Virus record (IMG/VR): IMGVR_UViG_3300042876_000313
Location: 12,617-76,616 of that record
DNA from: a virus
Length of the DNA stretch: 64,000 nt
Strand: one strand, 5' to 3'
The position numbers were made by a program, and so were the translations under genes. Positions 1 through 64,000 of this stretch are shown piece after piece (within the stretch, counting starts at the first letter, position 1; each line of letters begins with the position of its first letter). Below the pieces are notes generated by a model. That model saw only the letters and a list, made by a program, of their open reading frames with translations, searched no databases and was not told the origin of the DNA.

Positions 1-671
1 GGGTGCGCGTAATCGCTCGAACCGTAACCCATTCCGGCGTAACGCTCGGCAATCATCGTTTGCTTGTCCGGGTCGGTCATGGCCGCGATCTTCTGCCATG
101 TCTGCCACGTTTTCAGCCGCTCGGCAATGTCCGCCCGGCATTTCCTCAATTCCGCCTCAAGCGTTTTGATCCGCCCCATGCGGACACCCGGCGACGACTT
201 ATAAAGCGCGTGCGCGATTACTCCCGCCGTCCTGCGCTGCCAGTATTCGGCCTTACTCCAAGCATCCACCGCCCGCCCCGCAATGCGATCATGCCGCGCC
301 GCTGCCCGGTCGGCCCTGGCCTGGCTCTGGTAGCCGTGAACCGCTGGCCCGGCGTCGTAACTGTCCGCCTGCCCTGTCGCCTCATCCGTCCGTTTGTCGC
401 GGTATTCCCCGAAACGCTCCGCCCGATCCGCCGCCCGTTCCTCTGGCCCCATGTCCTCATCCTCGATAATATCAGCATAAGACAGCGCCGTGTCACGCCG
501 GGAAGGCGTCCAAGTTGCGGCGAAGTCGCCCCCGCCGGCCTCCCGCTGCTTGTGCAACGCTTTCCAGCCGTCCGCCCGCAGCCGCTCATACTCGGCACGA
601 GGCACCCGGCCCACATAGAGCCTCAGTTTATTATCTTCCGGGCTATATGTTGCCCTGTTTTCTTCACTCAT
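1..671 (-). CDS. DUF3560-like protein (partial; runs off the window start)
   Basis: Own translation from ATG at 671: MSEENRATYSPEDNKLRLYVGRVPRAEYERLRADGW...EERAADRAERF...WSKAEYWQRRTAGVIAHALYK..PGVRMGRIKTLEAELRK, matching the DUF3560 signature. Absent from the ORF track because there is no stop in the window. Confidence 0.75.
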   Translation of the reverse strand, partial: MSEENRATYSPEDNKLRLYVGRVPRAEYERLRADGWKALHKQREAGGGDFAATWTPSRRDTALSYADIIEDEDMGPEERAADRAERFGEYRDKRTDEATGQADSYDAGPAVHGYQSQARADRAAARHDRIAGRAVDAWSKAEYWQRRTAGVIAHALYKSSPGVRMGRIKTLEAELRKCRADIAERLKTWQTWQKIAAMTDPDKQTMIAERYAGMGYGSSDYAH

Positions 672-741
672 AATTTGATCCTTTCACTTGGGCTTGATTG
701 CCCCCGTGAGCGGCAGCACGCGGCCCCGCTCAAGGGAGAAG

Positions 742-1029
742 TCAGGCGGGCGCTTGGCCGGTCGCTTTGGCGATGGCGGCCCGAATTTCGGAATGGAGAA
801 GGACATTGCCGGAACCGTTCCGGGCCATTAACGCCGCAACCTTTTCCAGCGCCGCCAGCAGATCAGGCGCCGCCGCGATTAATTGGGCATTGGCTTGATT
901 CTCCGCCCGCCCGCACCAGTCGCAATCCGCCACCATGCCCGAACTCCCTTGCACCGTTACCCGGCGCTCCGGTTGCTCTGGAAAAGCGACAACCCGCCAA
1001 GGCCCGCTTGTGTAATTGGTTTTGCTCAT
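742..1029 (-). CDS. Conserved phage early protein (ANAQLIAAAPDLLAAL family)
   Basis: TSGPW...ANAQLIAAAPDLLAALE...RAAIAKATG motif common in phage early regions; start re-assigned to MSKTNY. Confidence 0.75.
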   Translation of the reverse strand: MSKTNYTSGPWRVVAFPEQPERRVTVQGSSGMVADCDWCGRAENQANAQLIAAAPDLLAALEKVAALMARNGSGNVLLHSEIRAAIAKATGQAPA

Positions 1030-1115
1030 AATTCGCTCTTTAGTTGGTTGATTGATCCGATTTATAGCCGTTCGACTAAACAGCCCCAGTCCCCAATGCA
1101 CAACTTCCCGTTGAA

Positions 1116-1316
1116 TTAGGAAATGGATTTATTGAGGGCGTTTTGATGTCGCGCAAGCAACTCCGAAGCCGTGAACCCGTTCACCGGTTTTCCGGTGCGC
1201 TTCGCTTGCTGGTGCATCGCCAAAAGCTGATCGGCGTTTTTGCCGTATTGCGCCCGGACTTGGGAAGGGGAGCAACCAAACATCTTAGCAACTTGCGAGA
1301 CAGTGTAAGTCCTCAT
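1116..1316 (-). CDS. Small HTH-like DNA-binding protein
   Basis: MRTYTVSQVAKMFGCSPSQVR resembles an excisionase/MerR-type HTH. Confidence 0.55.
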   Translation of the reverse strand: MRTYTVSQVAKMFGCSPSQVRAQYGKNADQLLAMHQQAKRTGKPVNGFTASELLARHQNALNKSIS

Positions 1317-1320
1317 GGTG

Positions 1321-1491
1321 TTAATTCTCATAATCTCCAATATCGTGACCGTGAAACTCTTTGACCGCCGACCGGATAACCTCATAAGCCTTGCGGCTGG
1401 CTTCGCTCCCGTAAGGGTTCACTTTTTGGATCGCTTGCTGTTCAGCAATAATCCGGTCAAACTCTGCTTTCGTCATTTTGCTTTTACTCAT
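1321..1491 (-). CDS. Hypothetical protein
   Basis: 56-aa ORF packed in the leftward gene chain. Confidence 0.55.
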   Translation of the reverse strand: MSKSKMTKAEFDRIIAEQQAIQKVNPYGSEASRKAYEVIRSAVKEFHGHDIGDYEN

Positions 1492-2748
1492 GCCATACCC
1501 TTTAGCAACCACCATGCCAACACCTTACACCACGAAAACACCAACCTTTAACGTGAACGCTACTTTATAAAGTGTCCCATTTCTGGACATGTACATTTGA
1601 GACTGTCCAACCGCAGGACACAACACCCGGAAAGATAGATAATGAGACTCAATCTCAAACCCTCCACAAATGCCCCAGGATCGTCTTTGGTTGGATGACC
1701 GGCACAAAGACGTGGGCAATATCCGCCCGTTTAGCCCTACCCAAGCCCAAGCACGCCGCCAAGCCTTCCCACCAATCACCCCACCAACCGATTGACCAGA
1801 CACCAGAACAACACCCCAAACGACCGGACGCCAGCCAACCCAACCGGATTGCAGGAACTACCCGCAGCCGCTCCTGCAACCAGGACGCCGGCCACCTCGC
1901 CAACCGGACGACTGCCCGCCCGGCGCCATGATCCACCAACCAACTGGACAGGACGCCGGCCAGGCGATCAGCTAAGCAACCGCACACCCGGCCCGGACTG
2001 GTGACGACCAACCCGCCAACCAGCACGACGACCGAGCAGCCGAACACCAGATCGGCGCCGACCTTCACCAGCCGACCGGAAAGCCGGGAAGGTGATCCGC
2101 TAACCAGGTGCCCGGCCAAGTCACCCGCCGACCTGCCACCGGGCCGGATGAACTGGACGACGACCGCCACCGCAAGCCAACCGCCGGCAGGACGCCACCA
2201 CCAGCACCTAATCAGCCGGCCAACCACACCACCACAACCACGACCACACAAATCGTTGTAACTAGGGCCATTCAGCCCTACCAACTAGAGCCATTCAGAC
2301 TGGATAAATGAACGTATGGTTGGATGTGAATCGTTGCAATTTTTTCACCCACAAAGACTTACACTTGAAACGCAGACACTAGCACCGAACGGACCTATCC
2401 AAACGGCCCTACTGGACTAGGGCCAAATGGCCCTATCTGACCACGGTGGTCAAAAATAACCAATCGTTGAAGTGGCAGGCATTTGATCCCGTTATTTTTC
2501 GTATTTGAGTTACAGTCAGCAGGTTTGGCGAACTCCTGGCCGGCTGGACTGGCGGGCCGATACCGGGGGGAGTCGAGGGGTGGGCGGGGGTGCGGACCGC
2601 GCAATGATATGCCCACTCTCTCTATCTTGGGTTCAGTTGTGCGATTTTGGGGAAAGTTGGCCGGGTGGAGATTTGGGTGGTAACGGAAGTGATGGTTGGA
2701 ATTTTTACAAATTCCCCCAGACCCCCTGATATGGTGATATGATGATGT

Positions 2749-2789
2749 TCTACGGGTGTTCTACTGTTAATCTACGTTTTCTACGTAGA
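2749..2789. repeat. TCTAC repeat array (four direct, one inverted)
   Basis: TCTAC at 2749, 2760, 2771 (11-bp period) and 2780; GTAGA at 2785; directly upstream of a promoter. Confidence 0.7.
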
Positions 2790-2795
2790 ATTCTG

Positions 2796-2824
2796 TTGAC
2801 ATGGATTGGTTTTTGGTGGATTGT
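2796..2824 (+). promoter_or_regulatory. Sigma70-like promoter TTGACA-N17-GATTGT
   Basis: Perfect -35 with 17-bp spacer, 40 bp upstream of the ATG at 2865. Confidence 0.6.
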
Positions 2825-2864
2825 GGGTGAGTGAAAACTGAAACAAAAAACTGAAAGGCCATGT

Positions 2865-3410
2865 ATGGGAGGAATTTACACTTCGATATTCAACCGGATT
2901 ATGGACAGCAGCGTGTGGAGTGAGGAACCGCATGTGGTTAAAACGTGGCTGACGTTGCTGTTCAAGAAGAATGAACACCAGCAAATATTTGGGACGGCCT
3001 ACAATATTTCGCGGTGGGCGGTTTTGGATGAGAAGGACGTGATTGAAGCTTTGAAGGTGCTGTCGTCGCCGGACACCCGGCGGTTGGAGCCTCAACCACA
3101 TGAGGGAAGGCGGATTCAAAAGATCGAAGGCGGGTGGTTTATCATCAACGGTGAGAACTACGACAAGGAGTTGGCGAAGATTCGGAACCGCATATCGAAG
3201 GCGAACTGGGCGAAGGAAAACCGGGCCGAACAAAAGCTGAAAAAGGGGAATCCTCTGCCTGGTGAAGATGCTTTTGTGAAGGCTCAAAAAGCTGGTGCGC
3301 CGGCTGCGGTTCTGGACAAGTTGAGTGAGCCGGTGGTTCGGAAGCAAGACCCGTCAATTCTGGGCGACTCGGAGACGCAGGATGACCAACCTTCCATCAC
3401 GTCGGTATGA
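2865..3410 (+). CDS. Phage replication-initiator-like wHTH protein (N-terminal domain type)
   Basis: YTSIFNRIMDSSVW...KTWLTLL...EALKVLSSPD...HEGRRIQKIEGGWFIIN...Y resembles a widespread phage replisome-organiser N-terminal family. Confidence 0.55.
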   Translation: MGGIYTSIFNRIMDSSVWSEEPHVVKTWLTLLFKKNEHQQIFGTAYNISRWAVLDEKDVIEALKVLSSPDTRRLEPQPHEGRRIQKIEGGWFIINGENYDKELAKIRNRISKANWAKENRAEQKLKKGNPLPGEDAFVKAQKAGAPAAVLDKLSEPVVRKQDPSILGDSETQDDQPSITSV

Positions 3411-3541
3411 TCGTTGAATTATTAGAAAGCCCCGCAAACGTCAGGCGCATTTGGGCATGGTCAAGGGCGGTGATGGGATCGAGTACCGCTGCTGGTATTC
3501 GGGCGGACGGGTGTGGTTCCGGCGGTGGCATGGCCGGCGTG

Positions 3542-3796
3542 TCAAAGATGTTTCGGTTTCGTTGGGAGACGTTTACGCTTCTGCGGTGGGGCAGCGGTTG
3601 CTGCCGTTGTGAGTTTACGTACCTGCTTGAGCCGATAGAGCGCGTGCTGCAATGCTTGCAGATTGAGTTCTTTCTTGAACTTCTCCGCTTGTCCTGGCGG
3701 CAGCAGGAAATCGTAACGCTTAGTTGGTTTCATCTGCCGATCGAGCCAATCGCGGTACGCCTGGGCAGTGGTTATGAAGTCGCGGATGGTGTTCAT
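3542..3796 (-). CDS. Hypothetical protein
   Basis: Start re-assigned to MNTIRDF; TAATG coupling with upstream gene. Confidence 0.55.
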   Translation of the reverse strand: MNTIRDFITTAQAYRDWLDRQMKPTKRYDFLLPPGQAEKFKKELNLQALQHALYRLKQVRKLTTAATAAPPQKRKRLPTKPKHL

Positions 3797-4008
3797 TATT
3801 CCCTCCAATTCGCTGGGCAGAGCAAGATGTCGCTGGCAGTGGTTCCGTCGTCGCAGATTCGGCAGTTCAGGAGTTCGATAGCGACACACTGGCTGGAAAC
3901 GTCAGGGCCGGTTAGAATCCAGACTTCGGTTGGTTCGCCCAGGTGATTGGTTTCGGGCCAGTCTTTGATGCGGCGCTTAAGTTCGGCGACGGTGATGGGG
4001 GTGTTCAT
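3796..4008 (-). CDS. Hypothetical phage protein
   Basis: ITVAELKRRIKDWPE N-terminus typical of small phage proteins. Confidence 0.6.
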   Translation of the reverse strand: MNTPITVAELKRRIKDWPETNHLGEPTEVWILTGPDVSSQCVAIELLNCRICDDGTTASDILLCPANWRE

Positions 4009-4032
4009 GCGTCAAAGCAGATGCGCGGGCAG

Positions 4033-4317
4033 TTATTTGGTTAGCCTGGGTTGTTTGCCTGGTTCATAGACCCATATTTCAAAATCAGTCCAGTGTGGTT
4101 TTGTTTGGAATATGTGCATGAGTTTAATCCCCCATTCATCAGCAAGCGTCTGGTTCACCGAGTTCATCCAACCGATATATTGGCGAATCTGATTTTGCTT
4201 CGGCTTGCCAGTCCACTCGCAGGAAACTATGTGCGAAGTTCCTTTTTCCGGGGCAGTGTCGCTTACCTTTATCTGGCACTCAACTCCCATGCCAAAATTA
4301 CATCTGAATGTTTTCAT
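4033..4317 (-). CDS. Hypothetical protein
   Basis: ATGA overlap with the methyltransferase stop. Confidence 0.6.
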   Translation of the reverse strand: MKTFRCNFGMGVECQIKVSDTAPEKGTSHIVSCEWTGKPKQNQIRQYIGWMNSVNQTLADEWGIKLMHIFQTKPHWTDFEIWVYEPGKQPRLTK

Positions 4318-5594
4318 TGGTTCAGGTAGGCTTTGATGAACTCCGCCGCGACTTGGGGGACTATGGAATTTCCGTACCCCCTGAGTCGCATGACGGCTGC
4401 TTCACCGCATCTTTCAGCAACAATTTCCGGTTGGCGATCACCGCGCTTACGCACCACTCGGTCGGAAACCCTTGCAAATAACAGGGGAAGGCCGGGTTTA
4501 ACGCGCCGGGCCTTTCCGTCGCGGCAGGGGAGCCAGATGGCATTGTCCCACGCGCCTGGTTGCCGAGTCCTTGGGTCACATTCACCGCGTTCGTCCCCTT
4601 GCACGGCGCATCCGGCATCGTGTCCGGTGTTCTCCATCCGTCCACCGCCATCGCGGCTTGTCTCGGCAACTGGTCGAGCCGTTCCCGTGTCGAGCCGTCC
4701 GGGTTCACGCCTTCCGTCGCCATCCCCGGCGTGTCCTTCCAGTCGCGGCTGCTCGGGCTCGCCCATCCACTCAGCATCTTGACATCCGTGGCGAGGTTGG
4801 TTTGCAGCACCCGGCCCGTCTTGGTGTTCACCCATTTCTCGCCCCGGCGTTCCAAGTCCGCGCTCGTCTCCCCCGCGCTGCCCTCGCTGGACGGGGTTGG
4901 CCAGCCTGCCATCTCCACCTGATTCGCCAGCGGAACCGTTCCGTGAGCGCACTTTCTTGGGTAGAATGTCCGCTCGTTGGCCTCCGGTGTGTGCCACCCC
5001 GCCATCGCAACCGCACTCAACGACGGCCCCTTGTTCCGCGCAACTTCCGCTTCCGCACCCGCAATGCTTCGGCCGCCATTCCCCGCGTTCGCATCGGGAC
5101 TCGGCCACCCAGTACAATCGCTGCCGGATGTGCGGCGCGCCGACAGCCCCAGCGCCAAGTACCGCCGCCCCGATGGTGTAACCTTCGCCTTCACAGTCGT
5201 CGCATATTCTATCGAGCCACCCGTGGCCAATCGCTGAACTAACTTGCTCACCCATGACGGTGACAGGTTTGCACGCTTTGATGAGTCGGAACAAATGCGG
5301 CCATAAATCTCTTTCGTCCGTGATGCCTTTTTGCTGGCCGGCGGATGAGAAGGGTTGACAGGGGCAACTTGCAAACCAAATAGGTCGAGTTGTTGGCCAT
5401 CCGGCGAGTTTAGCTGCGTATGCCCAGCCTGAAATTCCGTTGAACAGGTGGACTTGGGTGTAGTTTTTGAGTTCATCTGGTTGAATGTCGGTTATGGATT
5501 TGCAGACGACATCGCCTGCGGGAATGAGTCCGGCGCGGATGAGTTCTTCCGTCCACGCGCAGACTTTAGGATCGTTGTCATTGTAATAATTCAC
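4314..5594 (-). CDS. C5 cytosine DNA methyltransferase, main (alpha-like) polypeptide
   Basis: Motif I LFNGISG, catalytic motif IV SCPCQPFS, VI GEQV, VIII GAPHIRQRLYWVA, X RLRGYGNSIVPQVA; GTG start coupled to upstream stop; no motif IX seen in this frame. Confidence 0.9.
   Translation of the reverse strand: MNYYNDNDPKVCAWTEELIRAGLIPAGDVVCKSITDIQPDELKNYTQVHLFNGISGWAYAAKLAGWPTTRPIWFASCPCQPFSSAGQQKGITDERDLWPHLFRLIKACKPVTVMGEQVSSAIGHGWLDRICDDCEGEGYTIGAAVLGAGAVGAPHIRQRLYWVAESRCERGEWRPKHCGCGSGSCAEQGAVVECGCDGGVAHTGGQRADILPKKVRSRNGSAGESGGDGRLANPVQRGQRGGDERGLGTPGREMGEHQDGPGAANQPRHGCQDAEWMGEPEQPRLEGHAGDGDGRREPGRLDTGTARPVAETSRDGGGRMENTGHDAGCAVQGDERGECDPRTRQPGAWDNAIWLPCRDGKARRVKPGLPLLFARVSDRVVRKRGDRQPEIVAERCGEAAVMRLRGYGNSIVPQVAAEFIKAYLNQ
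4361..5476 (-). CDS. Nested alternative-frame methyltransferase polypeptide (beta-like; repeated TRD-like units plus motif IX-like segment)
   Basis: 371-codon open frame inside the MTase gene with five GW-x-(T/S)-P repeats and C-terminal LNPAFPCYLQGFPTEW. Confidence 0.65.
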   Translation of the reverse strand: MNSKTTPKSTCSTEFQAGHTQLNSPDGQQLDLFGLQVAPVNPSHPPASKKASRTKEIYGRICSDSSKRANLSPSWVSKLVQRLATGGSIEYATTVKAKVTPSGRRYLALGLSARRTSGSDCTGWPSPDANAGNGGRSIAGAEAEVARNKGPSLSAVAMAGWHTPEANERTFYPRKCAHGTVPLANQVEMAGWPTPSSEGSAGETSADLERRGEKWVNTKTGRVLQTNLATDVKMLSGWASPSSRDWKDTPGMATEGVNPDGSTRERLDQLPRQAAMAVDGWRTPDTMPDAPCKGTNAVNVTQGLGNQARGTMPSGSPAATERPGALNPAFPCYLQGFPTEWCVSAVIANRKLLLKDAVKQPSCDSGGTEIP

Positions 5595-5746
5595 GCGACC
5601 GTCCCTCCACAGAGCCAGGCGCGTTTCCCGGTTTCGATGCCGCGCTTGGCCATGCACTCCTTGAATCGGGCGTTGAATTTCTTCAAGTCCTTCTGTGAGA
5701 AATCGCGGGGCTTGACGATTTTGCGGCGGCGTTTGAAAAAGTTCAT
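5591..5746 (-). CDS. Small basic hypothetical protein
   Basis: MNFFKRRRK..., coupled by 4-nt overlaps at both ends. Confidence 0.5.
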   Translation of the reverse strand: MNFFKRRRKIVKPRDFSQKDLKKFNARFKECMAKRGIETGKRAWLCGGTVA

Positions 5747-5895
5747 GGTCTGGTGATTCCGTAGATGATCCAAGCGATGATTCCGGTGGAAATGCAGCCA
5801 GTGAACAGGCCGATGAAAAAAATGAGCAGGTTGGCGTCGCGCTGTTCGGCCTGGCATTGCTCGCAGAGGTTTTCCGGTTGGTTGGTCTTTTTCAT
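5743..5895 (-). CDS. Small membrane protein
   Basis: Own translation MKKTNQPENLCEQCQAEQRDANLLIFFIGLFTGCISTGIIAWIIYGITRP; one TM helix; ATGA overlap. Confidence 0.55.
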   Translation of the reverse strand: MKKTNQPENLCEQCQAEQRDANLLIFFIGLFTGCISTGIIAWIIYGITRP

Positions 5896-5941
5896 AAACG
5901 GTCGGCAGACTCAGCACCCGGTCTGCCAGCGGTTTGGGTGG

Positions 5942-6226
5942 TCACTCGGTCGGTTTACCCATCGCGGCGGCGGGCGGCGGCGTGGTCGGCGCATTGGCCG
6001 GATCATCGGTCGGAAGCCCAGGAAGTTGCTCGGTCTTCGGCTTGGCCTTCGCCTTGCGCGGCCCACGCTTCTTGATCGGCCCCTTGAGAATCAGCCGCAC
6101 CGATTCGTTGACCTGTTTCAGCTTCTTCTTGGCGGTCTTGGCTTCGGCCAGGATGCCTTCCAATCGCTGGGCCTCGGCTTGCAGCGGCGGCAGTTTGTCC
6201 AGTTCGTCTTTCGTTGGGATGTACAT
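5942..6226 (-). CDS. Coiled-coil basic protein
   Basis: MYIPTKDEL..., coiled coil followed by KKRGPRK basic patch. Confidence 0.55.
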   Translation of the reverse strand: MYIPTKDELDKLPPLQAEAQRLEGILAEAKTAKKKLKQVNESVRLILKGPIKKRGPRKAKAKPKTEQLPGLPTDDPANAPTTPPPAAAMGKPTE

Positions 6227-6266
6227 GTGTTTGTTCTTTCTTCGTCCCGGCGTCATTGCCGGAAAT

Positions 6267-6512
6267 TCATTTGCACGTCTCGCAGAGCAACCGACCGTTC
6301 GCGTCCATGAACCCAGTCCCTTTCGCAACCAGGCAATAGCACTCCCGGCAGTAGTCCAGATCGTGGTTCTTCGCCACCAGCTTCGTCAACTCCATTCGCG
6401 GCCAGTCGGCGATCTCGCTCCCGGTAGGCTCTACGACTAGCGGATTGTTGTCCTTCATGGCCTTCGCGTAGGCCGTCAGGTCGCGCAAGAATTTGTCGAG
6501 TTTCGGGGTCAT
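6267..6512 (-). CDS. Zn-finger hypothetical protein
   Basis: CREC and CETC pairs. Confidence 0.6.
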   Translation of the reverse strand: MTPKLDKFLRDLTAYAKAMKDNNPLVVEPTGSEIADWPRMELTKLVAKNHDLDYCRECYCLVAKGTGFMDANGRLLCETCK

Positions 6513-6519
6513 AAATCAA

Positions 6520-7191
6520 TCATTTTGCCAACCGATAAAACAGCATCGCGGGATTCTGGTTCGTGGACTCCACCCACGGCACCAGCGTTTCCGACTTTGA
6601 CACCCTCCATCCCGCCGGGGAGTTTGTCAAGAATGACGACTGCCACGCCGGTTCAATGTCCAGTTCCCACGCCGTCACCGCGTTCGTTCCGCCGCGATCC
6701 ACGTCGGCCATGAACAGCGTCCACTCCCCGGCCACCGGCATCCCCGCGAAGTCGCCCAGGCGATTGACCCTCGGCGAAGTGTCCGTAATCGTGGAAGGGT
6801 CGTCCATCCGCCCGTCCGGTTGCAGGCGCCCGGTCAAATTCGTCGCCGTGTGACTGTCCCCGGCGGCCCGGTCGTCGAATACCACGTCCAACCCGCCATC
6901 CAGTCGGCCCCACGGGTTGCCCGCCGTCCGGCCCGTCCGGTTCAGAAGCACCACCAGGTTCGTCCGGCCCGGCGTCATGTTCCGCAGGTAGGCGTACAGA
7001 TCACCGTTTGACTGGCCGGCGACCCGCACCCGGCAGGTCAACCGCGCAATCGTCCCCTCGTTCGTCACCGTCATCCGCAGCGACCGCCCGCTTGCGCTCC
7101 CGTCCGGGATCGCCACACTCAGGTTCGTCGCAGAAAACGTCTGCGCCATCAAACCCGAACATACCAGCATCAGCATCATCGTTGTTTTCAT
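6520..7191 (-). CDS. Secreted proprotein-convertase P-domain protein
   Basis: Signal peptide MKTTMMLMLVCSGLMA; AIPDG, GDLYAYL, L..F.G....GEWTLFMAD...W.L P-domain motifs; C-terminal FYRL. Confidence 0.8.
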   Translation of the reverse strand: MKTTMMLMLVCSGLMAQTFSATNLSVAIPDGSASGRSLRMTVTNEGTIARLTCRVRVAGQSNGDLYAYLRNMTPGRTNLVVLLNRTGRTAGNPWGRLDGGLDVVFDDRAAGDSHTATNLTGRLQPDGRMDDPSTITDTSPRVNRLGDFAGMPVAGEWTLFMADVDRGGTNAVTAWELDIEPAWQSSFLTNSPAGWRVSKSETLVPWVESTNQNPAMLFYRLAK

Positions 7192-7194
7192 AGT

Positions 7195-7461
7195 TCAACC
7201 TTTCCATTCTTCGGCGGACAAAAAGAGCCTCCGGGCGCGTTTGAATTTGTTCGCACCAAGCCATACCTCGTAAAATCCCTGCTGCTTGATGATCGAAACC
7301 CGGATGCCCCTTGTTTTCGCCGGCTTGTAAAATCGCGTGGCCTCGTCGAGACTGTCAACCCGGATGCAGTCCTTGGCCGTCAGTGAGGCCAATGCTAGGG
7401 CGAATTTGTGCTTGGCAATCTTCACAGGTCGGGGCGCGTTTCGGATGATCTGGATGCTCAT
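7195..7461 (-). CDS. Hypothetical basic protein
   Basis: Coupled ORF in the operon. Confidence 0.6.
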   Translation of the reverse strand: MSIQIIRNAPRPVKIAKHKFALALASLTAKDCIRVDSLDEATRFYKPAKTRGIRVSIIKQQGFYEVWLGANKFKRARRLFLSAEEWKG

Positions 7462-7658
7462 AACGGTTGGCTTTTGTCTGCCCAGGAGTCCGGGCGATTG
7501 TCGGGTTTGGATTTAGGGCGTCGGCCACCGTGGCATTGCTCGCAGACAACGTGCTTGGACAGGCTTTCCAGCAGGTCGGCCAAAGACTGGCTGATGTTGT
7601 CCGGGACTTCAATCTCAATTTCCCGACCGCATTTGGCGCATGGGATTCGGTGATTCAT
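7458..7658 (-). CDS. Zn-finger protein
   Basis: CAKC...CEQC; ATGA overlaps. Confidence 0.6.
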   Translation of the reverse strand: MNHRIPCAKCGREIEIEVPDNISQSLADLLESLSKHVVCEQCHGGRRPKSKPDNRPDSWADKSQPL

Positions 7659-8281
7659 ACGTTGAAGTCCGGGGCGTGGATTTCGCAGACGACCGAACTG
7701 TGGCGGATAAGACGGCTGATTATCCGGCTGTCCATTGTGGCGATCTGCTTAGTGGAAAGGTTGGTGGTGAACATCGTCCATTGTCCTTCACGCATGGACA
7801 TCATCGTGTAAAGGTTGTCTGCGGAGAACCCGTTCGGGTCTCGCTCGGCACCGAAGTCGTCAATCACTACAAACGGCCAAAGCTGGATGTCCCGGAACCA
7901 TTCCCACGCATCGCCGTTCCGCAGCCGGTTTATCACGTCCGGCCATTTCAAGAACTTCGGAAAGTATTGCTCTCGACCGGAGTTTCTCTCGAACCAGTCC
8001 GATCCTCTGATGGCCTCCCAAAGGCGACCGGCGCAATGGGTTTTCCCGATGCCAGAGTTTCCGCAGAGCGTCAACCAGCGCGGAGACAACCCTTCCTTCC
8101 ACGCGGTTGAAAATCTAGCCACAGCGTCAATCATTGGCTCGATCTCCGAGCGCGGTTCAAGTTTTAACCACTTTGCCCACGTTTGCGTATTGATTTTCAA
8201 GTCCTTCATTGAGGGTTCCGATATTACGGTTAGCGCGGTTTGGAGCCGTTTGCTCATGGACTGGCATGGTTCGGTTGGCAT
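7655..8281 (-). CDS. DnaC/IstB-like helicase loader ATPase (start uncertain)
   Basis: Walker A GNSGIGKT, Walker B VVIDDFG, TMFTTN, SRIISRL; adjacent to initiator. Confidence 0.85.
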   Translation of the reverse strand: MPTEPCQSMSKRLQTALTVISEPSMKDLKINTQTWAKWLKLEPRSEIEPMIDAVARFSTAWKEGLSPRWLTLCGNSGIGKTHCAGRLWEAIRGSDWFERNSGREQYFPKFLKWPDVINRLRNGDAWEWFRDIQLWPFVVIDDFGAERDPNGFSADNLYTMMSMREGQWTMFTTNLSTKQIATMDSRIISRLIRHSSVVCEIHAPDFNV

Positions 8282-8993
8282 AATATTCGTGGAACTTAGT
8301 TGCGTTGAATAGGGTTTGAGGTCGGAGATATTCCATCATTTTCTCATCGGTTCCCCAGCGTTTGACTTGCCGGGTTATCATAGCCTTGATTCCATCGACA
8401 TCGCCATTCACTTCTTTGAGCCGGCACATGATCGGCTTAAGGTGGCTGGCGCACTCGTGGTACTGGCGTCCGGCGGTTTCGTTTAGGAAGGCTATGAGGA
8501 TTCGGGCTTTGGCAATATCGTTTTCCGGGATTTGGTCTGGCTCAGATTTCAACTCCAACTCGACAATAGATTCCTTTCCATTCCCTGATCCTTTCCCTGT
8601 TCCATTCCCGCCTGGAACGCTATTGGAAGATTCTTGGAATGTTCTTGGAATGTTCTTGGAATTCTTCACAAGTTCCTCAAGTTTAGACTTTTGCGGTTTG
8701 TCAATTCGTTGGTGCTTCCTAAAATTGATGATTTTACCGACTTCCCGGCCATCTTCAAGCGCAAGCACTTCCAAATAGCCTATGCGGGAAAGCTCTTGGA
8801 TGCTTACGAGAATGTTCTTGGAATCTTCTTGGAATGGAAAAAGGTTCCCCCGGATCAATGCCGGATTGCAGTTGAAGTACCCGGCGTCATCGGCGTAGTT
8901 CAGAAGTGCTAGGGCGAGCAGTCTTGTGAACGGCGGAAGGGCAGACATCAGTTCGTGCTGCCAAAACTCTGGCTTAACGGTTCGGATTCTCAT
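8157..8993 (-). CDS. Phage replication initiator (replisome organiser with conserved phage C-terminal domain)
   Basis: MRIRTVKPEFW...ADDAG N-terminus; C-terminal EYLRPQTLFNATKFHEY; internal iterons. Confidence 0.85.
   Translation of the reverse strand: MRIRTVKPEFWQHELMSALPPFTRLLALALLNYADDAGYFNCNPALIRGNLFPFQEDSKNILVSIQELSRIGYLEVLALEDGREVGKIINFRKHQRIDKPQKSKLEELVKNSKNIPRTFQESSNSVPGGNGTGKGSGNGKESIVELELKSEPDQIPENDIAKARILIAFLNETAGRQYHECASHLKPIMCRLKEVNGDVDGIKAMITRQVKRWGTDEKMMEYLRPQTLFNATKFHEYYANRTMPVHEQTAPNRANRNIGTLNEGLENQYANVGKVVKT
8631..8835. repeat. Iterons of the probable replication origin (TTCTTGGAAT x5)
   Basis: TTCTTGGAAT at 8631, 8642, 8653, 8815 and 8826 (11-bp period) inside the initiator gene, as in lambda O. 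Confidence 0.75.
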
Positions 8994-9760
8994 AGTGATT
9001 CTCCCTTCGCTGAATTGCACGGGCGGCAAAGGGTTTGAAGATTGTCCAGGTCGTTGGTTCCGCCCTTCGACACTGGGATTATGTGGTCAATCGAAAGGCA
9101 GTCCATGCGCTTGCAGATTTTACACCGATGACCGTCGCGCTCAAAAACCTGTTTTCTGAGCCTTGAATCCGCGATGGCTTTATTGGCGGCGTCTCGACAT
9201 GCCTCATATGTGGTTCCGCATTTTTCAGCCAGTTCGCTTTTTACAGTGTTGATCTTCTGCCAAAAAATCTCCATCTTATCAATCGCCATCTGAGCTTCGG
9301 ATGCCTTTTTTAAGAAATCAGACCTAAGCCCAGCCATGAATTTTTCAAGCTCGTTAATCTTAACCCCAAGAGCAATCATTTTGTTCAACTGAGTGTTTTC
9401 GTTGTACCCATGAACATTTGCTGAGAAACCGTCAATGGCTCTAGCAACCACAATGTCTGACGGGCAAAACGACGGGTGGATTTCGCGGTCAGCTAAACGC
9501 TTAAAACAAGGGCCGCAAAGAGGAAGCCGGATGGGAGATTGAAGCCTTACTTGAATGCGAACGATTGAGATTGGCTTTTCAACCATCATAACATCGGGCG
9601 TTGACTTACCGCAATATTGGCACGGAAACCCATGTGATTTATAAACTTTTGTTGATTGCATAAACAAAAAGGCGAACGCCGCGTGATAGACAGCTTTGGG
9701 CAGGAGAGCTTCCCAAAGGACACGCGGCGTTGCGCCAAATTCGTTCATTGCTGTTTGCAT
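8990..9760 (-). CDS. HNH endonuclease with N-terminal Zn-binding/coiled-coil extension (alternative start 9661)
   Basis: VFERDGHRCKIC...IDHIIPVSKGGTNDLDNLQTLCRPCNSAK. Confidence 0.85.
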   Translation of the reverse strand: MQTAMNEFGATPRVLWEALLPKAVYHAAFAFLFMQSTKVYKSHGFPCQYCGKSTPDVMMVEKPISIVRIQVRLQSPIRLPLCGPCFKRLADREIHPSFCPSDIVVARAIDGFSANVHGYNENTQLNKMIALGVKINELEKFMAGLRSDFLKKASEAQMAIDKMEIFWQKINTVKSELAEKCGTTYEACRDAANKAIADSRLRKQVFERDGHRCKICKRMDCLSIDHIIPVSKGGTNDLDNLQTLCRPCNSAKGESL

Positions 9761-9805
9761 GGCTGTCTATTTCCAATGCGTCACCCAAAAAATTCAGGTG
9801 ACGCG
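9666..9805 (-). promoter_or_regulatory. Structured attenuator/antisense-like leader 1
   Basis: Hairpin 9778-9804; loop ATAGACAG (9763-9770) complementary to a bulge (9686-9693) in an 11+7-bp hairpin followed by a U-tract. Confidence 0.55.
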
Positions 9806-9807
9806 CC

Positions 9808-9836
9808 AACATCGCACTTTACCGATAACGTGTCAA
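9808..9836 (-). promoter_or_regulatory. Promoter TTGACA-N17-GATGTT with TTATCGGTAA box in the spacer
   Basis: Read directly; upstream of the HNH/replication genes. Confidence 0.65.
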
Positions 9837-10097
9837 GCTGGATGTTCGGTTGAGTGGTTGGATGGTTGCGGCGCCTGGTAGCCGGTCGTGGGGCTGTACG
9901 GATGTTTGACGAGGCGACCGTCAATTCTGGCCCAGCGGACGGATCGCGGGTGATTGGCGTGCTGTCGGCTCAGTGAGGCGCGGGAACGGGTGGTTTGGTG
10001 GGTGGTCATGGCTTCTGGGTCTTTCTTCGCCGGGTGGACGGTTTCCAGGTGATCCTGACGCCGGCACGTTTCAGGCTTTTGAGCGACTTCGCGGGCT

Positions 10098-10328
10098 TCA
10101 TGTGATTTGGTCGAGCGTACCCCCGGCGTCGAGGAACTGTTGCAGGGGGATTTCGGTTTTGGTTGCGTGGATTTGGACACGGACTCGGGTGATGTCTAGC
10201 AGCCACATCTCGCCGTTGGGTACGGTTCCGCAGACCAGGCTTTTGGTCAGGGCCGGGAAGTTTGGCCGGCGCAGGCACTTGACTGCCAGATCGGGCAACT
10301 GGTCGCGGTGGTAGGTGGCGGTTATCAT
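10098..10328 (-). CDS. Hypothetical protein
   Basis: Start MITATYH by ATGA coupling. Confidence 0.55.
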   Translation of the reverse strand: MITATYHRDQLPDLAVKCLRRPNFPALTKSLVCGTVPNGEMWLLDITRVRVQIHATKTEIPLQQFLDAGGTLDQIT

Positions 10329-10588
10329 GGATGGGTGGCCTCCTTGTTTTCGAGGGCGGCATCGGCCATGCGAATTGCTTGCCAATAATCCGCGTCCCCG
10401 GTTTCAACTCTGTCCTCTGAATGATTTTTCAAATTTAGCATGACTTCCCGCAGATACCTGCACTCCTTTTCCTTGTCGGCCAGCGCGGCTTCGAGGCGTT
10501 CGATTTCGGCGGCGGCTTCAAGGCAGACGTTTGGCGACGAGTATTTAAGCCAAGCGACGGTTTTCAGTTTGTCAGCGTGTGTGTTCAC
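10325..10588 (-). CDS. Hypothetical phage protein
   Basis: EAAAEIERLE coiled-coil motif common in phage early genes. Confidence 0.65.
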   Translation of the reverse strand: MNTHADKLKTVAWLKYSSPNVCLEAAAEIERLEAALADKEKECRYLREVMLNLKNHSEDRVETGDADYWQAIRMADAALENKEATHP

Positions 10589-10767
10589 TTCCTCACTCCT
10601 TTCTTTTTGGGTTGGTGGCAGCGGCAGGTCTTTCCCTCACTTGGAAACATTCCAGCCCGATATGCAAGCGCCCCATCCACAGAATCGGGTGTTGGTACGT
10701 TGCACGACCCAGGCCATCCTTTGTCTCTTGGTTTAGTAAACCACTTGCACGTCTTGCAGGTTTTCAT
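10585..10767 (-). CDS. Cys-rich small protein
   Basis: MKTCKTCKWF...C...C..H. Confidence 0.6.
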   Translation of the reverse strand: MKTCKTCKWFTKPRDKGWPGSCNVPTPDSVDGALAYRAGMFPSEGKTCRCHQPKKKGVRK

Positions 10768-11117
10768 TCTTCCCTCCACAGGTTTAGCGTTTTCAAAAGT
10801 GCCTCGCAGCGTTGTGGGGCGGTGGCGGTCAACAGTTCACCGGCCATTGGCCATGTCATTTTGTTGAAATATCCCGGCTCGACTTCATGGATTAGTGAAA
10901 TCAACTCGTCAACGTAACGCTCAAAAACGTCTTGGGTGAGTTTCTTCTCCGCCTCATGCACCGCGTTCAGGTCGGCGTGGTAGTTGGGATGCTCACATTC
11001 AGATTCTGTTGCTTGTCCTTCCCAAACCCAAACAAACTCGTCGGGATAATCTGAATCTGGAATCTGTTTCCACCCGCACCACTCCGCGATGGCGATGTTT
11101 TGTTGTTCTGGTGTCAT
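10764..11117 (-). CDS. Phage ABA-sandwich-like protein
   Basis: NIAIAEWCGW...PNYHADLNA...ATAPQRCEALL. Confidence 0.6.
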   Translation of the reverse strand: MTPEQQNIAIAEWCGWKQIPDSDYPDEFVWVWEGQATESECEHPNYHADLNAVHEAEKKLTQDVFERYVDELISLIHEVEPGYFNKMTWPMAGELLTATAPQRCEALLKTLNLWREE

Positions 11118-11500
11118 GCTACCTCCTTAATCCGCTTGCCGCAGTAGGGGCAGAACGGGCGTTCGCTGTTTGTCTCAAGCGTTGTTTCCATTCCACATGT
11201 CGTATCAGATACGATGCAACCAAGCTTGGTTCTCCACTCGCAAAACTCGGAGGCGGAGAGTTCGGCAAGGAGGGCGTCGGCGGATTTAACGCAATGCTCG
11301 CTAATGTTTCCATAGTGAACATCGGTTATGTTCACCATGTTCATTGACGCATACCATCCCTGCATCGACATCGCCGCGAGCAGTTCGCGTTTGGTGAGGC
11401 CGAGGCTTGCTGGTTCCCATCCTTGCTCCCACTGTCCAGTTGAGTCTCGTTGTTGTCCGTGCTGTTCAGGCACGGGATAAGCTGGTTCGTTCGGGTTCAT
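11114..11500 (-). CDS. Conserved phage protein with C-terminal Zn ribbon
   Basis: PAYP...GLTKRELLAAMSMQG; FCPYCGKRI. Confidence 0.7.
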   Translation of the reverse strand: MNPNEPAYPVPEQHGQQRDSTGQWEQGWEPASLGLTKRELLAAMSMQGWYASMNMVNITDVHYGNISEHCVKSADALLAELSASEFCEWRTKLGCIVSDTTCGMETTLETNSERPFCPYCGKRIKEVA

Positions 11501-11727
11501 ATTTGGTTTCCTTTCTTAAAGTCGGCGCGGTTGTCAGCCGCCGCCAGTTTCCGTTCGTGGTCGGACTCGTCGGGTTCAGGATACCACTCTGCGGCGTATT
11601 GCAGCTTGTGCAATCCAACTTCGATAGCGTTCAACATTTCGATTTGTTCGCTGCGAGACTGGTCTTTAACAAGCAGTTCGATTTCGTGCAGCATTTCCTT
11701 GACGGACGTTGCGTTTGTATGGGTCAT
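11497..11727 (-). CDS. Hypothetical protein
   Basis: Coupled ORF. Confidence 0.55.
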   Translation of the reverse strand: MTHTNATSVKEMLHEIELLVKDQSRSEQIEMLNAIEVGLHKLQYAAEWYPEPDESDHERKLAAADNRADFKKGNQI

Positions 11728-12350
11728 GGCTTAATCCTCCTGAATTCCACCACCCACACCCAAGGATTCGCGTTCCACGAGCCGGGGCCGTTGATGGATT
11801 CCCAAAGTATTTCATAAAGCTGCTTATCTGTAAGCGTTTCGTCAAAGTCTCCGCACGCACCACTCCATTCATCGCGGACGCTCGAAATGCCTTCCGCTCG
11901 CGCATCCGCCTCGCTTATTTCCCGCAACCGCTCGACACGCACGCCGGTTATTTCCAGCGTGATCCTGGAGGCCCAGCGCGGCATGAAGATTGAGGGGCGC
12001 AATCGTTCCTCGGTTTTTGGACGCGGCCTGAGCGGGTTATTCTCGCTCTGGTCGTCGGTTGCGGCGTAGCAGATTCCCCAGCCTTCGCCCATTGCTTCCT
12101 TGGTTGGCTTAGGGTGTGGCGATGAGTATTCTGAAAACCAGAAGGTTTCTTTCACCCAAATCTGGTCGCCGGGTTGTCCGCAGGGGCATTTGATTACCGA
12201 AACCCCATCAGACCACATGTTGCGCCTCTCGAATCCGCAAACCATCCCCGCGACTGGCTGCGGCTTGATAATCCGACGCGTCTGCGATTTGCTGCCGCCC
12301 AGAATCGCTCGTACCATCGGGCCGCTGAATAAAATCGGACGTGATTTCAT
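11724..12350 (-). CDS. ASCH/PUA-like phage protein
   Basis: RPILFSGPMVRAILGGSKSQTRR...PSIFMPRWASRITLEITGVRVERL...NPWVWVVEF. Confidence 0.8.
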   Translation of the reverse strand: MKSRPILFSGPMVRAILGGSKSQTRRIIKPQPVAGMVCGFERRNMWSDGVSVIKCPCGQPGDQIWVKETFWFSEYSSPHPKPTKEAMGEGWGICYAATDDQSENNPLRPRPKTEERLRPSIFMPRWASRITLEITGVRVERLREISEADARAEGISSVRDEWSGACGDFDETLTDKQLYEILWESINGPGSWNANPWVWVVEFRRIKP

Positions 12351-12617
12351 TTCGGTTCCTCCGTCACGGTGAACGGTTTCCCCGGCGGCACGTCTGCCGG
12401 GCATAATGGTTGTTTGGTTTTCATCACACGTACCTTTCCAAGAATTTCGGCAGCGGGATACCAGCGCGTGCGGGTCTGGTTTTGTCCCGGTGACGAAGGA
12501 TTTCAAGTTTCCGAGCGGTCTGCTGAACGCGCATTTGCTCGGCCATCTGTCCGCGTGACAGGATGTAATCGGCGGTGGCCATTATGGCGACCATGTATTT
12601 GGTTGATTTCATAAGCA

Positions 12618-12977
12618 CTAGAACGGAACGCTAGACCCCTCTGGATCGCTCCCAGGATTGAACCCATCGGGATTCGCGGGATCACCCAGCGGAACAGCCG
12701 GCGCAGTTCTCGGCGGTACTGACGGTTGAGACGACATCCGGTTTGACGGTTGACTGGCTGGTTGCGGAGACTGCCTTGGTTGGCCTTGTGGGGCGTCCTT
12801 GCGACGGAACCGCAAACCAAACCTCGGCCCTCTGCCTGGCTGATTCTCCCAGCAATCAACCCAGTATTGGACGCCACCGATCAAAGCAGAGCCTTGGTAT
12901 TGCGAGTCCTGCTTACCTTCCCGCATACGAGTGTTCGGGAACAGCGATCCACTGTCAGGTTTTTGTTCGTAAGCCAT
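12618..12977 (-). CDS. Putative single-stranded DNA-binding protein
   Basis: SGSLFPN...YQGSALIGG..YW..W OB-fold-like core, P/Q linker, terminal PF; next to recombination genes. Confidence 0.65.
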   Translation of the reverse strand: MAYEQKPDSGSLFPNTRMREGKQDSQYQGSALIGGVQYWVDCWENQPGRGPRFGLRFRRKDAPQGQPRQSPQPASQPSNRMSSQPSVPPRTAPAVPLGDPANPDGFNPGSDPEGSSVPF

Positions 12978-12978
12978 A

Positions 12979-13908
12979 TTATTTCAACATCCACATTTCA
13001 GGTTGAACCGGAGTCCATCCATCAATCAGTCCGTTGGTATCGTACCCCGGCCATTCGTTTTTCTCAAGGCACCGGGCGTACCGGGCGAGAGCCAACTGGT
13101 ATTCCACCCGGCCAATCGAGATGAATGAGGCCATGTCATCCTCACAATCGGACATGGTTCGGCGCCCAACTTCAAACGGTGCTTCGGACTCTTGGATTAG
13201 GTGGCGGAACTCTACCCGATCTTCGCCCGTCGCGGCCCGGTAAACGTCCAGGTACATGGCCCCTTGGTTGTGGTATCCCCACTTTTTAACCTCACGACCC
13301 CATGCTGAGTGCGATGCGTTGGTTCCAGTTTTAAAGTCGGCCAGAATTTTTCCAAGCTTTCCGTGCGCCTTGTCAGGCACCAGGTCAATCAGAATTTTAA
13401 CCGGGACGACGATGCCCGTTTCGTCATCCCTGTAATCCGCCGTACAAAACACTTGATGCTTTGACGAATTAACGGCATCAGAATTGATCGGGTCGCTCAT
13501 CAAAATCTCAATAGCATCGCTGGCAGCGTCAAAAACGTCGCGCTTTACTACCATTCTCCCAGCGTCCTTCTGTTGCTGGTTCCATTCCCGGCAGACCTTG
13601 GCATTATTGTTCCAATCCTTTTCCTCACTCTTTTCATTGGTGTAGGTTTCGGGCGTGATGGCGATCTTCGATTTAACCAAATGCGGTTGGAGCAGCATCA
13701 TGTCGCACAACGCACCCCAATCCTTGCAATCCGAATCGTCCTCATGGAAACCGGCGATCCACTTGTGCGGGTTACGGGAGAAGATTTGGAGTTCTGACCG
13801 GGACATGACGAATTTTGGATCGCCGCGCCGAAACTGGCTGTTGTGATAGACGCTCGGCTCAGTGTTCTCGCTGACGACCTTCGCGTTGGTGAATGGATTT
13901 TTGGTCAT
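12979..13908 (-). CDS. RecE/exonuclease VIII-like PD-(D/E)XK nuclease
   Basis: YH..., SRSEL, KILID, ADFKT, YHNQGAMY, QESEAPF, WPGY. Confidence 0.8.
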   Translation of the reverse strand: MTKNPFTNAKVVSENTEPSVYHNSQFRRGDPKFVMSRSELQIFSRNPHKWIAGFHEDDSDCKDWGALCDMMLLQPHLVKSKIAITPETYTNEKSEEKDWNNNAKVCREWNQQQKDAGRMVVKRDVFDAASDAIEILMSDPINSDAVNSSKHQVFCTADYRDDETGIVVPVKILIDLVPDKAHGKLGKILADFKTGTNASHSAWGREVKKWGYHNQGAMYLDVYRAATGEDRVEFRHLIQESEAPFEVGRRTMSDCEDDMASFISIGRVEYQLALARYARCLEKNEWPGYDTNGLIDGWTPVQPEMWMLK

Positions 13909-13912
13909 ATCG

Positions 13913-14191
13913 TTAGTTTTCCAACTTCACCAGTTTATAACCGGATGCAGCGGCTTCTTTTTCGAGCTTTTCCAGCGGGTCATTCGCCATGTAATTTTTG
14001 ATCGCCTCGCTGATGGCTGAATCCAAATCACGATTCGCCGAACTTCCACGATGACGCGCCATCACGTTTCCAATGTGACAGTGATACCAAACACCGTCAC
14101 TTTGAACGTCAAGTTTAACAGCGCACTCGACTCCAAACTTAGCTTGAAGTGCGCTCGCCTTTTCAGTCAGTATCTTGATTGCATTTTCCAT
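13913..14191 (-). CDS. Hypothetical protein
   Basis: ORF in operon. Confidence 0.6.
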   Translation of the reverse strand: MENAIKILTEKASALQAKFGVECAVKLDVQSDGVWYHCHIGNVMARHRGSSANRDLDSAISEAIKNYMANDPLEKLEKEAAASGYKLVKLEN

Positions 14192-14195
14192 AATT

Positions 14196-15182
14196 CTACG
14201 CTTTCGGCAGCAGTGGTGCCGCCTTGATGATGAGTTCTTCGATTTCCGGTTCCGTCAATTCTTCCATCGGCTTGGTGAACAGGTTGACGAATTTCAACCA
14301 TTCCACCAGCGCGTCCTTCTTGCCTTCATGGACGATTTCCGTCAACTCCCACAGGCGTTTCTTCGCTGCGGCGATGGTGTTCTTGGGGGCCGGGGTAGCC
14401 ACCGGACTTCCCGGAAGCCAACCCGGTTGCAGGCACCATTGCCGCAGAAGCTCGCCGTGCTTGATACTGATTCGCTCACCGCCAGCCGCCAGCAGTTTCG
14501 GGATGCTGTGATGGGTTTTCTTGCAGAACTTCGACGACAGGCTGAAATATCCACCGTCACCTTCGCGGGCCTCGATCTCCGCAGCGAACAGCATCTCAAA
14601 AATCAGTTCGTTGTCCTGAATGGCCGATGCCGCATCGTCAACGCCGACAACCGTTTTCCCGCCTTCTTTTCCCATGTGGAACTTTTCCTTGGCACGAAGG
14701 CACAGGATGATTGGCATTGGCGACCGGATGATTTCGTTGATGAACATCATGTGGGTCTTGGGCTTGACGCGGGCGGCAGCGGCCCCGGCGCACATATCGC
14801 GCTTGCGCCAATCGTCACCGCACATGCGTTGAAGCTCCTGCTCCTTCAAATCCAGGTAGCCACCTTCTCCGCCCCATTCGTGCGTGGCCGAATCAATCAC
14901 CAACGCTCTCACGCCTTCTTCGTGGGCTGCCCTGATTTTCTTGACGTACTCAATCGGGTGGAACGGCGGATCGAAGTCGTGAACCATGTAGCCGCCGGGG
15001 ATGTCGTTCTTGTAAATGCTGCCACGGCGGTTCTCGGTGTCAATTAAACCGATCTTACCATCCGGCCCCGCGATGCCACGGGCCAGCAAAAGGGCTGAGT
15101 AGGTTTTACCACTGCCGGACTTTCCGAAGAATCCGACCACCGGCTTGAACGGTTCCGATGTTGGTTGGCTAAATATGCTCAT
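14196..15182 (-). CDS. AAA_24 / Sak4-like single-strand annealing ATPase
   Basis: GKSGSGKTYSAL, IDTE, LVIDSATHEW; adjacent to exonuclease and SSB. Confidence 0.8.
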   Translation of the reverse strand: MSIFSQPTSEPFKPVVGFFGKSGSGKTYSALLLARGIAGPDGKIGLIDTENRRGSIYKNDIPGGYMVHDFDPPFHPIEYVKKIRAAHEEGVRALVIDSATHEWGGEGGYLDLKEQELQRMCGDDWRKRDMCAGAAAARVKPKTHMMFINEIIRSPMPIILCLRAKEKFHMGKEGGKTVVGVDDAASAIQDNELIFEMLFAAEIEAREGDGGYFSLSSKFCKKTHHSIPKLLAAGGERISIKHGELLRQWCLQPGWLPGSPVATPAPKNTIAAAKKRLWELTEIVHEGKKDALVEWLKFVNLFTKPMEELTEPEIEELIIKAAPLLPKA

Positions 15183-15201
15183 TTGAATGTTTCGTCGTTA
15201 C

Positions 15202-15236
15202 GTATTACAAATATTACAAGTGTTACGCGATTGCAA
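15202..15236 (-). promoter_or_regulatory. Promoter-like site TTGCAA...TGTAATATTTGTAATAC
   Basis: Same motif and register as 41153-41187; upstream of the recombination genes. Confidence 0.55.
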
Positions 15237-15245
15237 GAACTATTT

Positions 15246-15461
15246 TCAACTATTTTGTTTGGGGATTCCATCGTTCCAGCACGGGCAGTTTTGGCCGTCG
15301 TACTGCCAGATTCCAGAGCGCGAAACAACAATACGGTCGCACTCAGGAACAACCATAACCCCGTTAATGTACGTGCAATCTCCTGAAATCGTGGTCTTGA
15401 TATTTCCCTTGCGAGTTAATTGCCATTTCGCGTGGCAACAAGTTTTGCAGCATTTATTCAT
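15246..15461 (-). CDS. Cys-rich hypothetical protein
   Basis: CKTC...GDC...CPCW. Confidence 0.55.
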   Translation of the reverse strand: MNKCCKTCCHAKWQLTRKGNIKTTISGDCTYINGVMVVPECDRIVVSRSGIWQYDGQNCPCWNDGIPKQNS

Positions 15462-15895
15462 AGCAGTTTCCTCATCTCGCGCACCAGCCGGCCAATGCGG
15501 CGTTCGGCTGATTTACCTCCCGCGTCATCGTGCTTCGATTTGATCGTCAGGGGATCGCCGCCGTCAACCGATTTGCCTTCCTCGACGGCCTTCTGGTCAA
15601 CTAGCAGCGGGACGAGTTCGCCAGCGAGTTCGGCCATTTTGTTGTGGGTTTGAAGGAGCGGCCAATGGGTTATCAAAACGAGTTTCATCTTGGCCGGGGC
15701 CGGGATGACCACGCAGCCGTCCCACTCAAAGTACGGAGGAATGGTTTCCCATTTCTGCCCCATCAGGTTCATGGCCTGAGCGAACATCTCATCGTAAGCC
15801 TCCTGCTGAATCAGGCAGATGTTGGGTTGCTTGCCGTCCAGGTGCATTTTAATATTCACCAAGGCGAGTCGGAATTGTTCGAGCATCAAGTTCAT
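15458..15895 (-). CDS. Hypothetical protein
   Basis: Coupled ORF. Confidence 0.6.
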   Translation of the reverse strand: MNLMLEQFRLALVNIKMHLDGKQPNICLIQQEAYDEMFAQAMNLMGQKWETIPPYFEWDGCVVIPAPAKMKLVLITHWPLLQTHNKMAELAGELVPLLVDQKAVEEGKSVDGGDPLTIKSKHDDAGGKSAERRIGRLVREMRKLL

Positions 15896-15898
15896 AAA

Positions 15899-16114
15899 TT
15901 AAAATCCTCGGTCAGCTTTACGTTGTTCTTTGGCTGCTTTTTCTTCGGCATACCGCCGGTTTCTCGAAGCGGTCTTTGAGTCGCACGGGGAATGACCAGC
16001 GCATCCATGCTCCACCGTCCAGATGCCCATAATCGCAGCGGCTTTCTGGTTTGGAACTTCGCCCTTCCATTGCGCCCCACAAGTGCAGTTCAAGTCGAGT
16101 TTCATAGTCTCCAT
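15899..16114 (-). CDS. Small putative Zn-binding protein
   Basis: CTCG...H..GH. Confidence 0.5.
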   Translation of the reverse strand: METMKLDLNCTCGAQWKGEVPNQKAAAIMGIWTVEHGCAGHSPCDSKTASRNRRYAEEKAAKEQRKADRGF

Positions 16115-16347
16115 TTCCTACCGCTGTAATGGACGTGCTTCACCGTGGCGATGGCGCGGTTTGCACCTTCCAACATCCATTGTCGTTTTGCTTGAACATC
16201 TGGGCCGACAGATTCCAGACATTCAGCCATCATGTCCGCTTGAAGATTAGCCAACTGGCCCAATACGAATTTCCGGTAATAAGCCAGCCGCTTGGTCTTG
16301 TGCTTGAGCGCGGGCGGGATCGGGATGGTTTTCAGGTTTGGGTTCAT
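16102..16347 (-). CDS. Hypothetical protein
   Basis: Start MNPNLK by ATGA coupling. Confidence 0.5.
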   Translation of the reverse strand: MNPNLKTIPIPPALKHKTKRLAYYRKFVLGQLANLQADMMAECLESVGPDVQAKRQWMLEGANRAIATVKHVHYSGRKWRL

Positions 16348-16565
16348 AGTTTCAATTTGTAACACCCCGACTTGCAGGCCGCAATCCAGCGGGCGCGTTC
16401 GGCGGGGTTTTTGAAGGTGGTCGTTTCAATCGCCTTGCCATCGTCCCATTGGGTGATGTGCTGCTCGGTGATGTGAAATTCCCGGTGAACGTCAACACCC
16501 GGCCCGCCGTGGTCGCGGATGACTTTCTGGAAAACCAGACGGGCGGGTGTGACTTCGATGCTCAT
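16344..16565 (-). CDS. Hypothetical protein
   Basis: Start MSIEVTP by ATGA coupling. Confidence 0.55.
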   Translation of the reverse strand: MSIEVTPARLVFQKVIRDHGGPGVDVHREFHITEQHITQWDDGKAIETTTFKNPAERARWIAACKSGCYKLKL

Positions 16566-17020
16566 ATTTCTCCAATGGTTATCGTGCATCCGGCAGCACC
16601 GCACGCGCAACCTGTCCCGCAGGAAAGCGGAATCGCTTTGACGTAACTTTTACTGACCCGCAGCACGGCCACCTGAGAATCGTCCTTCCAGATTCCCAGA
16701 TTCGTGAGCGCGTCCATGATCGCCTTGGCGAGGTTGTCAGCGTCAGGCCGGCCAACGTGATGGTTCGGTGCCGTAGCCTTCAATCCCTTTCGGTTGAAAT
16801 GGTCTTTCGGCCTTGGCATGGAGAATTGGAGTGTCAGCGACACCGGGCCTTCCCACGGCTGACCGTCCCATCGCGCCTTCACTTCCTGCCGCACGATGCC
16901 CTTCCATTCCTCGGCGGTGCCAGGGTCATAGACGCCCGCATGGTTTCCCCGCGAGAAAGCCTTGGGGCGCGGTTGCCCTTTCGGCTTTCCAGCGACGAAC
17001 ACTTCGAGGGTCGGTTTCAC
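16562..17020 (-). CDS. rusA: RusA-family Holliday junction resolvase
   Basis: GKPKGQPRP...RPDADNLAKAIMDALT..IWKDDSQV. Confidence 0.9.
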   Translation of the reverse strand: MKPTLEVFVAGKPKGQPRPKAFSRGNHAGVYDPGTAEEWKGIVRQEVKARWDGQPWEGPVSLTLQFSMPRPKDHFNRKGLKATAPNHHVGRPDADNLAKAIMDALTNLGIWKDDSQVAVLRVSKSYVKAIPLSCGTGCACGAAGCTITIGEI

Positions 17021-17304
17021 GCCCCCGCCTCCGGTTCCAGCGGGAGTTTGATTTGGTCGGGGTCATCCACCAACACCGAATCGTCAACCTCGTCGGTGAA
17101 CTTTCGGGAGTACGCGAGGCTGGTGGTGGCATGAACGCGATCCTTGACGGCCTTCAACTTGACCGATAGCGAGACGTTCAGTTTTCCTTCGGGGTTCTCG
17201 TACAGTTCAGTGGTGATGGCGTCAGCGTTTTGCGCCAGCAAATCCTGAACTTCGCCCTGAATGAGCGTTCGGATTTTCTCCGACATGTCGAATTTATTAC
17301 TCAT
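17017..17304 (-). CDS. Hypothetical protein
   Basis: ORF ending DPDQIKLPLE (clamp-binding-like QxxL.L). Confidence 0.6.
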   Translation of the reverse strand: MSNKFDMSEKIRTLIQGEVQDLLAQNADAITTELYENPEGKLNVSLSVKLKAVKDRVHATTSLAYSRKFTDEVDDSVLVDDPDQIKLPLEPEAGA

Positions 17305-17492
17305 GGTGTTGTGTTTTTGTTTTGGTTATCGTCCGGTGCAATGTCCGTTACGAAATTGATTAACATGCCCATGCGAGCGTGATAAACTTCCTCGTTCTCA
17401 GCGATTGAATACCCCGACTTGTTCTTCATCCAGTCCATTGCGAAACGGATCAGTTCATCGCGGGAGAAGTATTTTCTCAACGGTTCAGGCAT
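17301..17492 (-). CDS. Hypothetical protein
   Basis: First gene after structured leader 2. Confidence 0.55.
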   Translation of the reverse strand: MPEPLRKYFSRDELIRFAMDWMKNKSGYSIAENEEVYHARMGMLINFVTDIAPDDNQNKNTTP

Positions 17493-17494
17493 AA

Positions 17495-17610
17495 AATCAA
17501 AAAGCCATCGCCACGAACGTAAGACGCGGCGGGGTGGGGGAGATTCCGCCGAACGTGGCGATGGCCAAATGTTGTTGGGTTGTCTGCATGGGACGGGTCT
17601 TACTCCGTCG
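17495..17610 (-). promoter_or_regulatory. Structured attenuator/antisense-like leader 2 with 30-aa leader peptide
   Basis: GACGG-AGTAAGAC-CCGTC hairpin whose loop is complementary to the GTCTTAC bulge in a 12+6-bp hairpin followed by a U-tract. Confidence 0.55.
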
Positions 17611-17645
17611 TTCGACCGGCGTGTTATTTGGACGGCTTGAAAAGT

Positions 17646-18584
17646 TTACGAAACCGGCGCAGCCCCTCGTTGATCGTCCACGTCTTGGGGTGGCCTCGAT
17701 GAACCATCACCTCCAGAAAGTCCCGGTTCTCCGGGGTCGGCCTGAACGTCATTCCCGGCCTGTTTTCCGAATTGCTCTGTGTTTTTTTCATTCGTTTGTA
17801 TTACAAGTAATTCACGATTGGCCATCTTGTCAACATTTTTTATGGAATTTTCTTTGAGCCTTTTCAACTCGTTGTAAACCTCAACCTGTTTCACGTCATC
17901 CCAAAGGTGGAAGTAATACTGCGGCTTGGCGTTTTTCGAGCGGTAAATATTGCGGGCGGCCAGCACGGCTGGCATTTGTTCGATGCGCGTCCGGGCGGCC
18001 CGGACAGCGGACAATTTGATGTTCCACCGCTTGGACAACTCGACCGCGCTCTTGCGCCAGTCCATGTCGTACCACCGGCTCCCGGCCACGTACACGTCCG
18101 AGACGTTATGCTTGGCCGTCCGGTAGCGCAGTTTTTCGCACGCCTTGGCGACCTGGCCGGGGGACACATGGCAGGCAACGGCGATCTCGTCAATCGAGTA
18201 CGCCCGGTTCTTATTTTTGATTAGCCGGATGTAATCATCCAGCACCTTCAACTTCTCGGTGGCCGACATTTCGCTGAGTTTGGGAATCTTGGTCAGGGAC
18301 TTGCCCCACATGAAGATCGCCTCGACCGACGTGAACGCGGACAGCAGTTTGTCCGGGCATGTGTCCAGCATATACATGAACCAGATTACCCGCTTCACCA
18401 GCTTGTCGCACTCCCGCTTGCCTGCCGCCACCAGCGGCCAGTGGCCGGCGGAAACTCCAGTCAACAACCGGAACTGTTGCTGGGTGAATCGGTCGGACAG
18501 GTGGGAAACCATCGCCGCGAATTCCTCCATGCTCGGCTCAAACGATGTGTCCAAGAGTTCAGAGTCAGAATTGCTGTTTGCCAT
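17646..18584 (-). CDS. Multi-HTH transcriptional regulator (putative)
   Basis: Three HTH-like segments: TQQQFRLLTGVS, SIDEIAVACHVSPGQV, DWRKSAVELSKRWNIKLSAV; first gene of the leftward operon. Confidence 0.5.
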   Translation of the reverse strand: MANSNSDSELLDTSFEPSMEEFAAMVSHLSDRFTQQQFRLLTGVSAGHWPLVAAGKRECDKLVKRVIWFMYMLDTCPDKLLSAFTSVEAIFMWGKSLTKIPKLSEMSATEKLKVLDDYIRLIKNKNRAYSIDEIAVACHVSPGQVAKACEKLRYRTAKHNVSDVYVAGSRWYDMDWRKSAVELSKRWNIKLSAVRAARTRIEQMPAVLAARNIYRSKNAKPQYYFHLWDDVKQVEVYNELKRLKENSIKNVDKMANRELLVIQTNEKNTEQFGKQAGNDVQADPGEPGLSGGDGSSRPPQDVDDQRGAAPVS

Positions 18585-18592
18585 AAATCATG

Positions 18593-18635
18593 TTGACTTT
18601 ATCGGTAACGTCCACGACATTCGGTTGGTTGTCAA
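18593..18635. promoter_or_regulatory. Overlapping divergent promoters with TTATCGGTAA box
   Basis: + TTGACT(18593)-N17-GACATT; - TTGACA(18635)-N17-GACGTT; box at 18599-18608. Confidence 0.65.
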
Positions 18636-19033
18636 TGAAAACCGTGATTCAGTTCATAGCCGCTGTGATCGTGGGCACGGCCTACGAGTGCTTCAAATTC
18701 GTCCAATTCAAGGCGTCTGGACTCTGGCTATCGGCCACCGGGAAGATTCCCCGTGTGTCCAAGGAATTGGCCAATGCTCGCCTCGCCGTGTGCCGCCAGT
18801 GCCCGATCTTCTATTCGCCCACCCAAACCTGCGGAAGCCCGTTCAATCGCAAAGCGCGGGCGCGGGGACGCCCCGCCGGGTGCCTGTGCTTCATGCCATT
18901 CAAGGTGAAGTTTGAGTGTAATTGCTGGCTGTGGGAGGAACTTCAATGCAACATGTTGACTCCCGAACAGAAGCAGGACTGGTTGTTTTCAGGATGGAAA
19001 GGCAGTTTGAACACCGACTATGCCGAAGGATAA
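18635..19033 (+). CDS. Cys-rich Zn-binding hypothetical protein
   Basis: RLAVCRQCP...CG...GCLCFMPFK...CNCW. Confidence 0.65.
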   Translation: MKTVIQFIAAVIVGTAYECFKFVQFKASGLWLSATGKIPRVSKELANARLAVCRQCPIFYSPTQTCGSPFNRKARARGRPAGCLCFMPFKVKFECNCWLWEELQCNMLTPEQKQDWLFSGWKGSLNTDYAEG

Positions 19034-19550
19034 TGGAAAAGACCTGGCCGCCGACGCGCTGGTAAAGGCCGGCGAAGTCGAGATCATGGCCCCGGAGATT
19101 CTCAAGCAGGCCCAGCTTGGGCTTGACCCGAATAAGTATTTCGCCCGCGAACAGGTTGGCAAAGCCCTGCTCGGTCATACCCTGGGCCTCACCGTGGCGT
19201 CCAATCTGAAAATGCGGGAGAACCTTGAACGGGCATCCGACACGCTGGTTGCCGACATCGTTGACCGGCCAATCCCGGAGAACGAGGAACTGGCCTGCAA
19301 GGTGATGAGCCTCAAGATTCGGGCGGCGTCCGGGCTGGCGATCCTGTCTGCCAGGCACATCAGTCTGACGATGGAACTGACCAATCTGGCGGAATTACAG
19401 GGGCGCGTTAATCTCAAGGGAGCCGCCAAATCACTTGCCCCGCAAACCTTTGTTGGCACGAATTTCGTGCAGATCAACGGCAACCAACCAACCGTTGCAT
19501 CGGAACCAAAACCAGTGGAAGATGATAGCGACAAAACGACGAATTTATGA
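19020..19550 (+). CDS. Hypothetical protein, possible terminase small subunit
   Basis: Helical protein with NFVQIN beta-tail reminiscent of TerS C-termini; no other TerS candidate seen. Confidence 0.35.
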   Translation: MPKDNGKDLAADALVKAGEVEIMAPEILKQAQLGLDPNKYFAREQVGKALLGHTLGLTVASNLKMRENLERASDTLVADIVDRPIPENEELACKVMSLKIRAASGLAILSARHISLTMELTNLAELQGRVNLKGAAKSLAPQTFVGTNFVQINGNQPTVASEPKPVEDDSDKTTNL

Positions 19551-20110
19551 ATACCATAACGTTCCCGATCCCAGTGGCACCGGCCCCGCCGGAAACGCCT
19601 GACCACGGCAAGATCATTCGCGCCGAACTGACTTTCCCGGCGGTGCCCGTCCAGTACGCCGACAACGATGCCATCGGTAGCGGGTACATTGAATTCCCGC
19701 TTTGCCCGAAGATTGACGGTGGCGCCGGGCTGATTGTCCACCTGGACATGATTACCGAAGTGGTCGCCGCCACGGCCTTGGAAGCGGAGCTTTGGATTTT
19801 CAACGCCCCGCCGACATCCCAGTTCGACAACGTGGGATTTATTAAGTCGGACGCGGATTTGGATCATCTGGTGGCAGTTCTGGCACTGGGCGATTCCAAG
19901 TTTGAATCCGCCGAGGAAGGGGGATACGCCGGGTATCCGTTCTACGGCGTCTATGCCACGGTCACGGCGTCGTCCTGCTGCGGCATCAGTCGGGCGTTCC
20001 GGTGCATGTCCGGGTCGAAGTCCCTTTACGGCGTTCTGGTTGCGCGTTCGCTTTACACGCCGGCAGCGAACGAGAAGCTGAAACTGAACCTGCATATCGT
20101 GCAGGGGTAA
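19547..20110 (+). CDS. Virion structural protein (putative)
   Basis: LWIFNAPPT...DN..F...SLYGVLVARSLYTPA beta-sandwich phage family. Confidence 0.55.
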   Translation: MNTITFPIPVAPAPPETPDHGKIIRAELTFPAVPVQYADNDAIGSGYIEFPLCPKIDGGAGLIVHLDMITEVVAATALEAELWIFNAPPTSQFDNVGFIKSDADLDHLVAVLALGDSKFESAEEGGYAGYPFYGVYATVTASSCCGISRAFRCMSGSKSLYGVLVARSLYTPAANEKLKLNLHIVQG

Positions 20111-20114
20111 TGGT

Positions 20115-20273
20115 ATGACTGGAATCCCGCTCATCCGAATTGCGGCCATGCTTCCGAAAGGAATCATTATCCCGCCGATGCCGCCGCCTCCGCAGGGAGA
20201 TGAAGGCGTCACGAACGAGGAAGGTGAGGTGGTGGTTAATGAATTTGGTGATGCGCCAATCGGTGGAGACTAA
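20115..20273 (+). CDS. Small Pro-rich/acidic protein preceding the fibre genes
   Basis: Own translation MTGIPLIRIAAMLPKGIIIPPMPPPPQGDEGVTNEEGEVVVNEFGDAPIGGD. Confidence 0.5.
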   Translation: MTGIPLIRIAAMLPKGIIIPPMPPPPQGDEGVTNEEGEVVVNEFGDAPIGGD

Positions 20274-20276
20274 AAA

Positions 20277-21890
20277 ATGATGAAAAAACATCTGTTGTTT
20301 TTGATGGTTTTTATCGCCGTCACGCTGATGACGACGTGCGCCACTGCGGCCACGAACGTCTGGCTTGGAGATCAAATCAAGACGAACTCGATATACCCGA
20401 CGAACTACGTCCAGTTGATGGTGCAGAGGCCGGGAACATCGGGAGCCGGGTCGAACGGTCTTTGGCGTTTGATTCGCGGCGACCAACTGATTTACAGCCT
20501 GATTAATTCCACGCAATTTGTCACGAACAGCGACGGAAAACTGGTCATTAAAGATGGTGCGTTCACGACCAACCAGACCTTGTTCAACCCGTACCTTAAC
20601 TACGACGGAGGTGGGGTCGGGTACATCGTCCAGGAACCTCGCAACGAAGGCATCTGGTGGTATCAAGACGTAAACGATTTCTTCAAGATTGACGCCACCA
20701 ACATTCAGGCGTACATACCAATTCGAGGTATTGATCCTGTTGCGACTAACGATCTGGTGACGAAAAACTATGCTGACGCCATTACTGGAAGCACAAACCA
20801 GCCACACATTACCGTTACCAATGGGATAAACTTTCTCACAAACGCTCCACTTAAGCTGTATGGCACAGGCTACGAAAGTGGAACCGATTATAGCTATGGT
20901 CGTTTTTCAATGACTTCAACTGGACTCAATATTTGCACTCTCAGAGCCGGTTCTTCCACGACCAATAATCAGGTGATTTATTTCTGCACAGATGGAACGA
21001 ATCGTTGGGGTATTAATCAAATTGGAAATTTTATTCCATTAGGAGCAGACGGTGCATATAACATAGGAAGTCTTACGTCTCCGAGAATTGGTGCTGTTTA
21101 TGGAAATATTATACAGTCTGTAAACAATATGGTTAGTGGAGCGGCGATAACTGCAACAACGCACTTTGAATCTCAAGGAAGGATTCAGTTGTCTGGTGGA
21201 GGGACGCAATACGGATTACTTCAACTAAACGCGGCAAATAACGGTGGGGCATTCATGCAAACCACAAACGCATGGGGTATCTCGTTTGGCACTTTCAACG
21301 CGGCGCACCCGTTCATCATGTCATCAAATCGCAATCTTGCTTTCACTCACGGAGGCGACCCGTCTGGAGCATCGGCAACAGTAGTGATTGATTCGATTAA
21401 CAACACGAATATGTTTCGCGGCTCCACCACCATCACCAACCTCACAAACTCAGGCCCAGTGGCGTGGACTTATGGCGGCCGTTGCACTATGATTATCAGC
21501 AATTCAACCGTGCAGTTTGACACGACGGTAACACCTATCGCACTCAGCAACTACACGCGCACGACGGTTTCTCGAAACATCGGAGCAGATTTGACAGCGG
21601 GAACCTTGCAACTCACAAATGCTGGGACGTACATGGTTTATTTCAATCTCTCTTTTGAGACGACCACACAGCCAGCGGACGCGGTTGCGGAAGTGTACTT
21701 GGACAGCACAGCTACTGGCTTGCGCTTCAAACGCGACATGACCGCGAACAGCGCATCTGGTAGCGCGACCATCAGCGGATTGATTACCGCAACCGCTGGC
21801 CAGTTGTTGTCGGTTAAAATGTCCACAACCTCGACAGAAACTATGATTGTCCGTTGCGCTCAGTTAACAGCTAAACAAGAACCTGATTAA
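20277..21890 (+). CDS. Signal-peptide-bearing fibre-like protein with C1q/BclA-type C-terminal head
   Basis: MMKKHLLFLMVFIAVTLMTTCATA signal; DLVTKNYAD fibre motif; AGTYMVYFNLSF...SATISGLITATAGQLLSV. Confidence 0.7.
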   Translation: MMKKHLLFLMVFIAVTLMTTCATAATNVWLGDQIKTNSIYPTNYVQLMVQRPGTSGAGSNGLWRLIRGDQLIYSLINSTQFVTNSDGKLVIKDGAFTTNQTLFNPYLNYDGGGVGYIVQEPRNEGIWWYQDVNDFFKIDATNIQAYIPIRGIDPVATNDLVTKNYADAITGSTNQPHITVTNGINFLTNAPLKLYGTGYESGTDYSYGRFSMTSTGLNICTLRAGSSTTNNQVIYFCTDGTNRWGINQIGNFIPLGADGAYNIGSLTSPRIGAVYGNIIQSVNNMVSGAAITATTHFESQGRIQLSGGGTQYGLLQLNAANNGGAFMQTTNAWGISFGTFNAAHPFIMSSNRNLAFTHGGDPSGASATVVIDSINNTNMFRGSTTITNLTNSGPVAWTYGGRCTMIISNSTVQFDTTVTPIALSNYTRTTVSRNIGADLTAGTLQLTNAGTYMVYFNLSFETTTQPADAVAEVYLDSTATGLRFKRDMTANSASGSATISGLITATAGQLLSVKMSTTSTETMIVRCAQLTAKQEPD

Positions 21891-21895
21891 AGAAT

Positions 21896-22306
21896 ATGAA
21901 AAAAACTCTGTTATTTTTACTGGCGAGTGTTTGTGTCTTAACCGCGCAGACGCCGAACACAAATGACATCAAGGCAACTTGGAATGTGCCTTGCCAGTAT
22001 TCCACCAACCAATGGACGGCTTTGGTTTGGCAATATCGGAATTTGACGAATTCAATTCCTTTGGTTACGAATGTTGTGCAGGGAGTTTCAACCAACGTCA
22101 CCACATCAACACCAGTCCCGTCAATAACTGACTGGCATATTGCAAACGTGCGCCGGATGTCAGGTCAAATGGCTGACTCATACGTTGAACAGCGCAAGGC
22201 CGCTGAGACTTCGGTTTCAGGTTGGATTTCACTTCGGGACGCTTGGGCCGACCTTACGCCGGCCCAACGCACGGCGGTTCTTAACGCGGCGGGATTGAAT
22301 CCTTAA
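21896..22306 (+). CDS. Secreted small protein (possible fibre chaperone)
   Basis: MKKTLLFLLASVCVLTAQ signal peptide; lies between the two fibre paralogs. Confidence 0.65.
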   Translation: MKKTLLFLLASVCVLTAQTPNTNDIKATWNVPCQYSTNQWTALVWQYRNLTNSIPLVTNVVQGVSTNVTTSTPVPSITDWHIANVRRMSGQMADSYVEQRKAAETSVSGWISLRDAWADLTPAQRTAVLNAAGLNP

Positions 22307-22321
22307 CCAAAAACCGGGAAA

Positions 22322-25276
22322 ATGAAAAGGCTATTACCGATTCTGATGGTTCTGTTTATGGTCGCGCTGGTGACTTCCTGCGCGACTGCGGCAACGAATG
22401 TTTGGCTTGGAGACCAGGTGCGTACTAACTCGATTAAGCCCACAAATTACGTTCAGTTGATGGTCCAGCGTCCAGGAACGTACGGAACTGGATCAAACGG
22501 ACTTTGGCGCCTTATTACCGGGGCCGACTTCATCAGCAGCCTTGGCTTGGCCACGGACACGGAATTGCAGAACGGAACGAATTCGGTCAAGAACTGGGCC
22601 ATTACCGCGCTTGGATCAAACCAGTTCAATACGACCCAGTTCGCTACCAATGGATCAGGAAAGGTGACGATCAAGAACGGGGCATTTCTGACCAACACGA
22701 CCGAGTACGCGCCATACCTGACGTACAACGATGGCTCCGGCTACAACACCGTCATTGAGCCTAGAAACAATGGTACGTGGGCGTACAATGATGTAACCGA
22801 TTTTTGGAAATTTGACACGACAAACTGGACGTTTTTCCAATCAGTTTCCGGGCCGACACCAACCCAGCCCAGCAATCTCGTAACCAAGGCATACGCGGAC
22901 AACCTGACCAATGGGCTTGGAAGCGCGTACAATCCGCTGGTCAACTCCAACTTTTTTATTATCTACGCCACCGGACAGGGCACGAATACCTTGGGTGGAG
23001 GAACCAACATCCTGGTGCTTTGCGAGAATTCCAGCAGCACTAACACCGTGATTTTGCCAGTGTCCCCTACCAAAGGTCAGGAGGTGATCGTGAAGCACTG
23101 GGCCGGGTCATGGAGCCATTCGTCGGTGGTAATTGATGGAAATGGGAAGTTTATTGACAACTTCAACTCGCTTGAATTGACGAATTACCACGAATCTGTT
23201 TGGCTGATTTACAGCACGAACGCTTCAAGGTGGTTCATTGTCTCGCACGTAAACGAAACGCAGACCGGAACTGGAACCGGAGCCACCAACACCTTCGACT
23301 CAAACTTCACTCTGACGGACGGAACCAATGTGCATCTGGCGGTTGGTGGAAGTTACTCAAATTCATGGTTAAATATTCCCGTCACAAAAGGAAATGTAAA
23401 GTTTTTCTCAAGCCTTATTAATTTTTACAGCGATATGAATGTTATTATTCCTGGAGTGCTGACAAACTTTACCACTTATGGAAAAATGGAGAACGGTAAA
23501 TTTACATATCCAGCAATCGTCGCCAGTGGGAATGGTGTATTAGGTGAATCTCCTGGTCTTGAAGTAACATACCACGCAAGCATCGGAGGACTGCTTCAAG
23601 TCGAAGGCACCACCAACCTTAACGACTGGGCTAGGCTTGGGACGAATGTGCTGGGTTCTGGTGGAGTTGCAACCAATGTTTCAACCAACATGGTCGGAAT
23701 GACTTGGTGGAACCTGAAAGACCACGGAGCGAAGTTTGACGGGGTATTGCTGACTAACGCGGCTTGGACTTTGAACGGGACAAATCTGGTCTGCACCAAT
23801 GCGACTTTTGGGACTGGTGATGTTGGGAAGCTGGTGTTTATATACGGAGCAGACGCCAGCAATACCAACTGGACTGGATACATCCACACTTACGTCAATA
23901 TTCACACGGTTGCGATAAACCGGGCGATAATCGGAGGTGCATCTTTTAACGAAGGAACTGGTAAGGTTGTATATGGAAGCAACGACCAAGATGCGTGGCA
24001 GCTTGCTTTCGACCAAGTGACGAATGGGAGCGTTACGATCTATGCTCCGAATGGAATATCCGTGGTTGGCGGGAGCTTTTCTGCTACGAAAAACTCACTA
24101 ATTGCTGTTCCAGATGTTGGGTATTATGGAACCATTGTCCCGACTCTGCGCGTGGTTGGTGAGTCTGCGCCGTGGTCGGGTTACACCGGCCCAGGCTCCT
24201 TGGCGCAGTGGACGCACCAAGGATCAGCGATATGGTGCGTGGTTACGGGTAACGGAACGAACCAAACGCTTATTTCGTCAACCAACGTCACCAACCCTTA
24301 CGAGATGGGCGGTGACAAGTGGAACAATGTTCGCGTCCGGTTTGAGAACATCGGGTTTCGATTGCTGCCAAACCCGCAGATGTCATGCCTTAATTTGTCG
24401 GAAGCTTGCACGGCAGACTTGTTTAACACCTATGTTGATACCGGCTGGGTTGGATACACCGGGCCAGCACCAACCTGCGTGAATTCGGTTGCGGTAAAGC
24501 TTCCGCGAACGAACAACAGCGGAATCGGGATTAACCGGCTGGATCAGGTGAATGTTTGCGGGACTTACGTTGGCATTGACTCCTACGAGGGCGTATGGGG
24601 GTCACAGATCGGAATCATGTCTGGAATTATCGGATTGCGCCTGAATGGTTCCTACCATGCCGCAACCTACACCGACGTTATCATCACCGGAAATTCCACA
24701 AACATTTACGTCACTGGAGCGAACCGGACGACGATTGCAAACTTCAAAACCGAACACGCATCCGATGCCCAATGGTACGGAACCGACGTTGACCTGTACG
24801 ACCCAAGCAACTATTTGAAAGGCTCAATTAGCTGGGCGGTTGTGAAGGCCGGCGTTGGCATAGACAGCACTTGGACGCAGGTTGGTGGAACGAATTGTGT
24901 GGTGGTTGAGATGGGAAAATCTCCGGTTGTGAAATACGCAGGCCATTACGATGACGGCTCTTTGTCAAACGTGTTCGGTGGCTCTTACGTTGCTCTGACT
25001 ACTAACGCCCCAAGTGACGGGCAGGTATTGACCGCAACTGGAAGCAAGGCGAAATGGGCAGTTGCCGCTGGATCACAGACTCCGTGGACTCAGGATGTAA
25101 ATGCGGCTGGCTATGCGCTGACGAATCTTAACGGTCTGTTTGTTACTGGGACAAACCTTCCCGCGAGCAGCATGGGAAATGGTGAGGTTCAACTTTACAA
25201 CTCCAACGGGGTTCTTTACGCAATCTGCAAAGACCTTGGAGGAAACGCTACTACGAACAAACTTGCGCCACCATGA
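22322..25276 (+). CDS. Signal-peptide-bearing tailspike/fibre with pectin-lyase-like beta-helix
   Basis: Signal MKRLLPILMVLFMVALVTSC; N-terminus paralogous to 20277; NLVTKAYAD; T4 gp9/10-like TVILPVSPTKGQEVIVK...SVWLIY...W; NLKDHGAKFDG...NDQDAWQLAFD...TIYAPNG beta-helix start; SQTPWTQDVNAAGYALTN. Confidence 0.75.
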   Translation: MKRLLPILMVLFMVALVTSCATAATNVWLGDQVRTNSIKPTNYVQLMVQRPGTYGTGSNGLWRLITGADFISSLGLATDTELQNGTNSVKNWAITALGSNQFNTTQFATNGSGKVTIKNGAFLTNTTEYAPYLTYNDGSGYNTVIEPRNNGTWAYNDVTDFWKFDTTNWTFFQSVSGPTPTQPSNLVTKAYADNLTNGLGSAYNPLVNSNFFIIYATGQGTNTLGGGTNILVLCENSSSTNTVILPVSPTKGQEVIVKHWAGSWSHSSVVIDGNGKFIDNFNSLELTNYHESVWLIYSTNASRWFIVSHVNETQTGTGTGATNTFDSNFTLTDGTNVHLAVGGSYSNSWLNIPVTKGNVKFFSSLINFYSDMNVIIPGVLTNFTTYGKMENGKFTYPAIVASGNGVLGESPGLEVTYHASIGGLLQVEGTTNLNDWARLGTNVLGSGGVATNVSTNMVGMTWWNLKDHGAKFDGVLLTNAAWTLNGTNLVCTNATFGTGDVGKLVFIYGADASNTNWTGYIHTYVNIHTVAINRAIIGGASFNEGTGKVVYGSNDQDAWQLAFDQVTNGSVTIYAPNGISVVGGSFSATKNSLIAVPDVGYYGTIVPTLRVVGESAPWSGYTGPGSLAQWTHQGSAIWCVVTGNGTNQTLISSTNVTNPYEMGGDKWNNVRVRFENIGFRLLPNPQMSCLNLSEACTADLFNTYVDTGWVGYTGPAPTCVNSVAVKLPRTNNSGIGINRLDQVNVCGTYVGIDSYEGVWGSQIGIMSGIIGLRLNGSYHAATYTDVIITGNSTNIYVTGANRTTIANFKTEHASDAQWYGTDVDLYDPSNYLKGSISWAVVKAGVGIDSTWTQVGGTNCVVVEMGKSPVVKYAGHYDDGSLSNVFGGSYVALTTNAPSDGQVLTATGSKAKWAVAAGSQTPWTQDVNAAGYALTNLNGLFVTGTNLPASSMGNGEVQLYNSNGVLYAICKDLGGNATTNKLAPP

Positions 25277-26265
25277 TAACATTTTTCACACTACTGCTTA
25301 CAGCCTGCGCCTGCTTTGGGCAACTGATAATTCGCAATCAAGCCCCAAGCATTGCGCCATCCATCTCCACGCAGCCAACGAACCAGACCATTCTTACTAA
25401 CCAGAACGCATCATTCACGGTGGTCGCAACTGGAACGCCAACACTCTATTACCAGTGGCAGACAAATAGCGTCAATGCTTATGATGGAGGGCGCATTTCA
25501 GGGTCAACCACAACTCAGTTGACCTTTACGGCGGCAACAATAGCGGACAGCAATACGCTGGTGCGCTGCATTATAACTAACTCAATCGGAAGCATCACCA
25601 GCGATGTTGCCACGCTTACAGTTACAAATGGTGTTGCAAGCACGAACTTTCTGCCTTCTGACATTGCAACACTTGGCGGTTGGTATGTTTACACCAACTA
25701 CTACACGAACGGATCAACTGCAACACTTCCAGACTTGTCAGGAAATGGTCGAGAACTGACGCAAACCACATCCAGCTACATGCCATCAACAAATTCAGAT
25801 GGGCTTATTTTTGGAAACGACACTTCTCTTTCAAAAGCGTCAATTACAAACACACTTCCCATTGAAGTGTGGGTGGTTTGCAATATTACGAACCGTGGAG
25901 GGAACGAGTTAATCTCGGCAATTAATCGGGCGGAACCTTTGGCTGCAACTTATCAGCCTGGATCAACAAGAATTATAGCATACCCATCGGCAGTGCTTTC
26001 ATTCACAAACACAAACACATGGATGGTGTTGAGTTATTTTTACAGCGCGGCTGGTGCTGGTAATATCAGCTTTAACAACGGAACAACTAACACCTCCGGC
26101 ACTGTTACAGTCGCGTTGAAGCAAATTGACCTTGGAGACTCGCTTAGGAACAGCCCATTTTGGGGCGCGATTAAAGAGGTTGTAGTTTATACAAACTTAA
26201 ACTCTGGCGCGGACAAGTTGAAGATTTATCAATACATGACGAACCGATGGGGATTTTCTCCGTAA
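25273..26265 (+). CDS. Secreted Ig (I-set) plus ConA/LamG-like protein
   Basis: Signal peptide; APSISTQPTNQT...FTVVATGTPTLYYQW...RCIITNSIGSITS; PDLSGNGRELTQ...GAIKEVVVY...YMTNRWG. Confidence 0.75.
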   Translation: MITFFTLLLTACACFGQLIIRNQAPSIAPSISTQPTNQTILTNQNASFTVVATGTPTLYYQWQTNSVNAYDGGRISGSTTTQLTFTAATIADSNTLVRCIITNSIGSITSDVATLTVTNGVASTNFLPSDIATLGGWYVYTNYYTNGSTATLPDLSGNGRELTQTTSSYMPSTNSDGLIFGNDTSLSKASITNTLPIEVWVVCNITNRGGNELISAINRAEPLAATYQPGSTRIIAYPSAVLSFTNTNTWMVLSYFYSAAGAGNISFNNGTTNTSGTVTVALKQIDLGDSLRNSPFWGAIKEVVVYTNLNSGADKLKIYQYMTNRWGFSP

Positions 26266-26316
26266 CACGAATATGAGAGAGCGCATTTAAACATTAAAAC
26301 AAAGCAATAGGGTGAA

Positions 26317-26571
26317 ATGGATATGCAAAATATACTCGCAGCATCAGCGTACCCACTCATAGGGGCCAGCACGGCGTTACTGGCATTTGGGGAGTCGGCA
26401 GTGCCGTTTGCTACGGTAGTTGCCTGCCTGGTATTCGTCTGGAATCAATCGGCCAAGTTCCAAAAGGCCATTGACCAGATTGAACACTTGGCTGACAAAT
26501 TCGACCATTTGCCTTGCGCCAAGTGCGAGGATCACTGCAAGATAGAGCGCGGCGTAGGGCCGCACAGTTGA
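26317..26571 (+). CDS. Small membrane protein (lysis cluster)
   Basis: Two hydrophobic segments followed by a short coiled coil. Confidence 0.55.
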   Translation: MDMQNILAASAYPLIGASTALLAFGESAVPFATVVACLVFVWNQSAKFQKAIDQIEHLADKFDHLPCAKCEDHCKIERGVGPHS

Positions 26572-26573
26572 CC

Positions 26574-26909
26574 ATGAATTTGTCCGACATCGCCTATTCC
26601 GACGTGGCCACGCTCAGTCCGACGATCCTGCTGGCGGTCGTGCTGAACGGCGTTGGGGTATTCCTCAAGCGATCCCCGCTCAAGGATTGGCTGATCCCGT
26701 TCGTCCTGATAGCCCTCGGCGCGTTGATCTACCCGTTCATCGCCGATGTAACCGAACTGCACAGCGGAACCCGTAATGCCACGGCCTACCGGGTGGTTGT
26801 TGGTTCGGCCATCGGGGTTATATCTGTGGGCGTCCATGCCACTTTGAAGCAGTTCATAGGCCGGAAAGGGGACAGCGGCCAGACCGATTTCATCCAACGG
26901 AAACCATAA
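26574..26909 (+). CDS. Holin
   Basis: Three TM helices, KDWLIP motif, GVHATLKQ C-terminus. Confidence 0.7.
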   Translation: MNLSDIAYSDVATLSPTILLAVVLNGVGVFLKRSPLKDWLIPFVLIALGALIYPFIADVTELHSGTRNATAYRVVVGSAIGVISVGVHATLKQFIGRKGDSGQTDFIQRKP

Positions 26910-26936
26910 ACCACAAACCAAAATCCAAATAAACAC

Positions 26937-27464
26937 ATGAAAAACACGATCAAATATTGGGTGGCCTGCATCATGCTCGCCGCGTTATTCACCGTTTCGT
27001 TGTTCGCGCAGGTGGTCGCCGGGCCGGATTCGATGCCGGCGCCGCCCGAACCGTCAACCCCGTGGTGGATCACCGTCTTGGCGATTACCGCGACTGTCAT
27101 CGGCTCGATATTCGCTTGGATTGGCAAACTGATCGCCACCAAGCTCAAGCTGTCACAGACCCAGGCTGACGCGATGGACGCCTGCACGGCGGCAGTGGCA
27201 CAGACCTATCAGGATTACGTCAAGGAACTCAAGAAGTCCGGGAAGTTCGGCGCCACCGAGAAGGCGTTGGCCAAGGAGAAGGCCATGTCGCTGGCAAAGG
27301 AACTGGCCAAGGGGCCGGCCAAAGACCTGCTGCTGTCCTACGGCAAGGAGCATATTGGGGCGTGGATTGAGCAGATCGTCACCAAGCTCAAGGGCGGAAC
27401 CAAGCTGGAAAACGGCGTCATTGACGTGCCAGCAACCATAACGCCTGCTACCCCCGCAAAATGA
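26937..27464 (+). CDS. Holin-like (LL-H type) membrane protein with N-terminal signal/TM
   Basis: AAVAQTYQDYVKELKKSGKF...AKEKA...WIEQIV after a TM helix. Confidence 0.5.
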   Translation: MKNTIKYWVACIMLAALFTVSLFAQVVAGPDSMPAPPEPSTPWWITVLAITATVIGSIFAWIGKLIATKLKLSQTQADAMDACTAAVAQTYQDYVKELKKSGKFGATEKALAKEKAMSLAKELAKGPAKDLLLSYGKEHIGAWIEQIVTKLKGGTKLENGVIDVPATITPATPAK

Positions 27465-27670
27465 CCTTCATCGGCCAAATCATTTATGCGCTGTTCAAGC
27501 CATTCCTTGAGGAACTTTTCAAGCAGTTCAACCTTGCCGGCAGCCGGCCAGTCGTGGCGACGGATGCTGCACCGGCTGACCCCGGCTTTAAGGCTGCTTG
27601 GGATGGCAGTCTTGCTGGCCAGCTTGAGCGGATGCGCCTTGTTCGAGAGAAACAGGGTGGTGTTCGTTGA
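27461..27670 (+). CDS. Small membrane-anchored protein (i-spanin-like position)
   Basis: Amphipathic N-terminus; overlaps a lipoprotein gene in another frame. Confidence 0.45.
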   Translation: MTFIGQIIYALFKPFLEELFKQFNLAGSRPVVATDAAPADPGFKAAWDGSLAGQLERMRLVREKQGGVR

Positions 27671-27812
27671 CGGTGGAAGTAGCTATCCACGGCTCGACGA
27701 CGATTGCTGGGGGCACGTTTTCACCGAAGACAAGGCTACTGGCCAATGGGTGCGAAGCTCGAAGAAAGTGAAATTGCCACCCGGTTGGTACGTTGGGCCT
27801 GGGCCAAAATGA
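27564..27812 (+). CDS. Lipoprotein, o-spanin-like
   Basis: LLGMAVLLASLSGC lipobox; overlapping arrangement like Rz/Rz1. Confidence 0.6.
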   Translation: MLHRLTPALRLLGMAVLLASLSGCALFERNRVVFVDGGSSYPRLDDDCWGHVFTEDKATGQWVRSSKKVKLPPGWYVGPGPK

Positions 27813-28009
27813 ACCTGGAATTCCAGATCAATGTCATTTGCGACGGTAAAGTGACCCACTTGGCGCGGGAAGTGGTGAACACGTCCGGCCTGTCAACCAC
27901 CCAGAAGGCGATGGCCCCGCGCATTGCCAAGGTCGCAGCCGAACTTTTGGCCGGCGAGAAAGTGCTTACCCGTTCGCTGGATGAACACTTCAAGACGGCG
28001 GCTGATTGA
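27809..28009 (+). CDS. Hypothetical protein
   Basis: ATGA-coupled ORF. Confidence 0.55.
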   Translation: MNLEFQINVICDGKVTHLAREVVNTSGLSTTQKAMAPRIAKVAAELLAGEKVLTRSLDEHFKTAAD

Positions 28010-28013
28010 TTTT

Positions 28014-28078
28014 CCCCCCGCTCGGTTTTCCGGTGTTGAACTCAGCGGGCAAGACCGGCGTGTTTGCCGGGCGGGGGG
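28014..28078. terminator. Hairpin between convergent genes
   Basis: CCCCCCGCTCGG...CCGGGCGGGGGG stem. Confidence 0.45.
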
Positions 28079-28084
28079 TCTATT

Positions 28085-29614
28085 TCAAGTGTGAATTATC
28101 GGATTCCCCGGCTTGGCCAATCGCATCTCAATATCGTTGACCAACTCGCTCCAAGCCTCCATCGCAATCAGGTAGCTCATCGCGTCGAAAGCATGGCGCA
28201 GGGGATCGCCCGACCGCTTGAGCGACCCTTGGGCGTTGGTCTTGAGCATGGTCATGGTCTGAATCAACTGCTCGCACCGGGACGAGATGAACAGGCGGTT
28301 GGCGAAAAGGAGCCGCCGCGTAAGCTGGATGCGCTTGACGACCGAGTTTGGCCCCTTGGTGACGCCTTGTAGTTCGATGGCCTGGTCGGAAGCGCGAAAG
28401 ACCTCCTTGGCCTCGTTGGACGCGGAGATGGACTGGAACCCCGACATGGCCGATGAATCCGACCAGTGAACCCAATTAACCTTCCGGCCAATCACCTTCT
28501 CCCAGTACGCCATCAAATCCATGAATTCTAGGGTCAAATCTTCGAGCTTGATGGGGGTATCAATCATTATCAGTTCGTCGAGGATTTTGAACACCGGCTG
28601 TTCTTCGCCTGGTTTTCCGGCCATGACCTTCTCCGCGATGACGATGGCGTTATGGATGTCGCCCAAATCCCAGCCCGTGTAGAGCGTGATGCAATCATCT
28701 TCCGGCATCAGGATAGCCGGGTTGGGATCGGCTACGGTCGCCATGTCGCCCTGGACATGAATCTCCGGGCGCCACACGCGGGCGAAGGCGGTATCTGAGG
28801 CTGACGACTTCCATTCACCCAGCCAGTGCCGGGCGTACACGTCCGGCCCGGAGAGCATGAACTGGGCCTGCAACTCCTGTTTCTCGGTATCGGTCAGCCA
28901 CGGGTTGTCGGATACAGCGAATCGGTATATGGCCAGTTTGTCGCGGAGCGCGATCATCGCCTCGACCGTGTTCGGGAATTGTTCCTCGATCTGCTTGCGC
29001 GTCATTCGCCGGAACACATGGAAAAGCTGGTAAATCCAGTGGGACTGACCTTCCTCGGCGGGGTTGGTGTCAATCAGGAACAGGAAGTGGGGCTTCCACG
29101 AATCATCGTACCCGCGCAAGCACTGCATCATAATCTCGAAGGACGCCCGCCGCTTGAAGTTGGCGGCTTCCGTCAGGTAGATGCAGGAATAGTACCGTCC
29201 TTTGTAGATGCGCTCGACTTCCCGCTCGTTCTTGAGGGAGTCCAGTTGCAGGCGGGAAACGCCACCGTGCGCGTTCGTAATGGCGCACTCCATCTTATGC
29301 GTGAGACTGGATAACTTGGGGGGCGTGTGCCACTTCATGCCGATCCCTGAGTCAATCCATTCGGGCAGGATGTGTTCCACCATCAGTTGCCAGGTGCCGC
29401 CGTCGTAGTTGTCCGTGAGCGTTCTGCCGGCCATTGCAGCACGGGCGTTCGGGCACTCCCACAGGTGACGGGCCAGGCGATGGCAGGCGCCGAATGTTTT
29501 GGACGACTTGCGTGGGCCTTCAACGTCCACAATCAGATGGGAAGATTCGGCCAGGAGTTCGGCCTGCTTTTTGGAAACGGATGGGAACCATTGGCCTTTT
29601 GCGTCTATTGGCAT
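28085..29614 (-). CDS. terL: Terminase large subunit
   Basis: Q-motif SKKQ, Walker A-like GPRKSSKT, Walker B-like IYLTE, DTNP, DNPWL, RHWLGEW, RNase H-like GWDLG...HAFDAMSY. Confidence 0.9.
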   Translation of the reverse strand: MPIDAKGQWFPSVSKKQAELLAESSHLIVDVEGPRKSSKTFGACHRLARHLWECPNARAAMAGRTLTDNYDGGTWQLMVEHILPEWIDSGIGMKWHTPPKLSSLTHKMECAITNAHGGVSRLQLDSLKNEREVERIYKGRYYSCIYLTEAANFKRRASFEIMMQCLRGYDDSWKPHFLFLIDTNPAEEGQSHWIYQLFHVFRRMTRKQIEEQFPNTVEAMIALRDKLAIYRFAVSDNPWLTDTEKQELQAQFMLSGPDVYARHWLGEWKSSASDTAFARVWRPEIHVQGDMATVADPNPAILMPEDDCITLYTGWDLGDIHNAIVIAEKVMAGKPGEEQPVFKILDELIMIDTPIKLEDLTLEFMDLMAYWEKVIGRKVNWVHWSDSSAMSGFQSISASNEAKEVFRASDQAIELQGVTKGPNSVVKRIQLTRRLLFANRLFISSRCEQLIQTMTMLKTNAQGSLKRSGDPLRHAFDAMSYLIAMEAWSELVNDIEMRLAKPGNPIIHT

Positions 29615-29664
29615 TAGCGTTAAAGCTTCAAAGATTATCGTTCAAGTTATCGTAAAAGTTTCTG

Positions 29665-29705
29665 TTGACTTTTGCCAATATCCGTGCGAATTCATTGTTG
29701 GTCAA
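29665..29705. promoter_or_regulatory. Overlapping divergent promoters (terL / head operon)
   Basis: + TTGACT(29665)-N17-GAATTC; - TTGACC(29705)-N17-GATATT. Confidence 0.55.
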
Positions 29706-29720
29706 TCGAATAATGCTTTT

Positions 29721-30086
29721 ATGAAAATGGCAATCTCAGCGAAATCACCCGTCGCAATCACAACCGACGCCCCCAAGGAGTCCTACCCTTACGTCTGCTT
29801 TCGGGACAAGCAGGTGGACAAGTTGGAAACCTCGCTGGGCGAGATGCCGGAAGTTGGGGATGAAGTCACCGTGACAATGACGCTGAAATGCACGGCGTTG
29901 CGGAAGGATGAGAACGGGAAGTCAGCAGACTTCAACGTGGTGTCGGTGGCCGGCGGTGAAACCAGCGAGGCCGAGGATGAAGGCGATGACGAAAAAGAGG
30001 AAGCCCCGATGGCCGACATGAAGGGCGTCAAGAATCCCGCCCTGAAAAAGGGCATGGCGAAAATGATGGAAGGCAAGAAATACTGA
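29721..30086 (+). CDS. Small acidic head-associated protein (putative)
   Basis: MPEVGDEVTVTMTLKC OB-like fold; precedes portal. Confidence 0.6.
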   Translation: MKMAISAKSPVAITTDAPKESYPYVCFRDKQVDKLETSLGEMPEVGDEVTVTMTLKCTALRKDENGKSADFNVVSVAGGETSEAEDEGDDEKEEAPMADMKGVKNPALKKGMAKMMEGKKY

Positions 30087-30205
30087 GGCCATGAAAACCG
30101 CCGGCTGGAAACCTAAACTGACGAAATTTCAGAAAGCCGTGTTCAATGGCACAAAACCGATTTACATAATCGGCCCGCGTAACGCTTGCAAAACCTCTGA
30201 CAAAA

Positions 30206-32737
30206 ATGGCCGATAAACCAACCACCGATGCCGAACCTTCGGAATCCACCGGCTACTTCGGGCCGGTTCCGCCCAACTCCGAAAACGACCCAATACCTGC
30301 CGCCAAGAGCGAGGAAATGGACGATGGGGCGGCGGCCTTCCAAAAGCGCATCGGCGTCACCTTTGACATGCTCAAAGGAAAACTCGACAAGCCCGACCTC
30401 CAATTCGACGATAAGACCAAGCAACTGGTCAATCAAGTCCGCGACATCATTCAGGGTGGCATGGCGTTTTCGTTGAAGGACTGGCGAATTTACGCCGCCA
30501 TTGACGAGGCGTACAACGTCTCCTACCAGCAGATCAATCCCACGCTGATTCGGAAGATCATCGGGAAATCGTTCAAGAACTGGCAGGACATCGTAAAGGA
30601 ATTCGAGCAGTGGGGATTGAACGCGGAATCGCTTTACAGCACCGTCAAGGGCGAGGACGGCGTGGACAAAAAAGTTCTCAAGGAAAAGACCTTCTGGAAA
30701 ATCTTCATTCCGCTGGTCAAATCGTACCTGACCATCCGCCTGGCCAAGCTCTACAATGACCGCGATCAGTACCCGTTCCTGAAATACGAGCCGAACAAAT
30801 TCACCGATGAAGCTTGGATGGTTGGCGAAATACTGACCGAACTGGTGGAGCGCATGGTGCAGAACTACGGCTACCGCGCCATCTTCCGCCAGCAGCTTCA
30901 TCAGATGCTCAAGTATTCGTTCTCGTTCATGTTCCCAGCGGAAGCGTGGCACAAGGAAACCGCCCCGGACGATGAAGGCGATGGCCAACACGCCACGAAG
31001 GAAGGGCTGCGTTACAACATCCCGCATCCCACGAAGGTCGCTTGGGACTTGAACTATCGCCCGGCCACGTTCAACACCGATACCGGATGCGAATGGGCGT
31101 TCTATTGGCGCGTCTATAAGTACAAGGACATCTACGGAAACCCGTATTTCTGGCGCAAGGAAATCATCTCCGCTTCCACCAACAACTGGCTGAACGCTTA
31201 TCCGCAATATTTTTCGGAAGTGTTCCCGTGCCGGATGGAGCCGTTCACCACCAGCAACCGGACGGAAACCAGCCGGGAAGAAGCAAGCGCGTTTTACTCC
31301 CGTACATCGGATTCGGAAAAGGCCGTGTTCCTGTCCGACCTGTTCATCAAACTGACTCCCAGCCAATACGGATGGGGCGAGTACGCGCACCCGGTCTGGT
31401 TCCGGTTCGTGGTGGCGAACGAGGATTGCATCGTCTATGCCGAGCCGCTGGCCTATTGCCCAGTGCTGTACGTCGGCTACGACGAGGATCAGAACCAGCC
31501 GCGCAACCCCGGCATGGCCCTCGAAATCATGCCGTGGCAGGACGCCACCGGGAATCTCCTGAGCCAATGGATTCTGTCCATGAAACAGAATCTCAAGAAG
31601 ATCGTGGCCTACGACAAGAAGGCGGTCACAGCCGAGGCCATTGACGAGCTTACCGCCACGGCCAATGACAGCGAGAAAACCACATGGATGGGCGTTGAGA
31701 AGCGGCAACTCACCATGCAGGGGGCGGACTTCAACCAGATTTTCTTCCCCGTCAGTTTCCCGATGAACGACATTGGCCAGTTCGTTATCACGATGGACAA
31801 GATGTTCACCATCATGGAACGGACGCTTAACATGTCCGCCGCCGAGACGGGGGCCGCAGGTGTCCACATCCAGACCGCCGAGGAAATCCGCGTCATCTCG
31901 AACAACGTGTCCAACCGCGTGGGCTACACCGGGGCGAGCGTGGACGACTTCGCTGATGCCTGGAAGCGGCAACTCGCCACGGCCACGCGCACCTACGCTG
32001 ACCGGGAGTTCGTCGTCGAAGTGTCCAAGACCAGCGAGGATTCGGCCAAGGTGCTGAAAAACCTTGGGTTTGAACTGGTGGACGAGAACGGGAAATCCGT
32101 CAAGGTCAAGGGGCCGCAGGCCAAGGTGGTGATGAACGCCTACATTTCGTCGCGGGAATTCCAGCAACGCTTGAACGACCCGCAGATCGGCAACCTGCTC
32201 CTGCAAAATCTCGCCGCGCTATCAAAGACGCCGGTGGGTATGCGCCTCGCAGCGGAACAGCCCGAATTCTTCTCTCAGACGTTCAACCGGATCAACCGCC
32301 TGCTGGGCGGCCCGCGTGATTGGAAAGTTCCCGTCAACTTCAAGCCGATGCCCGCTGAACAGCCGGCGCAAGGTGGTCAGCCCGGCGAGGGTCAGGGTGG
32401 CCAGCCACAGGGCAATCCGATGGAAGCGTTGCTGGGCCAGATCAACCAGATGATTCAGCAGCAGATTGGGCAGGCCGGTCAGGCGATTGTCCAGACGGTG
32501 ATGCAGCAAGTCACCGAAGGGATGCAGCCGGTGGTTCAGGCCATTCAAGAGGCCAAGCAGGAAAGCGCGAACATCCAACAAGTGAACGACCAGCAGCAAC
32601 AGGCCATCGAAAGCATGGGTCAACTGCTGCTCAAGATTGACGCCGTGATAAAAGCCGCAAATTCCGCTCCCGTACCGCCGCCCGCGATGCCGCCGCAACC
32701 GGGGCCAATGCCGCCGCCGGGGATGATGGGAGCGTAA
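30206..32737 (+). CDS. Portal protein
   Basis: 843 aa; position; QTAEEIR motif; Q/P-rich C-terminal barrel as in P22-like portals. Confidence 0.8.
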   Translation: MADKPTTDAEPSESTGYFGPVPPNSENDPIPAAKSEEMDDGAAAFQKRIGVTFDMLKGKLDKPDLQFDDKTKQLVNQVRDIIQGGMAFSLKDWRIYAAIDEAYNVSYQQINPTLIRKIIGKSFKNWQDIVKEFEQWGLNAESLYSTVKGEDGVDKKVLKEKTFWKIFIPLVKSYLTIRLAKLYNDRDQYPFLKYEPNKFTDEAWMVGEILTELVERMVQNYGYRAIFRQQLHQMLKYSFSFMFPAEAWHKETAPDDEGDGQHATKEGLRYNIPHPTKVAWDLNYRPATFNTDTGCEWAFYWRVYKYKDIYGNPYFWRKEIISASTNNWLNAYPQYFSEVFPCRMEPFTTSNRTETSREEASAFYSRTSDSEKAVFLSDLFIKLTPSQYGWGEYAHPVWFRFVVANEDCIVYAEPLAYCPVLYVGYDEDQNQPRNPGMALEIMPWQDATGNLLSQWILSMKQNLKKIVAYDKKAVTAEAIDELTATANDSEKTTWMGVEKRQLTMQGADFNQIFFPVSFPMNDIGQFVITMDKMFTIMERTLNMSAAETGAAGVHIQTAEEIRVISNNVSNRVGYTGASVDDFADAWKRQLATATRTYADREFVVEVSKTSEDSAKVLKNLGFELVDENGKSVKVKGPQAKVVMNAYISSREFQQRLNDPQIGNLLLQNLAALSKTPVGMRLAAEQPEFFSQTFNRINRLLGGPRDWKVPVNFKPMPAEQPAQGGQPGEGQGGQPQGNPMEALLGQINQMIQQQIGQAGQAIVQTVMQQVTEGMQPVVQAIQEAKQESANIQQVNDQQQQAIESMGQLLLKIDAVIKAANSAPVPPPAMPPQPGPMPPPGMMGA

Positions 32738-32746
32738 ACCGATGTT

Positions 32747-33031
32747 ATGAGAAACCCGCTGACCCTTGTGCCGTTGACCGATCACGACAAGACCGCGCTG
32801 GCCGCATTGCAGGCCAACGAAGGTTTCAAAGTCCTGATGGCTTGTCTCAAGGCTGAGTTGGATTATTACCTGCTGAATGGCTCCTACGTTCGCGTGGATA
32901 CTCCAACGCCAAACGGGAAAGATGAAGCGGAAGGGTTTTTCCAAAGTGCAGTACAGTACAAGGCCACCATAGAAACCATAGAAAACACCATAAAAACACC
33001 CAGAGCAAAGGAGATAAAATATGCCAGTTGA
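32747..33031 (+). CDS. Small protein between portal and scaffold
   Basis: LQANEGFKVLM typical of post-portal genes. Confidence 0.6.
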   Translation: MRNPLTLVPLTDHDKTALAALQANEGFKVLMACLKAELDYYLLNGSYVRVDTPTPNGKDEAEGFFQSAVQYKATIETIENTIKTPRAKEIKYAS

Positions 33032-34445
33032 AGCACCCGCACCGCCTGCTGTTCAAACCCCGCCGCCCGCGCCGACGCCCGCGCCGTCCAAGGTGTCGCC
33101 GGAATTCTTGAAGCGAGCCGGTATTCTGCCGAAGGAACCGCCGAAGCCCGCCGAACCGCCGCCCGTCCCGGAGCCGGTCGAACCGCCACCCCCGGCGGAA
33201 CCGCCCCAACCAACGCCCACGCCCACTGACCAGACTCCCCCGGAGCCGAAGCCGCAGAAGAAACCCCCGAAGGTCGCCAAGGGATACGCGCAGCCGCCCC
33301 AGGCCACGATTGAGCAGATCACCGCCGCCGCGACCGCCGCCGCTACCGCCGCCGTCAAGGCCACGCAGCCGCAGCCCGCGCCGCCCCCGGAGTTGAACCC
33401 GGAAGATCAGCGGCAAATCCAGGTGTACGAGGTCATGGCCAAGATGAATCCAGACAAGTACAAGGATTTGCCGGCCAACGCCACGAAGTACATCCATGAA
33501 CTCGACCAGCGCGAAACCGAATGGCGCCGGGATCACCCGGATGCCACCGAGGAATTCGATGTTGACGGTTCAATCGCCGCCGCGCTCGAAAAGAAGTACA
33601 AGCTGGAATTCGCGGAACACGACTTCCGGGATGCCGAGATCGAATCGCGCATCGCCCCGGTGAAGGCCGAACTCGAAACCACGCGCAAGAAGCTGGCCGA
33701 GGCGGAAACTGCCATCTCCACCGAGGCCGTGCAGGAAACCATGCAGAAAGCCGTCAGCGAGGCCAAGGCCGTGCTGGTGGAAGAACTTGGGTTCAAGGAC
33801 GCCGACATTAAAAAGTTGGTGGAAGATGAACCTTACGTCGGCGAGATCGTGCAGAGGGAATTGCAAGCCATTGAAAACACCGTGGCCGCCGCGCACATTG
33901 CCTTCGCCGGTGGAAGCCACCCGAACGCCAACCAAATTGGTCAGCTTTGCAAAGATTACGAGGATGCCATGATGCAGTTGCCGCCGGATGAGCAGCGCGA
34001 CGAGAACAACCGGCAGTTCATCACCCGCGCCCAATACCTGCGGCTCCCGGATGACCAGCGCCGGGCGATTGACAGCGGGACGCACCAATCGTACTGGGGC
34101 ATGAACGCGCCCACAGCAGCGGCCATCGGCACGCAAATCATCAAGGAACGCGCCAAGAAGATGGTCGAAGCCGAGAAGGAGCGTGCTGCCAAGTATTTGG
34201 AGAAGCACGGCGTCAAGAAGGCTGCCGCGCCCGCCCCGGCGCCAACCCCGCCCCCGGCACGGCCTACCCCGGCACCGACCCCCGCCCCGCCGCCGCGTCG
34301 GCAGGTGTCACCGCCGTCAACCAACCCGTCGTCGGCAGCGGCCCCGAACACGGCAGGCAACCAGGTTGCGCCTGAATTCAAGAAGCGATTCCTCTCGAAC
34401 GCCAATTTTGGTTCTGGTGCAATGCCAGCGGTTGGGACTTCATAA
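33021..34445 (+). CDS. Capsid scaffolding protein (putative)
   Basis: Pro-rich termini, helical charged core, directly upstream of capsid gene. Confidence 0.7.
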   Translation: MPVEAPAPPAVQTPPPAPTPAPSKVSPEFLKRAGILPKEPPKPAEPPPVPEPVEPPPPAEPPQPTPTPTDQTPPEPKPQKKPPKVAKGYAQPPQATIEQITAAATAAATAAVKATQPQPAPPPELNPEDQRQIQVYEVMAKMNPDKYKDLPANATKYIHELDQRETEWRRDHPDATEEFDVDGSIAAALEKKYKLEFAEHDFRDAEIESRIAPVKAELETTRKKLAEAETAISTEAVQETMQKAVSEAKAVLVEELGFKDADIKKLVEDEPYVGEIVQRELQAIENTVAAAHIAFAGGSHPNANQIGQLCKDYEDAMMQLPPDEQRDENNRQFITRAQYLRLPDDQRRAIDSGTHQSYWGMNAPTAAAIGTQIIKERAKKMVEAEKERAAKYLEKHGVKKAAAPAPAPTPPPARPTPAPTPAPPPRRQVSPPSTNPSSAAAPNTAGNQVAPEFKKRFLSNANFGSGAMPAVGTS

Positions 34446-34473
34446 TGTTGTCCATCAACCTTTTGTTGTAGAG

Positions 34474-34509
34474 AACGGCGGGAAAATTGAATCCCGCCGT
34501 TTCCTTTTT
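34474..34509 (+). terminator. Intrinsic terminator after scaffold gene
   Basis: AACGGCGGGA-loop-TCCCGCCGTT followed by TCCTTTTT. Confidence 0.6.
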
Positions 34510-34565
34510 ACCAAGTGGCCATGTGGTTTTACGCTGTTGGTGTCGAACAAAAATATTGAAAAAAT

Positions 34566-36287
34566 ATGGCTACCACAGACATCTTTGCAAGTTGCCTCCC
34601 GGCAATCCGAACCAACGTCGCAACCTGCGGTGCAGTGACCATCTGCGATGCCGCAATTCCAGCCCCGGCTGACCTGGACACGATCTTCAAATCAAGCGGT
34701 GATTACCGCTTGAATGAGGCGCTGTTCCATTACCAGTTGGAGGCGAACATGTGCCAGGCCCGCCAGAGCAACCTGTTCAACTTCCTGATGGCGTCCTCGA
34801 TGAATCTGTCGAAGAAAATCTCGATGGACAAACTGAACAGCGGCCTGCTCCAAATCAAGCCCTACGTGATGATGAAGCGCAAGGGCGAGGTGGACAACAA
34901 CAACTGGCGCGGCACGGGCGGCCAGGCCAGCGGAAACAACTGGCAGATGGATTTCACCAGCGGCACCAACATCCCGGCCAATGCTGGTTTCTTCAATGCG
35001 GGCGAGCGCGTGTTCATCCGGGGCATCACCGCCAACGGCACCTCGACGAATACGGCGTGGATCATCGTCAGTTCTTCGGTGGTCGGCCAGGCGGTGCGGG
35101 TCATTATGACCAGCCAGAACACCAACTCCAATCTGGCGGCTGCCCGGTTGGCGTCGCCGGTCGCGGGCGTGGCGGTGCTTGGAACGGCCAACATCAGCGA
35201 CTTTGAATCCTGGTGCAATCAGGAACCCGGCCTCATCAACACCACCTACGAGCCGTACTGGACTGAGACTGTCCGGGCGAGTTCGTGCCAGGAGGAACTG
35301 TACGACCAGTGGCGCGAGCAGATCATGGCCGGCAACGCCATGTACCGGGAACTGTACGACCTCGACACCATCACCTACAACCGGCAGATGGCCGAGAGTT
35401 GGAAGCGTCGGTGGATGAACACCATTTTCTACTCCAAGGCTCTGGCCAACCAGACATTGGCCGACATGGCCAGCTTGGACGACATCAACGCGGTGCTGTG
35501 GGATTGGGCGGCGGAAACCGAAACCACCCCCGATGGCTATGTCCGCACCAGCGCGGCCCGGTGCGTGGGCAAGAAGGCGAACGTCGTGGGCATCTACGAG
35601 CAGATGGCCAAGTGCGAGCGCGTCCGCGACCTGCAAGGCGGGGTCATCAACCTGCCGGCCCTGTTCCGCGAGTTCTACAAGATCAAACGCATCCGCGAGG
35701 CCACCGGCCACCCGAACCCCCGCGTGTTCGAGTTGTTCATGCCGGAATCGTACATGGTCGCCTGGCAGACGGCGCTGCTGTCCTACTTCAAGGGCCGCTC
35801 GCTGGACATGATGCGCCTGAACGAGAATCTGGCCGCGAACGTCGAGCAGTCCCCGATGGGCTTCCGCTACCGGAAATTCCAGTTGGACTACCCCGACATC
35901 GAACTCAGGCTTGTCACCGACAATTATTTCACCGACGAGATGGCCGAGTTCGAGGCCCAGGCCGCCGCCCTTGGCGCCGGGTACGAAGGTCTGGCCAACG
36001 TGGGCCGGAAGGTTTGGCTGATGGACTGGTCGAACACCTACGTCGGCATCATCGGCAGCGACCGCGTTACCCATCGCTCTGGCGACATCCAGACCCTCGC
36101 CGCCGTTGACCCGTCGTACATGTGCGTGATGAAGGTTCCGCGCAAGACGGTGACGCTGACCTCGACCCAGTACACGGTGGTCGTGGAGTGCCCGGCTGCC
36201 GGCCTGATCCTGGAAAACATGAGCGGTGCCGCCCCGATCTACGATCAGGACGACGGCAGCGACTACGGCGACAACCCGGCGGCGTAA
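34566..36287 (+). CDS. Major capsid protein (putative)
   Basis: Position after scaffold, strong GC3 codon bias, 573 aa, C-terminal YTVVVECPAAGLILEN typical of the HK97-fold end. Confidence 0.75.
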   Translation: MATTDIFASCLPAIRTNVATCGAVTICDAAIPAPADLDTIFKSSGDYRLNEALFHYQLEANMCQARQSNLFNFLMASSMNLSKKISMDKLNSGLLQIKPYVMMKRKGEVDNNNWRGTGGQASGNNWQMDFTSGTNIPANAGFFNAGERVFIRGITANGTSTNTAWIIVSSSVVGQAVRVIMTSQNTNSNLAAARLASPVAGVAVLGTANISDFESWCNQEPGLINTTYEPYWTETVRASSCQEELYDQWREQIMAGNAMYRELYDLDTITYNRQMAESWKRRWMNTIFYSKALANQTLADMASLDDINAVLWDWAAETETTPDGYVRTSAARCVGKKANVVGIYEQMAKCERVRDLQGGVINLPALFREFYKIKRIREATGHPNPRVFELFMPESYMVAWQTALLSYFKGRSLDMMRLNENLAANVEQSPMGFRYRKFQLDYPDIELRLVTDNYFTDEMAEFEAQAAALGAGYEGLANVGRKVWLMDWSNTYVGIIGSDRVTHRSGDIQTLAAVDPSYMCVMKVPRKTVTLTSTQYTVVVECPAAGLILENMSGAAPIYDQDDGSDYGDNPAA

Positions 36288-36329
36288 GGCTGGCTGGTGA
36301 ACCAATCTGAAATTTAACAGAAAACGAAT

Positions 36330-36845
36330 ATGAAAAAACTGAGTATCATTGCGGTTCTGGCCTTGACCACGGTGTTTGCGTCCGCGCAATACTTCGCGGG
36401 CACGTCGCCGAAAGCGTTTAACGTCATCCCGAACAACGAGGGGACGCCTATTGTCGTCACCCTGTTTGGCACGAATGTCGTGACCAATGCCACTACGCGG
36501 GCCTTGACCACGCCGACTTCGGCCATCGAAATCCCAGGTGGCCGTGACGTGGGGATTCTATTGCAGGGCACGATCATCACGAACAACGCCGACGTGACGG
36601 TGAACTACCAGTTGTCGCCGGACAATGCGAACTGGACGTGGCCGCCGCTGACCATTACGCCCGGCGTTATTTCATCGAACGCATCGCCGACCTTCAAGGT
36701 GCCGGTGACGCTATCGAACTCGGTGACGTACCCGTTCCGATATTTCCGGGTCTATTCGGCGACGGCAGGCACGAACAGCCTCTACCTGTCGAACGCCATC
36801 GTCGTTTACAAGTCGAACCCGCAGAACAACAATTATAGCCGGTGA
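36330..36845 (+). CDS. Signal-peptide-bearing beta-sandwich protein (decoration-like)
   Basis: MKKLSIIAVLALTTVFASAQ; YQLSPDNANW...FRYFRV motif of phage structural proteins; immediately after capsid gene. Confidence 0.7.
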   Translation: MKKLSIIAVLALTTVFASAQYFAGTSPKAFNVIPNNEGTPIVVTLFGTNVVTNATTRALTTPTSAIEIPGGRDVGILLQGTIITNNADVTVNYQLSPDNANWTWPPLTITPGVISSNASPTFKVPVTLSNSVTYPFRYFRVYSATAGTNSLYLSNAIVVYKSNPQNNNYSR

Positions 36846-36875
36846 CGTAATACAGGTACGGCTTTGTAATTCAGC

Positions 36876-36913
36876 TTGACTCTCCCGCTCAAGGCTCGTA
36901 CCTTGGCGGGAGA
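36876..36913 (+). promoter_or_regulatory. Promoter TTGACT-N17-TACCTT embedded in an inverted repeat
   Basis: TCTCCCGC.CAAGG...CCTTG.GCGGGAGA hairpin overlaps the spacer and -10. Confidence 0.5.
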
Positions 36914-36936
36914 ATTCATTTACAAACACGAATGAT

Positions 36937-37446
36937 ATGAAATACTTCCTCAAGGAAATTGTTCAAAACCCAATTCGCACGCACGGCCCGGATGGCAAGC
37001 TGATCGTCTGGGAGAAGCTTGGCCAGCATTACGGGGTTCTGGCCCTGGAAGATGCCGACCCAGTGGCCGCGTTTCTGACTGATCTGGCCGGCAAACACAT
37101 CATGGGCGTGTCCGTAATCACCGCCGAGGGGTACGAGGACTTAAAAAAAAACATGCCCTACGTGCCTCCCAAGCCCAAGGCGCAGCAGGAAATAAGGCTG
37201 TTGGACTTGAACTTGCCCAAGTCGAAGCGATCACCGGAACCCAAAGCGCAGCCCGTCCTGACCCCACCCACCGATCCGTTACAAGAACATGTCCGCGCTG
37301 CCACGGCACGGGCACTTGCCGCCAATGCGGCGGGAAAAGGAAGTGCTACAAGTGCGGCGGTCGCGGCTACCTCTGAGCAGCCGGCCTCGGAATATTTCAA
37401 GCCCAAGGTGGGTCGCCCTCGACTTCCGAAAACTGAAAGCGAGTAA
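36937..37446 (+). CDS. Hypothetical protein
   Basis: ORF with C-terminal KVGRPR. Confidence 0.65.
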   Translation: MKYFLKEIVQNPIRTHGPDGKLIVWEKLGQHYGVLALEDADPVAAFLTDLAGKHIMGVSVITAEGYEDLKKNMPYVPPKPKAQQEIRLLDLNLPKSKRSPEPKAQPVLTPPTDPLQEHVRAATARALAANAAGKGSATSAAVAATSEQPASEYFKPKVGRPRLPKTESE

Positions 37447-37449
37447 CCA

Positions 37450-39084
37450 ATGACGTTCGCCGAACTCCATGCCGCGTCCAAGGCCAACAACTTCCCGGAC
37501 GGCCTGCCGTCGAACCTGCGGAACCAGTATCGCAACGCCGTGACGGACGCCCTGATCGCCGCGCAGAAGTATTGCAAGACCGTGGACGGCGAGGAAGCGT
37601 ACTACCAGCAGCGGCACATTGACCGATTCCCGTTCTGCTCGACCTACTTCAACTGCGGTGCGACGGTGGTGCCGGCCCCCAACGGGCGCGTCTTGGAGGT
37701 CTATACGGTCGTGGACGGCTTGGAGTGCTGCCGGGTGGATTACACGCCGGTCGCCAACTTCTCGGAATTCCGCCAGTGGATCGCCCGGTGGACGGAATCA
37801 TGGACGGAACCGCCGAACGTCGGGATGCCCAAGGTTCAGCCGGGGTTCAAGTTCTCCGAAGCCGTGACCGACAAGGCGATGGGGCGGGCCGGGTACGGCC
37901 ATTACTTCATCCATAACCGGAAGATTTTCATCGGGCCGCGCATCGAGAGCGACGAGATCGTGGTGGTGGAATGGGCTGGGTTGAAGCAATCCTTCGATGA
38001 CGCCGACATTGTGACCGATGACATTGACCGGGAGTTGGCCCGGTACACCGAACTGTACGCCGCCCATGAGGTCTGGTCCCGGTTCATGCAGGACACCCAG
38101 CAGGCCGGGGTTTTCTTCGCCAAACAGCGGGACGCCATGATCGAACTGATTTCTTCGGCGCAAGACAAGCTGCTGGCGAACAAGCGCAAGGCTCAATTCC
38201 CGTCTCCCCGGTCGGTGGGCGGCTGCGGGTGTCTGTCGAACGAGTGCCGGGTAGTTGCCCCGGCGGCGGACTTCGGCGGCGTTACGGCAGCGGCCAACGA
38301 GCGGGTTATCGCGTTCACATCCGACATCCAGAACGAGAACGACGCCTTGCTGACCGAGGAACAGTTGGTCGAGACTCTGATTACCGGGTGGACGCCGGAC
38401 GCCATCGTGTTCGGGGGCGACCTTCGGGAAGGCACCTACACCTACCAGGAGATGTTCACCGACATGACTGGGTATGCGGGGTTCTTGGAGCGCACGGATG
38501 CCGCCACGAACCGACTGTGGCCGGTGCTGGGCAACCACGACTGGACGGATGCTGGCGGGCTGCTGGAATGGTACTCGTACTTCCAGATGTTGCCGAACAA
38601 CCAGCGGTACTACGAATTTGTCGTTGGGGCAGTCCATTTCTTCGCGCTATCGGGGTACGCCTCGGAGCCGGACGGGATCACTTCGACATCCCCCCAGGCC
38701 GAATGGCTGCGGGTCAAGCTGGCCGCGAGCAACGCCAAATGGAAAGTGGTACTGATCCATCAGCCGCCGTACTCGTCATTGGCCGGGTATGACGGCACGG
38801 TGTACCGCTGGCCGTTCAAGCTGTGGGGCGCTGATCTGCTGATTACCGGGCACGTCCACGCCTACGAACGCTTCCTCGAAGCCGGGCTGCCAATCATCAC
38901 CTGCGGTCTGGGCGGCGAAGAACCGCTGGACACGCTGGGCGCACCCATCGCCGGGAGCTTGTACCAGCATGATACAACGCACGGGGCCGTTCGGATGGTG
39001 GCGGGTTGTGACCGGCTGGTGTGCGAATTTTACCCGGTGAACACCACGACGCCCGTTGACACTTTGACCCTGACAAAACCATGA
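37450..39084 (+). CDS. Head-tail adaptor fused to calcineurin-like metallophosphoesterase
   Basis: N-terminal MTFAEL...YFIHNRKIFIGP...LYAA adaptor pattern; C-terminal FTSD, GGD, GNHDW, HQPPY, GHVHAYER. Confidence 0.75.
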   Translation: MTFAELHAASKANNFPDGLPSNLRNQYRNAVTDALIAAQKYCKTVDGEEAYYQQRHIDRFPFCSTYFNCGATVVPAPNGRVLEVYTVVDGLECCRVDYTPVANFSEFRQWIARWTESWTEPPNVGMPKVQPGFKFSEAVTDKAMGRAGYGHYFIHNRKIFIGPRIESDEIVVVEWAGLKQSFDDADIVTDDIDRELARYTELYAAHEVWSRFMQDTQQAGVFFAKQRDAMIELISSAQDKLLANKRKAQFPSPRSVGGCGCLSNECRVVAPAADFGGVTAAANERVIAFTSDIQNENDALLTEEQLVETLITGWTPDAIVFGGDLREGTYTYQEMFTDMTGYAGFLERTDAATNRLWPVLGNHDWTDAGGLLEWYSYFQMLPNNQRYYEFVVGAVHFFALSGYASEPDGITSTSPQAEWLRVKLAASNAKWKVVLIHQPPYSSLAGYDGTVYRWPFKLWGADLLITGHVHAYERFLEAGLPIITCGLGGEEPLDTLGAPIAGSLYQHDTTHGAVRMVAGCDRLVCEFYPVNTTTPVDTLTLTKP

Positions 39085-41120
39085 AATGGGAAACCGTAAC
39101 CGACGCCCCGTGCAATAACGTGCCGACCAGCGCGAGCGACGTGGAGTGCCAGAATCAGGCCGATGGCGATTCACCGGGCAACGGGCCGTATGATGCGCCC
39201 ATGCTGATTATCAAGCCCGCCTACGCCGTGGTGCAGGCCGGGGACACGTTGCAATACGAGACTTTCCTTGTCCAGAACGGCGTCGAACAGCAAATCAACT
39301 CCGGGCTGACGTACACCTCCAATCATCCGGGAATGGCTCAGATCGGCGTCGAGAGCGGTAACGCGGTCGGCCTGGCGGAAGGCACCGTGACCATTACCGT
39401 GTCATGGGGAGGCATGTTCGCTTCGGCTCAACTGCTGGTGGTCGAGTCCTGTTCGGATACCACGACGGCCATGATGCTGCTGATGGACGTTTCGCCTTCG
39501 ATGGGCCAGGCGATGCCGGGGTACGGCACGAAGCTGACCTTCGCCAAGATGGCGGCTTTGCGGATGAGCAATGAACTGAACGTGGCCAAGGACTCGATGT
39601 TGCTCAGTCAATTCGCAGCGGCCTACGCCGGGGTGGTGGCCGAAACGGTGGACAAGCCGCTGATGGCGACGGCGATCAACTCGCTGGCCATCGTCAACAC
39701 GCAGGAAACGAACCTGCTGTCGTCCGTACAATCGGCCTGCCAGGATTTGAACGGAACCGCCGCCACCATCAAAGTGTTGGTGGTAATCACGGATGGCGTG
39801 TGCAAGGAGATCGGCGATCCCACGGTGCCCAACCTGCTGGCGCAGATTGCAGCGACCGGCGTGGTGGTCATGGTGCTGGGCGTGCGTGCGTCTGGTGACG
39901 GGTTCAGCCTGCTTGAACTGCTGGCGACCGGCGGGTTCATGGGCAACGCCTACGACCTTTGGACGGGCCAGAACGCCTTGGACTTGATGAGCGGGCTGAA
40001 AGGCTACCTGTGTGCCGGCGGGTGCAATTCGACCGAGCCGTACACCATCAATCAGGGCGTGGCGGAATACACCGGGTTTGCCAACTGGGATGTCGCGTCT
40101 GGCAAGGTTGACTTGTTCGGGAATGGCTTCATGGATTTCTTACCGGGGAATGGTCTGTACGTCAATCTGGCGGGAATTGGGACTGAGGACGGGCCGCTGG
40201 CGTTCGCCTATCAGTGGGTGATCTCGGCGCTGCCGATGAACATCAACACGCTCGAAGGACCGAACACGCCGTCAGTTTCGTTTGCGACTCCCAAGATCGT
40301 GGACGGCATCCGCGTGCGAACGTCCCTGTACGATTACAGCGGGACGCCAATTTCGGATTATGCCGCCGGGAAGCTCAAGCAGTTCTCGGTTTACGGAACC
40401 AACGGGCCAATGCCAGGGACGCTCATCAAGACGTTCATCCTGGACTGCACGGATGTCGTTGGGTTGAACAACCTCATCGGCCCGGCGTCCAACACCATCC
40501 TGCACCTTGGCAACAACACGGCGTACACCTCGTTCTACATCCAACTCCAAGACGCCTGCGGGGCTGAAACTGCGGTGGTCGTGAACTCGGTTGACTGGTA
40601 CACCAAGGCCGTGGCCAACGTGCCGTCCAACGGGCGGCTGGTTACGAAGGTGGCGGTTGTCTCGGTGGCCAATGCGGAATACTGGCTGACCGTGCGACTG
40701 GCCGGGAACCAGCGGGCGGAAGCGTATGCCGACCAAGTGCGGATTCGCGTGGGGCCGGTGGGCGGCCCGTATGCGCTGGACGAACTGGTGACGGTTCCGT
40801 GGGATCAGCCGTTCGAGAGCCAGGTTTTCAGCTTTTTCGCCGACGTGGTGCCTGAGAATTGGTACGTGTCAATCGAGCAGGTGTCAACGGCGACGGCGGG
40901 CGCGGGAATCCTGTTGGATTCAGTGAAGCTTGAGCAAGTCTGGCCGGTGTCGGCGGATGTGTTCGATTTCGGGTTTGATGCGGAGAACCCGCAGGTCATC
41001 CAGCCGCCGTGCCCATCGGCCTACGCCTACATCTACACGAACTGCGGCGGGTACGGTTGTCTGGACAATCCACCAGGGGCGCAATCGCCCGACCCGAATC
41101 CCCTGCCGAAACTCGAATAA
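39081..41120 (+). CDS. Virion protein with Ig-like (Big_2), VWA and jelly-roll domains
   Basis: YTSNHPGMAQI...GTVTITVS; MIDAS DVSPS, ETNL, VITDG. Confidence 0.75.
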   Translation: MKWETVTDAPCNNVPTSASDVECQNQADGDSPGNGPYDAPMLIIKPAYAVVQAGDTLQYETFLVQNGVEQQINSGLTYTSNHPGMAQIGVESGNAVGLAEGTVTITVSWGGMFASAQLLVVESCSDTTTAMMLLMDVSPSMGQAMPGYGTKLTFAKMAALRMSNELNVAKDSMLLSQFAAAYAGVVAETVDKPLMATAINSLAIVNTQETNLLSSVQSACQDLNGTAATIKVLVVITDGVCKEIGDPTVPNLLAQIAATGVVVMVLGVRASGDGFSLLELLATGGFMGNAYDLWTGQNALDLMSGLKGYLCAGGCNSTEPYTINQGVAEYTGFANWDVASGKVDLFGNGFMDFLPGNGLYVNLAGIGTEDGPLAFAYQWVISALPMNINTLEGPNTPSVSFATPKIVDGIRVRTSLYDYSGTPISDYAAGKLKQFSVYGTNGPMPGTLIKTFILDCTDVVGLNNLIGPASNTILHLGNNTAYTSFYIQLQDACGAETAVVVNSVDWYTKAVANVPSNGRLVTKVAVVSVANAEYWLTVRLAGNQRAEAYADQVRIRVGPVGGPYALDELVTVPWDQPFESQVFSFFADVVPENWYVSIEQVSTATAGAGILLDSVKLEQVWPVSADVFDFGFDAENPQVIQPPCPSAYAYIYTNCGGYGCLDNPPGAQSPDPNPLPKLE

Positions 41121-41152
41121 TCGGCCCCGCAAATATTTCTTGAAAAAACCTG

Positions 41153-41187
41153 TTGACAGGTTGTGTTGCATGTAATATTTGTATTAC
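41153..41187 (+). promoter_or_regulatory. Promoter TTGACA...TGTAATATTTGTATTAC for the glycosylation island
   Basis: Perfect -35; GTAATA-N4-TATTAC inverted repeat; matches 15202-15236. Confidence 0.6.
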
Positions 41188-41192
41188 AGCAA

Positions 41193-41495
41193 ATGAAAAC
41201 ATCGCTTTATGGAATCGTCAAATTGAAGGGTTTTCCAACAAAACCCGGAAAATATTACCGCTCGCTTGGTTGCTACAAAGTCCATGATTTTGTCTTGGTT
41301 ACAAAATCCATTGACGGAAGATTGCTGGCGACCCATTGCGGTGCAAACTTCCCAACTAAAAAACCTGCCACATGTGGATGTAATTGGGTCTTGGACATGA
41401 CTGGAAAATGGGTTTCCGTTTCCGTTTTTCCTTGGGAACTCAACGCCAAGTCCGCCAACGAACTTCTGGAAACCTGCAAGAAACTAACCGCATAA
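41193..41495 (+). CDS. Hypothetical protein
   Basis: PTKPGKYY motif; first gene of the island. Confidence 0.55.
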   Translation: MKTSLYGIVKLKGFPTKPGKYYRSLGCYKVHDFVLVTKSIDGRLLATHCGANFPTKKPATCGCNWVLDMTGKWVSVSVFPWELNAKSANELLETCKKLTA

Positions 41496-42536
41496 ATGAA
41501 ACGCATAACTTTAGTCGCGCCGATAAACACCTACACGGGATTTGGGCAAATCGCGCTTGAGATGTTCCGTAGGCTTGAGCAGCAGGGATATTTCGTGACC
41601 ATTCGCAAGACCGGGTTTTCGGAAGCCTTTGGAGCGCGGGTTCCGCTCGAAGTCAAATCGCGCTTCGTGGCCGGCCCGCAGGCGGAAGATTGGGAGATTG
41701 CCATGCAGTCCTTGAACTACCGCTGCACACCGGGCAAAAAGACGGTCTTATTCTCGATGTGGGAGACGACCACCATCCCGCCGGGAGCAAAGGAGTTGGT
41801 GAACGAGGCCACGGTAATCGTTGTCCCGTGCCAATGGAACGCCTCCTGTTTTTCCGCGTGCGGGGTGACGAAGCCGATCCGCGTTGTGCCGCTTGGAATT
41901 GACCCGAAAATCTACTCGATGAAACTGAACACCAACGCGACTGGTGGGCCGTTCAAGTTTGGCTGCGCCGGAAGATGGTTTCACGGGGCTGAGCGCAAAG
42001 GCATCAACGAGACGGTGGCCTTGTTCCAGCGGGCGTTTGAAGGCAACCCGGATGTTCGGTTGGAGTGCAAGATTTTCGCCGATTGCCCGTCGCCAGAACT
42101 GGCCGATGACCGGATCACGTTCCACAAGGTTTTCTGGTCGGACGAGCAGTTGGCCGCGTGGTATGCGTCACTGGATTGCTTCGTGTCGCTGGCCACGGGC
42201 GAGGGCTGGGGGCTGCACCAGCAGCAGGCGATGGCGATTGGGCGCCCGTTGATCTCTCCAAAGTTCGGAGGGGTGGCTGAGTTCTTCGACGACCGTGCGG
42301 GTTATCCCGTGCGGTTCAACTTGGAGCCGGTGCCGCAGCCGAATCGGTTCCGGTACATTGGTCACTGGTCAAAGTGCGATGACGATTCGGTGATTGAGCA
42401 GATGCGTTATGCGGCGTCTCACCGGATGGAGAGCGAGCAGAAGGGCCAGGAAGCCGCGAGATTGGCCGGGCGGTTTACCTGGGACAACTTCGGCCTTGAA
42501 CTTGGCAAGGTGATGGATGAATTTGGAGTACAATGA
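41496..42536 (+). CDS. Glycosyltransferase, GT-B fold (GT4-like)
   Basis: MWETT, VVPLGID, RKGI, GEGWGLHQQQAMAIGRPLI. Confidence 0.85.
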   Translation: MKRITLVAPINTYTGFGQIALEMFRRLEQQGYFVTIRKTGFSEAFGARVPLEVKSRFVAGPQAEDWEIAMQSLNYRCTPGKKTVLFSMWETTTIPPGAKELVNEATVIVVPCQWNASCFSACGVTKPIRVVPLGIDPKIYSMKLNTNATGGPFKFGCAGRWFHGAERKGINETVALFQRAFEGNPDVRLECKIFADCPSPELADDRITFHKVFWSDEQLAAWYASLDCFVSLATGEGWGLHQQQAMAIGRPLISPKFGGVAEFFDDRAGYPVRFNLEPVPQPNRFRYIGHWSKCDDDSVIEQMRYAASHRMESEQKGQEAARLAGRFTWDNFGLELGKVMDEFGVQ

Positions 42537-42699
42537 ACGCTTTTGATTTCACCCGGTCAAAGCAAGCTGACACAGTATTACCAGTGGGTCGCGCCGTCCC
42601 GCTTTGCGGACAACGGAGAAACGCGATCTGCCGAAACCGGGAGGAAAGGCTGGCGGCTTTTATCCGCGCATCCAGCGTGGCTGCCAGCCAATCAATTTT

Positions 42700-42957
42700 A
42701 TGAACCTGCGAGAGAAATTTAGCAATCCACGATTCGAGCAAGATCACTTTCGAGCGCGACAGTTGGCGAGCGATTGTGACCATGTTCAGTTGACCGAGAT
42801 CGCGGCTCAGGCTTTGATTCTCCATGAGATGCTGCATGAGAACTGCGGAACCACGGATGAATGGCCGCTGGACTTGGTTGCGCGTGACGAGGAATCCGCC
42901 AAAAAACTGGTCGCAACACTTGAAGATTTGCAGGAAGCTTTGGAGGGTAAAATATGA
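42700..42957 (+). CDS. Hypothetical protein
   Basis: ATGA-coupled ORF. Confidence 0.55.
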   Translation: MNLREKFSNPRFEQDHFRARQLASDCDHVQLTEIAAQALILHEMLHENCGTTDEWPLDLVARDEESAKKLVATLEDLQEALEGKI

Positions 42958-43349
42958 ATACCGCTGATAAAATTGACATCATGCAGGCGTACCTTCGTGG
43001 TGCAGAACTTCAAATGAAAGGCCCGAAGGAAAACGATTGGAGCGACTGGCCAAGGGAAGTGTGCAGTGACCCAACGTGGACATGGGGCACGAATGATTAC
43101 CGGATTAAACCGGCATTAGAGTTCGTTCCACTTGGGCCAGACGACATAAATCTAGCAGCCAATGTGGTTTATAAGCACAGGTGCGACCTGGATCAACACT
43201 CCCAATGCAGAATCGGATCAAAAACCACACATGTTGTTTGGATGTCAAACGCCACAGTTGGAATATCGTTTGCGGAGTTGCGAGCCAACTATATGCGCTC
43301 ATTTGACGGCGGTAAAACTTGGGAAAAATGCGAAAAGAAAAAACCATGA
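42954..43349 (+). CDS. Conserved phage hypothetical protein
   Basis: IMQAYLRGAELQ...PTWTW...DYRIKP. Confidence 0.65.
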   Translation: MNTADKIDIMQAYLRGAELQMKGPKENDWSDWPREVCSDPTWTWGTNDYRIKPALEFVPLGPDDINLAANVVYKHRCDLDQHSQCRIGSKTTHVVWMSNATVGISFAELRANYMRSFDGGKTWEKCEKKKP

Positions 43350-44041
43350 CCACCATCCGCGTAATCACCGTCGCCACTCAGGCGAAGAACCCGGTCAGCC
43401 CGCAGAGCTACTTCGAGCAGTTCAAGGCGTCGTGGAAGCGGTTCGGCGTCGAGCCGGTAATTCTGGGCTGGGGTCGCCCATTCCCAACGTGCGGCATGAA
43501 GATCAAGTATTTGGAGGAATACTTGGAGGCCAACAAGGATTTCGACTGGCTGATTTTCTGCGATGCGCTCGATACCGTTACCTGCGCGTCACCGGAAGCT
43601 CTGGTGGCCAAGTTCAAGATGCACTTCTCGGATGAGTGCGTGGTATTCGCGGCGGAACGGAACTGCTATCCGCGCAAGGACTGGGCGACCCTTTACCCGT
43701 CAATCAAATCGCCGTACAAATACCTGAATTCCGGGTTGTTCATGGGCAAGCGCGAGAGCGTGATTGCGAACTTGCAAGCGATGAACGCGCAGACCAAGCA
43801 CGTCCTGAATGACCAAGAAAGCTGGACGGACGCCTACCTTCGCCGCGCTTCAATGTGGCATCCGATTGTCACTGACAGCAGGTGCCGGCTGTTCCAATGC
43901 CTGAACGCGGGGTCAATCAATGACCTGGACTTGGACAGCGAATCGAAAATTCAGAACAAACTGACTCTGACCAACCCGCTGGTATTCCACGGGAACGGTT
44001 CGACGCCGATGGAAAAAATCCTGAAATGGCTCAATTTATGA
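43346..44041 (+). CDS. PLOD/procollagen-glycosyltransferase-like GT-A protein
   Basis: IFCDALD, VFAAERNCYP, YKYLNSGLFMG, NDQ, LFQ, VFHGNG. Confidence 0.8.
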   Translation: MTTIRVITVATQAKNPVSPQSYFEQFKASWKRFGVEPVILGWGRPFPTCGMKIKYLEEYLEANKDFDWLIFCDALDTVTCASPEALVAKFKMHFSDECVVFAAERNCYPRKDWATLYPSIKSPYKYLNSGLFMGKRESVIANLQAMNAQTKHVLNDQESWTDAYLRRASMWHPIVTDSRCRLFQCLNAGSINDLDLDSESKIQNKLTLTNPLVFHGNGSTPMEKILKWLNL

Positions 44042-44535
44042 TCCCACAAACCGACCATTCAATCAGCAAAGATGACGGCGAAATGCTGATGCGCTGGTGT
44101 AAGAATCTTGGCGTCAGAACCGTGCTTGAATTCGGGCCGGGGTACTCGACAAACTTCTTTCTACAAGCGGGGTGCAACGTAACATCCTGCGAGTCGAATA
44201 TACACTGGTTTCAGGAATTTGCGAAGCATCCAGAGTCTCGACTTGTCAATATGGCGAGGTTCTTTGAGAGCGATTTTCCTTTGGAAATTCCAGAGATAAA
44301 GAGCCGTTATTTCGACCTCGCCTTCATTGACGCGCCAAAGGGCGACGTGTTCCCGGCCAGCCGAATCAACACCGCTCTGTACGCCTGGTATCGCTGCGGC
44401 CTGATTGCCATGCACGACACCAACCGACCGGGCGAGCGGTTGACCGTGCGAATCCTGCAAGCGTTGGGATGCCAGATCATCGCGGAGTACAGTGAAAGCA
44501 TTGGCGGTTTAACCCTGTTGAAAGTGAAAGCATGA
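44038..44535 (+). CDS. Class I SAM-dependent methyltransferase
   Basis: VLEFGPGYST, FDLAFIDAP, HDTNR. Confidence 0.8.
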   Translation: MIPQTDHSISKDDGEMLMRWCKNLGVRTVLEFGPGYSTNFFLQAGCNVTSCESNIHWFQEFAKHPESRLVNMARFFESDFPLEIPEIKSRYFDLAFIDAPKGDVFPASRINTALYAWYRCGLIAMHDTNRPGERLTVRILQALGCQIIAEYSESIGGLTLLKVKA

Positions 44536-45212
44536 ACCTAATCACCATGACGGCCTGCAATCGGCCTGAGTACACGCGGCGAGTTCTGGACGCGCTGGCT
44601 AAGTGCCACGGGATTGGACGGTATCAGATTCTTGCGAGCGTAGAGCCAGGGTGCCGTGAAGTCGCTTCATTATTTGATTACGATTATCGAGCAATTTCAA
44701 ATCTAAAGGTGAACGAAACAAAACTTGGATGCTGCTTGAACACCTGTCAAGTAATGGACAAGGCTGCTGATTTGACTGACTTCTGGATTCACATCGAGGA
44801 CGACACTGTTCCATCGCCCGACTTCCTGGACTACATGGAGTGGGCGCGTCACCAGTACGCCGACGATACCCGCGTGTTTTCCATCGCCTCTTACAACCGG
44901 GAAGCCCCGCAGCCAGACGAAATTTACGCCGTCAAACGCCGCAATTATTTCACCTGCTGGGCGTTCGGAATCTGGCGTCACAGTTGGACGAAAGTCCGGG
45001 CCGCCGCAAGGGCTGGCAATGACTCTTGGGCAACCCCAACGTGCAAATACGTTGTCGAGCAAGGATTGGTTGAAGTGTTCCCGGTTTTGAGCCGATGCCA
45101 GAACATTGGCGCGGTCGGCGGCGTCCACGTTCCGAGCGCGGAATGGCACGCGAAAAACCACCATTCCGAACACGTAGCCGATTGTCCTGCTGGCCCTTAC
45201 TTCGAGAAATAG
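44532..45212 (+). CDS. Glycosyltransferase, GT-A fold (GT2/GT13-like)
   Basis: TACNRPEY, IHIEDDTVPSPDF, SRCQNIG..GGVH. Confidence 0.8.
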   Translation: MNLITMTACNRPEYTRRVLDALAKCHGIGRYQILASVEPGCREVASLFDYDYRAISNLKVNETKLGCCLNTCQVMDKAADLTDFWIHIEDDTVPSPDFLDYMEWARHQYADDTRVFSIASYNREAPQPDEIYAVKRRNYFTCWAFGIWRHSWTKVRAAARAGNDSWATPTCKYVVEQGLVEVFPVLSRCQNIGAVGGVHVPSAEWHAKNHHSEHVADCPAGPYFEK

Positions 45213-45215
45213 TCC

Positions 45216-45244
45216 TTGATTTCAGGGGTGATTTGGCTGACATT
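45216..45244 (+). promoter_or_regulatory. Promoter TTGATT-N17-GACATT for tail genes
   Basis: Same -10 as the 18593 promoter; 10 nt before the ATG. Confidence 0.5.
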
Positions 45245-45254
45245 CCCCTTGAAT

Positions 45255-45482
45255 ATGTCAGGCACCACGCCAGTTAAACCTTCTGAATTCCGAGCGTTAG
45301 TCCCGGACGTAAACGATTCGGTCTGCACGGTGCTGCGGAAGTTTTTCAAATTCATGCTGCTGTTCTGGATTTGGTATCGCTGGAAATACGTTTTCGACAC
45401 TGGCGAACTTTCGGACGATTACGGGGACATGGTTTGTGACGCCATTGCCAGTTGCAAGAAAGCCCCTGTCACAGGAGATTGA
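45255..45482 (+). CDS. Stand-alone tail-fibre anchor-like domain
   Basis: Paralogous to the N-terminus of the next gene (P.EF+.L+P...C...G...D+....C....C). Confidence 0.6.
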   Translation: MSGTTPVKPSEFRALVPDVNDSVCTVLRKFFKFMLLFWIWYRWKYVFDTGELSDDYGDMVCDAIASCKKAPVTGD

Positions 45483-45483
45483 T

Positions 45484-46968
45484 ATGCCAAACTCTGTTTT
45501 ACCCACCGAATTTAAGCAACTTATTCCGCGCTTTCAAAGCTCCATGTGCGGAAAGTTCATCCCAACCATAACCAATTTCATCCAGCGTTTTTACGACTAC
45601 TACTCCTACGAATACAACGAGGATGGTTCGTTCACCGATGAATTCAAGGCCGACCTCTGCGCCCTGGGATGTACGGAAGTTGGGTTGTGCCCGGTTCTGA
45701 AAACCGCTCCCATAATCGTAGCTGGAAACGCGACGGTTTCATTGACCTTTGAAGTGACCGGTCCAGTGCCATACGACTACGACCTGTTCCGCGCCATTGG
45801 CTATAACCAGAAGGCCGTAACGGTGGATGCTGGAACCAACAAGATCGCGCTCGCCACGCACGGCCTTGACGATGGCCGAAAGGTGAAGTTCACAGCCACC
45901 ACAATGCCCGGCGGATTGACCGCCAACCAGACATATTACGTCGTCTCATCGGCAGCGGGTGATTTCAAGGTTTCAACATCTTCGGGCGGTTCTGAAATTG
46001 ACATCACCAGCAATGGGACGGATGTGAAATTGACCGCTGTGGCACCGACAACCGATTCACTGTGGGATTCCGCCATCCAATCGGACACGGACATTGACGA
46101 TACCACATTGGTTCTGACGGACGCCACGGTGACTAACGATACGGTGTACTACTACCGCTTGGTGGTAAGCAAGTCTGGCTGCGCGAATTCCGAATACGTC
46201 ACCAATTCAGTTCTTCCAACCGCTTGCTACGTGACAGGCGATGATTACCTGTTCACCTTAACCCAAGGGGAGTCTGCTTTGACTGTGAACTTGACGGCGG
46301 CGGGGACGACCCCGATCCCCGATGGCACAACGGTAAAAATCTATCGCAGCACGAATCCCGCCGCCATTGGAACATTGGCCAATTCAGGCGCGTTCGCTGG
46401 TGGGACTTACACGTACACCGATGGTAGCCTGCAAATCGGGACGCGCTATTACTACACCGTCAAGGTTCAACAGACCGGGGCTTGCACGGAATATGAAATC
46501 CGCAAGGACGGGTACGCGACATCGAGTAATCAGCTTGACGCTCCAATTCTGTCGCTGAACGCTGGAATTCTAAGTTGGGCTGCTCAAGATGGGATCGGAG
46601 ATTACTGGGTATATGCGAATTCAACTTGTGGTGGAGGTTCAGAGCTTGTGGTTCCTGGGTCTGGAACTCATTTAATGAACGCTGTGAACCCGCTACACGC
46701 AACCAAAGACAATGCGACCAACCGATACTCGGTCAACTTGAACACGTTGAAATGGAATTGCTGCTACGGCCAGAACTGGTACGGAGCAGCCAACCCGTGG
46801 GTAAATGCTGGCCCATTACTTACCGGAAGTCAGGCTGAAACCTGCCAGAACATGCTTGGTGCCAAGCCTCAAAAGAGCTACCAGATCGTTGTGGTTGGAT
46901 CAGGCCCACCGTTGAGCGGTGTGGTGACGCACGAAGCCAGAACCGTTTTCCAAATCGTCAGGGGATAA
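45484..46968 (+). CDS. Tail fibre/appendage protein with FN3-like domains
   Basis: ATHGLDDG.KVKF...GGLTANQTYYVV domain; YYYRLVV and YYYTVKV strands; no signal peptide. Confidence 0.65.
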   Translation: MPNSVLPTEFKQLIPRFQSSMCGKFIPTITNFIQRFYDYYSYEYNEDGSFTDEFKADLCALGCTEVGLCPVLKTAPIIVAGNATVSLTFEVTGPVPYDYDLFRAIGYNQKAVTVDAGTNKIALATHGLDDGRKVKFTATTMPGGLTANQTYYVVSSAAGDFKVSTSSGGSEIDITSNGTDVKLTAVAPTTDSLWDSAIQSDTDIDDTTLVLTDATVTNDTVYYYRLVVSKSGCANSEYVTNSVLPTACYVTGDDYLFTLTQGESALTVNLTAAGTTPIPDGTTVKIYRSTNPAAIGTLANSGAFAGGTYTYTDGSLQIGTRYYYTVKVQQTGACTEYEIRKDGYATSSNQLDAPILSLNAGILSWAAQDGIGDYWVYANSTCGGGSELVVPGSGTHLMNAVNPLHATKDNATNRYSVNLNTLKWNCCYGQNWYGAANPWVNAGPLLTGSQAETCQNMLGAKPQKSYQIVVVGSGPPLSGVVTHEARTVFQIVRG

Positions 46969-46969
46969 A

Positions 46970-49120
46970 ATGCCAACGACATCCGTAAAGCAAATCAGAC
47001 CGTTGCTCGCCCAGTTGAACAACCGGGAGCAACCGGATGTCTTGCCGATTGGCACGGCCCGGAGCCGGGTGTACCTGTCAACGGTTGACGGTAAGCTGGC
47101 GCGGGCGCACGGCTTCCGCCGGTTCCTTGACCAAGACCCGTACTGCAACCAAGACCTGCACGACCAACTGTTGCCCCTGCAAATCCGGTATCTGGACACC
47201 GTTCCGAAAACGGACGGAGCGGATGACGTTGAGGCGTACCCATCGGCTAAGTGTGGTGCGGTACTTCAAGTTGGGGATCGCGGCGTCGAGCATGTGACCC
47301 TGCTGCGCGAGATTCAGAGCGCGTTCGGTTCGCGCTACCTGCTGGCCGGCACGCAATCGCGCCTTTATCTGCTGAACGAAACCACGGGAAACTACCGGAT
47401 GTTGGCGGACGGGTTCGGCGGCGAGATAAACGATGCTCTGGAAGTCCGCTGGCGCGTGGCTGTGCTGAATGACGAGGTGGTAGCCACCAACAATGTTGAC
47501 CGGATTCAGCATTGGCTGCTGGACGACCCCATAACGGGATGCAACATGCAGGCGTTCCAGCCGATAACCGACCTTGAAACCATTCGGGTGTACCGGGCCA
47601 AGATCGTGGTCGAATACATGGGCTATCTGGTGCTGATGAACCTGCACATTGGAGGGAGTCCTATGCCGGGGAAGGTCACTTGGAGTCCAAGGTATCTGCC
47701 GCTGACCCATGACCCGGTGGACATCAAGATTGACGTGGATTCTCAATCTGACCAGAACCTACCAAATCAGGTCATTCTGAACGCCGTTGAATTTGAAGGT
47801 TTAATGGCGATTTTTACCGATCAAGGCATCTGGTCAATGAACGTCACCGGGAATTCAACCACTCCATTCGACTTCGCCCCGATGTACCGGCAGACCAGCG
47901 GACTTTACAAGTGCCTGGCCTTTCCGAATACACTGGTTTCCACGGGCGAAATGCTGTTCTGGTGCGGGCGCGACCAGATTTATTCCATGAGCGGCTCGAC
48001 CAGTGGGCCGATTACCATCGAATGGATCAAGAACGCCTCGAAGAAACTGTTCGATGAGATCAACAAAGGCTGCTGCGAATCGCATGTGGCCGTGTTCAAT
48101 CCAATCACCGAAGAAATTTGGATTTCCTACGCCTCCGGGGATTCGTGCGTGCCCAATCAAACGCTGGTGCTGAATCTCAGGTATCAGACCGCGTACTACC
48201 GGCCAGAGGGGTACACCGCTTTCGCCATGTTCCGGTCGGATGCGCGGGTGAACTTCCGGGATTTCCTGTGGCAGAACTGCGTATGCACCCCAGCCGCGCT
48301 GACCACCGAGTACATCAAGGAAGGGCTTCCCTGCACCGATCCTGACTGCGATTTCATCCCGGATGCCGTGTTCACGGCGGACGCATCGGTGACAACGGTT
48401 GACCCGGACGACGCGCAGAACCCCATCATAACCGAGGATTACGATGCCGCCGAAGCTTCCGAACATTCGCTGTGCGCCCTGTTGGGTGATAAGAAGGCGA
48501 GCGATTACTGTCAGGAGTGCAACGAGGAACAGATTTTCGTGGGTGCCTACGCGGTGGACAAGTGCCTTAAGGACATCGGGCCGGCGGCTTACTCGCTGGA
48601 AATATGCCAGATCGCCGGGCTGTCGGGTGATCGAACCGGGTACACCTTGGCCCCGCCTACGGTTGACGCCAACTCCTACGTCTCGCTGGGCTACAACTCA
48701 TCGCTGGTGCTTGGCCCGATTGCGCTAGGCGATTCCGAGCAGGAAGTCAACATGCAATGGGTGAACCTGTTCTACCGTGCGGACATCTCCGCGTGGCCGT
48801 GCGCCATCGGGTTGACCGTTGGGGTGGCGTCGGTGCCCCTGGATTCCAACGATGATTCGTGCCCGATTGTCTGGCATGACCCGGAATACAAGATGCTTGA
48901 GTGCATCAACGACCAGTCGCCCGATGAGTACAAATCGAACAACGAGCGTCCAATCCTCAAGATGAACTGGCCATTGCTTCGGACGGCGCGGTATTTGTAC
49001 CTGCGATTCGACATCGTGGGGCTGTCGCAGACCGGACAGATTGACAGCGCGAAGGTGCCAGCCATTGGCGGCGTGTGCGACCTTTACTCGCTCGAACTGC
49101 GGTATCAATCACGCAAATGA
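46970..49120 (+). CDS. Tail tubular B / gp10-like DNA-stabilisation protein
   Basis: 716-aa beta-rich (propeller-like) protein preceding the ejection proteins; EEIWISY...TLVLN. Confidence 0.65.
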   Translation: MPTTSVKQIRPLLAQLNNREQPDVLPIGTARSRVYLSTVDGKLARAHGFRRFLDQDPYCNQDLHDQLLPLQIRYLDTVPKTDGADDVEAYPSAKCGAVLQVGDRGVEHVTLLREIQSAFGSRYLLAGTQSRLYLLNETTGNYRMLADGFGGEINDALEVRWRVAVLNDEVVATNNVDRIQHWLLDDPITGCNMQAFQPITDLETIRVYRAKIVVEYMGYLVLMNLHIGGSPMPGKVTWSPRYLPLTHDPVDIKIDVDSQSDQNLPNQVILNAVEFEGLMAIFTDQGIWSMNVTGNSTTPFDFAPMYRQTSGLYKCLAFPNTLVSTGEMLFWCGRDQIYSMSGSTSGPITIEWIKNASKKLFDEINKGCCESHVAVFNPITEEIWISYASGDSCVPNQTLVLNLRYQTAYYRPEGYTAFAMFRSDARVNFRDFLWQNCVCTPAALTTEYIKEGLPCTDPDCDFIPDAVFTADASVTTVDPDDAQNPIITEDYDAAEASEHSLCALLGDKKASDYCQECNEEQIFVGAYAVDKCLKDIGPAAYSLEICQIAGLSGDRTGYTLAPPTVDANSYVSLGYNSSLVLGPIALGDSEQEVNMQWVNLFYRADISAWPCAIGLTVGVASVPLDSNDDSCPIVWHDPEYKMLECINDQSPDEYKSNNERPILKMNWPLLRTARYLYLRFDIVGLSQTGQIDSAKVPAIGGVCDLYSLELRYQSRK

Positions 49121-49605
49121 TTACCAACACCAAATATTCACCGCCGGAACCGGACTTCCCGGTTCCCCTGCCTGAGTCGGTGTTGGAGAAATACCCGGAG
49201 TTGGAGACGTGGCAGGGTGAAAACAAGATCGCGTGGCGCCGATGGTGGGAACTGCTGAATTCGCCGATCCTTGGGCAGAGTGTGGCAACCAGATCGCGGG
49301 CGGCGTGGCGCGAGCGCATCCGGCCTGTCCCACCGTTTCCCGCCCCGTTACCCCACCGTATGCTGGTGAAATTCCCCGACCTGATGCAGTGGCAGCAGGA
49401 TAACGCGGTGGCGTGGGATGACATTTGCAAGTCGCTGCACATCCTGCGCTCCGGGGAGATCGAGTACGGCGACAACGTGACCACCGCCGCCGAGGCGTCA
49501 CTGGAATCGGTGTACGGAATTCATTACAAACCACAAAACCAACTGGAAACACCGAAGGAATACAAGAATTGGAATAATCCAAATGCCAATCGTACCACGC
49601 AATAA
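49117..49605 (+). CDS. Small tail protein with two internal repeats
   Basis: P.FP.PLP..+L.K(Y/F)P(E/D)L..WQ x2. Confidence 0.65.
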   Translation: MITNTKYSPPEPDFPVPLPESVLEKYPELETWQGENKIAWRRWWELLNSPILGQSVATRSRAAWRERIRPVPPFPAPLPHRMLVKFPDLMQWQQDNAVAWDDICKSLHILRSGEIEYGDNVTTAAEASLESVYGIHYKPQNQLETPKEYKNWNNPNANRTTQ

Positions 49606-49810
49606 AGTGTTCGCCAATGAATCGGCCCCGCCGTTCCCGGCTCCGCTGCCGCGCAAAGTGGTGCGCCAATTCCCGGAGTTGAATGGGTGGGAAAAGAAGA
49701 ACGCGGAACTGCTGGTGGAAATTCGTAAGAACCTGCACATCACGGCGGGGAGCGATTTGGAAATGATGGACACGAAGCCGCACAATATGTACGATTCGGT
49801 CTTGGCATAA
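49583..49810 (+). CDS. Small tail protein, paralog of the preceding repeat
   Basis: PPFPAPLPRKVVRQFPELNGW. Confidence 0.65.
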   Translation: MPIVPRNKVFANESAPPFPAPLPRKVVRQFPELNGWEKKNAELLVEIRKNLHITAGSDLEMMDTKPHNMYDSVLA

Positions 49811-49822
49811 GAAAGGCAAATT

Positions 49823-51301
49823 ATGGCTATTGGTGCTGTCAACAAAACTTACGGGAGTTACGGCGACCTGCTGAAAAACTTCGATTACCAAGGCGCGGTC
49901 AATTCGCTGGGCTACACGGCGCAAGACCCGTTCGGTAAGGTGTACTCGCCAGCGGGCGGCAAGACGGCCACGGCGACGGGGGGCGGTGCGCCTGCGGCAG
50001 GAGCCAATACCAGCACCAGCGGGGCGTTCTGGCGCGAGCAACTGTCCAAGAACCCGGCCTTGAGTTCGGCCTTGGAAACCATCATCGGTTCCATGAGCGG
50101 GAACACTGCTGCCAATCAATCGGCGGTTGACCAGTTCACCAAGGCCATGCAGGCCATTGCCAAGCAGAACGAGGGGTTGACTGGCCAGCAGATGGGCGCG
50201 GCCAATGCGCCGTTTGACGGGACGCTGGCGGCGAACCTGGGCAAGACCCGGAGCGACTGGGCGACATCGGCGGGGGCGGCGGCGGACAAGACCAATGCCG
50301 ACATCACCGGGGCGTTGAACGAGTGGAACACCGGGCAGATTGGCCGGATCGGGTCGCTCAAAGACCAGTTGGCCTCACAGCTTGGCCAGTCGGTGGACGC
50401 TATGCGTAACCAGATCGGGTCTGCTTATGGGCAGGAACAGGCCGCCAACGCGCAGTACGGCACCTTGCGGAACCGGCTATCGGCTCTGGCGCAGAACCGG
50501 GCAATGAACCAGATTTTGGCGCGGACAGCCCCCGGATTGGGGTCTGCCATGTCGGGCTTGAACAGCCGGGTAGCCCTGCGGATGGGCAGCGATGCCGGGG
50601 CGGAAGATGCCCTGCTTATCTCGCAAATGAACCGGGAAGCCTTGGCCCGGAAGCTGGCCGGGGAAGCTGGACTGCTGGAAACCCAAGCGAACCTTGGCCG
50701 GGCGGACATTCAGAACATCGGCGGCTTGGGCATGAACCAGGCCGACAACTATTACAAGCAGTTGGCGGCGACCCAAGGGGCGGACGCGGCCCGGCGCCAG
50801 TTCATCATTGACCAGATCAGCGGTCAGGGGGCCATCTCCGACATCGGTTACGTGGGTGGCCAGCAGGCCGCTTGGTTTGGCCGGCCACAGCAGCTTTTGG
50901 CGGCGAACGCGGCGAACTACCTGGCCCCGGTGCAGGCCCGGCAGTCGGCTCTTTCGGGCGAGTTGGGGCTTATCAATCAGGGCGGTCAGGCGTTGAACGC
51001 GGCGAACTGGCTGGCGGTGGGCACGCCGGGGAATGTGGGTGGGACACCCCGGTACTCGATGCCGCCGCCAATGGTGGACTACGGCAGCGCGGTGACCTAC
51101 GGCTACGATGGCTTTGGGTACGCCCCGCCGACGACCGGGAATCCGAATAACTTCCGGTTGACCACACGGCAGGTTCCGGCGGTGGCGCAAGCCCCGGCGG
51201 TGAACGCCTTTGACCAGTGGTACACGGGCGGCGGGATGGCCGGGATTGACCCGAACTACGCTTGGGATTACAGCAACGTGAATCCGGCAATGTACGAATA
51301 A
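49823..51301 (+). CDS. Internal virion / DNA ejection protein
   Basis: A/G/Q/N-rich, Cys-free, helical; typical position. Confidence 0.7.
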   Translation: MAIGAVNKTYGSYGDLLKNFDYQGAVNSLGYTAQDPFGKVYSPAGGKTATATGGGAPAAGANTSTSGAFWREQLSKNPALSSALETIIGSMSGNTAANQSAVDQFTKAMQAIAKQNEGLTGQQMGAANAPFDGTLAANLGKTRSDWATSAGAAADKTNADITGALNEWNTGQIGRIGSLKDQLASQLGQSVDAMRNQIGSAYGQEQAANAQYGTLRNRLSALAQNRAMNQILARTAPGLGSAMSGLNSRVALRMGSDAGAEDALLISQMNREALARKLAGEAGLLETQANLGRADIQNIGGLGMNQADNYYKQLAATQGADAARRQFIIDQISGQGAISDIGYVGGQQAAWFGRPQQLLAANAANYLAPVQARQSALSGELGLINQGGQALNAANWLAVGTPGNVGGTPRYSMPPPMVDYGSAVTYGYDGFGYAPPTTGNPNNFRLTTRQVPAVAQAPAVNAFDQWYTGGGMAGIDPNYAWDYSNVNPAMYE

Positions 51302-51311
51302 GGAGGATTAT

Positions 51312-52733
51312 ATGGCCTACTTTGGAAGCACAATCGAAGGCGCGGCAGGGACGGCGTTGCAGGCGGCGAACAGCATTGCCGACCGAGAGGCCGCGAGCGC
51401 GTGGCAGCGGTACAACGCGATGGCCCAGCAGCAACAGCAACAGGCGCAGATGGAGCAGGCGCGATGGGCCAACCAGATGGCTTTGAAGCAGGCTGCCGAG
51501 TCGGACTATTGGCGGCGTCAACAGGCTCAGACTGCCGCTGACCAGTTCAAAACTTCCGTTGGGATTACCCGCGAGCAGATGGCGCAGGCGGCGGCTGACC
51601 GGGCTTCAAACCTCGCTTTTAGCCGGGAGAAACTGGCGGCTGACAAGTCGTATGCTGAGGAATCCAAAGCGGAAAACATGGCGGCTCGTAAAAACCAACC
51701 AAACCTTTTTGGTTATGACTGGATGGACGCCAATGCGCGAGCGGAAGAATTAAAAGCCAAAAACGAGGAACTTCGCCAAGCCATTCAAGAATCTCAGAAG
51801 ATGGCTTTACGTTATGGCGGAAGTGTTGATCCCAGAACTGGATTCATTTTGTTCCCGAAGGGTTACAATCCAGACGCCGTAATGAAGGCCAGTCCGTATA
51901 ACCGGCAGATTCAGGATGCCACGAAGCGATTGGAATCAAACCTGCGAGAATATCAAGTCGCCGAAGCTGACCGACAACGAATTTCACGGGAAGCGAGGCA
52001 GGCCGGAATTTCATTTACGGTTGACCCGGAAACTGGCGGTTGGGTGGGGCACTCAATCTACTTTAATGAGCCGGTGAAGCTGGATGCGTATGGAACTCCC
52101 CCTTTAAGCAGGACAGTTCCAACAGGACAAACCACTCCGACATTCCCATACAAATTCACGGAACTTCCAAACATGACGGGCGCGAAGAACCTGAGTTTTA
52201 CGCCGGATTATTTTCCTCAGACTCCACAATCCTCAGTTCCTCAAGTCTCCAAATCAGGGCCGCGTAGGAACTACAACTACTGGTTCCAAGGGCCATTGAC
52301 GAAGGATAGGTACATCAGTGATTTCGCTGGATTCACTTTGGCCAACGCATTGGAGCCAATCGCGGCAATCAAAGACGCTTACGACTATGGAAAAGGAATT
52401 GACCGTTCCATCGTCGAATCAACCGGGACGCCATATCGAGCGGGATACGCTGGCCGCGCTTGGAATTCTTTCCTTGGAACTCCGGTTTCAAACGACCCAT
52501 CATTGGTGTTTCCAGAAGGAGCCGTTCCAACTGGACGACGCCAGAGGTTTTTAGCTCGGCCAGCATATTTCAGACAAGCTCCAGAGCCGGTAGCGGTTCC
52601 GGTTGCACCACCGACTTCGACAGTGACGAATCGGACAGCGGTTCCAATCGTGGCAACGCAGAGCGAATTTGACTCCCTTCCAAGTGGGGCGGTTTACATC
52701 GGTTCAAACGGCAGACGATACAGGAAGCCATAA
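51312..52733 (+). CDS. Internal virion / DNA ejection protein
   Basis: Q/A-rich; C-terminal EFDSLPSGAVYIGSNGRRYRKP motif common to podophage ejection proteins; AGGAGG RBS. Confidence 0.7.
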   Translation: MAYFGSTIEGAAGTALQAANSIADREAASAWQRYNAMAQQQQQQAQMEQARWANQMALKQAAESDYWRRQQAQTAADQFKTSVGITREQMAQAAADRASNLAFSREKLAADKSYAEESKAENMAARKNQPNLFGYDWMDANARAEELKAKNEELRQAIQESQKMALRYGGSVDPRTGFILFPKGYNPDAVMKASPYNRQIQDATKRLESNLREYQVAEADRQRISREARQAGISFTVDPETGGWVGHSIYFNEPVKLDAYGTPPLSRTVPTGQTTPTFPYKFTELPNMTGAKNLSFTPDYFPQTPQSSVPQVSKSGPRRNYNYWFQGPLTKDRYISDFAGFTLANALEPIAAIKDAYDYGKGIDRSIVESTGTPYRAGYAGRAWNSFLGTPVSNDPSLVFPEGAVPTGRRQRFLARPAYFRQAPEPVAVPVAPPTSTVTNRTAVPIVATQSEFDSLPSGAVYIGSNGRRYRKP

Positions 52734-52734
52734 T

Positions 52735-55700
52735 ATGCCTGATAAATTCGGCGGGATTGAGGTTGACGAATTTGGCGGGGTGATGGTGGATGAACCAGTT
52801 TCACCGCCAACGGTGCGCCCGCCCGGCGCGCTGCCGGTCGAGCCAGCGTTCAACCGGGAGGTCGCGGCGACGGACGTTCCACTGGGCAGCGTCGGGCGCG
52901 GCATTGAATCGGGCGGTGCGCTGCTTGGCCGTGGGGCTGGTGGTACGCTTGAGTTCGTGGAAAAGGGCGGTGTTCCAGGGATGGCACTCCGCAAGGTGCT
53001 TGGCGATGACATCGGCGGAACGATTGGCAAGGTGATTGGGACTGTGACCACTGCGCCATTACAGGCGGTCGGTGCGCTGGGCAGACTGGCGGGTGGCGGT
53101 GAGGTCGTGGCCCCATCGGGTCAAGCGGCATCGGACTACTGGAAGCAGAAATCCGAGGACATTGGCCAACGGCAGGAGAAATTCGACCCCGGCGCGTACA
53201 GTTTTCAGCTTTCACAGGGAGCCGTCAGCACGGTTCCGTCTCTGGCTGCTGGGCCGGCTGGTCTTACGGCGATGGCGGCGGTGGCCGGCGCACAGGTATT
53301 CGGAAGCACCTTGGCCGACGCGGCGGACGCCTACGAGAAGCAGGGGATGACCCGGCAGCAGGCGATTGACAAGGCTGCACCGTGGGCCGCTCTGGACGGG
53401 TTGCAGACGGCTTTGCTGACGCGCATTATGCCGTATGGCGAGGCGTCCATTGCGGCGGCTATGAAAGCGGGTGGTGCCAAAGAAGCCACGAATGTAGCCG
53501 CTGAAATCGTCAACAAGTATTTCAAAAAGCTGACCAACTTTGGCCCACAACTTCCCGCCGCACTGAATAAGCCAGCCAGATTTTTGAGCGCGTTTGCTAA
53601 GGGAGCAGCCGGGGAAGCGGCCGAGGAAGGCATCAACCAAATCCTGAGTGGTGCGATTTCAAAATGGTCGTATGAACCGGACAAGACATGGGCGCAAATA
53701 TGGGATGAAGCCAAACTTGCCGGGAGCATTGGTGGAGTGCTTGGCGGAATGATGGAGCCGGGTGGTAATTTGCTTGGGAAGGCGTTGGACAGGAATCAGC
53801 CTTCGACTGGACAGGTTCCGATCACGCCGCCGGGATCAATCCCGCAACCGGAATATCAACTGGGCGAAGTCCCGGTGTTTGGGATTTCGGGCATGGTTCC
53901 ACGCGACACGATTTTCGAGACGCCGAGAATTCAACTCCCGACTGCGCCTGTTAAACCGGCTGGTGAATCGTACTTCCAAAGACCCGCACCAACTCCCGAT
54001 GTGGAACTTGGCCTACGCGAAGGTGCGCCGGACATTGGCAGCACGCGCACACCGATTGACCGGATGATGGACATTGGCTCGCCGGGAACGGTTGACCGAG
54101 CGATTGACGAGGCGGCTGCGCGTAGAGCGGCACCGTCAACCAGTCCAGTTCGATTGGCGCGTGGTGAACTAACCGGCCCTGTGGAAAGCGAGCCGACTTC
54201 GAGACTGGTTCAACTTTTGAAAGCGCGGTCACAGCAGCAACCGTCAACTCAACCAACTGAATCCTATGCCAGCACAATACGAGGCGGTGAAAAAGTCGTA
54301 CCTAAAGCGCGGTTATCCGGCCAAACGGGCGAAGGGAATCGCGGCGGCGGTGTGGAACAAGCAGCATCCCGACAACCCGAACCCGTGGCTGCGGGAACGG
54401 AAGGCGCGGCTGCGAAGGCACCGGACTTCATAGCTGGTGTTGCTTCACAGCGGCCAACTGGAAAAGTGGGTGGAATTGTTTGGGACATTCGTAATGGCCG
54501 AATTGGAGGTCTTAAAGCCAAGGTGTTGATGCGAGATTACGGCGACACAAAAGCTTTGGTTGAAATCAATGGCGAGCGATTTGTCATTGATGATTCCACC
54601 CGCCTGAAAACCGCTGGAATCGAAACCGACTATTCATCTAAGGTTGCTTCGCAGTATTTCAAGGGCGTGAAAACAGCCAAAGACCTGAATGATTTACTGG
54701 CAAAATACCCGAAACTTGGGTTTGAAGATTTCAAGAATTACAAGAAGGTAGGCGACCAGTACGTTTACCAGCCGACCAAGCAACCGTCAGCCGAAACTGG
54801 AATCGTTGATACGATTGCTGGAAAGATGGGCCTTCAAGAATTTGAGCAGAAAGGGTACTCGCCGGAACAGGTGACAAAATCTGACTGGGTGAACCTTCAA
54901 CGAGCAGAGCGACGCAGGCTTGGTCAACAAGAGGGCGGTGATAGCGAATACTTGCCGTGGGGTGAATATGAGCAGTACCACCGTGATGCGGTAATGCGGG
55001 CCTTGGCCAAAGGTGAAGAAGTTGACCCAGAAGTTTTGAAGGACTACCCGGATTTGAAGCCGACCAAGCAACCGGCTGTCGAGCCACCCGAAAGGCAGGT
55101 GAAAGCGATTATTTCAACTAAAGACCCAAGGTTGATGGATGATTCTGATATTTCAAAAGAGGTATCAGCGTTGGATAATGAAATGCTTCCATTGTGGAAT
55201 CAACTGGAAGCACTTGGGGATAGTGCTTATGTAAAAGGGGGAAGGAACTCTCCAGAAGCACAGGTTATTTACAATAAAATCAAACCGTTTGGTGACAGAA
55301 AGGCATCCCTGCTATCTGAGCAGACTCGCCGCAATAACGAAGCGCAGAACAAGCGGAACCTTGAAGCCAGAGATAAGCGAGTTGCTGAGGCTCCGGTTTA
55401 CCAGACTCGAAACGGTTGGGAAATTATCAAAGACGGTTTCGATTATGTTCTGCGCGATCCGGTAACGAAGGAGGATGTTTACCGTGGAAAACTTAGCCGT
55501 GTGCGAGAAGTGGCAGACGAATCAGCACCCGAAAGGCAGGTGATACAGAATGAAGAAAAAAGGCAAGAAGGGCTGCAAGTAAATCAGCCAGTCGAACAAC
55601 CAATTAAACCGGCGGTGGCGGCTCCGGGGGAAGGGTCAATTCCTATCCCGCCGCAATCCCCCACCCAACTGCCGCCGGTTGCTCCTGCCGCGCCGAAGTC

Positions 55701-58700
55701 CAGGCTGCCGTCCGGTCGGCGAACCGGGAAGCTGCCCGCCGCGCTGAAAAAAGAAGCGGCCACCCCGGAGCCGGTCAAGCAGAAACAAGGCTTCGACACC
55801 AAGGCCGCGAAGGAGCAGAAGCGATACCTGCTGGAAGAAGTGGACAAGGCGATTGCGGACGCGCCGGAAACGCGAGCGGTCGTTCCTGCTGACTCTGACA
55901 TGGCCGCGTTAGATGACGCTCGGATGTCCAGAGCGCGTGAAGATATTGTTTCGTTTGCGGAAAGGGAACGGGCAACAGTTGAAGCCCTTGCGAACAAGTA
56001 CGGCGTTCCTTGGGGCGAGAAAAAAGCTGGAATTTCACCACTTGGAGATGCGTACATAAAGATGAAGTTTGAGCAAGTTGAAGGCAAGATTCGAGACGCG
56101 ATATTTAAGCAGTCGGATACAATCCTGATTAGCGTTCCAGGTGATGGCAAGTTCACGCTGTTCAATAGCAAGACAGCATTGCGTGATTTCAAGGAACGTG
56201 CCAAACGATTCCCCACCACCGCGCCCAAGCAGAGTTTACCGTCCAAGCCAAGACTCACGCCAACGACTGCGCCCGCCACTGGCAAGATGATCCCGGAGAA
56301 CATCGCCAAGGCGGCAGCGATTCACGCCTCAATCGAACCGACTCGAAAGATCATCAATTTAATCTACAGCGACGGAAAGGTGACAGTCGCCACGGATGGG
56401 CGGCGGCTCATTCAGATTGACAAGGGATTGGGCGGCACACCTGAGAATCCGAAACTGTTCCATGAGGATGGCAAGCCGCTGACCAAAGCGGAGATGGAAG
56501 AAGTCGGGAATTACCCGAACTGGAAGCAGGTCATTCCATCTGACGAAAACCTGTTCGCCGCGTTCAAAGGTCTGGACATTGAGCGGTTGAACAACGTGTT
56601 GCAGCAGGCGACTCAGGCCACGTCGGAAAAACAGAACAGCGTCAACCTGTATCGCAATCCAGACGGCAGCATTGCGGTCACGTCGGCGACCTCGGACTTG
56701 GGCGACTACCAGCACAACCTGCAAGACGGCGCGAAGATTCTTGGGGCGTACTCGCCGAAGTTCTTGGTGGACGCCATCAAAGCGGCGAAGTTGTTGGGCA
56801 ATGAGAAGGTGGACATTTGGTACACCGACGAACTCGCCCCGATGGTCATCAAGGCGACCGGGATGAAGGTGGTCATCATGCCCATGCGTGACGGTGGCCC
56901 TTTAAGCACGGAATCGCCAAACGTATTGAAGGAATCTGATGTAACCAAGTATAAGCCATTGCCTGCCGCCAAGAATCCTGCACCACTTGAGCCATCGCCG
57001 AAATCAAAGACGCTCACGATGGATGACGTTTCCGCTGCCCGTCAGTTGACCGATGAAGAACGCAATCGGTTGGCGGCTCCGGTGATTGCGAAATTGCGCG
57101 GTCTGGGTGGCGGTGGTGGAAATGACAAGGCTGGTATCCCCGACCGTGGCGGTTCGATTTACGACCAAGCTTTGGAAGGCCAGTTCAATCGTGACCAAAT
57201 GGCTGCGGCCAGGGTTGCGCTGATGGAACTTGGTGCGTCCAGCCGGGTGGTTGACGCGATTGAATCCGCGACGGTCAAAGAACCAACCACCCAACCCACC
57301 GCCACGGCGACCTCGCAGCCGACTGGCCCTGTTTCAGAACAGTCATCTGTTCTTTCTGCTGCAAGCCGTTTCAGACCGCGTGAATTGGTAACATTTGACA
57401 AGCCGCTGGTTGGGCCATCCGGTGCTTCGTTGGTGGCTTATGAATGGCAATGGCAACCGGAAGAATACGTTGACAAATACGGTGAGGATCGGGTTCGCCG
57501 TGTTTCGGATTGGGAAAAAGCCACGTCCAGTAGTGAGTCAGGCCGTGACATTGTTCATCAATTCAGAGTGAAAATGCCAGATGGAAGCGTAAAAATTGTA
57601 AGCTCTGAATCCGTGGTTCAGTTGCTAGGATACACTGAACGAAACGCACCCAAGAATCTTCCGTCACTTGTAAGCGCGACCAAAACTCTTGCCAAGTTAA
57701 AGATGCAGTTGTCAATCGCGGAGTCCAAGATTGAACACAACGAAAAGATTCTCGTTGAAGTGAGAAAGATTCCAGCGCCAATAGACCAAATAACCAGCGA
57801 GAAAGCCCACAAAAATTCTCCTAACAGCAAGGCGGTTGCGTTTTTAATGCCGTCACCAGAAGGTACAACTGGAGCGAAGATTTACCAAGTCCAATGGGAA
57901 CCCGGAAAGCCAAGCGATTACACGATTGATTCACTGGTTAGTCAGTGGAAAGGAAAACTTGCTGCCAAGATGGGTGTTGTTCACATATCTGAAGATGTCA
58001 AAGGTTTACGAGATCGAATCGCCAAACAGGAGCGTAAAATCAGTGACATTTTGAAGTCCGATATTTCAACCGTTTCAACCACCACCCAACCCGCAGAGCC
58101 GCCGACTGGTCAGCCGACCGAAAGGAACTGGGATTTGCTGCTTGAGAATATCGAGGACAGCTTGGAAAGTTTTTCGCCCGCCCGCGATACTGGCCGGTTG
58201 AATTACGAACTGATTGATGTGGCGCAGCGGTTCATTGACTACGCGAAGGCCGATAAATCTGGAAGGCCGTTGACTGATTTGATCGGTGATTTCTCGAAGC
58301 AGGACGCGGCTACGGCGAGCCAGATCAAGAAACTGAAAGCTGCCGTAACGGAAGTCACGTCGAAGCCCGACTACGCGATTGAGGAAACGGCTCCGACTTG
58401 GTATTCGCGGATCACCAGGACGGTGGAGCAATCTCCTCAGAACAAGGCGAGTGGAGCGCAATGGAAGGCGATGATTCGCAATTCCAAACTTGGCGTGAGC
58501 AAGGACGAATACGCGCTCGTTTCCGTGGACGATTTGGAGGATGGCCGGACGTACACGAAACAGGAAGTTCTGGATTACCTGCGGGCGAACGAAGTCAAGG
58601 TCGAGTATGTGACGTTGGGTGAATCAAATTTAAGCAAATCACAAATTGATAACCTCAATAAAGAGTGGAGAGAGATTGATTTCAAAGAACTTAGACCTCT

Positions 58701-61700
58701 AGGATTTCGACCAGATGTGGACAATCTTGGAAGGGTTGTGTTATTCGATAAATCAACCAATCAGAAAGTTGACCAAAATAGTTACAATCTCCCTGAAAAA
58801 GTTCGTGACCTGTATTGGAGGCTTCAAAGCATTGAAGATATAAAGCGACAGGATAACAAAGTTGACACCCACTTCTCGACCTACCAACTCCCCGGAGGAA
58901 AGGAAGGCAGCTACCGGGAAGTGCTGTTGACCACGCCGGAGATCGTTCCGAAGTTTGAATGGACGGATAGCGGACCAATCAAACTCAATCTCGAAGGCAA
59001 GTATGGGGGTTTGCAAATAACCGATTCCCGCCAATGGGAAGCGGAGATCAATGGTTCAAATTACGAGATCACTTGGCATCCAAATCGTGGCGCAAAAGGG
59101 ATGTACGTTCTGAATGGAGAACATGGTGGAATTCAGAACGCCGGTTTCGACACGCTTGAACAGGCGAAGGAATACGCCACTAAAGGAACCAACTACAAAT
59201 ACTCTCAGCGAAACGTGTGGCAAGACGGCCACTCGCAGTACAGCGACATCGCCAACCCGATAGTCCGCCTGCGATTCAACGAGCGGACGACCGCTGACGG
59301 AAAGCGAATGTTGTTCCTTGAGGAAGTTCAAGCCCCGCAAAAAGGTCAGTTCGAGAAGATGCCCGCGCTGTTTCAAAAGAACTGGCGCGAGATTGCGTTC
59401 AAGTGGGCGTTACGTCATGCGGCTGAAAACGGGTTTGATTCTGTGGGCTGGACTACGGGCGAGATGCAGGCCGATAGGTACAACCTTGAAAAAAGGATTT
59501 CGTCGGAAGGCATTAAGTGGAGCAACAATAAGAGCAGTGGAACGATTTCACTTTACGCTGAAAACCGTGATTCCGGGGGTGTTCTGATTAACAAAGAAGT
59601 CAAACCGAACGAGGTTTCCGATTGGGTTGGTAAAGACATCGCCGCTCAGATTGAGGCATCCATAAATCGCGGTTCAAACGTAGGCCAGATAACCGGAAAC
59701 GATTTGAAAGTCGGCGGCGAAGGACTGAAAAAGCTGTACGACGTGGACTTCCGCAACGTGGTGAACGGTCTGCCGGTGGTCAAGAAGTCCGGGCAGAAGG
59801 TTGGTGTTTCGGATGTTAATGCTGGACAATACGCGAGAGATGCAAAAGTTGTTCAGGGAGATTTCCCAGGATTTTGGACGATCAGATCAGCCGATGGTCA
59901 ACTGTCAGGAAACTATTCAAGCAGATCAGACGCAGAGGCTGCATTGGAGAAGGTTGGCGTTCCGTCTCCTTCAAGAGTCCAATCCATCACCATCACGCCC
60001 GAAATGCGGGACGCCGTGATGGCCGGACAGAACATGTTCTCGAAGGCCAACCAATCGCCTGCCGGTTGGGTCGAAGTCCAAGGCAACCCGCCGTTGACCG
60101 AAGCCGACGTTCGCGCTGCCGTTGACCCCATCCTTTCCAACTGGCAGGGCGTCACGTTTAACCTTGTCAATGACCCGAACTGGACGAGCGGAGAGGATTC
60201 ACTGATCGGCGGTATGCGTTCGGGCAACGAGATCACGTTGAACCTGGCCGCCATCGGTTCCAAAGAACGCGCCGTGGCCCTGCTCCTGCATGAAGGCGTT
60301 GGACATTTGGGTATCCGGGGCGCATTGGGTACTGATTTCGTGCGCGTCATGGATGAAGTTTGGAACATGATGACCCCGGAGAATCATGCCGAGGTCGTCA
60401 AGTTGGTCAAACGGTATGGCTCTGACCGGACGAACCTGACCGCTGAATGGGTGGCGCGTCAGGCTGAGAAGGGCGCGACTGGTTCAACGTGGCAGCGCAT
60501 CTGGCAGCGCGTGATGGACTGGTTCGCCAAGGTGTTCGGCCAAAGGAACGCCGAGGCGATTGCGCGGGACTTGTTCCGGCAGGGTAGCAAATGGCTGAGA
60601 ACCAACCCGGACAAACGGGTGGAAGGGAAGGCGGACTATTCCATTGAGGAAGCCAATCGCGCTCTCGAAGTCGCCGAGAAACCGGGGCGCGGCCCGGAAG
60701 TCCAATCCGCCGCCAGGGAATTTGGCGGGCTGACCCTGGCCGGTGAGTTCGCTTCCCAGCCTTTCGTGCGCGAGGAAATTGAGAAGGCCAAACAGGTGGC
60801 CACGTTCGAGAACCTTGAGAAGTATCGCCGCGCCAAGTCCACCCTGCTCAAGCCGCTGCTCGACGTGCAGAACCTCGAAACGAAGCTTGGCCAAGACGCC
60901 CGCTCCTACGCCGAGACGCGCAATGACCCGAACATTGACCCGGACAAGCGCGATGTCGCCACGCTCAATGCCCTGTCCACGTTCACCAAGTACCAACAGA
61001 GCTACCAGTCGTTCAAGGCCAACGCCGAGAACTTGCGCCAGCAGTTGACCCGGAAACTCATCCAACTGGACAAGGAACTGGGTGACGCCTACAAGCCCGG
61101 CACGCTCGAATACCAGAAGGGCGTCGAGAAATTGGCAGGCGACCAGATCACGGCGATCCTCAAGGATGGCATGGCCCACGCTGTCACCGACGCAGAGAAG
61201 GTCGAGGCCAACCGGGTGCTGGGCCAACTGGCCGGGGTCGGCAAGGCGACCAAGTGGATCATCGAGAACGTGCCCAACTGGCAAACCTACACGTCGGGCA
61301 ATGACCTTGTGGCCGAAGCCAAGCGTCTGGCCGGGGACGATTACCGCCAGCGCATGGAGGCCAACGACGATGCCATCCGTGACGCTAGCCGGCTGGTGGT
61401 CAAGTTCCAGGCGAAGTACGAACAGGTCTTGGCGCAGCGTGACGCCGCCATGACGATGACGATTGACCAGGCCACCGAGTACAAGAAGCAGATGGAGGCC
61501 GTGCGTGATGACCTGAAATCGGGCAAGATCAATTCCGCTATCATCAAGTATCGTTCGGCCATCAGTACTATCGCCGTCAAGAAGGCGAACATCCGCGATG
61601 CCATCGCCCTGATTCACCGCCAGCAGACCGGAATCCTGAACCGGCTTGATGCCATCGCCCAACTCGAAACCCTGATGGACAACATCCGGCGCCGACCGGA

Positions 61701-64000
61701 GTTCAATCAGTTGGGTGAAGCACTCGCCGCCGACATCGGGTATGCCTCGCCCATTGACATTTACGATGACCAATCGGGCACCGTCCGCCTCGCCGGGTTC
61801 CCCGGTAAGGATGAAGTGATACTGTCGCTCAAGCCGGACAAGGCCACGGCGGAAGCCAACCACGCCAAGATCGAGGCGTACCATCGCAAGGCCATCGAGT
61901 ACGTCCAAGGCAAGGACACCAACCCGGAGTACGACCCGTTCATCGGCAAGGCATTGGAGTTCTGGGCGAACAACCGGGTGGAAATTCTCAAGTCCCGCGC
62001 CCTGCTGCCCGACAATCCCAGCCTGATTCCGTCGTTCTCACTGGCGGCGTTCAAGCGCATGGGAGATTTCCTGTGGAACTCGACCTCCATCCCGTACTTC
62101 AACATGCTGTTCGGGAAAGGATTCGGGTTCGACCGGCTCGCCGAGTTCTTCAATGCCGGGGCCAAGATGCAGAAGGCCGCGCAGACGGTCTATGCCAAAC
62201 TCTGGCCGGCAATGGACGAGAAGCTGATGGCCGCTCGCAAGGCCCACAACCTGGCCACCATCGGGGAATACTGGGAGAAGGTGTTCAATCCCATCGCCTA
62301 TTCCCGCCAGTATTTCGCGCATCGCCCGCTGCGGGTGGGTGATTCGCTGGGAACCGGGCACGTTGTCAAGCAGGAGGACTTGGAACTGCTGGAAAAGCAG
62401 GGGGCGTTCTCCCGCGAGATGTCATCGGTGATCCGCAATCAGGGCGGCATGTCGGGGACCACGTCTCAGATGATCCCGGCAGCCCGTGGCATCTTGGAGA
62501 AGTACCCCGGCCTGAACTTCTTTTACCGCGACCAGTTGGCCACCGGCCCGAACACCCTTCCGCGCCATTGGGGACGGGTGTTCTCATGGTTGGATGAGCA
62601 GAGCGACACCGGCAAGACCTATTCCGAGATCGGCAACGAGGCCCGCCGCGTGGGTGACGCCACATACCGCCAAGCCAAGGCCACCGGGGAAGCCAGGCGC
62701 CGTGCCCTTGCGGAGATCGCCGGGTACTCGCCCGCGTCCCAAGCCGAAGCGGATGTCGCCGCTATTACCGAGCGGATCGCCCGGCAGATGGGGCAACGCG
62801 CCTACTGGAATGTGGCCAAGCAGTTCGAGGATTTCGTCAATCGCCACAACGACACGCTGCTGTTCGGGTACATCAAATGGGCCAACGAAGCGACGAACAC
62901 GACGTTCCAGTACAAGTACGCCGATGCCTTGGACGACATTGGCCGGCAGATGATCGAGGACAATGAGCCGGTCGGGTCGGTGCAGGAGTTGGCCGAGGCC
63001 ATCCACGCCAGGGAGATTGACCGTTACCAGAACAATGACCTGTTCGACCAAGGCGGCGAGGGCATCCCGTCCGTGGAACAGATCAAGCAGGACATCCTTT
63101 CCGAGATTGACCGGCTGCTCATCAAGGCCCGCGATTACCGGGATGAACTCCGCGCCGAACTTGAGTCGCCCGGCCAGAAGGATATGCGCCTGCGCTCCGG
63201 GGTAAGCAGCCTGACCCAAGCCCGTGGCAAGCAAATCCTGCCCGGCGAATGGTACGACTACGGCAACCTTGGCAAGGATTCCATGCTCGCCCAGGTGGCC
63301 AACGTGTCCAAACCGGCCTTCATCGAAATGGCCAAGCTGCTTGACCAGATGGTGTTGACCACCGAGGCCAAGGCCAAGGAATTGGCCGAGTCCGGCCTGA
63401 CCGAGAAGCAGTTGCGCGAACGCCGGGCAAAGGGACTGGACTTCTATTCCGCCGACGAGGCCCGCGAGGCTGCGAATGAACTCATCAAAATCCAGAAGTG
63501 GCTGCGGCACATCAACGCCGAACACGAAGGCAATATTGAAACCCAATACTTGGGCGGCATTGGACGGATGGACAACGCCTGGCGCGTGGTGCTGCGCCTG
63601 ATTACGTCCCGCCTGCTGGCTGGTGGTTCGTCCATGATTAACAACTTGGGCGGCGGCTCGTTCATGGACGTGATGCAGCGGGTTGGCCTGGACATTCCAG
63701 CCAATGACGCCAAGGACTTCGCAAATGGCGCCGGGGTGTCCGCCTCAAGCTGGGGCACGTTCCGGGGCGCACCGGCGGCTGTAAAATCCGCCATTGACCT
63801 TACCAAAGCCATCGCCGAACGCTCGACCATGACGATGACCGGGCTGTTCAAATATTTCACCGGCAAAGCGGCGAACGCCACGCAGATCAAAGCCCTTCGC
63901 AACCTGAATGAATGGGCTGCCGCCTCGCTCCTTGAGCAACGGCGCAAGTGGCAGACCTACCAGGATTTGGGGTTGGATTCCAACATGATGTTGCGGGATC
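52735..64000 (+). CDS. Giant polyvalent internal virion protein (partial, >3750 aa)
   Basis: ATG at 52735 (MPDKFGGIEV); absent from the ORF track, consistent with no stop before the window end; GEAAEEGINQ ejection-protein motif, beta-clamp-like domain 56300-56890, polyvalent-type domain about 58395-60040, HEGVGH metallopeptidase motif about 60289. Confidence 0.8.
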   Translation, partial: MPDKFGGIEVDEFGGVMVDEPVSPPTVRPPGALPVEPAFNREVAATDVPLGSVGRGIESGGALLGRGAGGTLEFVEKGGVPGMALRKVLGDDIGGTIGKVIGTVTTAPLQAVGALGRLAGGGEVVAPSGQAASDYWKQKSEDIGQRQEKFDPGAYSFQLSQGAVSTVPSLAAGPAGLTAMAAVAGAQVFGSTLADAADAYEKQGMTRQQAIDKAAPWAALDGLQTALLTRIMPYGEASIAAAMKAGGAKEATNVAAEIVNKYFKKLTNFGPQLPAALNKPARFLSAFAKGAAGEAAEEGINQILSGAISKWSYEPDKTWAQIWDEAKLAGSIGGVLGGMMEPGGNLLGKALDRNQPSTGQVPITPPGSIPQPEYQLGEVPVFGISGMVPRDTIFETPRIQLPTAPVKPAGESYFQRPAPTPDVELGLREGAPDIGSTRTPIDRMMDIGSPGTVDRAIDEAAARRAAPSTSPVRLARGELTGPVESEPTSRLVQLLKARSQQQPSTQPTESYASTIRGGEKVVPKARLSGQTGEGNRGGGVEQAASRQPEPVAAGTEGAAAKAPDFIAGVASQRPTGKVGGIVWDIRNGRIGGLKAKVLMRDYGDTKALVEINGERFVIDDSTRLKTAGIETDYSSKVASQYFKGVKTAKDLNDLLAKYPKLGFEDFKNYKKVGDQYVYQPTKQPSAETGIVDTIAGKMGLQEFEQKGYSPEQVTKSDWVNLQRAERRRLGQQEGGDSEYLPWGEYEQYHRDAVMRALAKGEEVDPEVLKDYPDLKPTKQPAVEPPERQVKAIISTKDPRLMDDSDISKEVSALDNEMLPLWNQLEALGDSAYVKGGRNSPEAQVIYNKIKPFGDRKASLLSEQTRRNNEAQNKRNLEARDKRVAEAPVYQTRNGWEIIKDGFDYVLRDPVTKEDVYRGKLSRVREVADESAPERQVIQNEEKRQEGLQVNQPVEQPIKPAVAAPGEGSIPIPPQSPTQLPPVAPAAPKSRLPSGRRTGKLPAALKKEAATPEPVKQKQGFDTKAAKEQKRYLLEEVDKAIADAPETRAVVPADSDMAALDDARMSRAREDIVSFAERERATVEALANKYGVPWGEKKAGISPLGDAYIKMKFEQVEGKIRDAIFKQSDTILISVPGDGKFTLFNSKTALRDFKERAKRFPTTAPKQSLPSKPRLTPTTAPATGKMIPENIAKAAAIHASIEPTRKIINLIYSDGKVTVATDGRRLIQIDKGLGGTPENPKLFHEDGKPLTKAEMEEVGNYPNWKQVIPSDENLFAAFKGLDIERLNNVLQQATQATSEKQNSVNLYRNPDGSIAVTSATSDLGDYQHNLQDGAKILGAYSPKFLVDAIKAAKLLGNEKVDIWYTDELAPMVIKATGMKVVIMPMRDGGPLSTESPNVLKESDVTKYKPLPAAKNPAPLEPSPKSKTLTMDDVSAARQLTDEERNRLAAPVIAKLRGLGGGGGNDKAGIPDRGGSIYDQALEGQFNRDQMAAARVALMELGASSRVVDAIESATVKEPTTQPTATATSQPTGPVSEQSSVLSAASRFRPRELVTFDKPLVGPSGASLVAYEWQWQPEEYVDKYGEDRVRRVSDWEKATSSSESGRDIVHQFRVKMPDGSVKIVSSESVVQLLGYTERNAPKNLPSLVSATKTLAKLKMQLSIAESKIEHNEKILVEVRKIPAPIDQITSEKAHKNSPNSKAVAFLMPSPEGTTGAKIYQVQWEPGKPSDYTIDSLVSQWKGKLAAKMGVVHISEDVKGLRDRIAKQERKISDILKSDISTVSTTTQPAEPPTGQPTERNWDLLLENIEDSLESFSPARDTGRLNYELIDVAQRFIDYAKADKSGRPLTDLIGDFSKQDAATASQIKKLKAAVTEVTSKPDYAIEETAPTWYSRITRTVEQSPQNKASGAQWKAMIRNSKLGVSKDEYALVSVDDLEDGRTYTKQEVLDYLRANEVKVEYVTLGESNLSKSQIDNLNKEWREIDFKELRPLGFRPDVDNLGRVVLFDKSTNQKVDQNSYNLPEKVRDLYWRLQSIEDIKRQDNKVDTHFSTYQLPGGKEGSYREVLLTTPEIVPKFEWTDSGPIKLNLEGKYGGLQITDSRQWEAEINGSNYEITWHPNRGAKGMYVLNGEHGGIQNAGFDTLEQAKEYATKGTNYKYSQRNVWQDGHSQYSDIANPIVRLRFNERTTADGKRMLFLEEVQAPQKGQFEKMPALFQKNWREIAFKWALRHAAENGFDSVGWTTGEMQADRYNLEKRISSEGIKWSNNKSSGTISLYAENRDSGGVLINKEVKPNEVSDWVGKDIAAQIEASINRGSNVGQITGNDLKVGGEGLKKLYDVDFRNVVNGLPVVKKSGQKVGVSDVNAGQYARDAKVVQGDFPGFWTIRSADGQLSGNYSSRSDAEAALEKVGVPSPSRVQSITITPEMRDAVMAGQNMFSKANQSPAGWVEVQGNPPLTEADVRAAVDPILSNWQGVTFNLVNDPNWTSGEDSLIGGMRSGNEITLNLAAIGSKERAVALLLHEGVGHLGIRGALGTDFVRVMDEVWNMMTPENHAEVVKLVKRYGSDRTNLTAEWVARQAEKGATGSTWQRIWQRVMDWFAKVFGQRNAEAIARDLFRQGSKWLRTNPDKRVEGKADYSIEEANRALEVAEKPGRGPEVQSAAREFGGLTLAGEFASQPFVREEIEKAKQVATFENLEKYRRAKSTLLKPLLDVQNLETKLGQDARSYAETRNDPNIDPDKRDVATLNALSTFTKYQQSYQSFKANAENLRQQLTRKLIQLDKELGDAYKPGTLEYQKGVEKLAGDQITAILKDGMAHAVTDAEKVEANRVLGQLAGVGKATKWIIENVPNWQTYTSGNDLVAEAKRLAGDDYRQRMEANDDAIRDASRLVVKFQAKYEQVLAQRDAAMTMTIDQATEYKKQMEAVRDDLKSGKINSAIIKYRSAISTIAVKKANIRDAIALIHRQQTGILNRLDAIAQLETLMDNIRRRPEFNQLGEALAADIGYASPIDIYDDQSGTVRLAGFPGKDEVILSLKPDKATAEANHAKIEAYHRKAIEYVQGKDTNPEYDPFIGKALEFWANNRVEILKSRALLPDNPSLIPSFSLAAFKRMGDFLWNSTSIPYFNMLFGKGFGFDRLAEFFNAGAKMQKAAQTVYAKLWPAMDEKLMAARKAHNLATIGEYWEKVFNPIAYSRQYFAHRPLRVGDSLGTGHVVKQEDLELLEKQGAFSREMSSVIRNQGGMSGTTSQMIPAARGILEKYPGLNFFYRDQLATGPNTLPRHWGRVFSWLDEQSDTGKTYSEIGNEARRVGDATYRQAKATGEARRRALAEIAGYSPASQAEADVAAITERIARQMGQRAYWNVAKQFEDFVNRHNDTLLFGYIKWANEATNTTFQYKYADALDDIGRQMIEDNEPVGSVQELAEAIHAREIDRYQNNDLFDQGGEGIPSVEQIKQDILSEIDRLLIKARDYRDELRAELESPGQKDMRLRSGVSSLTQARGKQILPGEWYDYGNLGKDSMLAQVANVSKPAFIEMAKLLDQMVLTTEAKAKELAESGLTEKQLRERRAKGLDFYSADEAREAANELIKIQKWLRHINAEHEGNIETQYLGGIGRMDNAWRVVLRLITSRLLAGGSSMINNLGGGSFMDVMQRVGLDIPANDAKDFANGAGVSASSWGTFRGAPAAVKSAIDLTKAIAERSTMTMTGLFKYFTGKAANATQIKALRNLNEWAAASLLEQRRKWQTYQDLGLDSNMMLRD
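54266..54433 (+). CDS. Nested small basic protein in the +1 frame of the giant gene
   Basis: MPAQYEAVKKSYLKRGYPAKRAKGIAAAVWNKQHPDNPNPWLRERKARLRRHRTS; the host frame reads as a low-complexity linker here. Confidence 0.55.
   Translation: MPAQYEAVKKSYLKRGYPAKRAKGIAAAVWNKQHPDNPNPWLRERKARLRRHRTS
55550..55582 (+). CDS. Nested 10-aa basic peptide MKKKGKKGCK
   Basis: Strong SD-like GAAAGGCAGGTGA 6 nt upstream; +1 frame. Confidence 0.4.
   Translation: MKKKGKKGCK

Follow-up and report, generated by a model that had tools for sequence, protein, structure and literature searches.

Leader-bearing fibre-like proteins encoded directly upstream of a phage lysis cassette are predicted to be exported

Four consecutive genes in a 64,000-nucleotide stretch of viral DNA (the window) encode proteins, here called A to D, that resemble phage fibres and spikes and begin with export leaders. 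The leaders are conserved among relatives, the proteins are modular, and their genes form a composition island beside the lysis genes. Sec export of these leader-bearing fibre-like proteins is predicted with high confidence. The explanation that we tentatively prefer is that A-D are exported cargo that lysis would release and that would not become part of the particle. Their absence from the virion is the least certain step of this explanation.

The five leader-bearing open reading frames named in the initial annotation (20277, 21896, 22322, 25273 and 36330) were all recovered where it had placed them, and a sixth such protein is encoded on the opposite strand. In the lines below and throughout, a slash marks a predicted cut.

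20277-21890, + strand: protein A, 537 aa; leader at residues 1-24 (20277-20348), conserved N-module at 25-75, second module at 77-170, LVTKNYAD at 158-165, shaft, TNF/C1q-like head at about 439-537
21896-22306, + strand: protein B, 136 aa; leader at residues 1-17 (21896-21946), cut LTA/QT
22322-25276, + strand: protein C, 984 aa; leader at residues 1-23 (22322-22390), N-module common with A, LVTKAYAD at 188-195, spike-type domain at about 463-867
25273-26265, + strand: protein D, 330 aa; leader at residues 1-16 (25273-25320), Ig I-set domain at 28-118, C-terminal domain at 151-329
36330-36845, + strand: protein E, 171 aa; leader at residues 1-19 (36330-36386), cut ASA/QY
6520-7191, - strand: sixth leader-bearing protein, 223 aa, in the early region; cut LMA/QT

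Signal peptides and their conservation

The leaders and cuts of A-E were read by hand and with a simple n-h-c and -3/-1 rule script, which asks for a basic n-region, a hydrophobic h-region of 7-15 or more residues and small residues at -3 and -1. Leader A consists of MMKKH followed by 19 hydrophobic residues and is predicted to be cut at ATA/ATN, as is leader C. The predicted cuts are LTA/QT in B, CFG/QL in D and ASA/QY in E, whose gene directly follows the capsid gene. In a greedy set of 119 ORFs, which contains many spurious ones, a long h-region (14-19 residues) with a -3/-1 cut site is confined to A-E, the 6520 protein (- strand) and the product of a gene at 26937; the remaining passes are weak antisense or short ORFs. 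A positive n-region is found in six of these seven leaders, and the same six (A, B, C, E, 6520 and 26937) have all three Sec/SPI features. The exception is D, which lacks a basic n-region, so that the classical signal peptides claimed for the four consecutive genes and 36330 hold up as textbook n-h-c leaders except in this one respect. The positive-inside rule would place most of each leader-bearing protein outside the inner membrane, whether the leader is cleaved or not.

A lipobox (VTSC) had been proposed for C, and LVTSC does offer an alternative to the ATA/ATN cut. The pattern [LVI][ASTVI][GAS]C is matched by C and by P0003. However, the site in A (LMTTC) has Thr at -1 and Cys is absent from the aligned position in the relatives P0006 and P0014, and the lipobox is not confirmed. 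The alternative in D is LTAC. A SAR-type releasable anchor was ruled out, as the h-regions are rich in Leu, Phe, Ile and Val rather than in Gly and Ala. A leaderless isoform made from an internal start was also rejected: translation of A could next begin at Met48, which lies in the most highly conserved stretch, and no start downstream of the hydrophobic segment keeps the conserved N-terminus.

Gln occupies the +1 position in five of the seven predicted cuts (B, D, E, 6520 and 26937, all A/Q or G/Q), and it does so in the relative P0010 and in four relatives of E. A and C have Ala at +1 and do not follow this Q-rule. The mean Q-value of Bacteroidetes is 71%, versus typically <20% in most other phyla examined. 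The five A/Q or G/Q leader ends agree with the Bacteroidetes Q-rule and point to a Bacteroidota host. The sequences upstream of start codons are A-rich with few SD motifs.

On the sequence evidence, the leader is selected and not accidental, because it is present in all nine metagenomic relatives that share modules with A or C and absent from eight of the nine proteins that share only the LVTKxYAD fibre motif. The nine relatives pass the same rule, often with an unrelated leader sequence, which confirms the expectation that homologues keep the signal peptide. The leader sequence drifts across relatives while its shape stays, and the conserved domain begins exactly at the predicted cut in those aligned (HA/ATQ, RA/ATY, TA/ATN). 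Four relatives of E (58-87% identity) likewise retain the leader and the A/Q site. No leaderless homologue of the N-module was found among 1.8 billion representatives, and A and C are therefore not decoy copies of a virion fibre. No related locus was found in viral, metagenome and genome collections for the N-module, P0015, P0022, the terminase or protein E, and tblastn searches of 50,697 phage records with the capsid and terminase were likewise negative. The original proposal of Sec export survives at this level: the leaders look real, every module-sharing relative keeps them, and neither a plausible downstream start nor a general loss of the leader among homologues was seen. Export followed by cleavage of A-D is thus very probable.

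Architecture of the leader-bearing proteins

A and C are, judging from their alignment, old paralogues with a conserved N-module. Their common N-terminal domain is larger than the roughly 170 aa first reported, with 45% identity over 260 aa, and the first ~50 mature residues are nearly identical. There is clear evidence in the codons for purifying selection on the mature N-terminus; codons 25-74 differ by 22 synonymous versus 10 non-synonymous changes, and the two leaders differ by 10 replacements with hydrophobicity preserved. The LVTKxYAD motif was found in both proteins, as had been noted, and it is here that they match ordinary leaderless fibres. The last 63 aa of C are common to P0022.

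The N-module models as a trimer. The predicted trimer of mature A (residues 25-250), which had been suggested as a check on the fibre reading, scored 0.75 against 0.00 for the best control. In the calibration, 20 of 30 solved pairs reached this mark, as did 1 of 23 single chains; the model of A differs from the calibration in using its own alignment and three copies. The runs share at least 72% of contacts, with a partner pLDDT of at least 61. The model supports a trimeric N-module without demonstrating it. AF2 models were poor (pLDDT 42 for A and 40 for C).

The C1q/BclA-type head proposed for A is backed by three weak lines: Pfam TNF at E 0.02 (15.2 bits versus a cut-off of 23), Atlas C1q clusters at 0.90, and Foldseek at E 1e-5 to 1e-3 with a low-confidence model (head pLDDT 55-62), where the top matches are cyanophage fibre tips and TNF ligands. 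The tailspike beta-helix proposed for C is backed by leads only. Residues 463-867 show Atlas PF12708 features at 0.94 (TM 0.80 by row), and the relative P0021 (47% identical) reaches 16.3 bits for PF12708, below the cut-off of 27. However, this pectate-lyase-like beta-helix has no Pfam match on C itself, and Foldseek with the C model (pLDDT 40) gave no match. The central spike-type domain is homologous to a leaderless faecal-phage protein (28% over 327 aa, E 2e-25 pairwise) encoded just after a tape-measure-like gene, in the tail module. The proposed T4 gp9/10-like domain was not upheld: it has no Pfam match, and the sole lead is an Atlas cluster at 0.85, of which 24% carries PF07880. PDB sequence searches with A, B, C and E returned nothing useful, and an NCBIfam search gave no match.

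Of the Ig and LamG domains assigned to D, the Ig domain lies above the Pfam thresholds (I-set 33.5 versus 30; Ig_3 30.4 versus 23.7) and matches in the PDB the Hoc-like decoration protein gp20 of phage Sf14 (E 7e-18), whereas LamG has no Pfam match. Residues 151-329 have only a PHROG virion-structural match. B, which could be placed in no family, is possibly a helper of A. The 6520 protein shares with the others an Asn/Thr-rich, TN-rich composition.

The suggestion that these proteins are glycosylated found no support. N-x-S/T sites are not above the number expected from composition in A, D and E (z ~2 in C), and D-S/T-[AILVMT], the O-glycosylation motif of Bacteroidota, shows no enrichment. 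Pfam searches at E up to 0.1 detected no T9SS C-terminal sorting domain (Por_Secre_tail or other), the acidic lipoprotein export motif after Cys was not found, and there was no Pfam match to an S74 domain.

Genomic setting

A-D are followed by the lysis genes, and a different fibre gene lies in the structural module.

26514-26909, + strand: holin (PF16079, phrog_1129), directly downstream of D, at the start of the lysis cassette
26937-27812, + strand: rest of the lysis cassette, with a 175-aa protein, a small ORF and a 108-aa ORF
45436-46968, + strand: leaderless tail-fibre-like protein within the structural module, unrelated to A and C

The 175-aa product of 26937 has an N-terminal leader or anchor (LFA/QV) and a weak holin PHROG match. 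The 108-aa ORF, with the lipobox LSGC, is read by position and motif as a candidate outer spanin. The leader-bearing cassette occupies this lysis-proximal slot rather than the tail module. The four genes are tightly packed, with gaps or overlaps of 4-51 nt that include the gaps to the neighbouring genes. Their GC3 is 0.47-0.57 versus 0.70-0.78 in the flanking genes, and it is 0.54-0.86 (mostly at least 0.60) in genes elsewhere in the window. They make up an island of low GC3 immediately before the holin gene, while the GC3 of E is native to the phage.

A virion fibre would be expected in the tail module and without an export signal. A-D belong to an operon separate from that module, and all members bear leaders. 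The separate non-exported fibre described earlier is indeed leaderless, and the tail protein at 46970 also has no leader. At another locus, L002, a leaderless fibre with the same LVTKxYAD motif sits just before a holin. A tyrosine integrase is encoded at 5774-7111 (- strand) of the genome, and the phage, which comes from soil, is therefore taken to be temperate. Among the sequencing runs listed, two of rhizosphere DNA contain it and may be the source samples, and none is of RNA. Scans for sigma-70 promoters and terminators were at chance level, the Bacteroides-type promoter pattern TTTG..TAnnTTTG had 0 matches, and no tRNAs were found.

Possible roles of the putatively exported proteins

According to the explanation that we prefer, A-D would be a horizontally acquired cassette of fibre/spike-like proteins that is probably co-expressed with the lysis genes. 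Sec would export the proteins, signal peptidase I of a Bacteroidota-type host would remove their leaders (B and D have Gln at +1), and folding into trimers would take place in the periplasm. The adjacent holin/spanin system would then open the envelope and set them free to act on host surface glycans outside the cytoplasm, either envelope-bound or free. The putative effectors are the lectin-like TNF/C1q head of A, the spike-type, enzyme-like domain of C and the Ig-plus-unknown domain of D. The holin directly downstream and the unrelated leaderless fibre of the tail module favour cargo freed at lysis. Several points count against it. Strong conservation of the N-module is typical of an anchor to a fixed partner and serves no evident purpose in a protein that acts freely or in the envelope, and the lack of any leaderless N-module homologue among 1.8 billion representatives argues against decoys of a virion fibre. 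True tail fibres, too, are normally encoded just before a holin, as in L002, and no signal for crossing the outer membrane (a T9SS domain or an acidic motif after Cys) was found.

The same conserved trimeric N-module, with swapped distal modules and two paralogues, is classic receptor-binding architecture. A and C could thus be real exchangeable receptor-binding fibres, matured in the periplasm with B and D as helpers. The N-module would dock on a particle built in the cytoplasm, either once the holin lesion lets the contents of the two compartments mix or after lysis. This is rather unlikely on balance, but several observations agree with it: the head of A resembles the cyanopodophage fibre tips 9k09_A and 8ke9_A, the leaderless homologue of the central domain of C follows a tape-measure-like gene in the faecal phage, in L002 the pre-holin slot is taken by a normal fibre that has the LVTKxYAD motif but no leader, each fibre is trailed by a small leader-bearing gene, as chaperones are, and leaderless N-module homologues number zero in 1.8 billion representatives. 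No precedent in tailed phages was found in the literature, however, and a possible lipid anchor on C would sit at the very end meant to dock. Docking on the virion is purely conjectural, and the location of the genes outside the structural module in a foreign-composition island and the leaderless fibre and tail protein that the particle already has argue mildly against it. Similarly doubtful is the version in which such fibres, perhaps with E, cannot join the particle until the holin has breached the inner membrane.

Since the phage is temperate, A-D could instead serve the lysogen. The prophage would express them for display on or within the envelope, either as anchored fibres like the Bdellovibrio MAT adhesins or as proteins that mask or destroy receptors and exclude superinfecting phages. 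The moron-like composition of the cassette, the lipobox-like VTSC in C and the leader-bearing 6520 in the early region are compatible with such a role, and 21 MAT proteins show the same order of signal peptide, conserved N-domain and variable fibre with tip (PMC10769870). The cassette is nevertheless embedded between late-looking genes and the holin with gaps or overlaps of 4-51 nt, no promoter or terminator stood out, and the outer-membrane export signal is lacking, all of which make display by the lysogen improbable. It is just as improbable that the leaders do not serve export at all, being structural or assembly elements or false positives of fibres that assemble in the cytoplasm. Signal-peptide predictions on phage structural proteins may be artefacts, as in a capsid example (PMC10367356), and D lacks a basic n-region. 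An artefact is hard to reconcile with n-h-c geometry and -3/-1 sites in seven leaders, a host-specific +1 Gln in five, a leader shape kept despite sequence drift, strongly hydrophobic h-regions unlike those of SAR anchors, and a conserved domain that starts exactly at the predicted cut.

Implications

The accepted view is that folding and assembly of tail fibres and spikes take place in the cytoplasm. A fibre-like family that always carries an export signal breaks with this picture, and no paper describing export signals on fibre-like proteins of tailed phages was found in the literature. Either phages deliver fibre-shaped lectins and enzymes to the host envelope as a weapon distinct from the virion, or some of the virion is completed outside the cytoplasm. 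If periplasm-matured fibres exist, their assembly route is undescribed for any tailed phage. Host-range prediction would mis-score such genes as ordinary receptor-binding proteins. The question also matters for understanding how Bacteroidota phages deal with capsules and surface glycans and for designing depolymerases derived from phages. The Q-rule signature links the leaders to the host's own processing.

Comparison with known systems

The Stx genes of lambdoid phages occupy a slot upstream of the lysis genes, and their products carry Sec signals, assemble in the periplasm and exit at lysis. A-D would share the position directly upstream of the lysis cassette, the Sec signals, the periplasmic oligomers and the release at lysis. 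However, there is no homology and no toxin-like domain in A-D, so the analogy is one of gene position and route only.

Podophage spikes and fibres of the P22 gp9 and T7 gp17 type combine a conserved N-terminal anchor with swapped distal modules. A and C resemble podophage fibres and tailspikes in the trimeric N-module, the LVTKxYAD neck motif, the mosaic distal parts and the pre-lysis position. The putative TNF/C1q-like tip of A and the spike-type domain of C also have counterparts there (tips of cyanophages A4 and A-1(L), PDB 9k09 and 8ke9). In contrast to these fibres, A-D all carry a Sec-type leader, and their genes sit outside the tail module in a composition island.

The mosaic adhesive trimer (MAT) fibres of Bdellovibrio bacteriovorus are chromosomally encoded and lie on the predator surface (Caulton et al. 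2024, PMC10769870). Likened by architecture alone, they share with A and C a signal peptide, a conserved beta-rich N-domain, a variable trimeric fibre and interchangeable tips. A-D differ in being phage-encoded beside lysis genes, and no S74 domain was found in them. Phages of the Bacteroidota species Porphyromonas gingivalis carry genes with Q-rule signal peptides, read as using the host Sec/SPI pathway, and offer a precedent (Matrishin et al. 2023, PMC10367356). Compared by description only, these leaders expose an N-terminal Gln like those of B, D and E, whereas the functions of the genes are unknown and the description mentions neither fibre nor spike architecture (PMC10367356). WceF of Pantoea stewartii is described as an exported bacterial glycanase with a tailspike-like fold, encoded by a host gene in an exopolysaccharide cluster (PMC7949094). 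It would resemble C as a tailspike-type trimer destined for the extracytoplasmic space.

Probable export of the fibre-like proteins

Signal peptides had been proposed in the initial annotation for four consecutive fibre- or spike-like late genes (A-D) and for the gene after the capsid (E). All five ORFs are present as described, each with an n-h-c leader. A rule script (an uncharged h-region 8 or more residues long, n-region charge, small residues at -3 and -1) picks these five and two further ORFs; other passes are weak and lie on antisense or short ORFs.

Leader-bearing ORFs, with predicted cuts marked by a slash
20277-21890, plus strand: A, 537 aa; ATA/ATN
21896-22306, plus strand: B, 136 aa; LTA/QT
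22322-25276, plus strand: C, 984 aa; ATA/ATN
25273-26265, plus strand: D, 330 aa; CFG/QL
36330-36845, plus strand: E, 171 aa; ASA/QY
6520-7191, minus strand: 223 aa, early region, no family; LMA/QT
26937: leader-bearing ORF; LFA/QV

The n-regions are positively charged, D excepted. According to the positive-inside rule, a positive n-region stays inside and the rest of the protein lies beyond the inner membrane. Most of each protein is thus expected outside the inner membrane, whether the leader is cut or uncut. Judged from their sequences and their conservation, the leaders of A-E very probably direct export. The 6520-7191 protein is a candidate envelope-modifying or exclusion protein.

Conservation of the leader

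An exhaustive phmmer search with C residues 1-213 matched only 18 proteins among 1.84 billion representatives. Relatives were grouped by phmmer matches, word-index searches and all-against-all BLAST. Nine metagenomic proteins (P0003, P0006, P0007, P0009, P0010, P0014, P0015, P0021 and P0022) have real modules in common with A or C, and all nine carry their own leader and pass the rule script. Several of these leaders have unrelated sequences (MKRTFLVLVAV..., MQWLAAAILLL..., MRTIIAFLLAA..AFA/QT, MKKIIVLLSLF...). Nine other proteins match solely the ~40-residue region of LVTKxYAD, a common phage fibre motif, often several times per protein, and eight of them have ordinary N-termini. In the alignment, the conserved domain directly after the leader (N-module) begins at the predicted cut in Cys-free relatives too (GHA/ATQ, VRA/ATY).

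The first 74 codons of A and C are 69% identical in nucleotides. Mature codons 25-74 differ by 22 synonymous and 10 non-synonymous changes, and the leader has 10 replacements in a segment that is still hydrophobic. A and C are old paralogues, and these comparisons mark the leader as a selected trait. Protein E has four relatives (58-87% identity), one of which shares its 77.8-kb contig with P0003, and all keep a drifting leader ending x-A/QYF. A fifth relative without a leader, on a 1.8-kb contig, looks like a chimeric call.

Cleavage signature and host

Gln is exposed at five of the seven predicted cuts, the exceptions being A and C. Signal peptidase I (SPI) substrates with Gln at +1 average 71% in Bacteroidetes, and are typically below 20% in Chlamydiae, Spirochaetes, most Chlorobi and cyanobacteria, although a few groups, Ignavibacterium among them, depart from this (Bochtler et al., PMC5837995). 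In Porphyromonas phages, leaders of this kind have been noted on genes whose function is unknown (Matrishin et al., PMC10367356). Together with weak SD usage (the sequence upstream of start codons is A-rich), these observations suggest a host from Bacteroidota or a closely allied group; a search for a host genome found none.

In A and C a Cys lies five residues ahead of the SPI-type cut. For the lipobox suggested in C, LVTSC fits the motif; the LMTTC of A is no match, and P0006 and P0014 lack a Cys at that place. Both SPI and SPII are thus possible for C.

Architecture and composition

The N-terminal domain said to be common to A and C is borne out, with 45% identity over 260 aa, up to LVTKxYAD; over the first ~50 residues of the mature chains the two hardly differ. 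A residues 25-250 gave a homotrimer model score of 0.75 (best control 0.00), a mark that 20 of 30 solved pairs and 1 of 23 single chains attained, although the model used our own alignment and three copies, unlike the calibration. At least 72% of contacts agree between runs, partner pLDDT is at least 61, and the tightest contacts (residues 142-166) form the LVTKNYAD neck. The modelling supports trimerisation of this region. By three weak lines the head of A looks TNF/C1q-like, and its best fold matches are tail-fibre tips of cyanophages A4 and A-1(L). AF2 models of A and C are poor in quality.

Over residues 463-864, C shares 47% identity with P0021, which is a stand-alone protein and has a leader of its own. 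Residues 547-867 of C match, at 28% identity (pairwise E 2e-25), a leaderless protein of 732 aa that a high-GC faecal phage (MT835568.1, locus positions 5689-7887) encodes directly after a tape-measure-like gene. The domain therefore occurs on a leaderless tail-module protein and in a predicted exported form. The 732-aa protein matches no Pfam family, and this spike-type family appears uncurated; leads only hint at a pectate-lyase-like central domain in C.

In D, an Ig I-set domain scores above Pfam thresholds; among solved structures the nearest relative is gp20 of phage Sf14, a Hoc-like decoration protein. No family matches B or E. A-E and the 6520 protein are all Asn/Thr-rich and charge-poor, with 2.3-4.9 TN dipeptides per 100 residues versus 0-0.7 in most cytoplasmic or virion proteins; three others reach up to 1.7, the leaderless fibre included at 1.2. 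In A, C and D, TN counts exceed those of shuffled versions of each protein by 5-8 SD, and a structural repeat or a modification site may be the cause. Glycosylation, also suggested earlier, found no backing, as neither N-x-S/T (except in C, z about 2) nor the Bacteroidota O-glycosylation motif is enriched.

Genome and genomic setting

The virus record, from IMG/VR, is complete at 76,616 bp, of which the window covers positions 12617-76616, and a 127-bp repeat common to both ends indicates a circular assembly. The stretch is present in two rhizosphere metagenome runs, which may be its source. A tyrosine integrase encoded outside the window marks the phage as temperate.

Landmarks of the late region
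28085-29614, minus strand: large terminase
~29.5 kb to window end, plus strand: structural block, portal- and capsid-like genes assigned by size and position

Standing by itself on the minus strand, the terminase separates the lysis cassette from the structural block and is convergent with the lysis genes. The capsid and terminase have no relatives among 50,697 phage records, the terminase and E none in IMG/VR, and family searches of the phage genes matched no sheath or tape-measure family. Beyond these, the block encodes glycosyltransferases, proteins with a metallophosphatase and a VWA domain, a leaderless fibre (45436), the tail protein 46970 and a giant ORF. Window 37450-41120 holds the 544-aa calcineurin-like phosphoesterase and 679-aa VWA-domain proteins, and 41496-45212 a run of glycosyltransferase-like genes (41496 matches phrog_2170). 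The giant ORF, last of the block, spans window 52669-64000 and then genome 1-2175 (4,459 codons with the end repeat collapsed). It reaches no Pfam threshold (DNA_pol3_beta_3, 26.5 bits against a cut-off of 27) and is probably a giant internal or ejection protein. It has no cysteine, nor do 49823 and 51312, versus 10-21 in outer virion proteins.

A-D are tightly packed (4-51 nt gaps or overlaps, gaps to neighbouring genes included). Directly downstream comes a holin (PF16079, phrog_1129), followed by a protein with a leader or anchor and by a small ORF that has an LSGC lipobox and is read as spanin-like; no endolysin is recognisable in the lysis cassette (26317-27812) or among the genes scanned. 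This operon, convergent with the terminase gene, stands apart from the structural block. GC3 is 0.47-0.57 in A-D versus 0.70-0.78 in flanking genes and 0.54-0.86 elsewhere (mostly at least 0.60). The borders of this composition island, at 20277 and 26265, are sharp, and horizontal transfer is the probable origin of the cassette; E (0.79) and 6520 (0.82) are native in GC3.

Possible roles of the leader-bearing proteins

The leading reading, held tentatively at somewhat below even chances, is that A-D are cargo that would be exported, set free by lysis and then act on surface glycans. Docking of A and C on the particle at lysis, as fibres, is possible but clearly less probable. In its favour stand their anchor-plus-swappable-tip architecture, the lack of any leaderless N-module homologue among the 1.84 billion representatives, and helper-like genes after each fibre. 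A-D also occupy a fibre slot. An unrelated IMG/VR phage has a leaderless 946-aa fibre with HLVTKAYADNLV in the same place, followed by genes read as holin, endolysin and spanin by size, sequence and order, so the pre-holin slot fits a true fibre. However, no precedent for such docking was found described in the literature, the cassette is foreign in composition and lies outside the tail module, which already has its leaderless fibre, and a possible lipid anchor on C would be at the docking end.

Weighing these points for and against a virion role places released cargo ahead of docking fibres. Surface fibres or exclusion proteins serving the lysogen are improbable, and a lack of any export of the leader-bearing proteins is just as doubtful. 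Lambdoid phages carry Shiga-toxin genes in a cargo slot, and the toxins leave the cytoplasm by Sec, assemble in the periplasm and are set free when the cell lyses. The position of A-D fits that cargo slot equally well.
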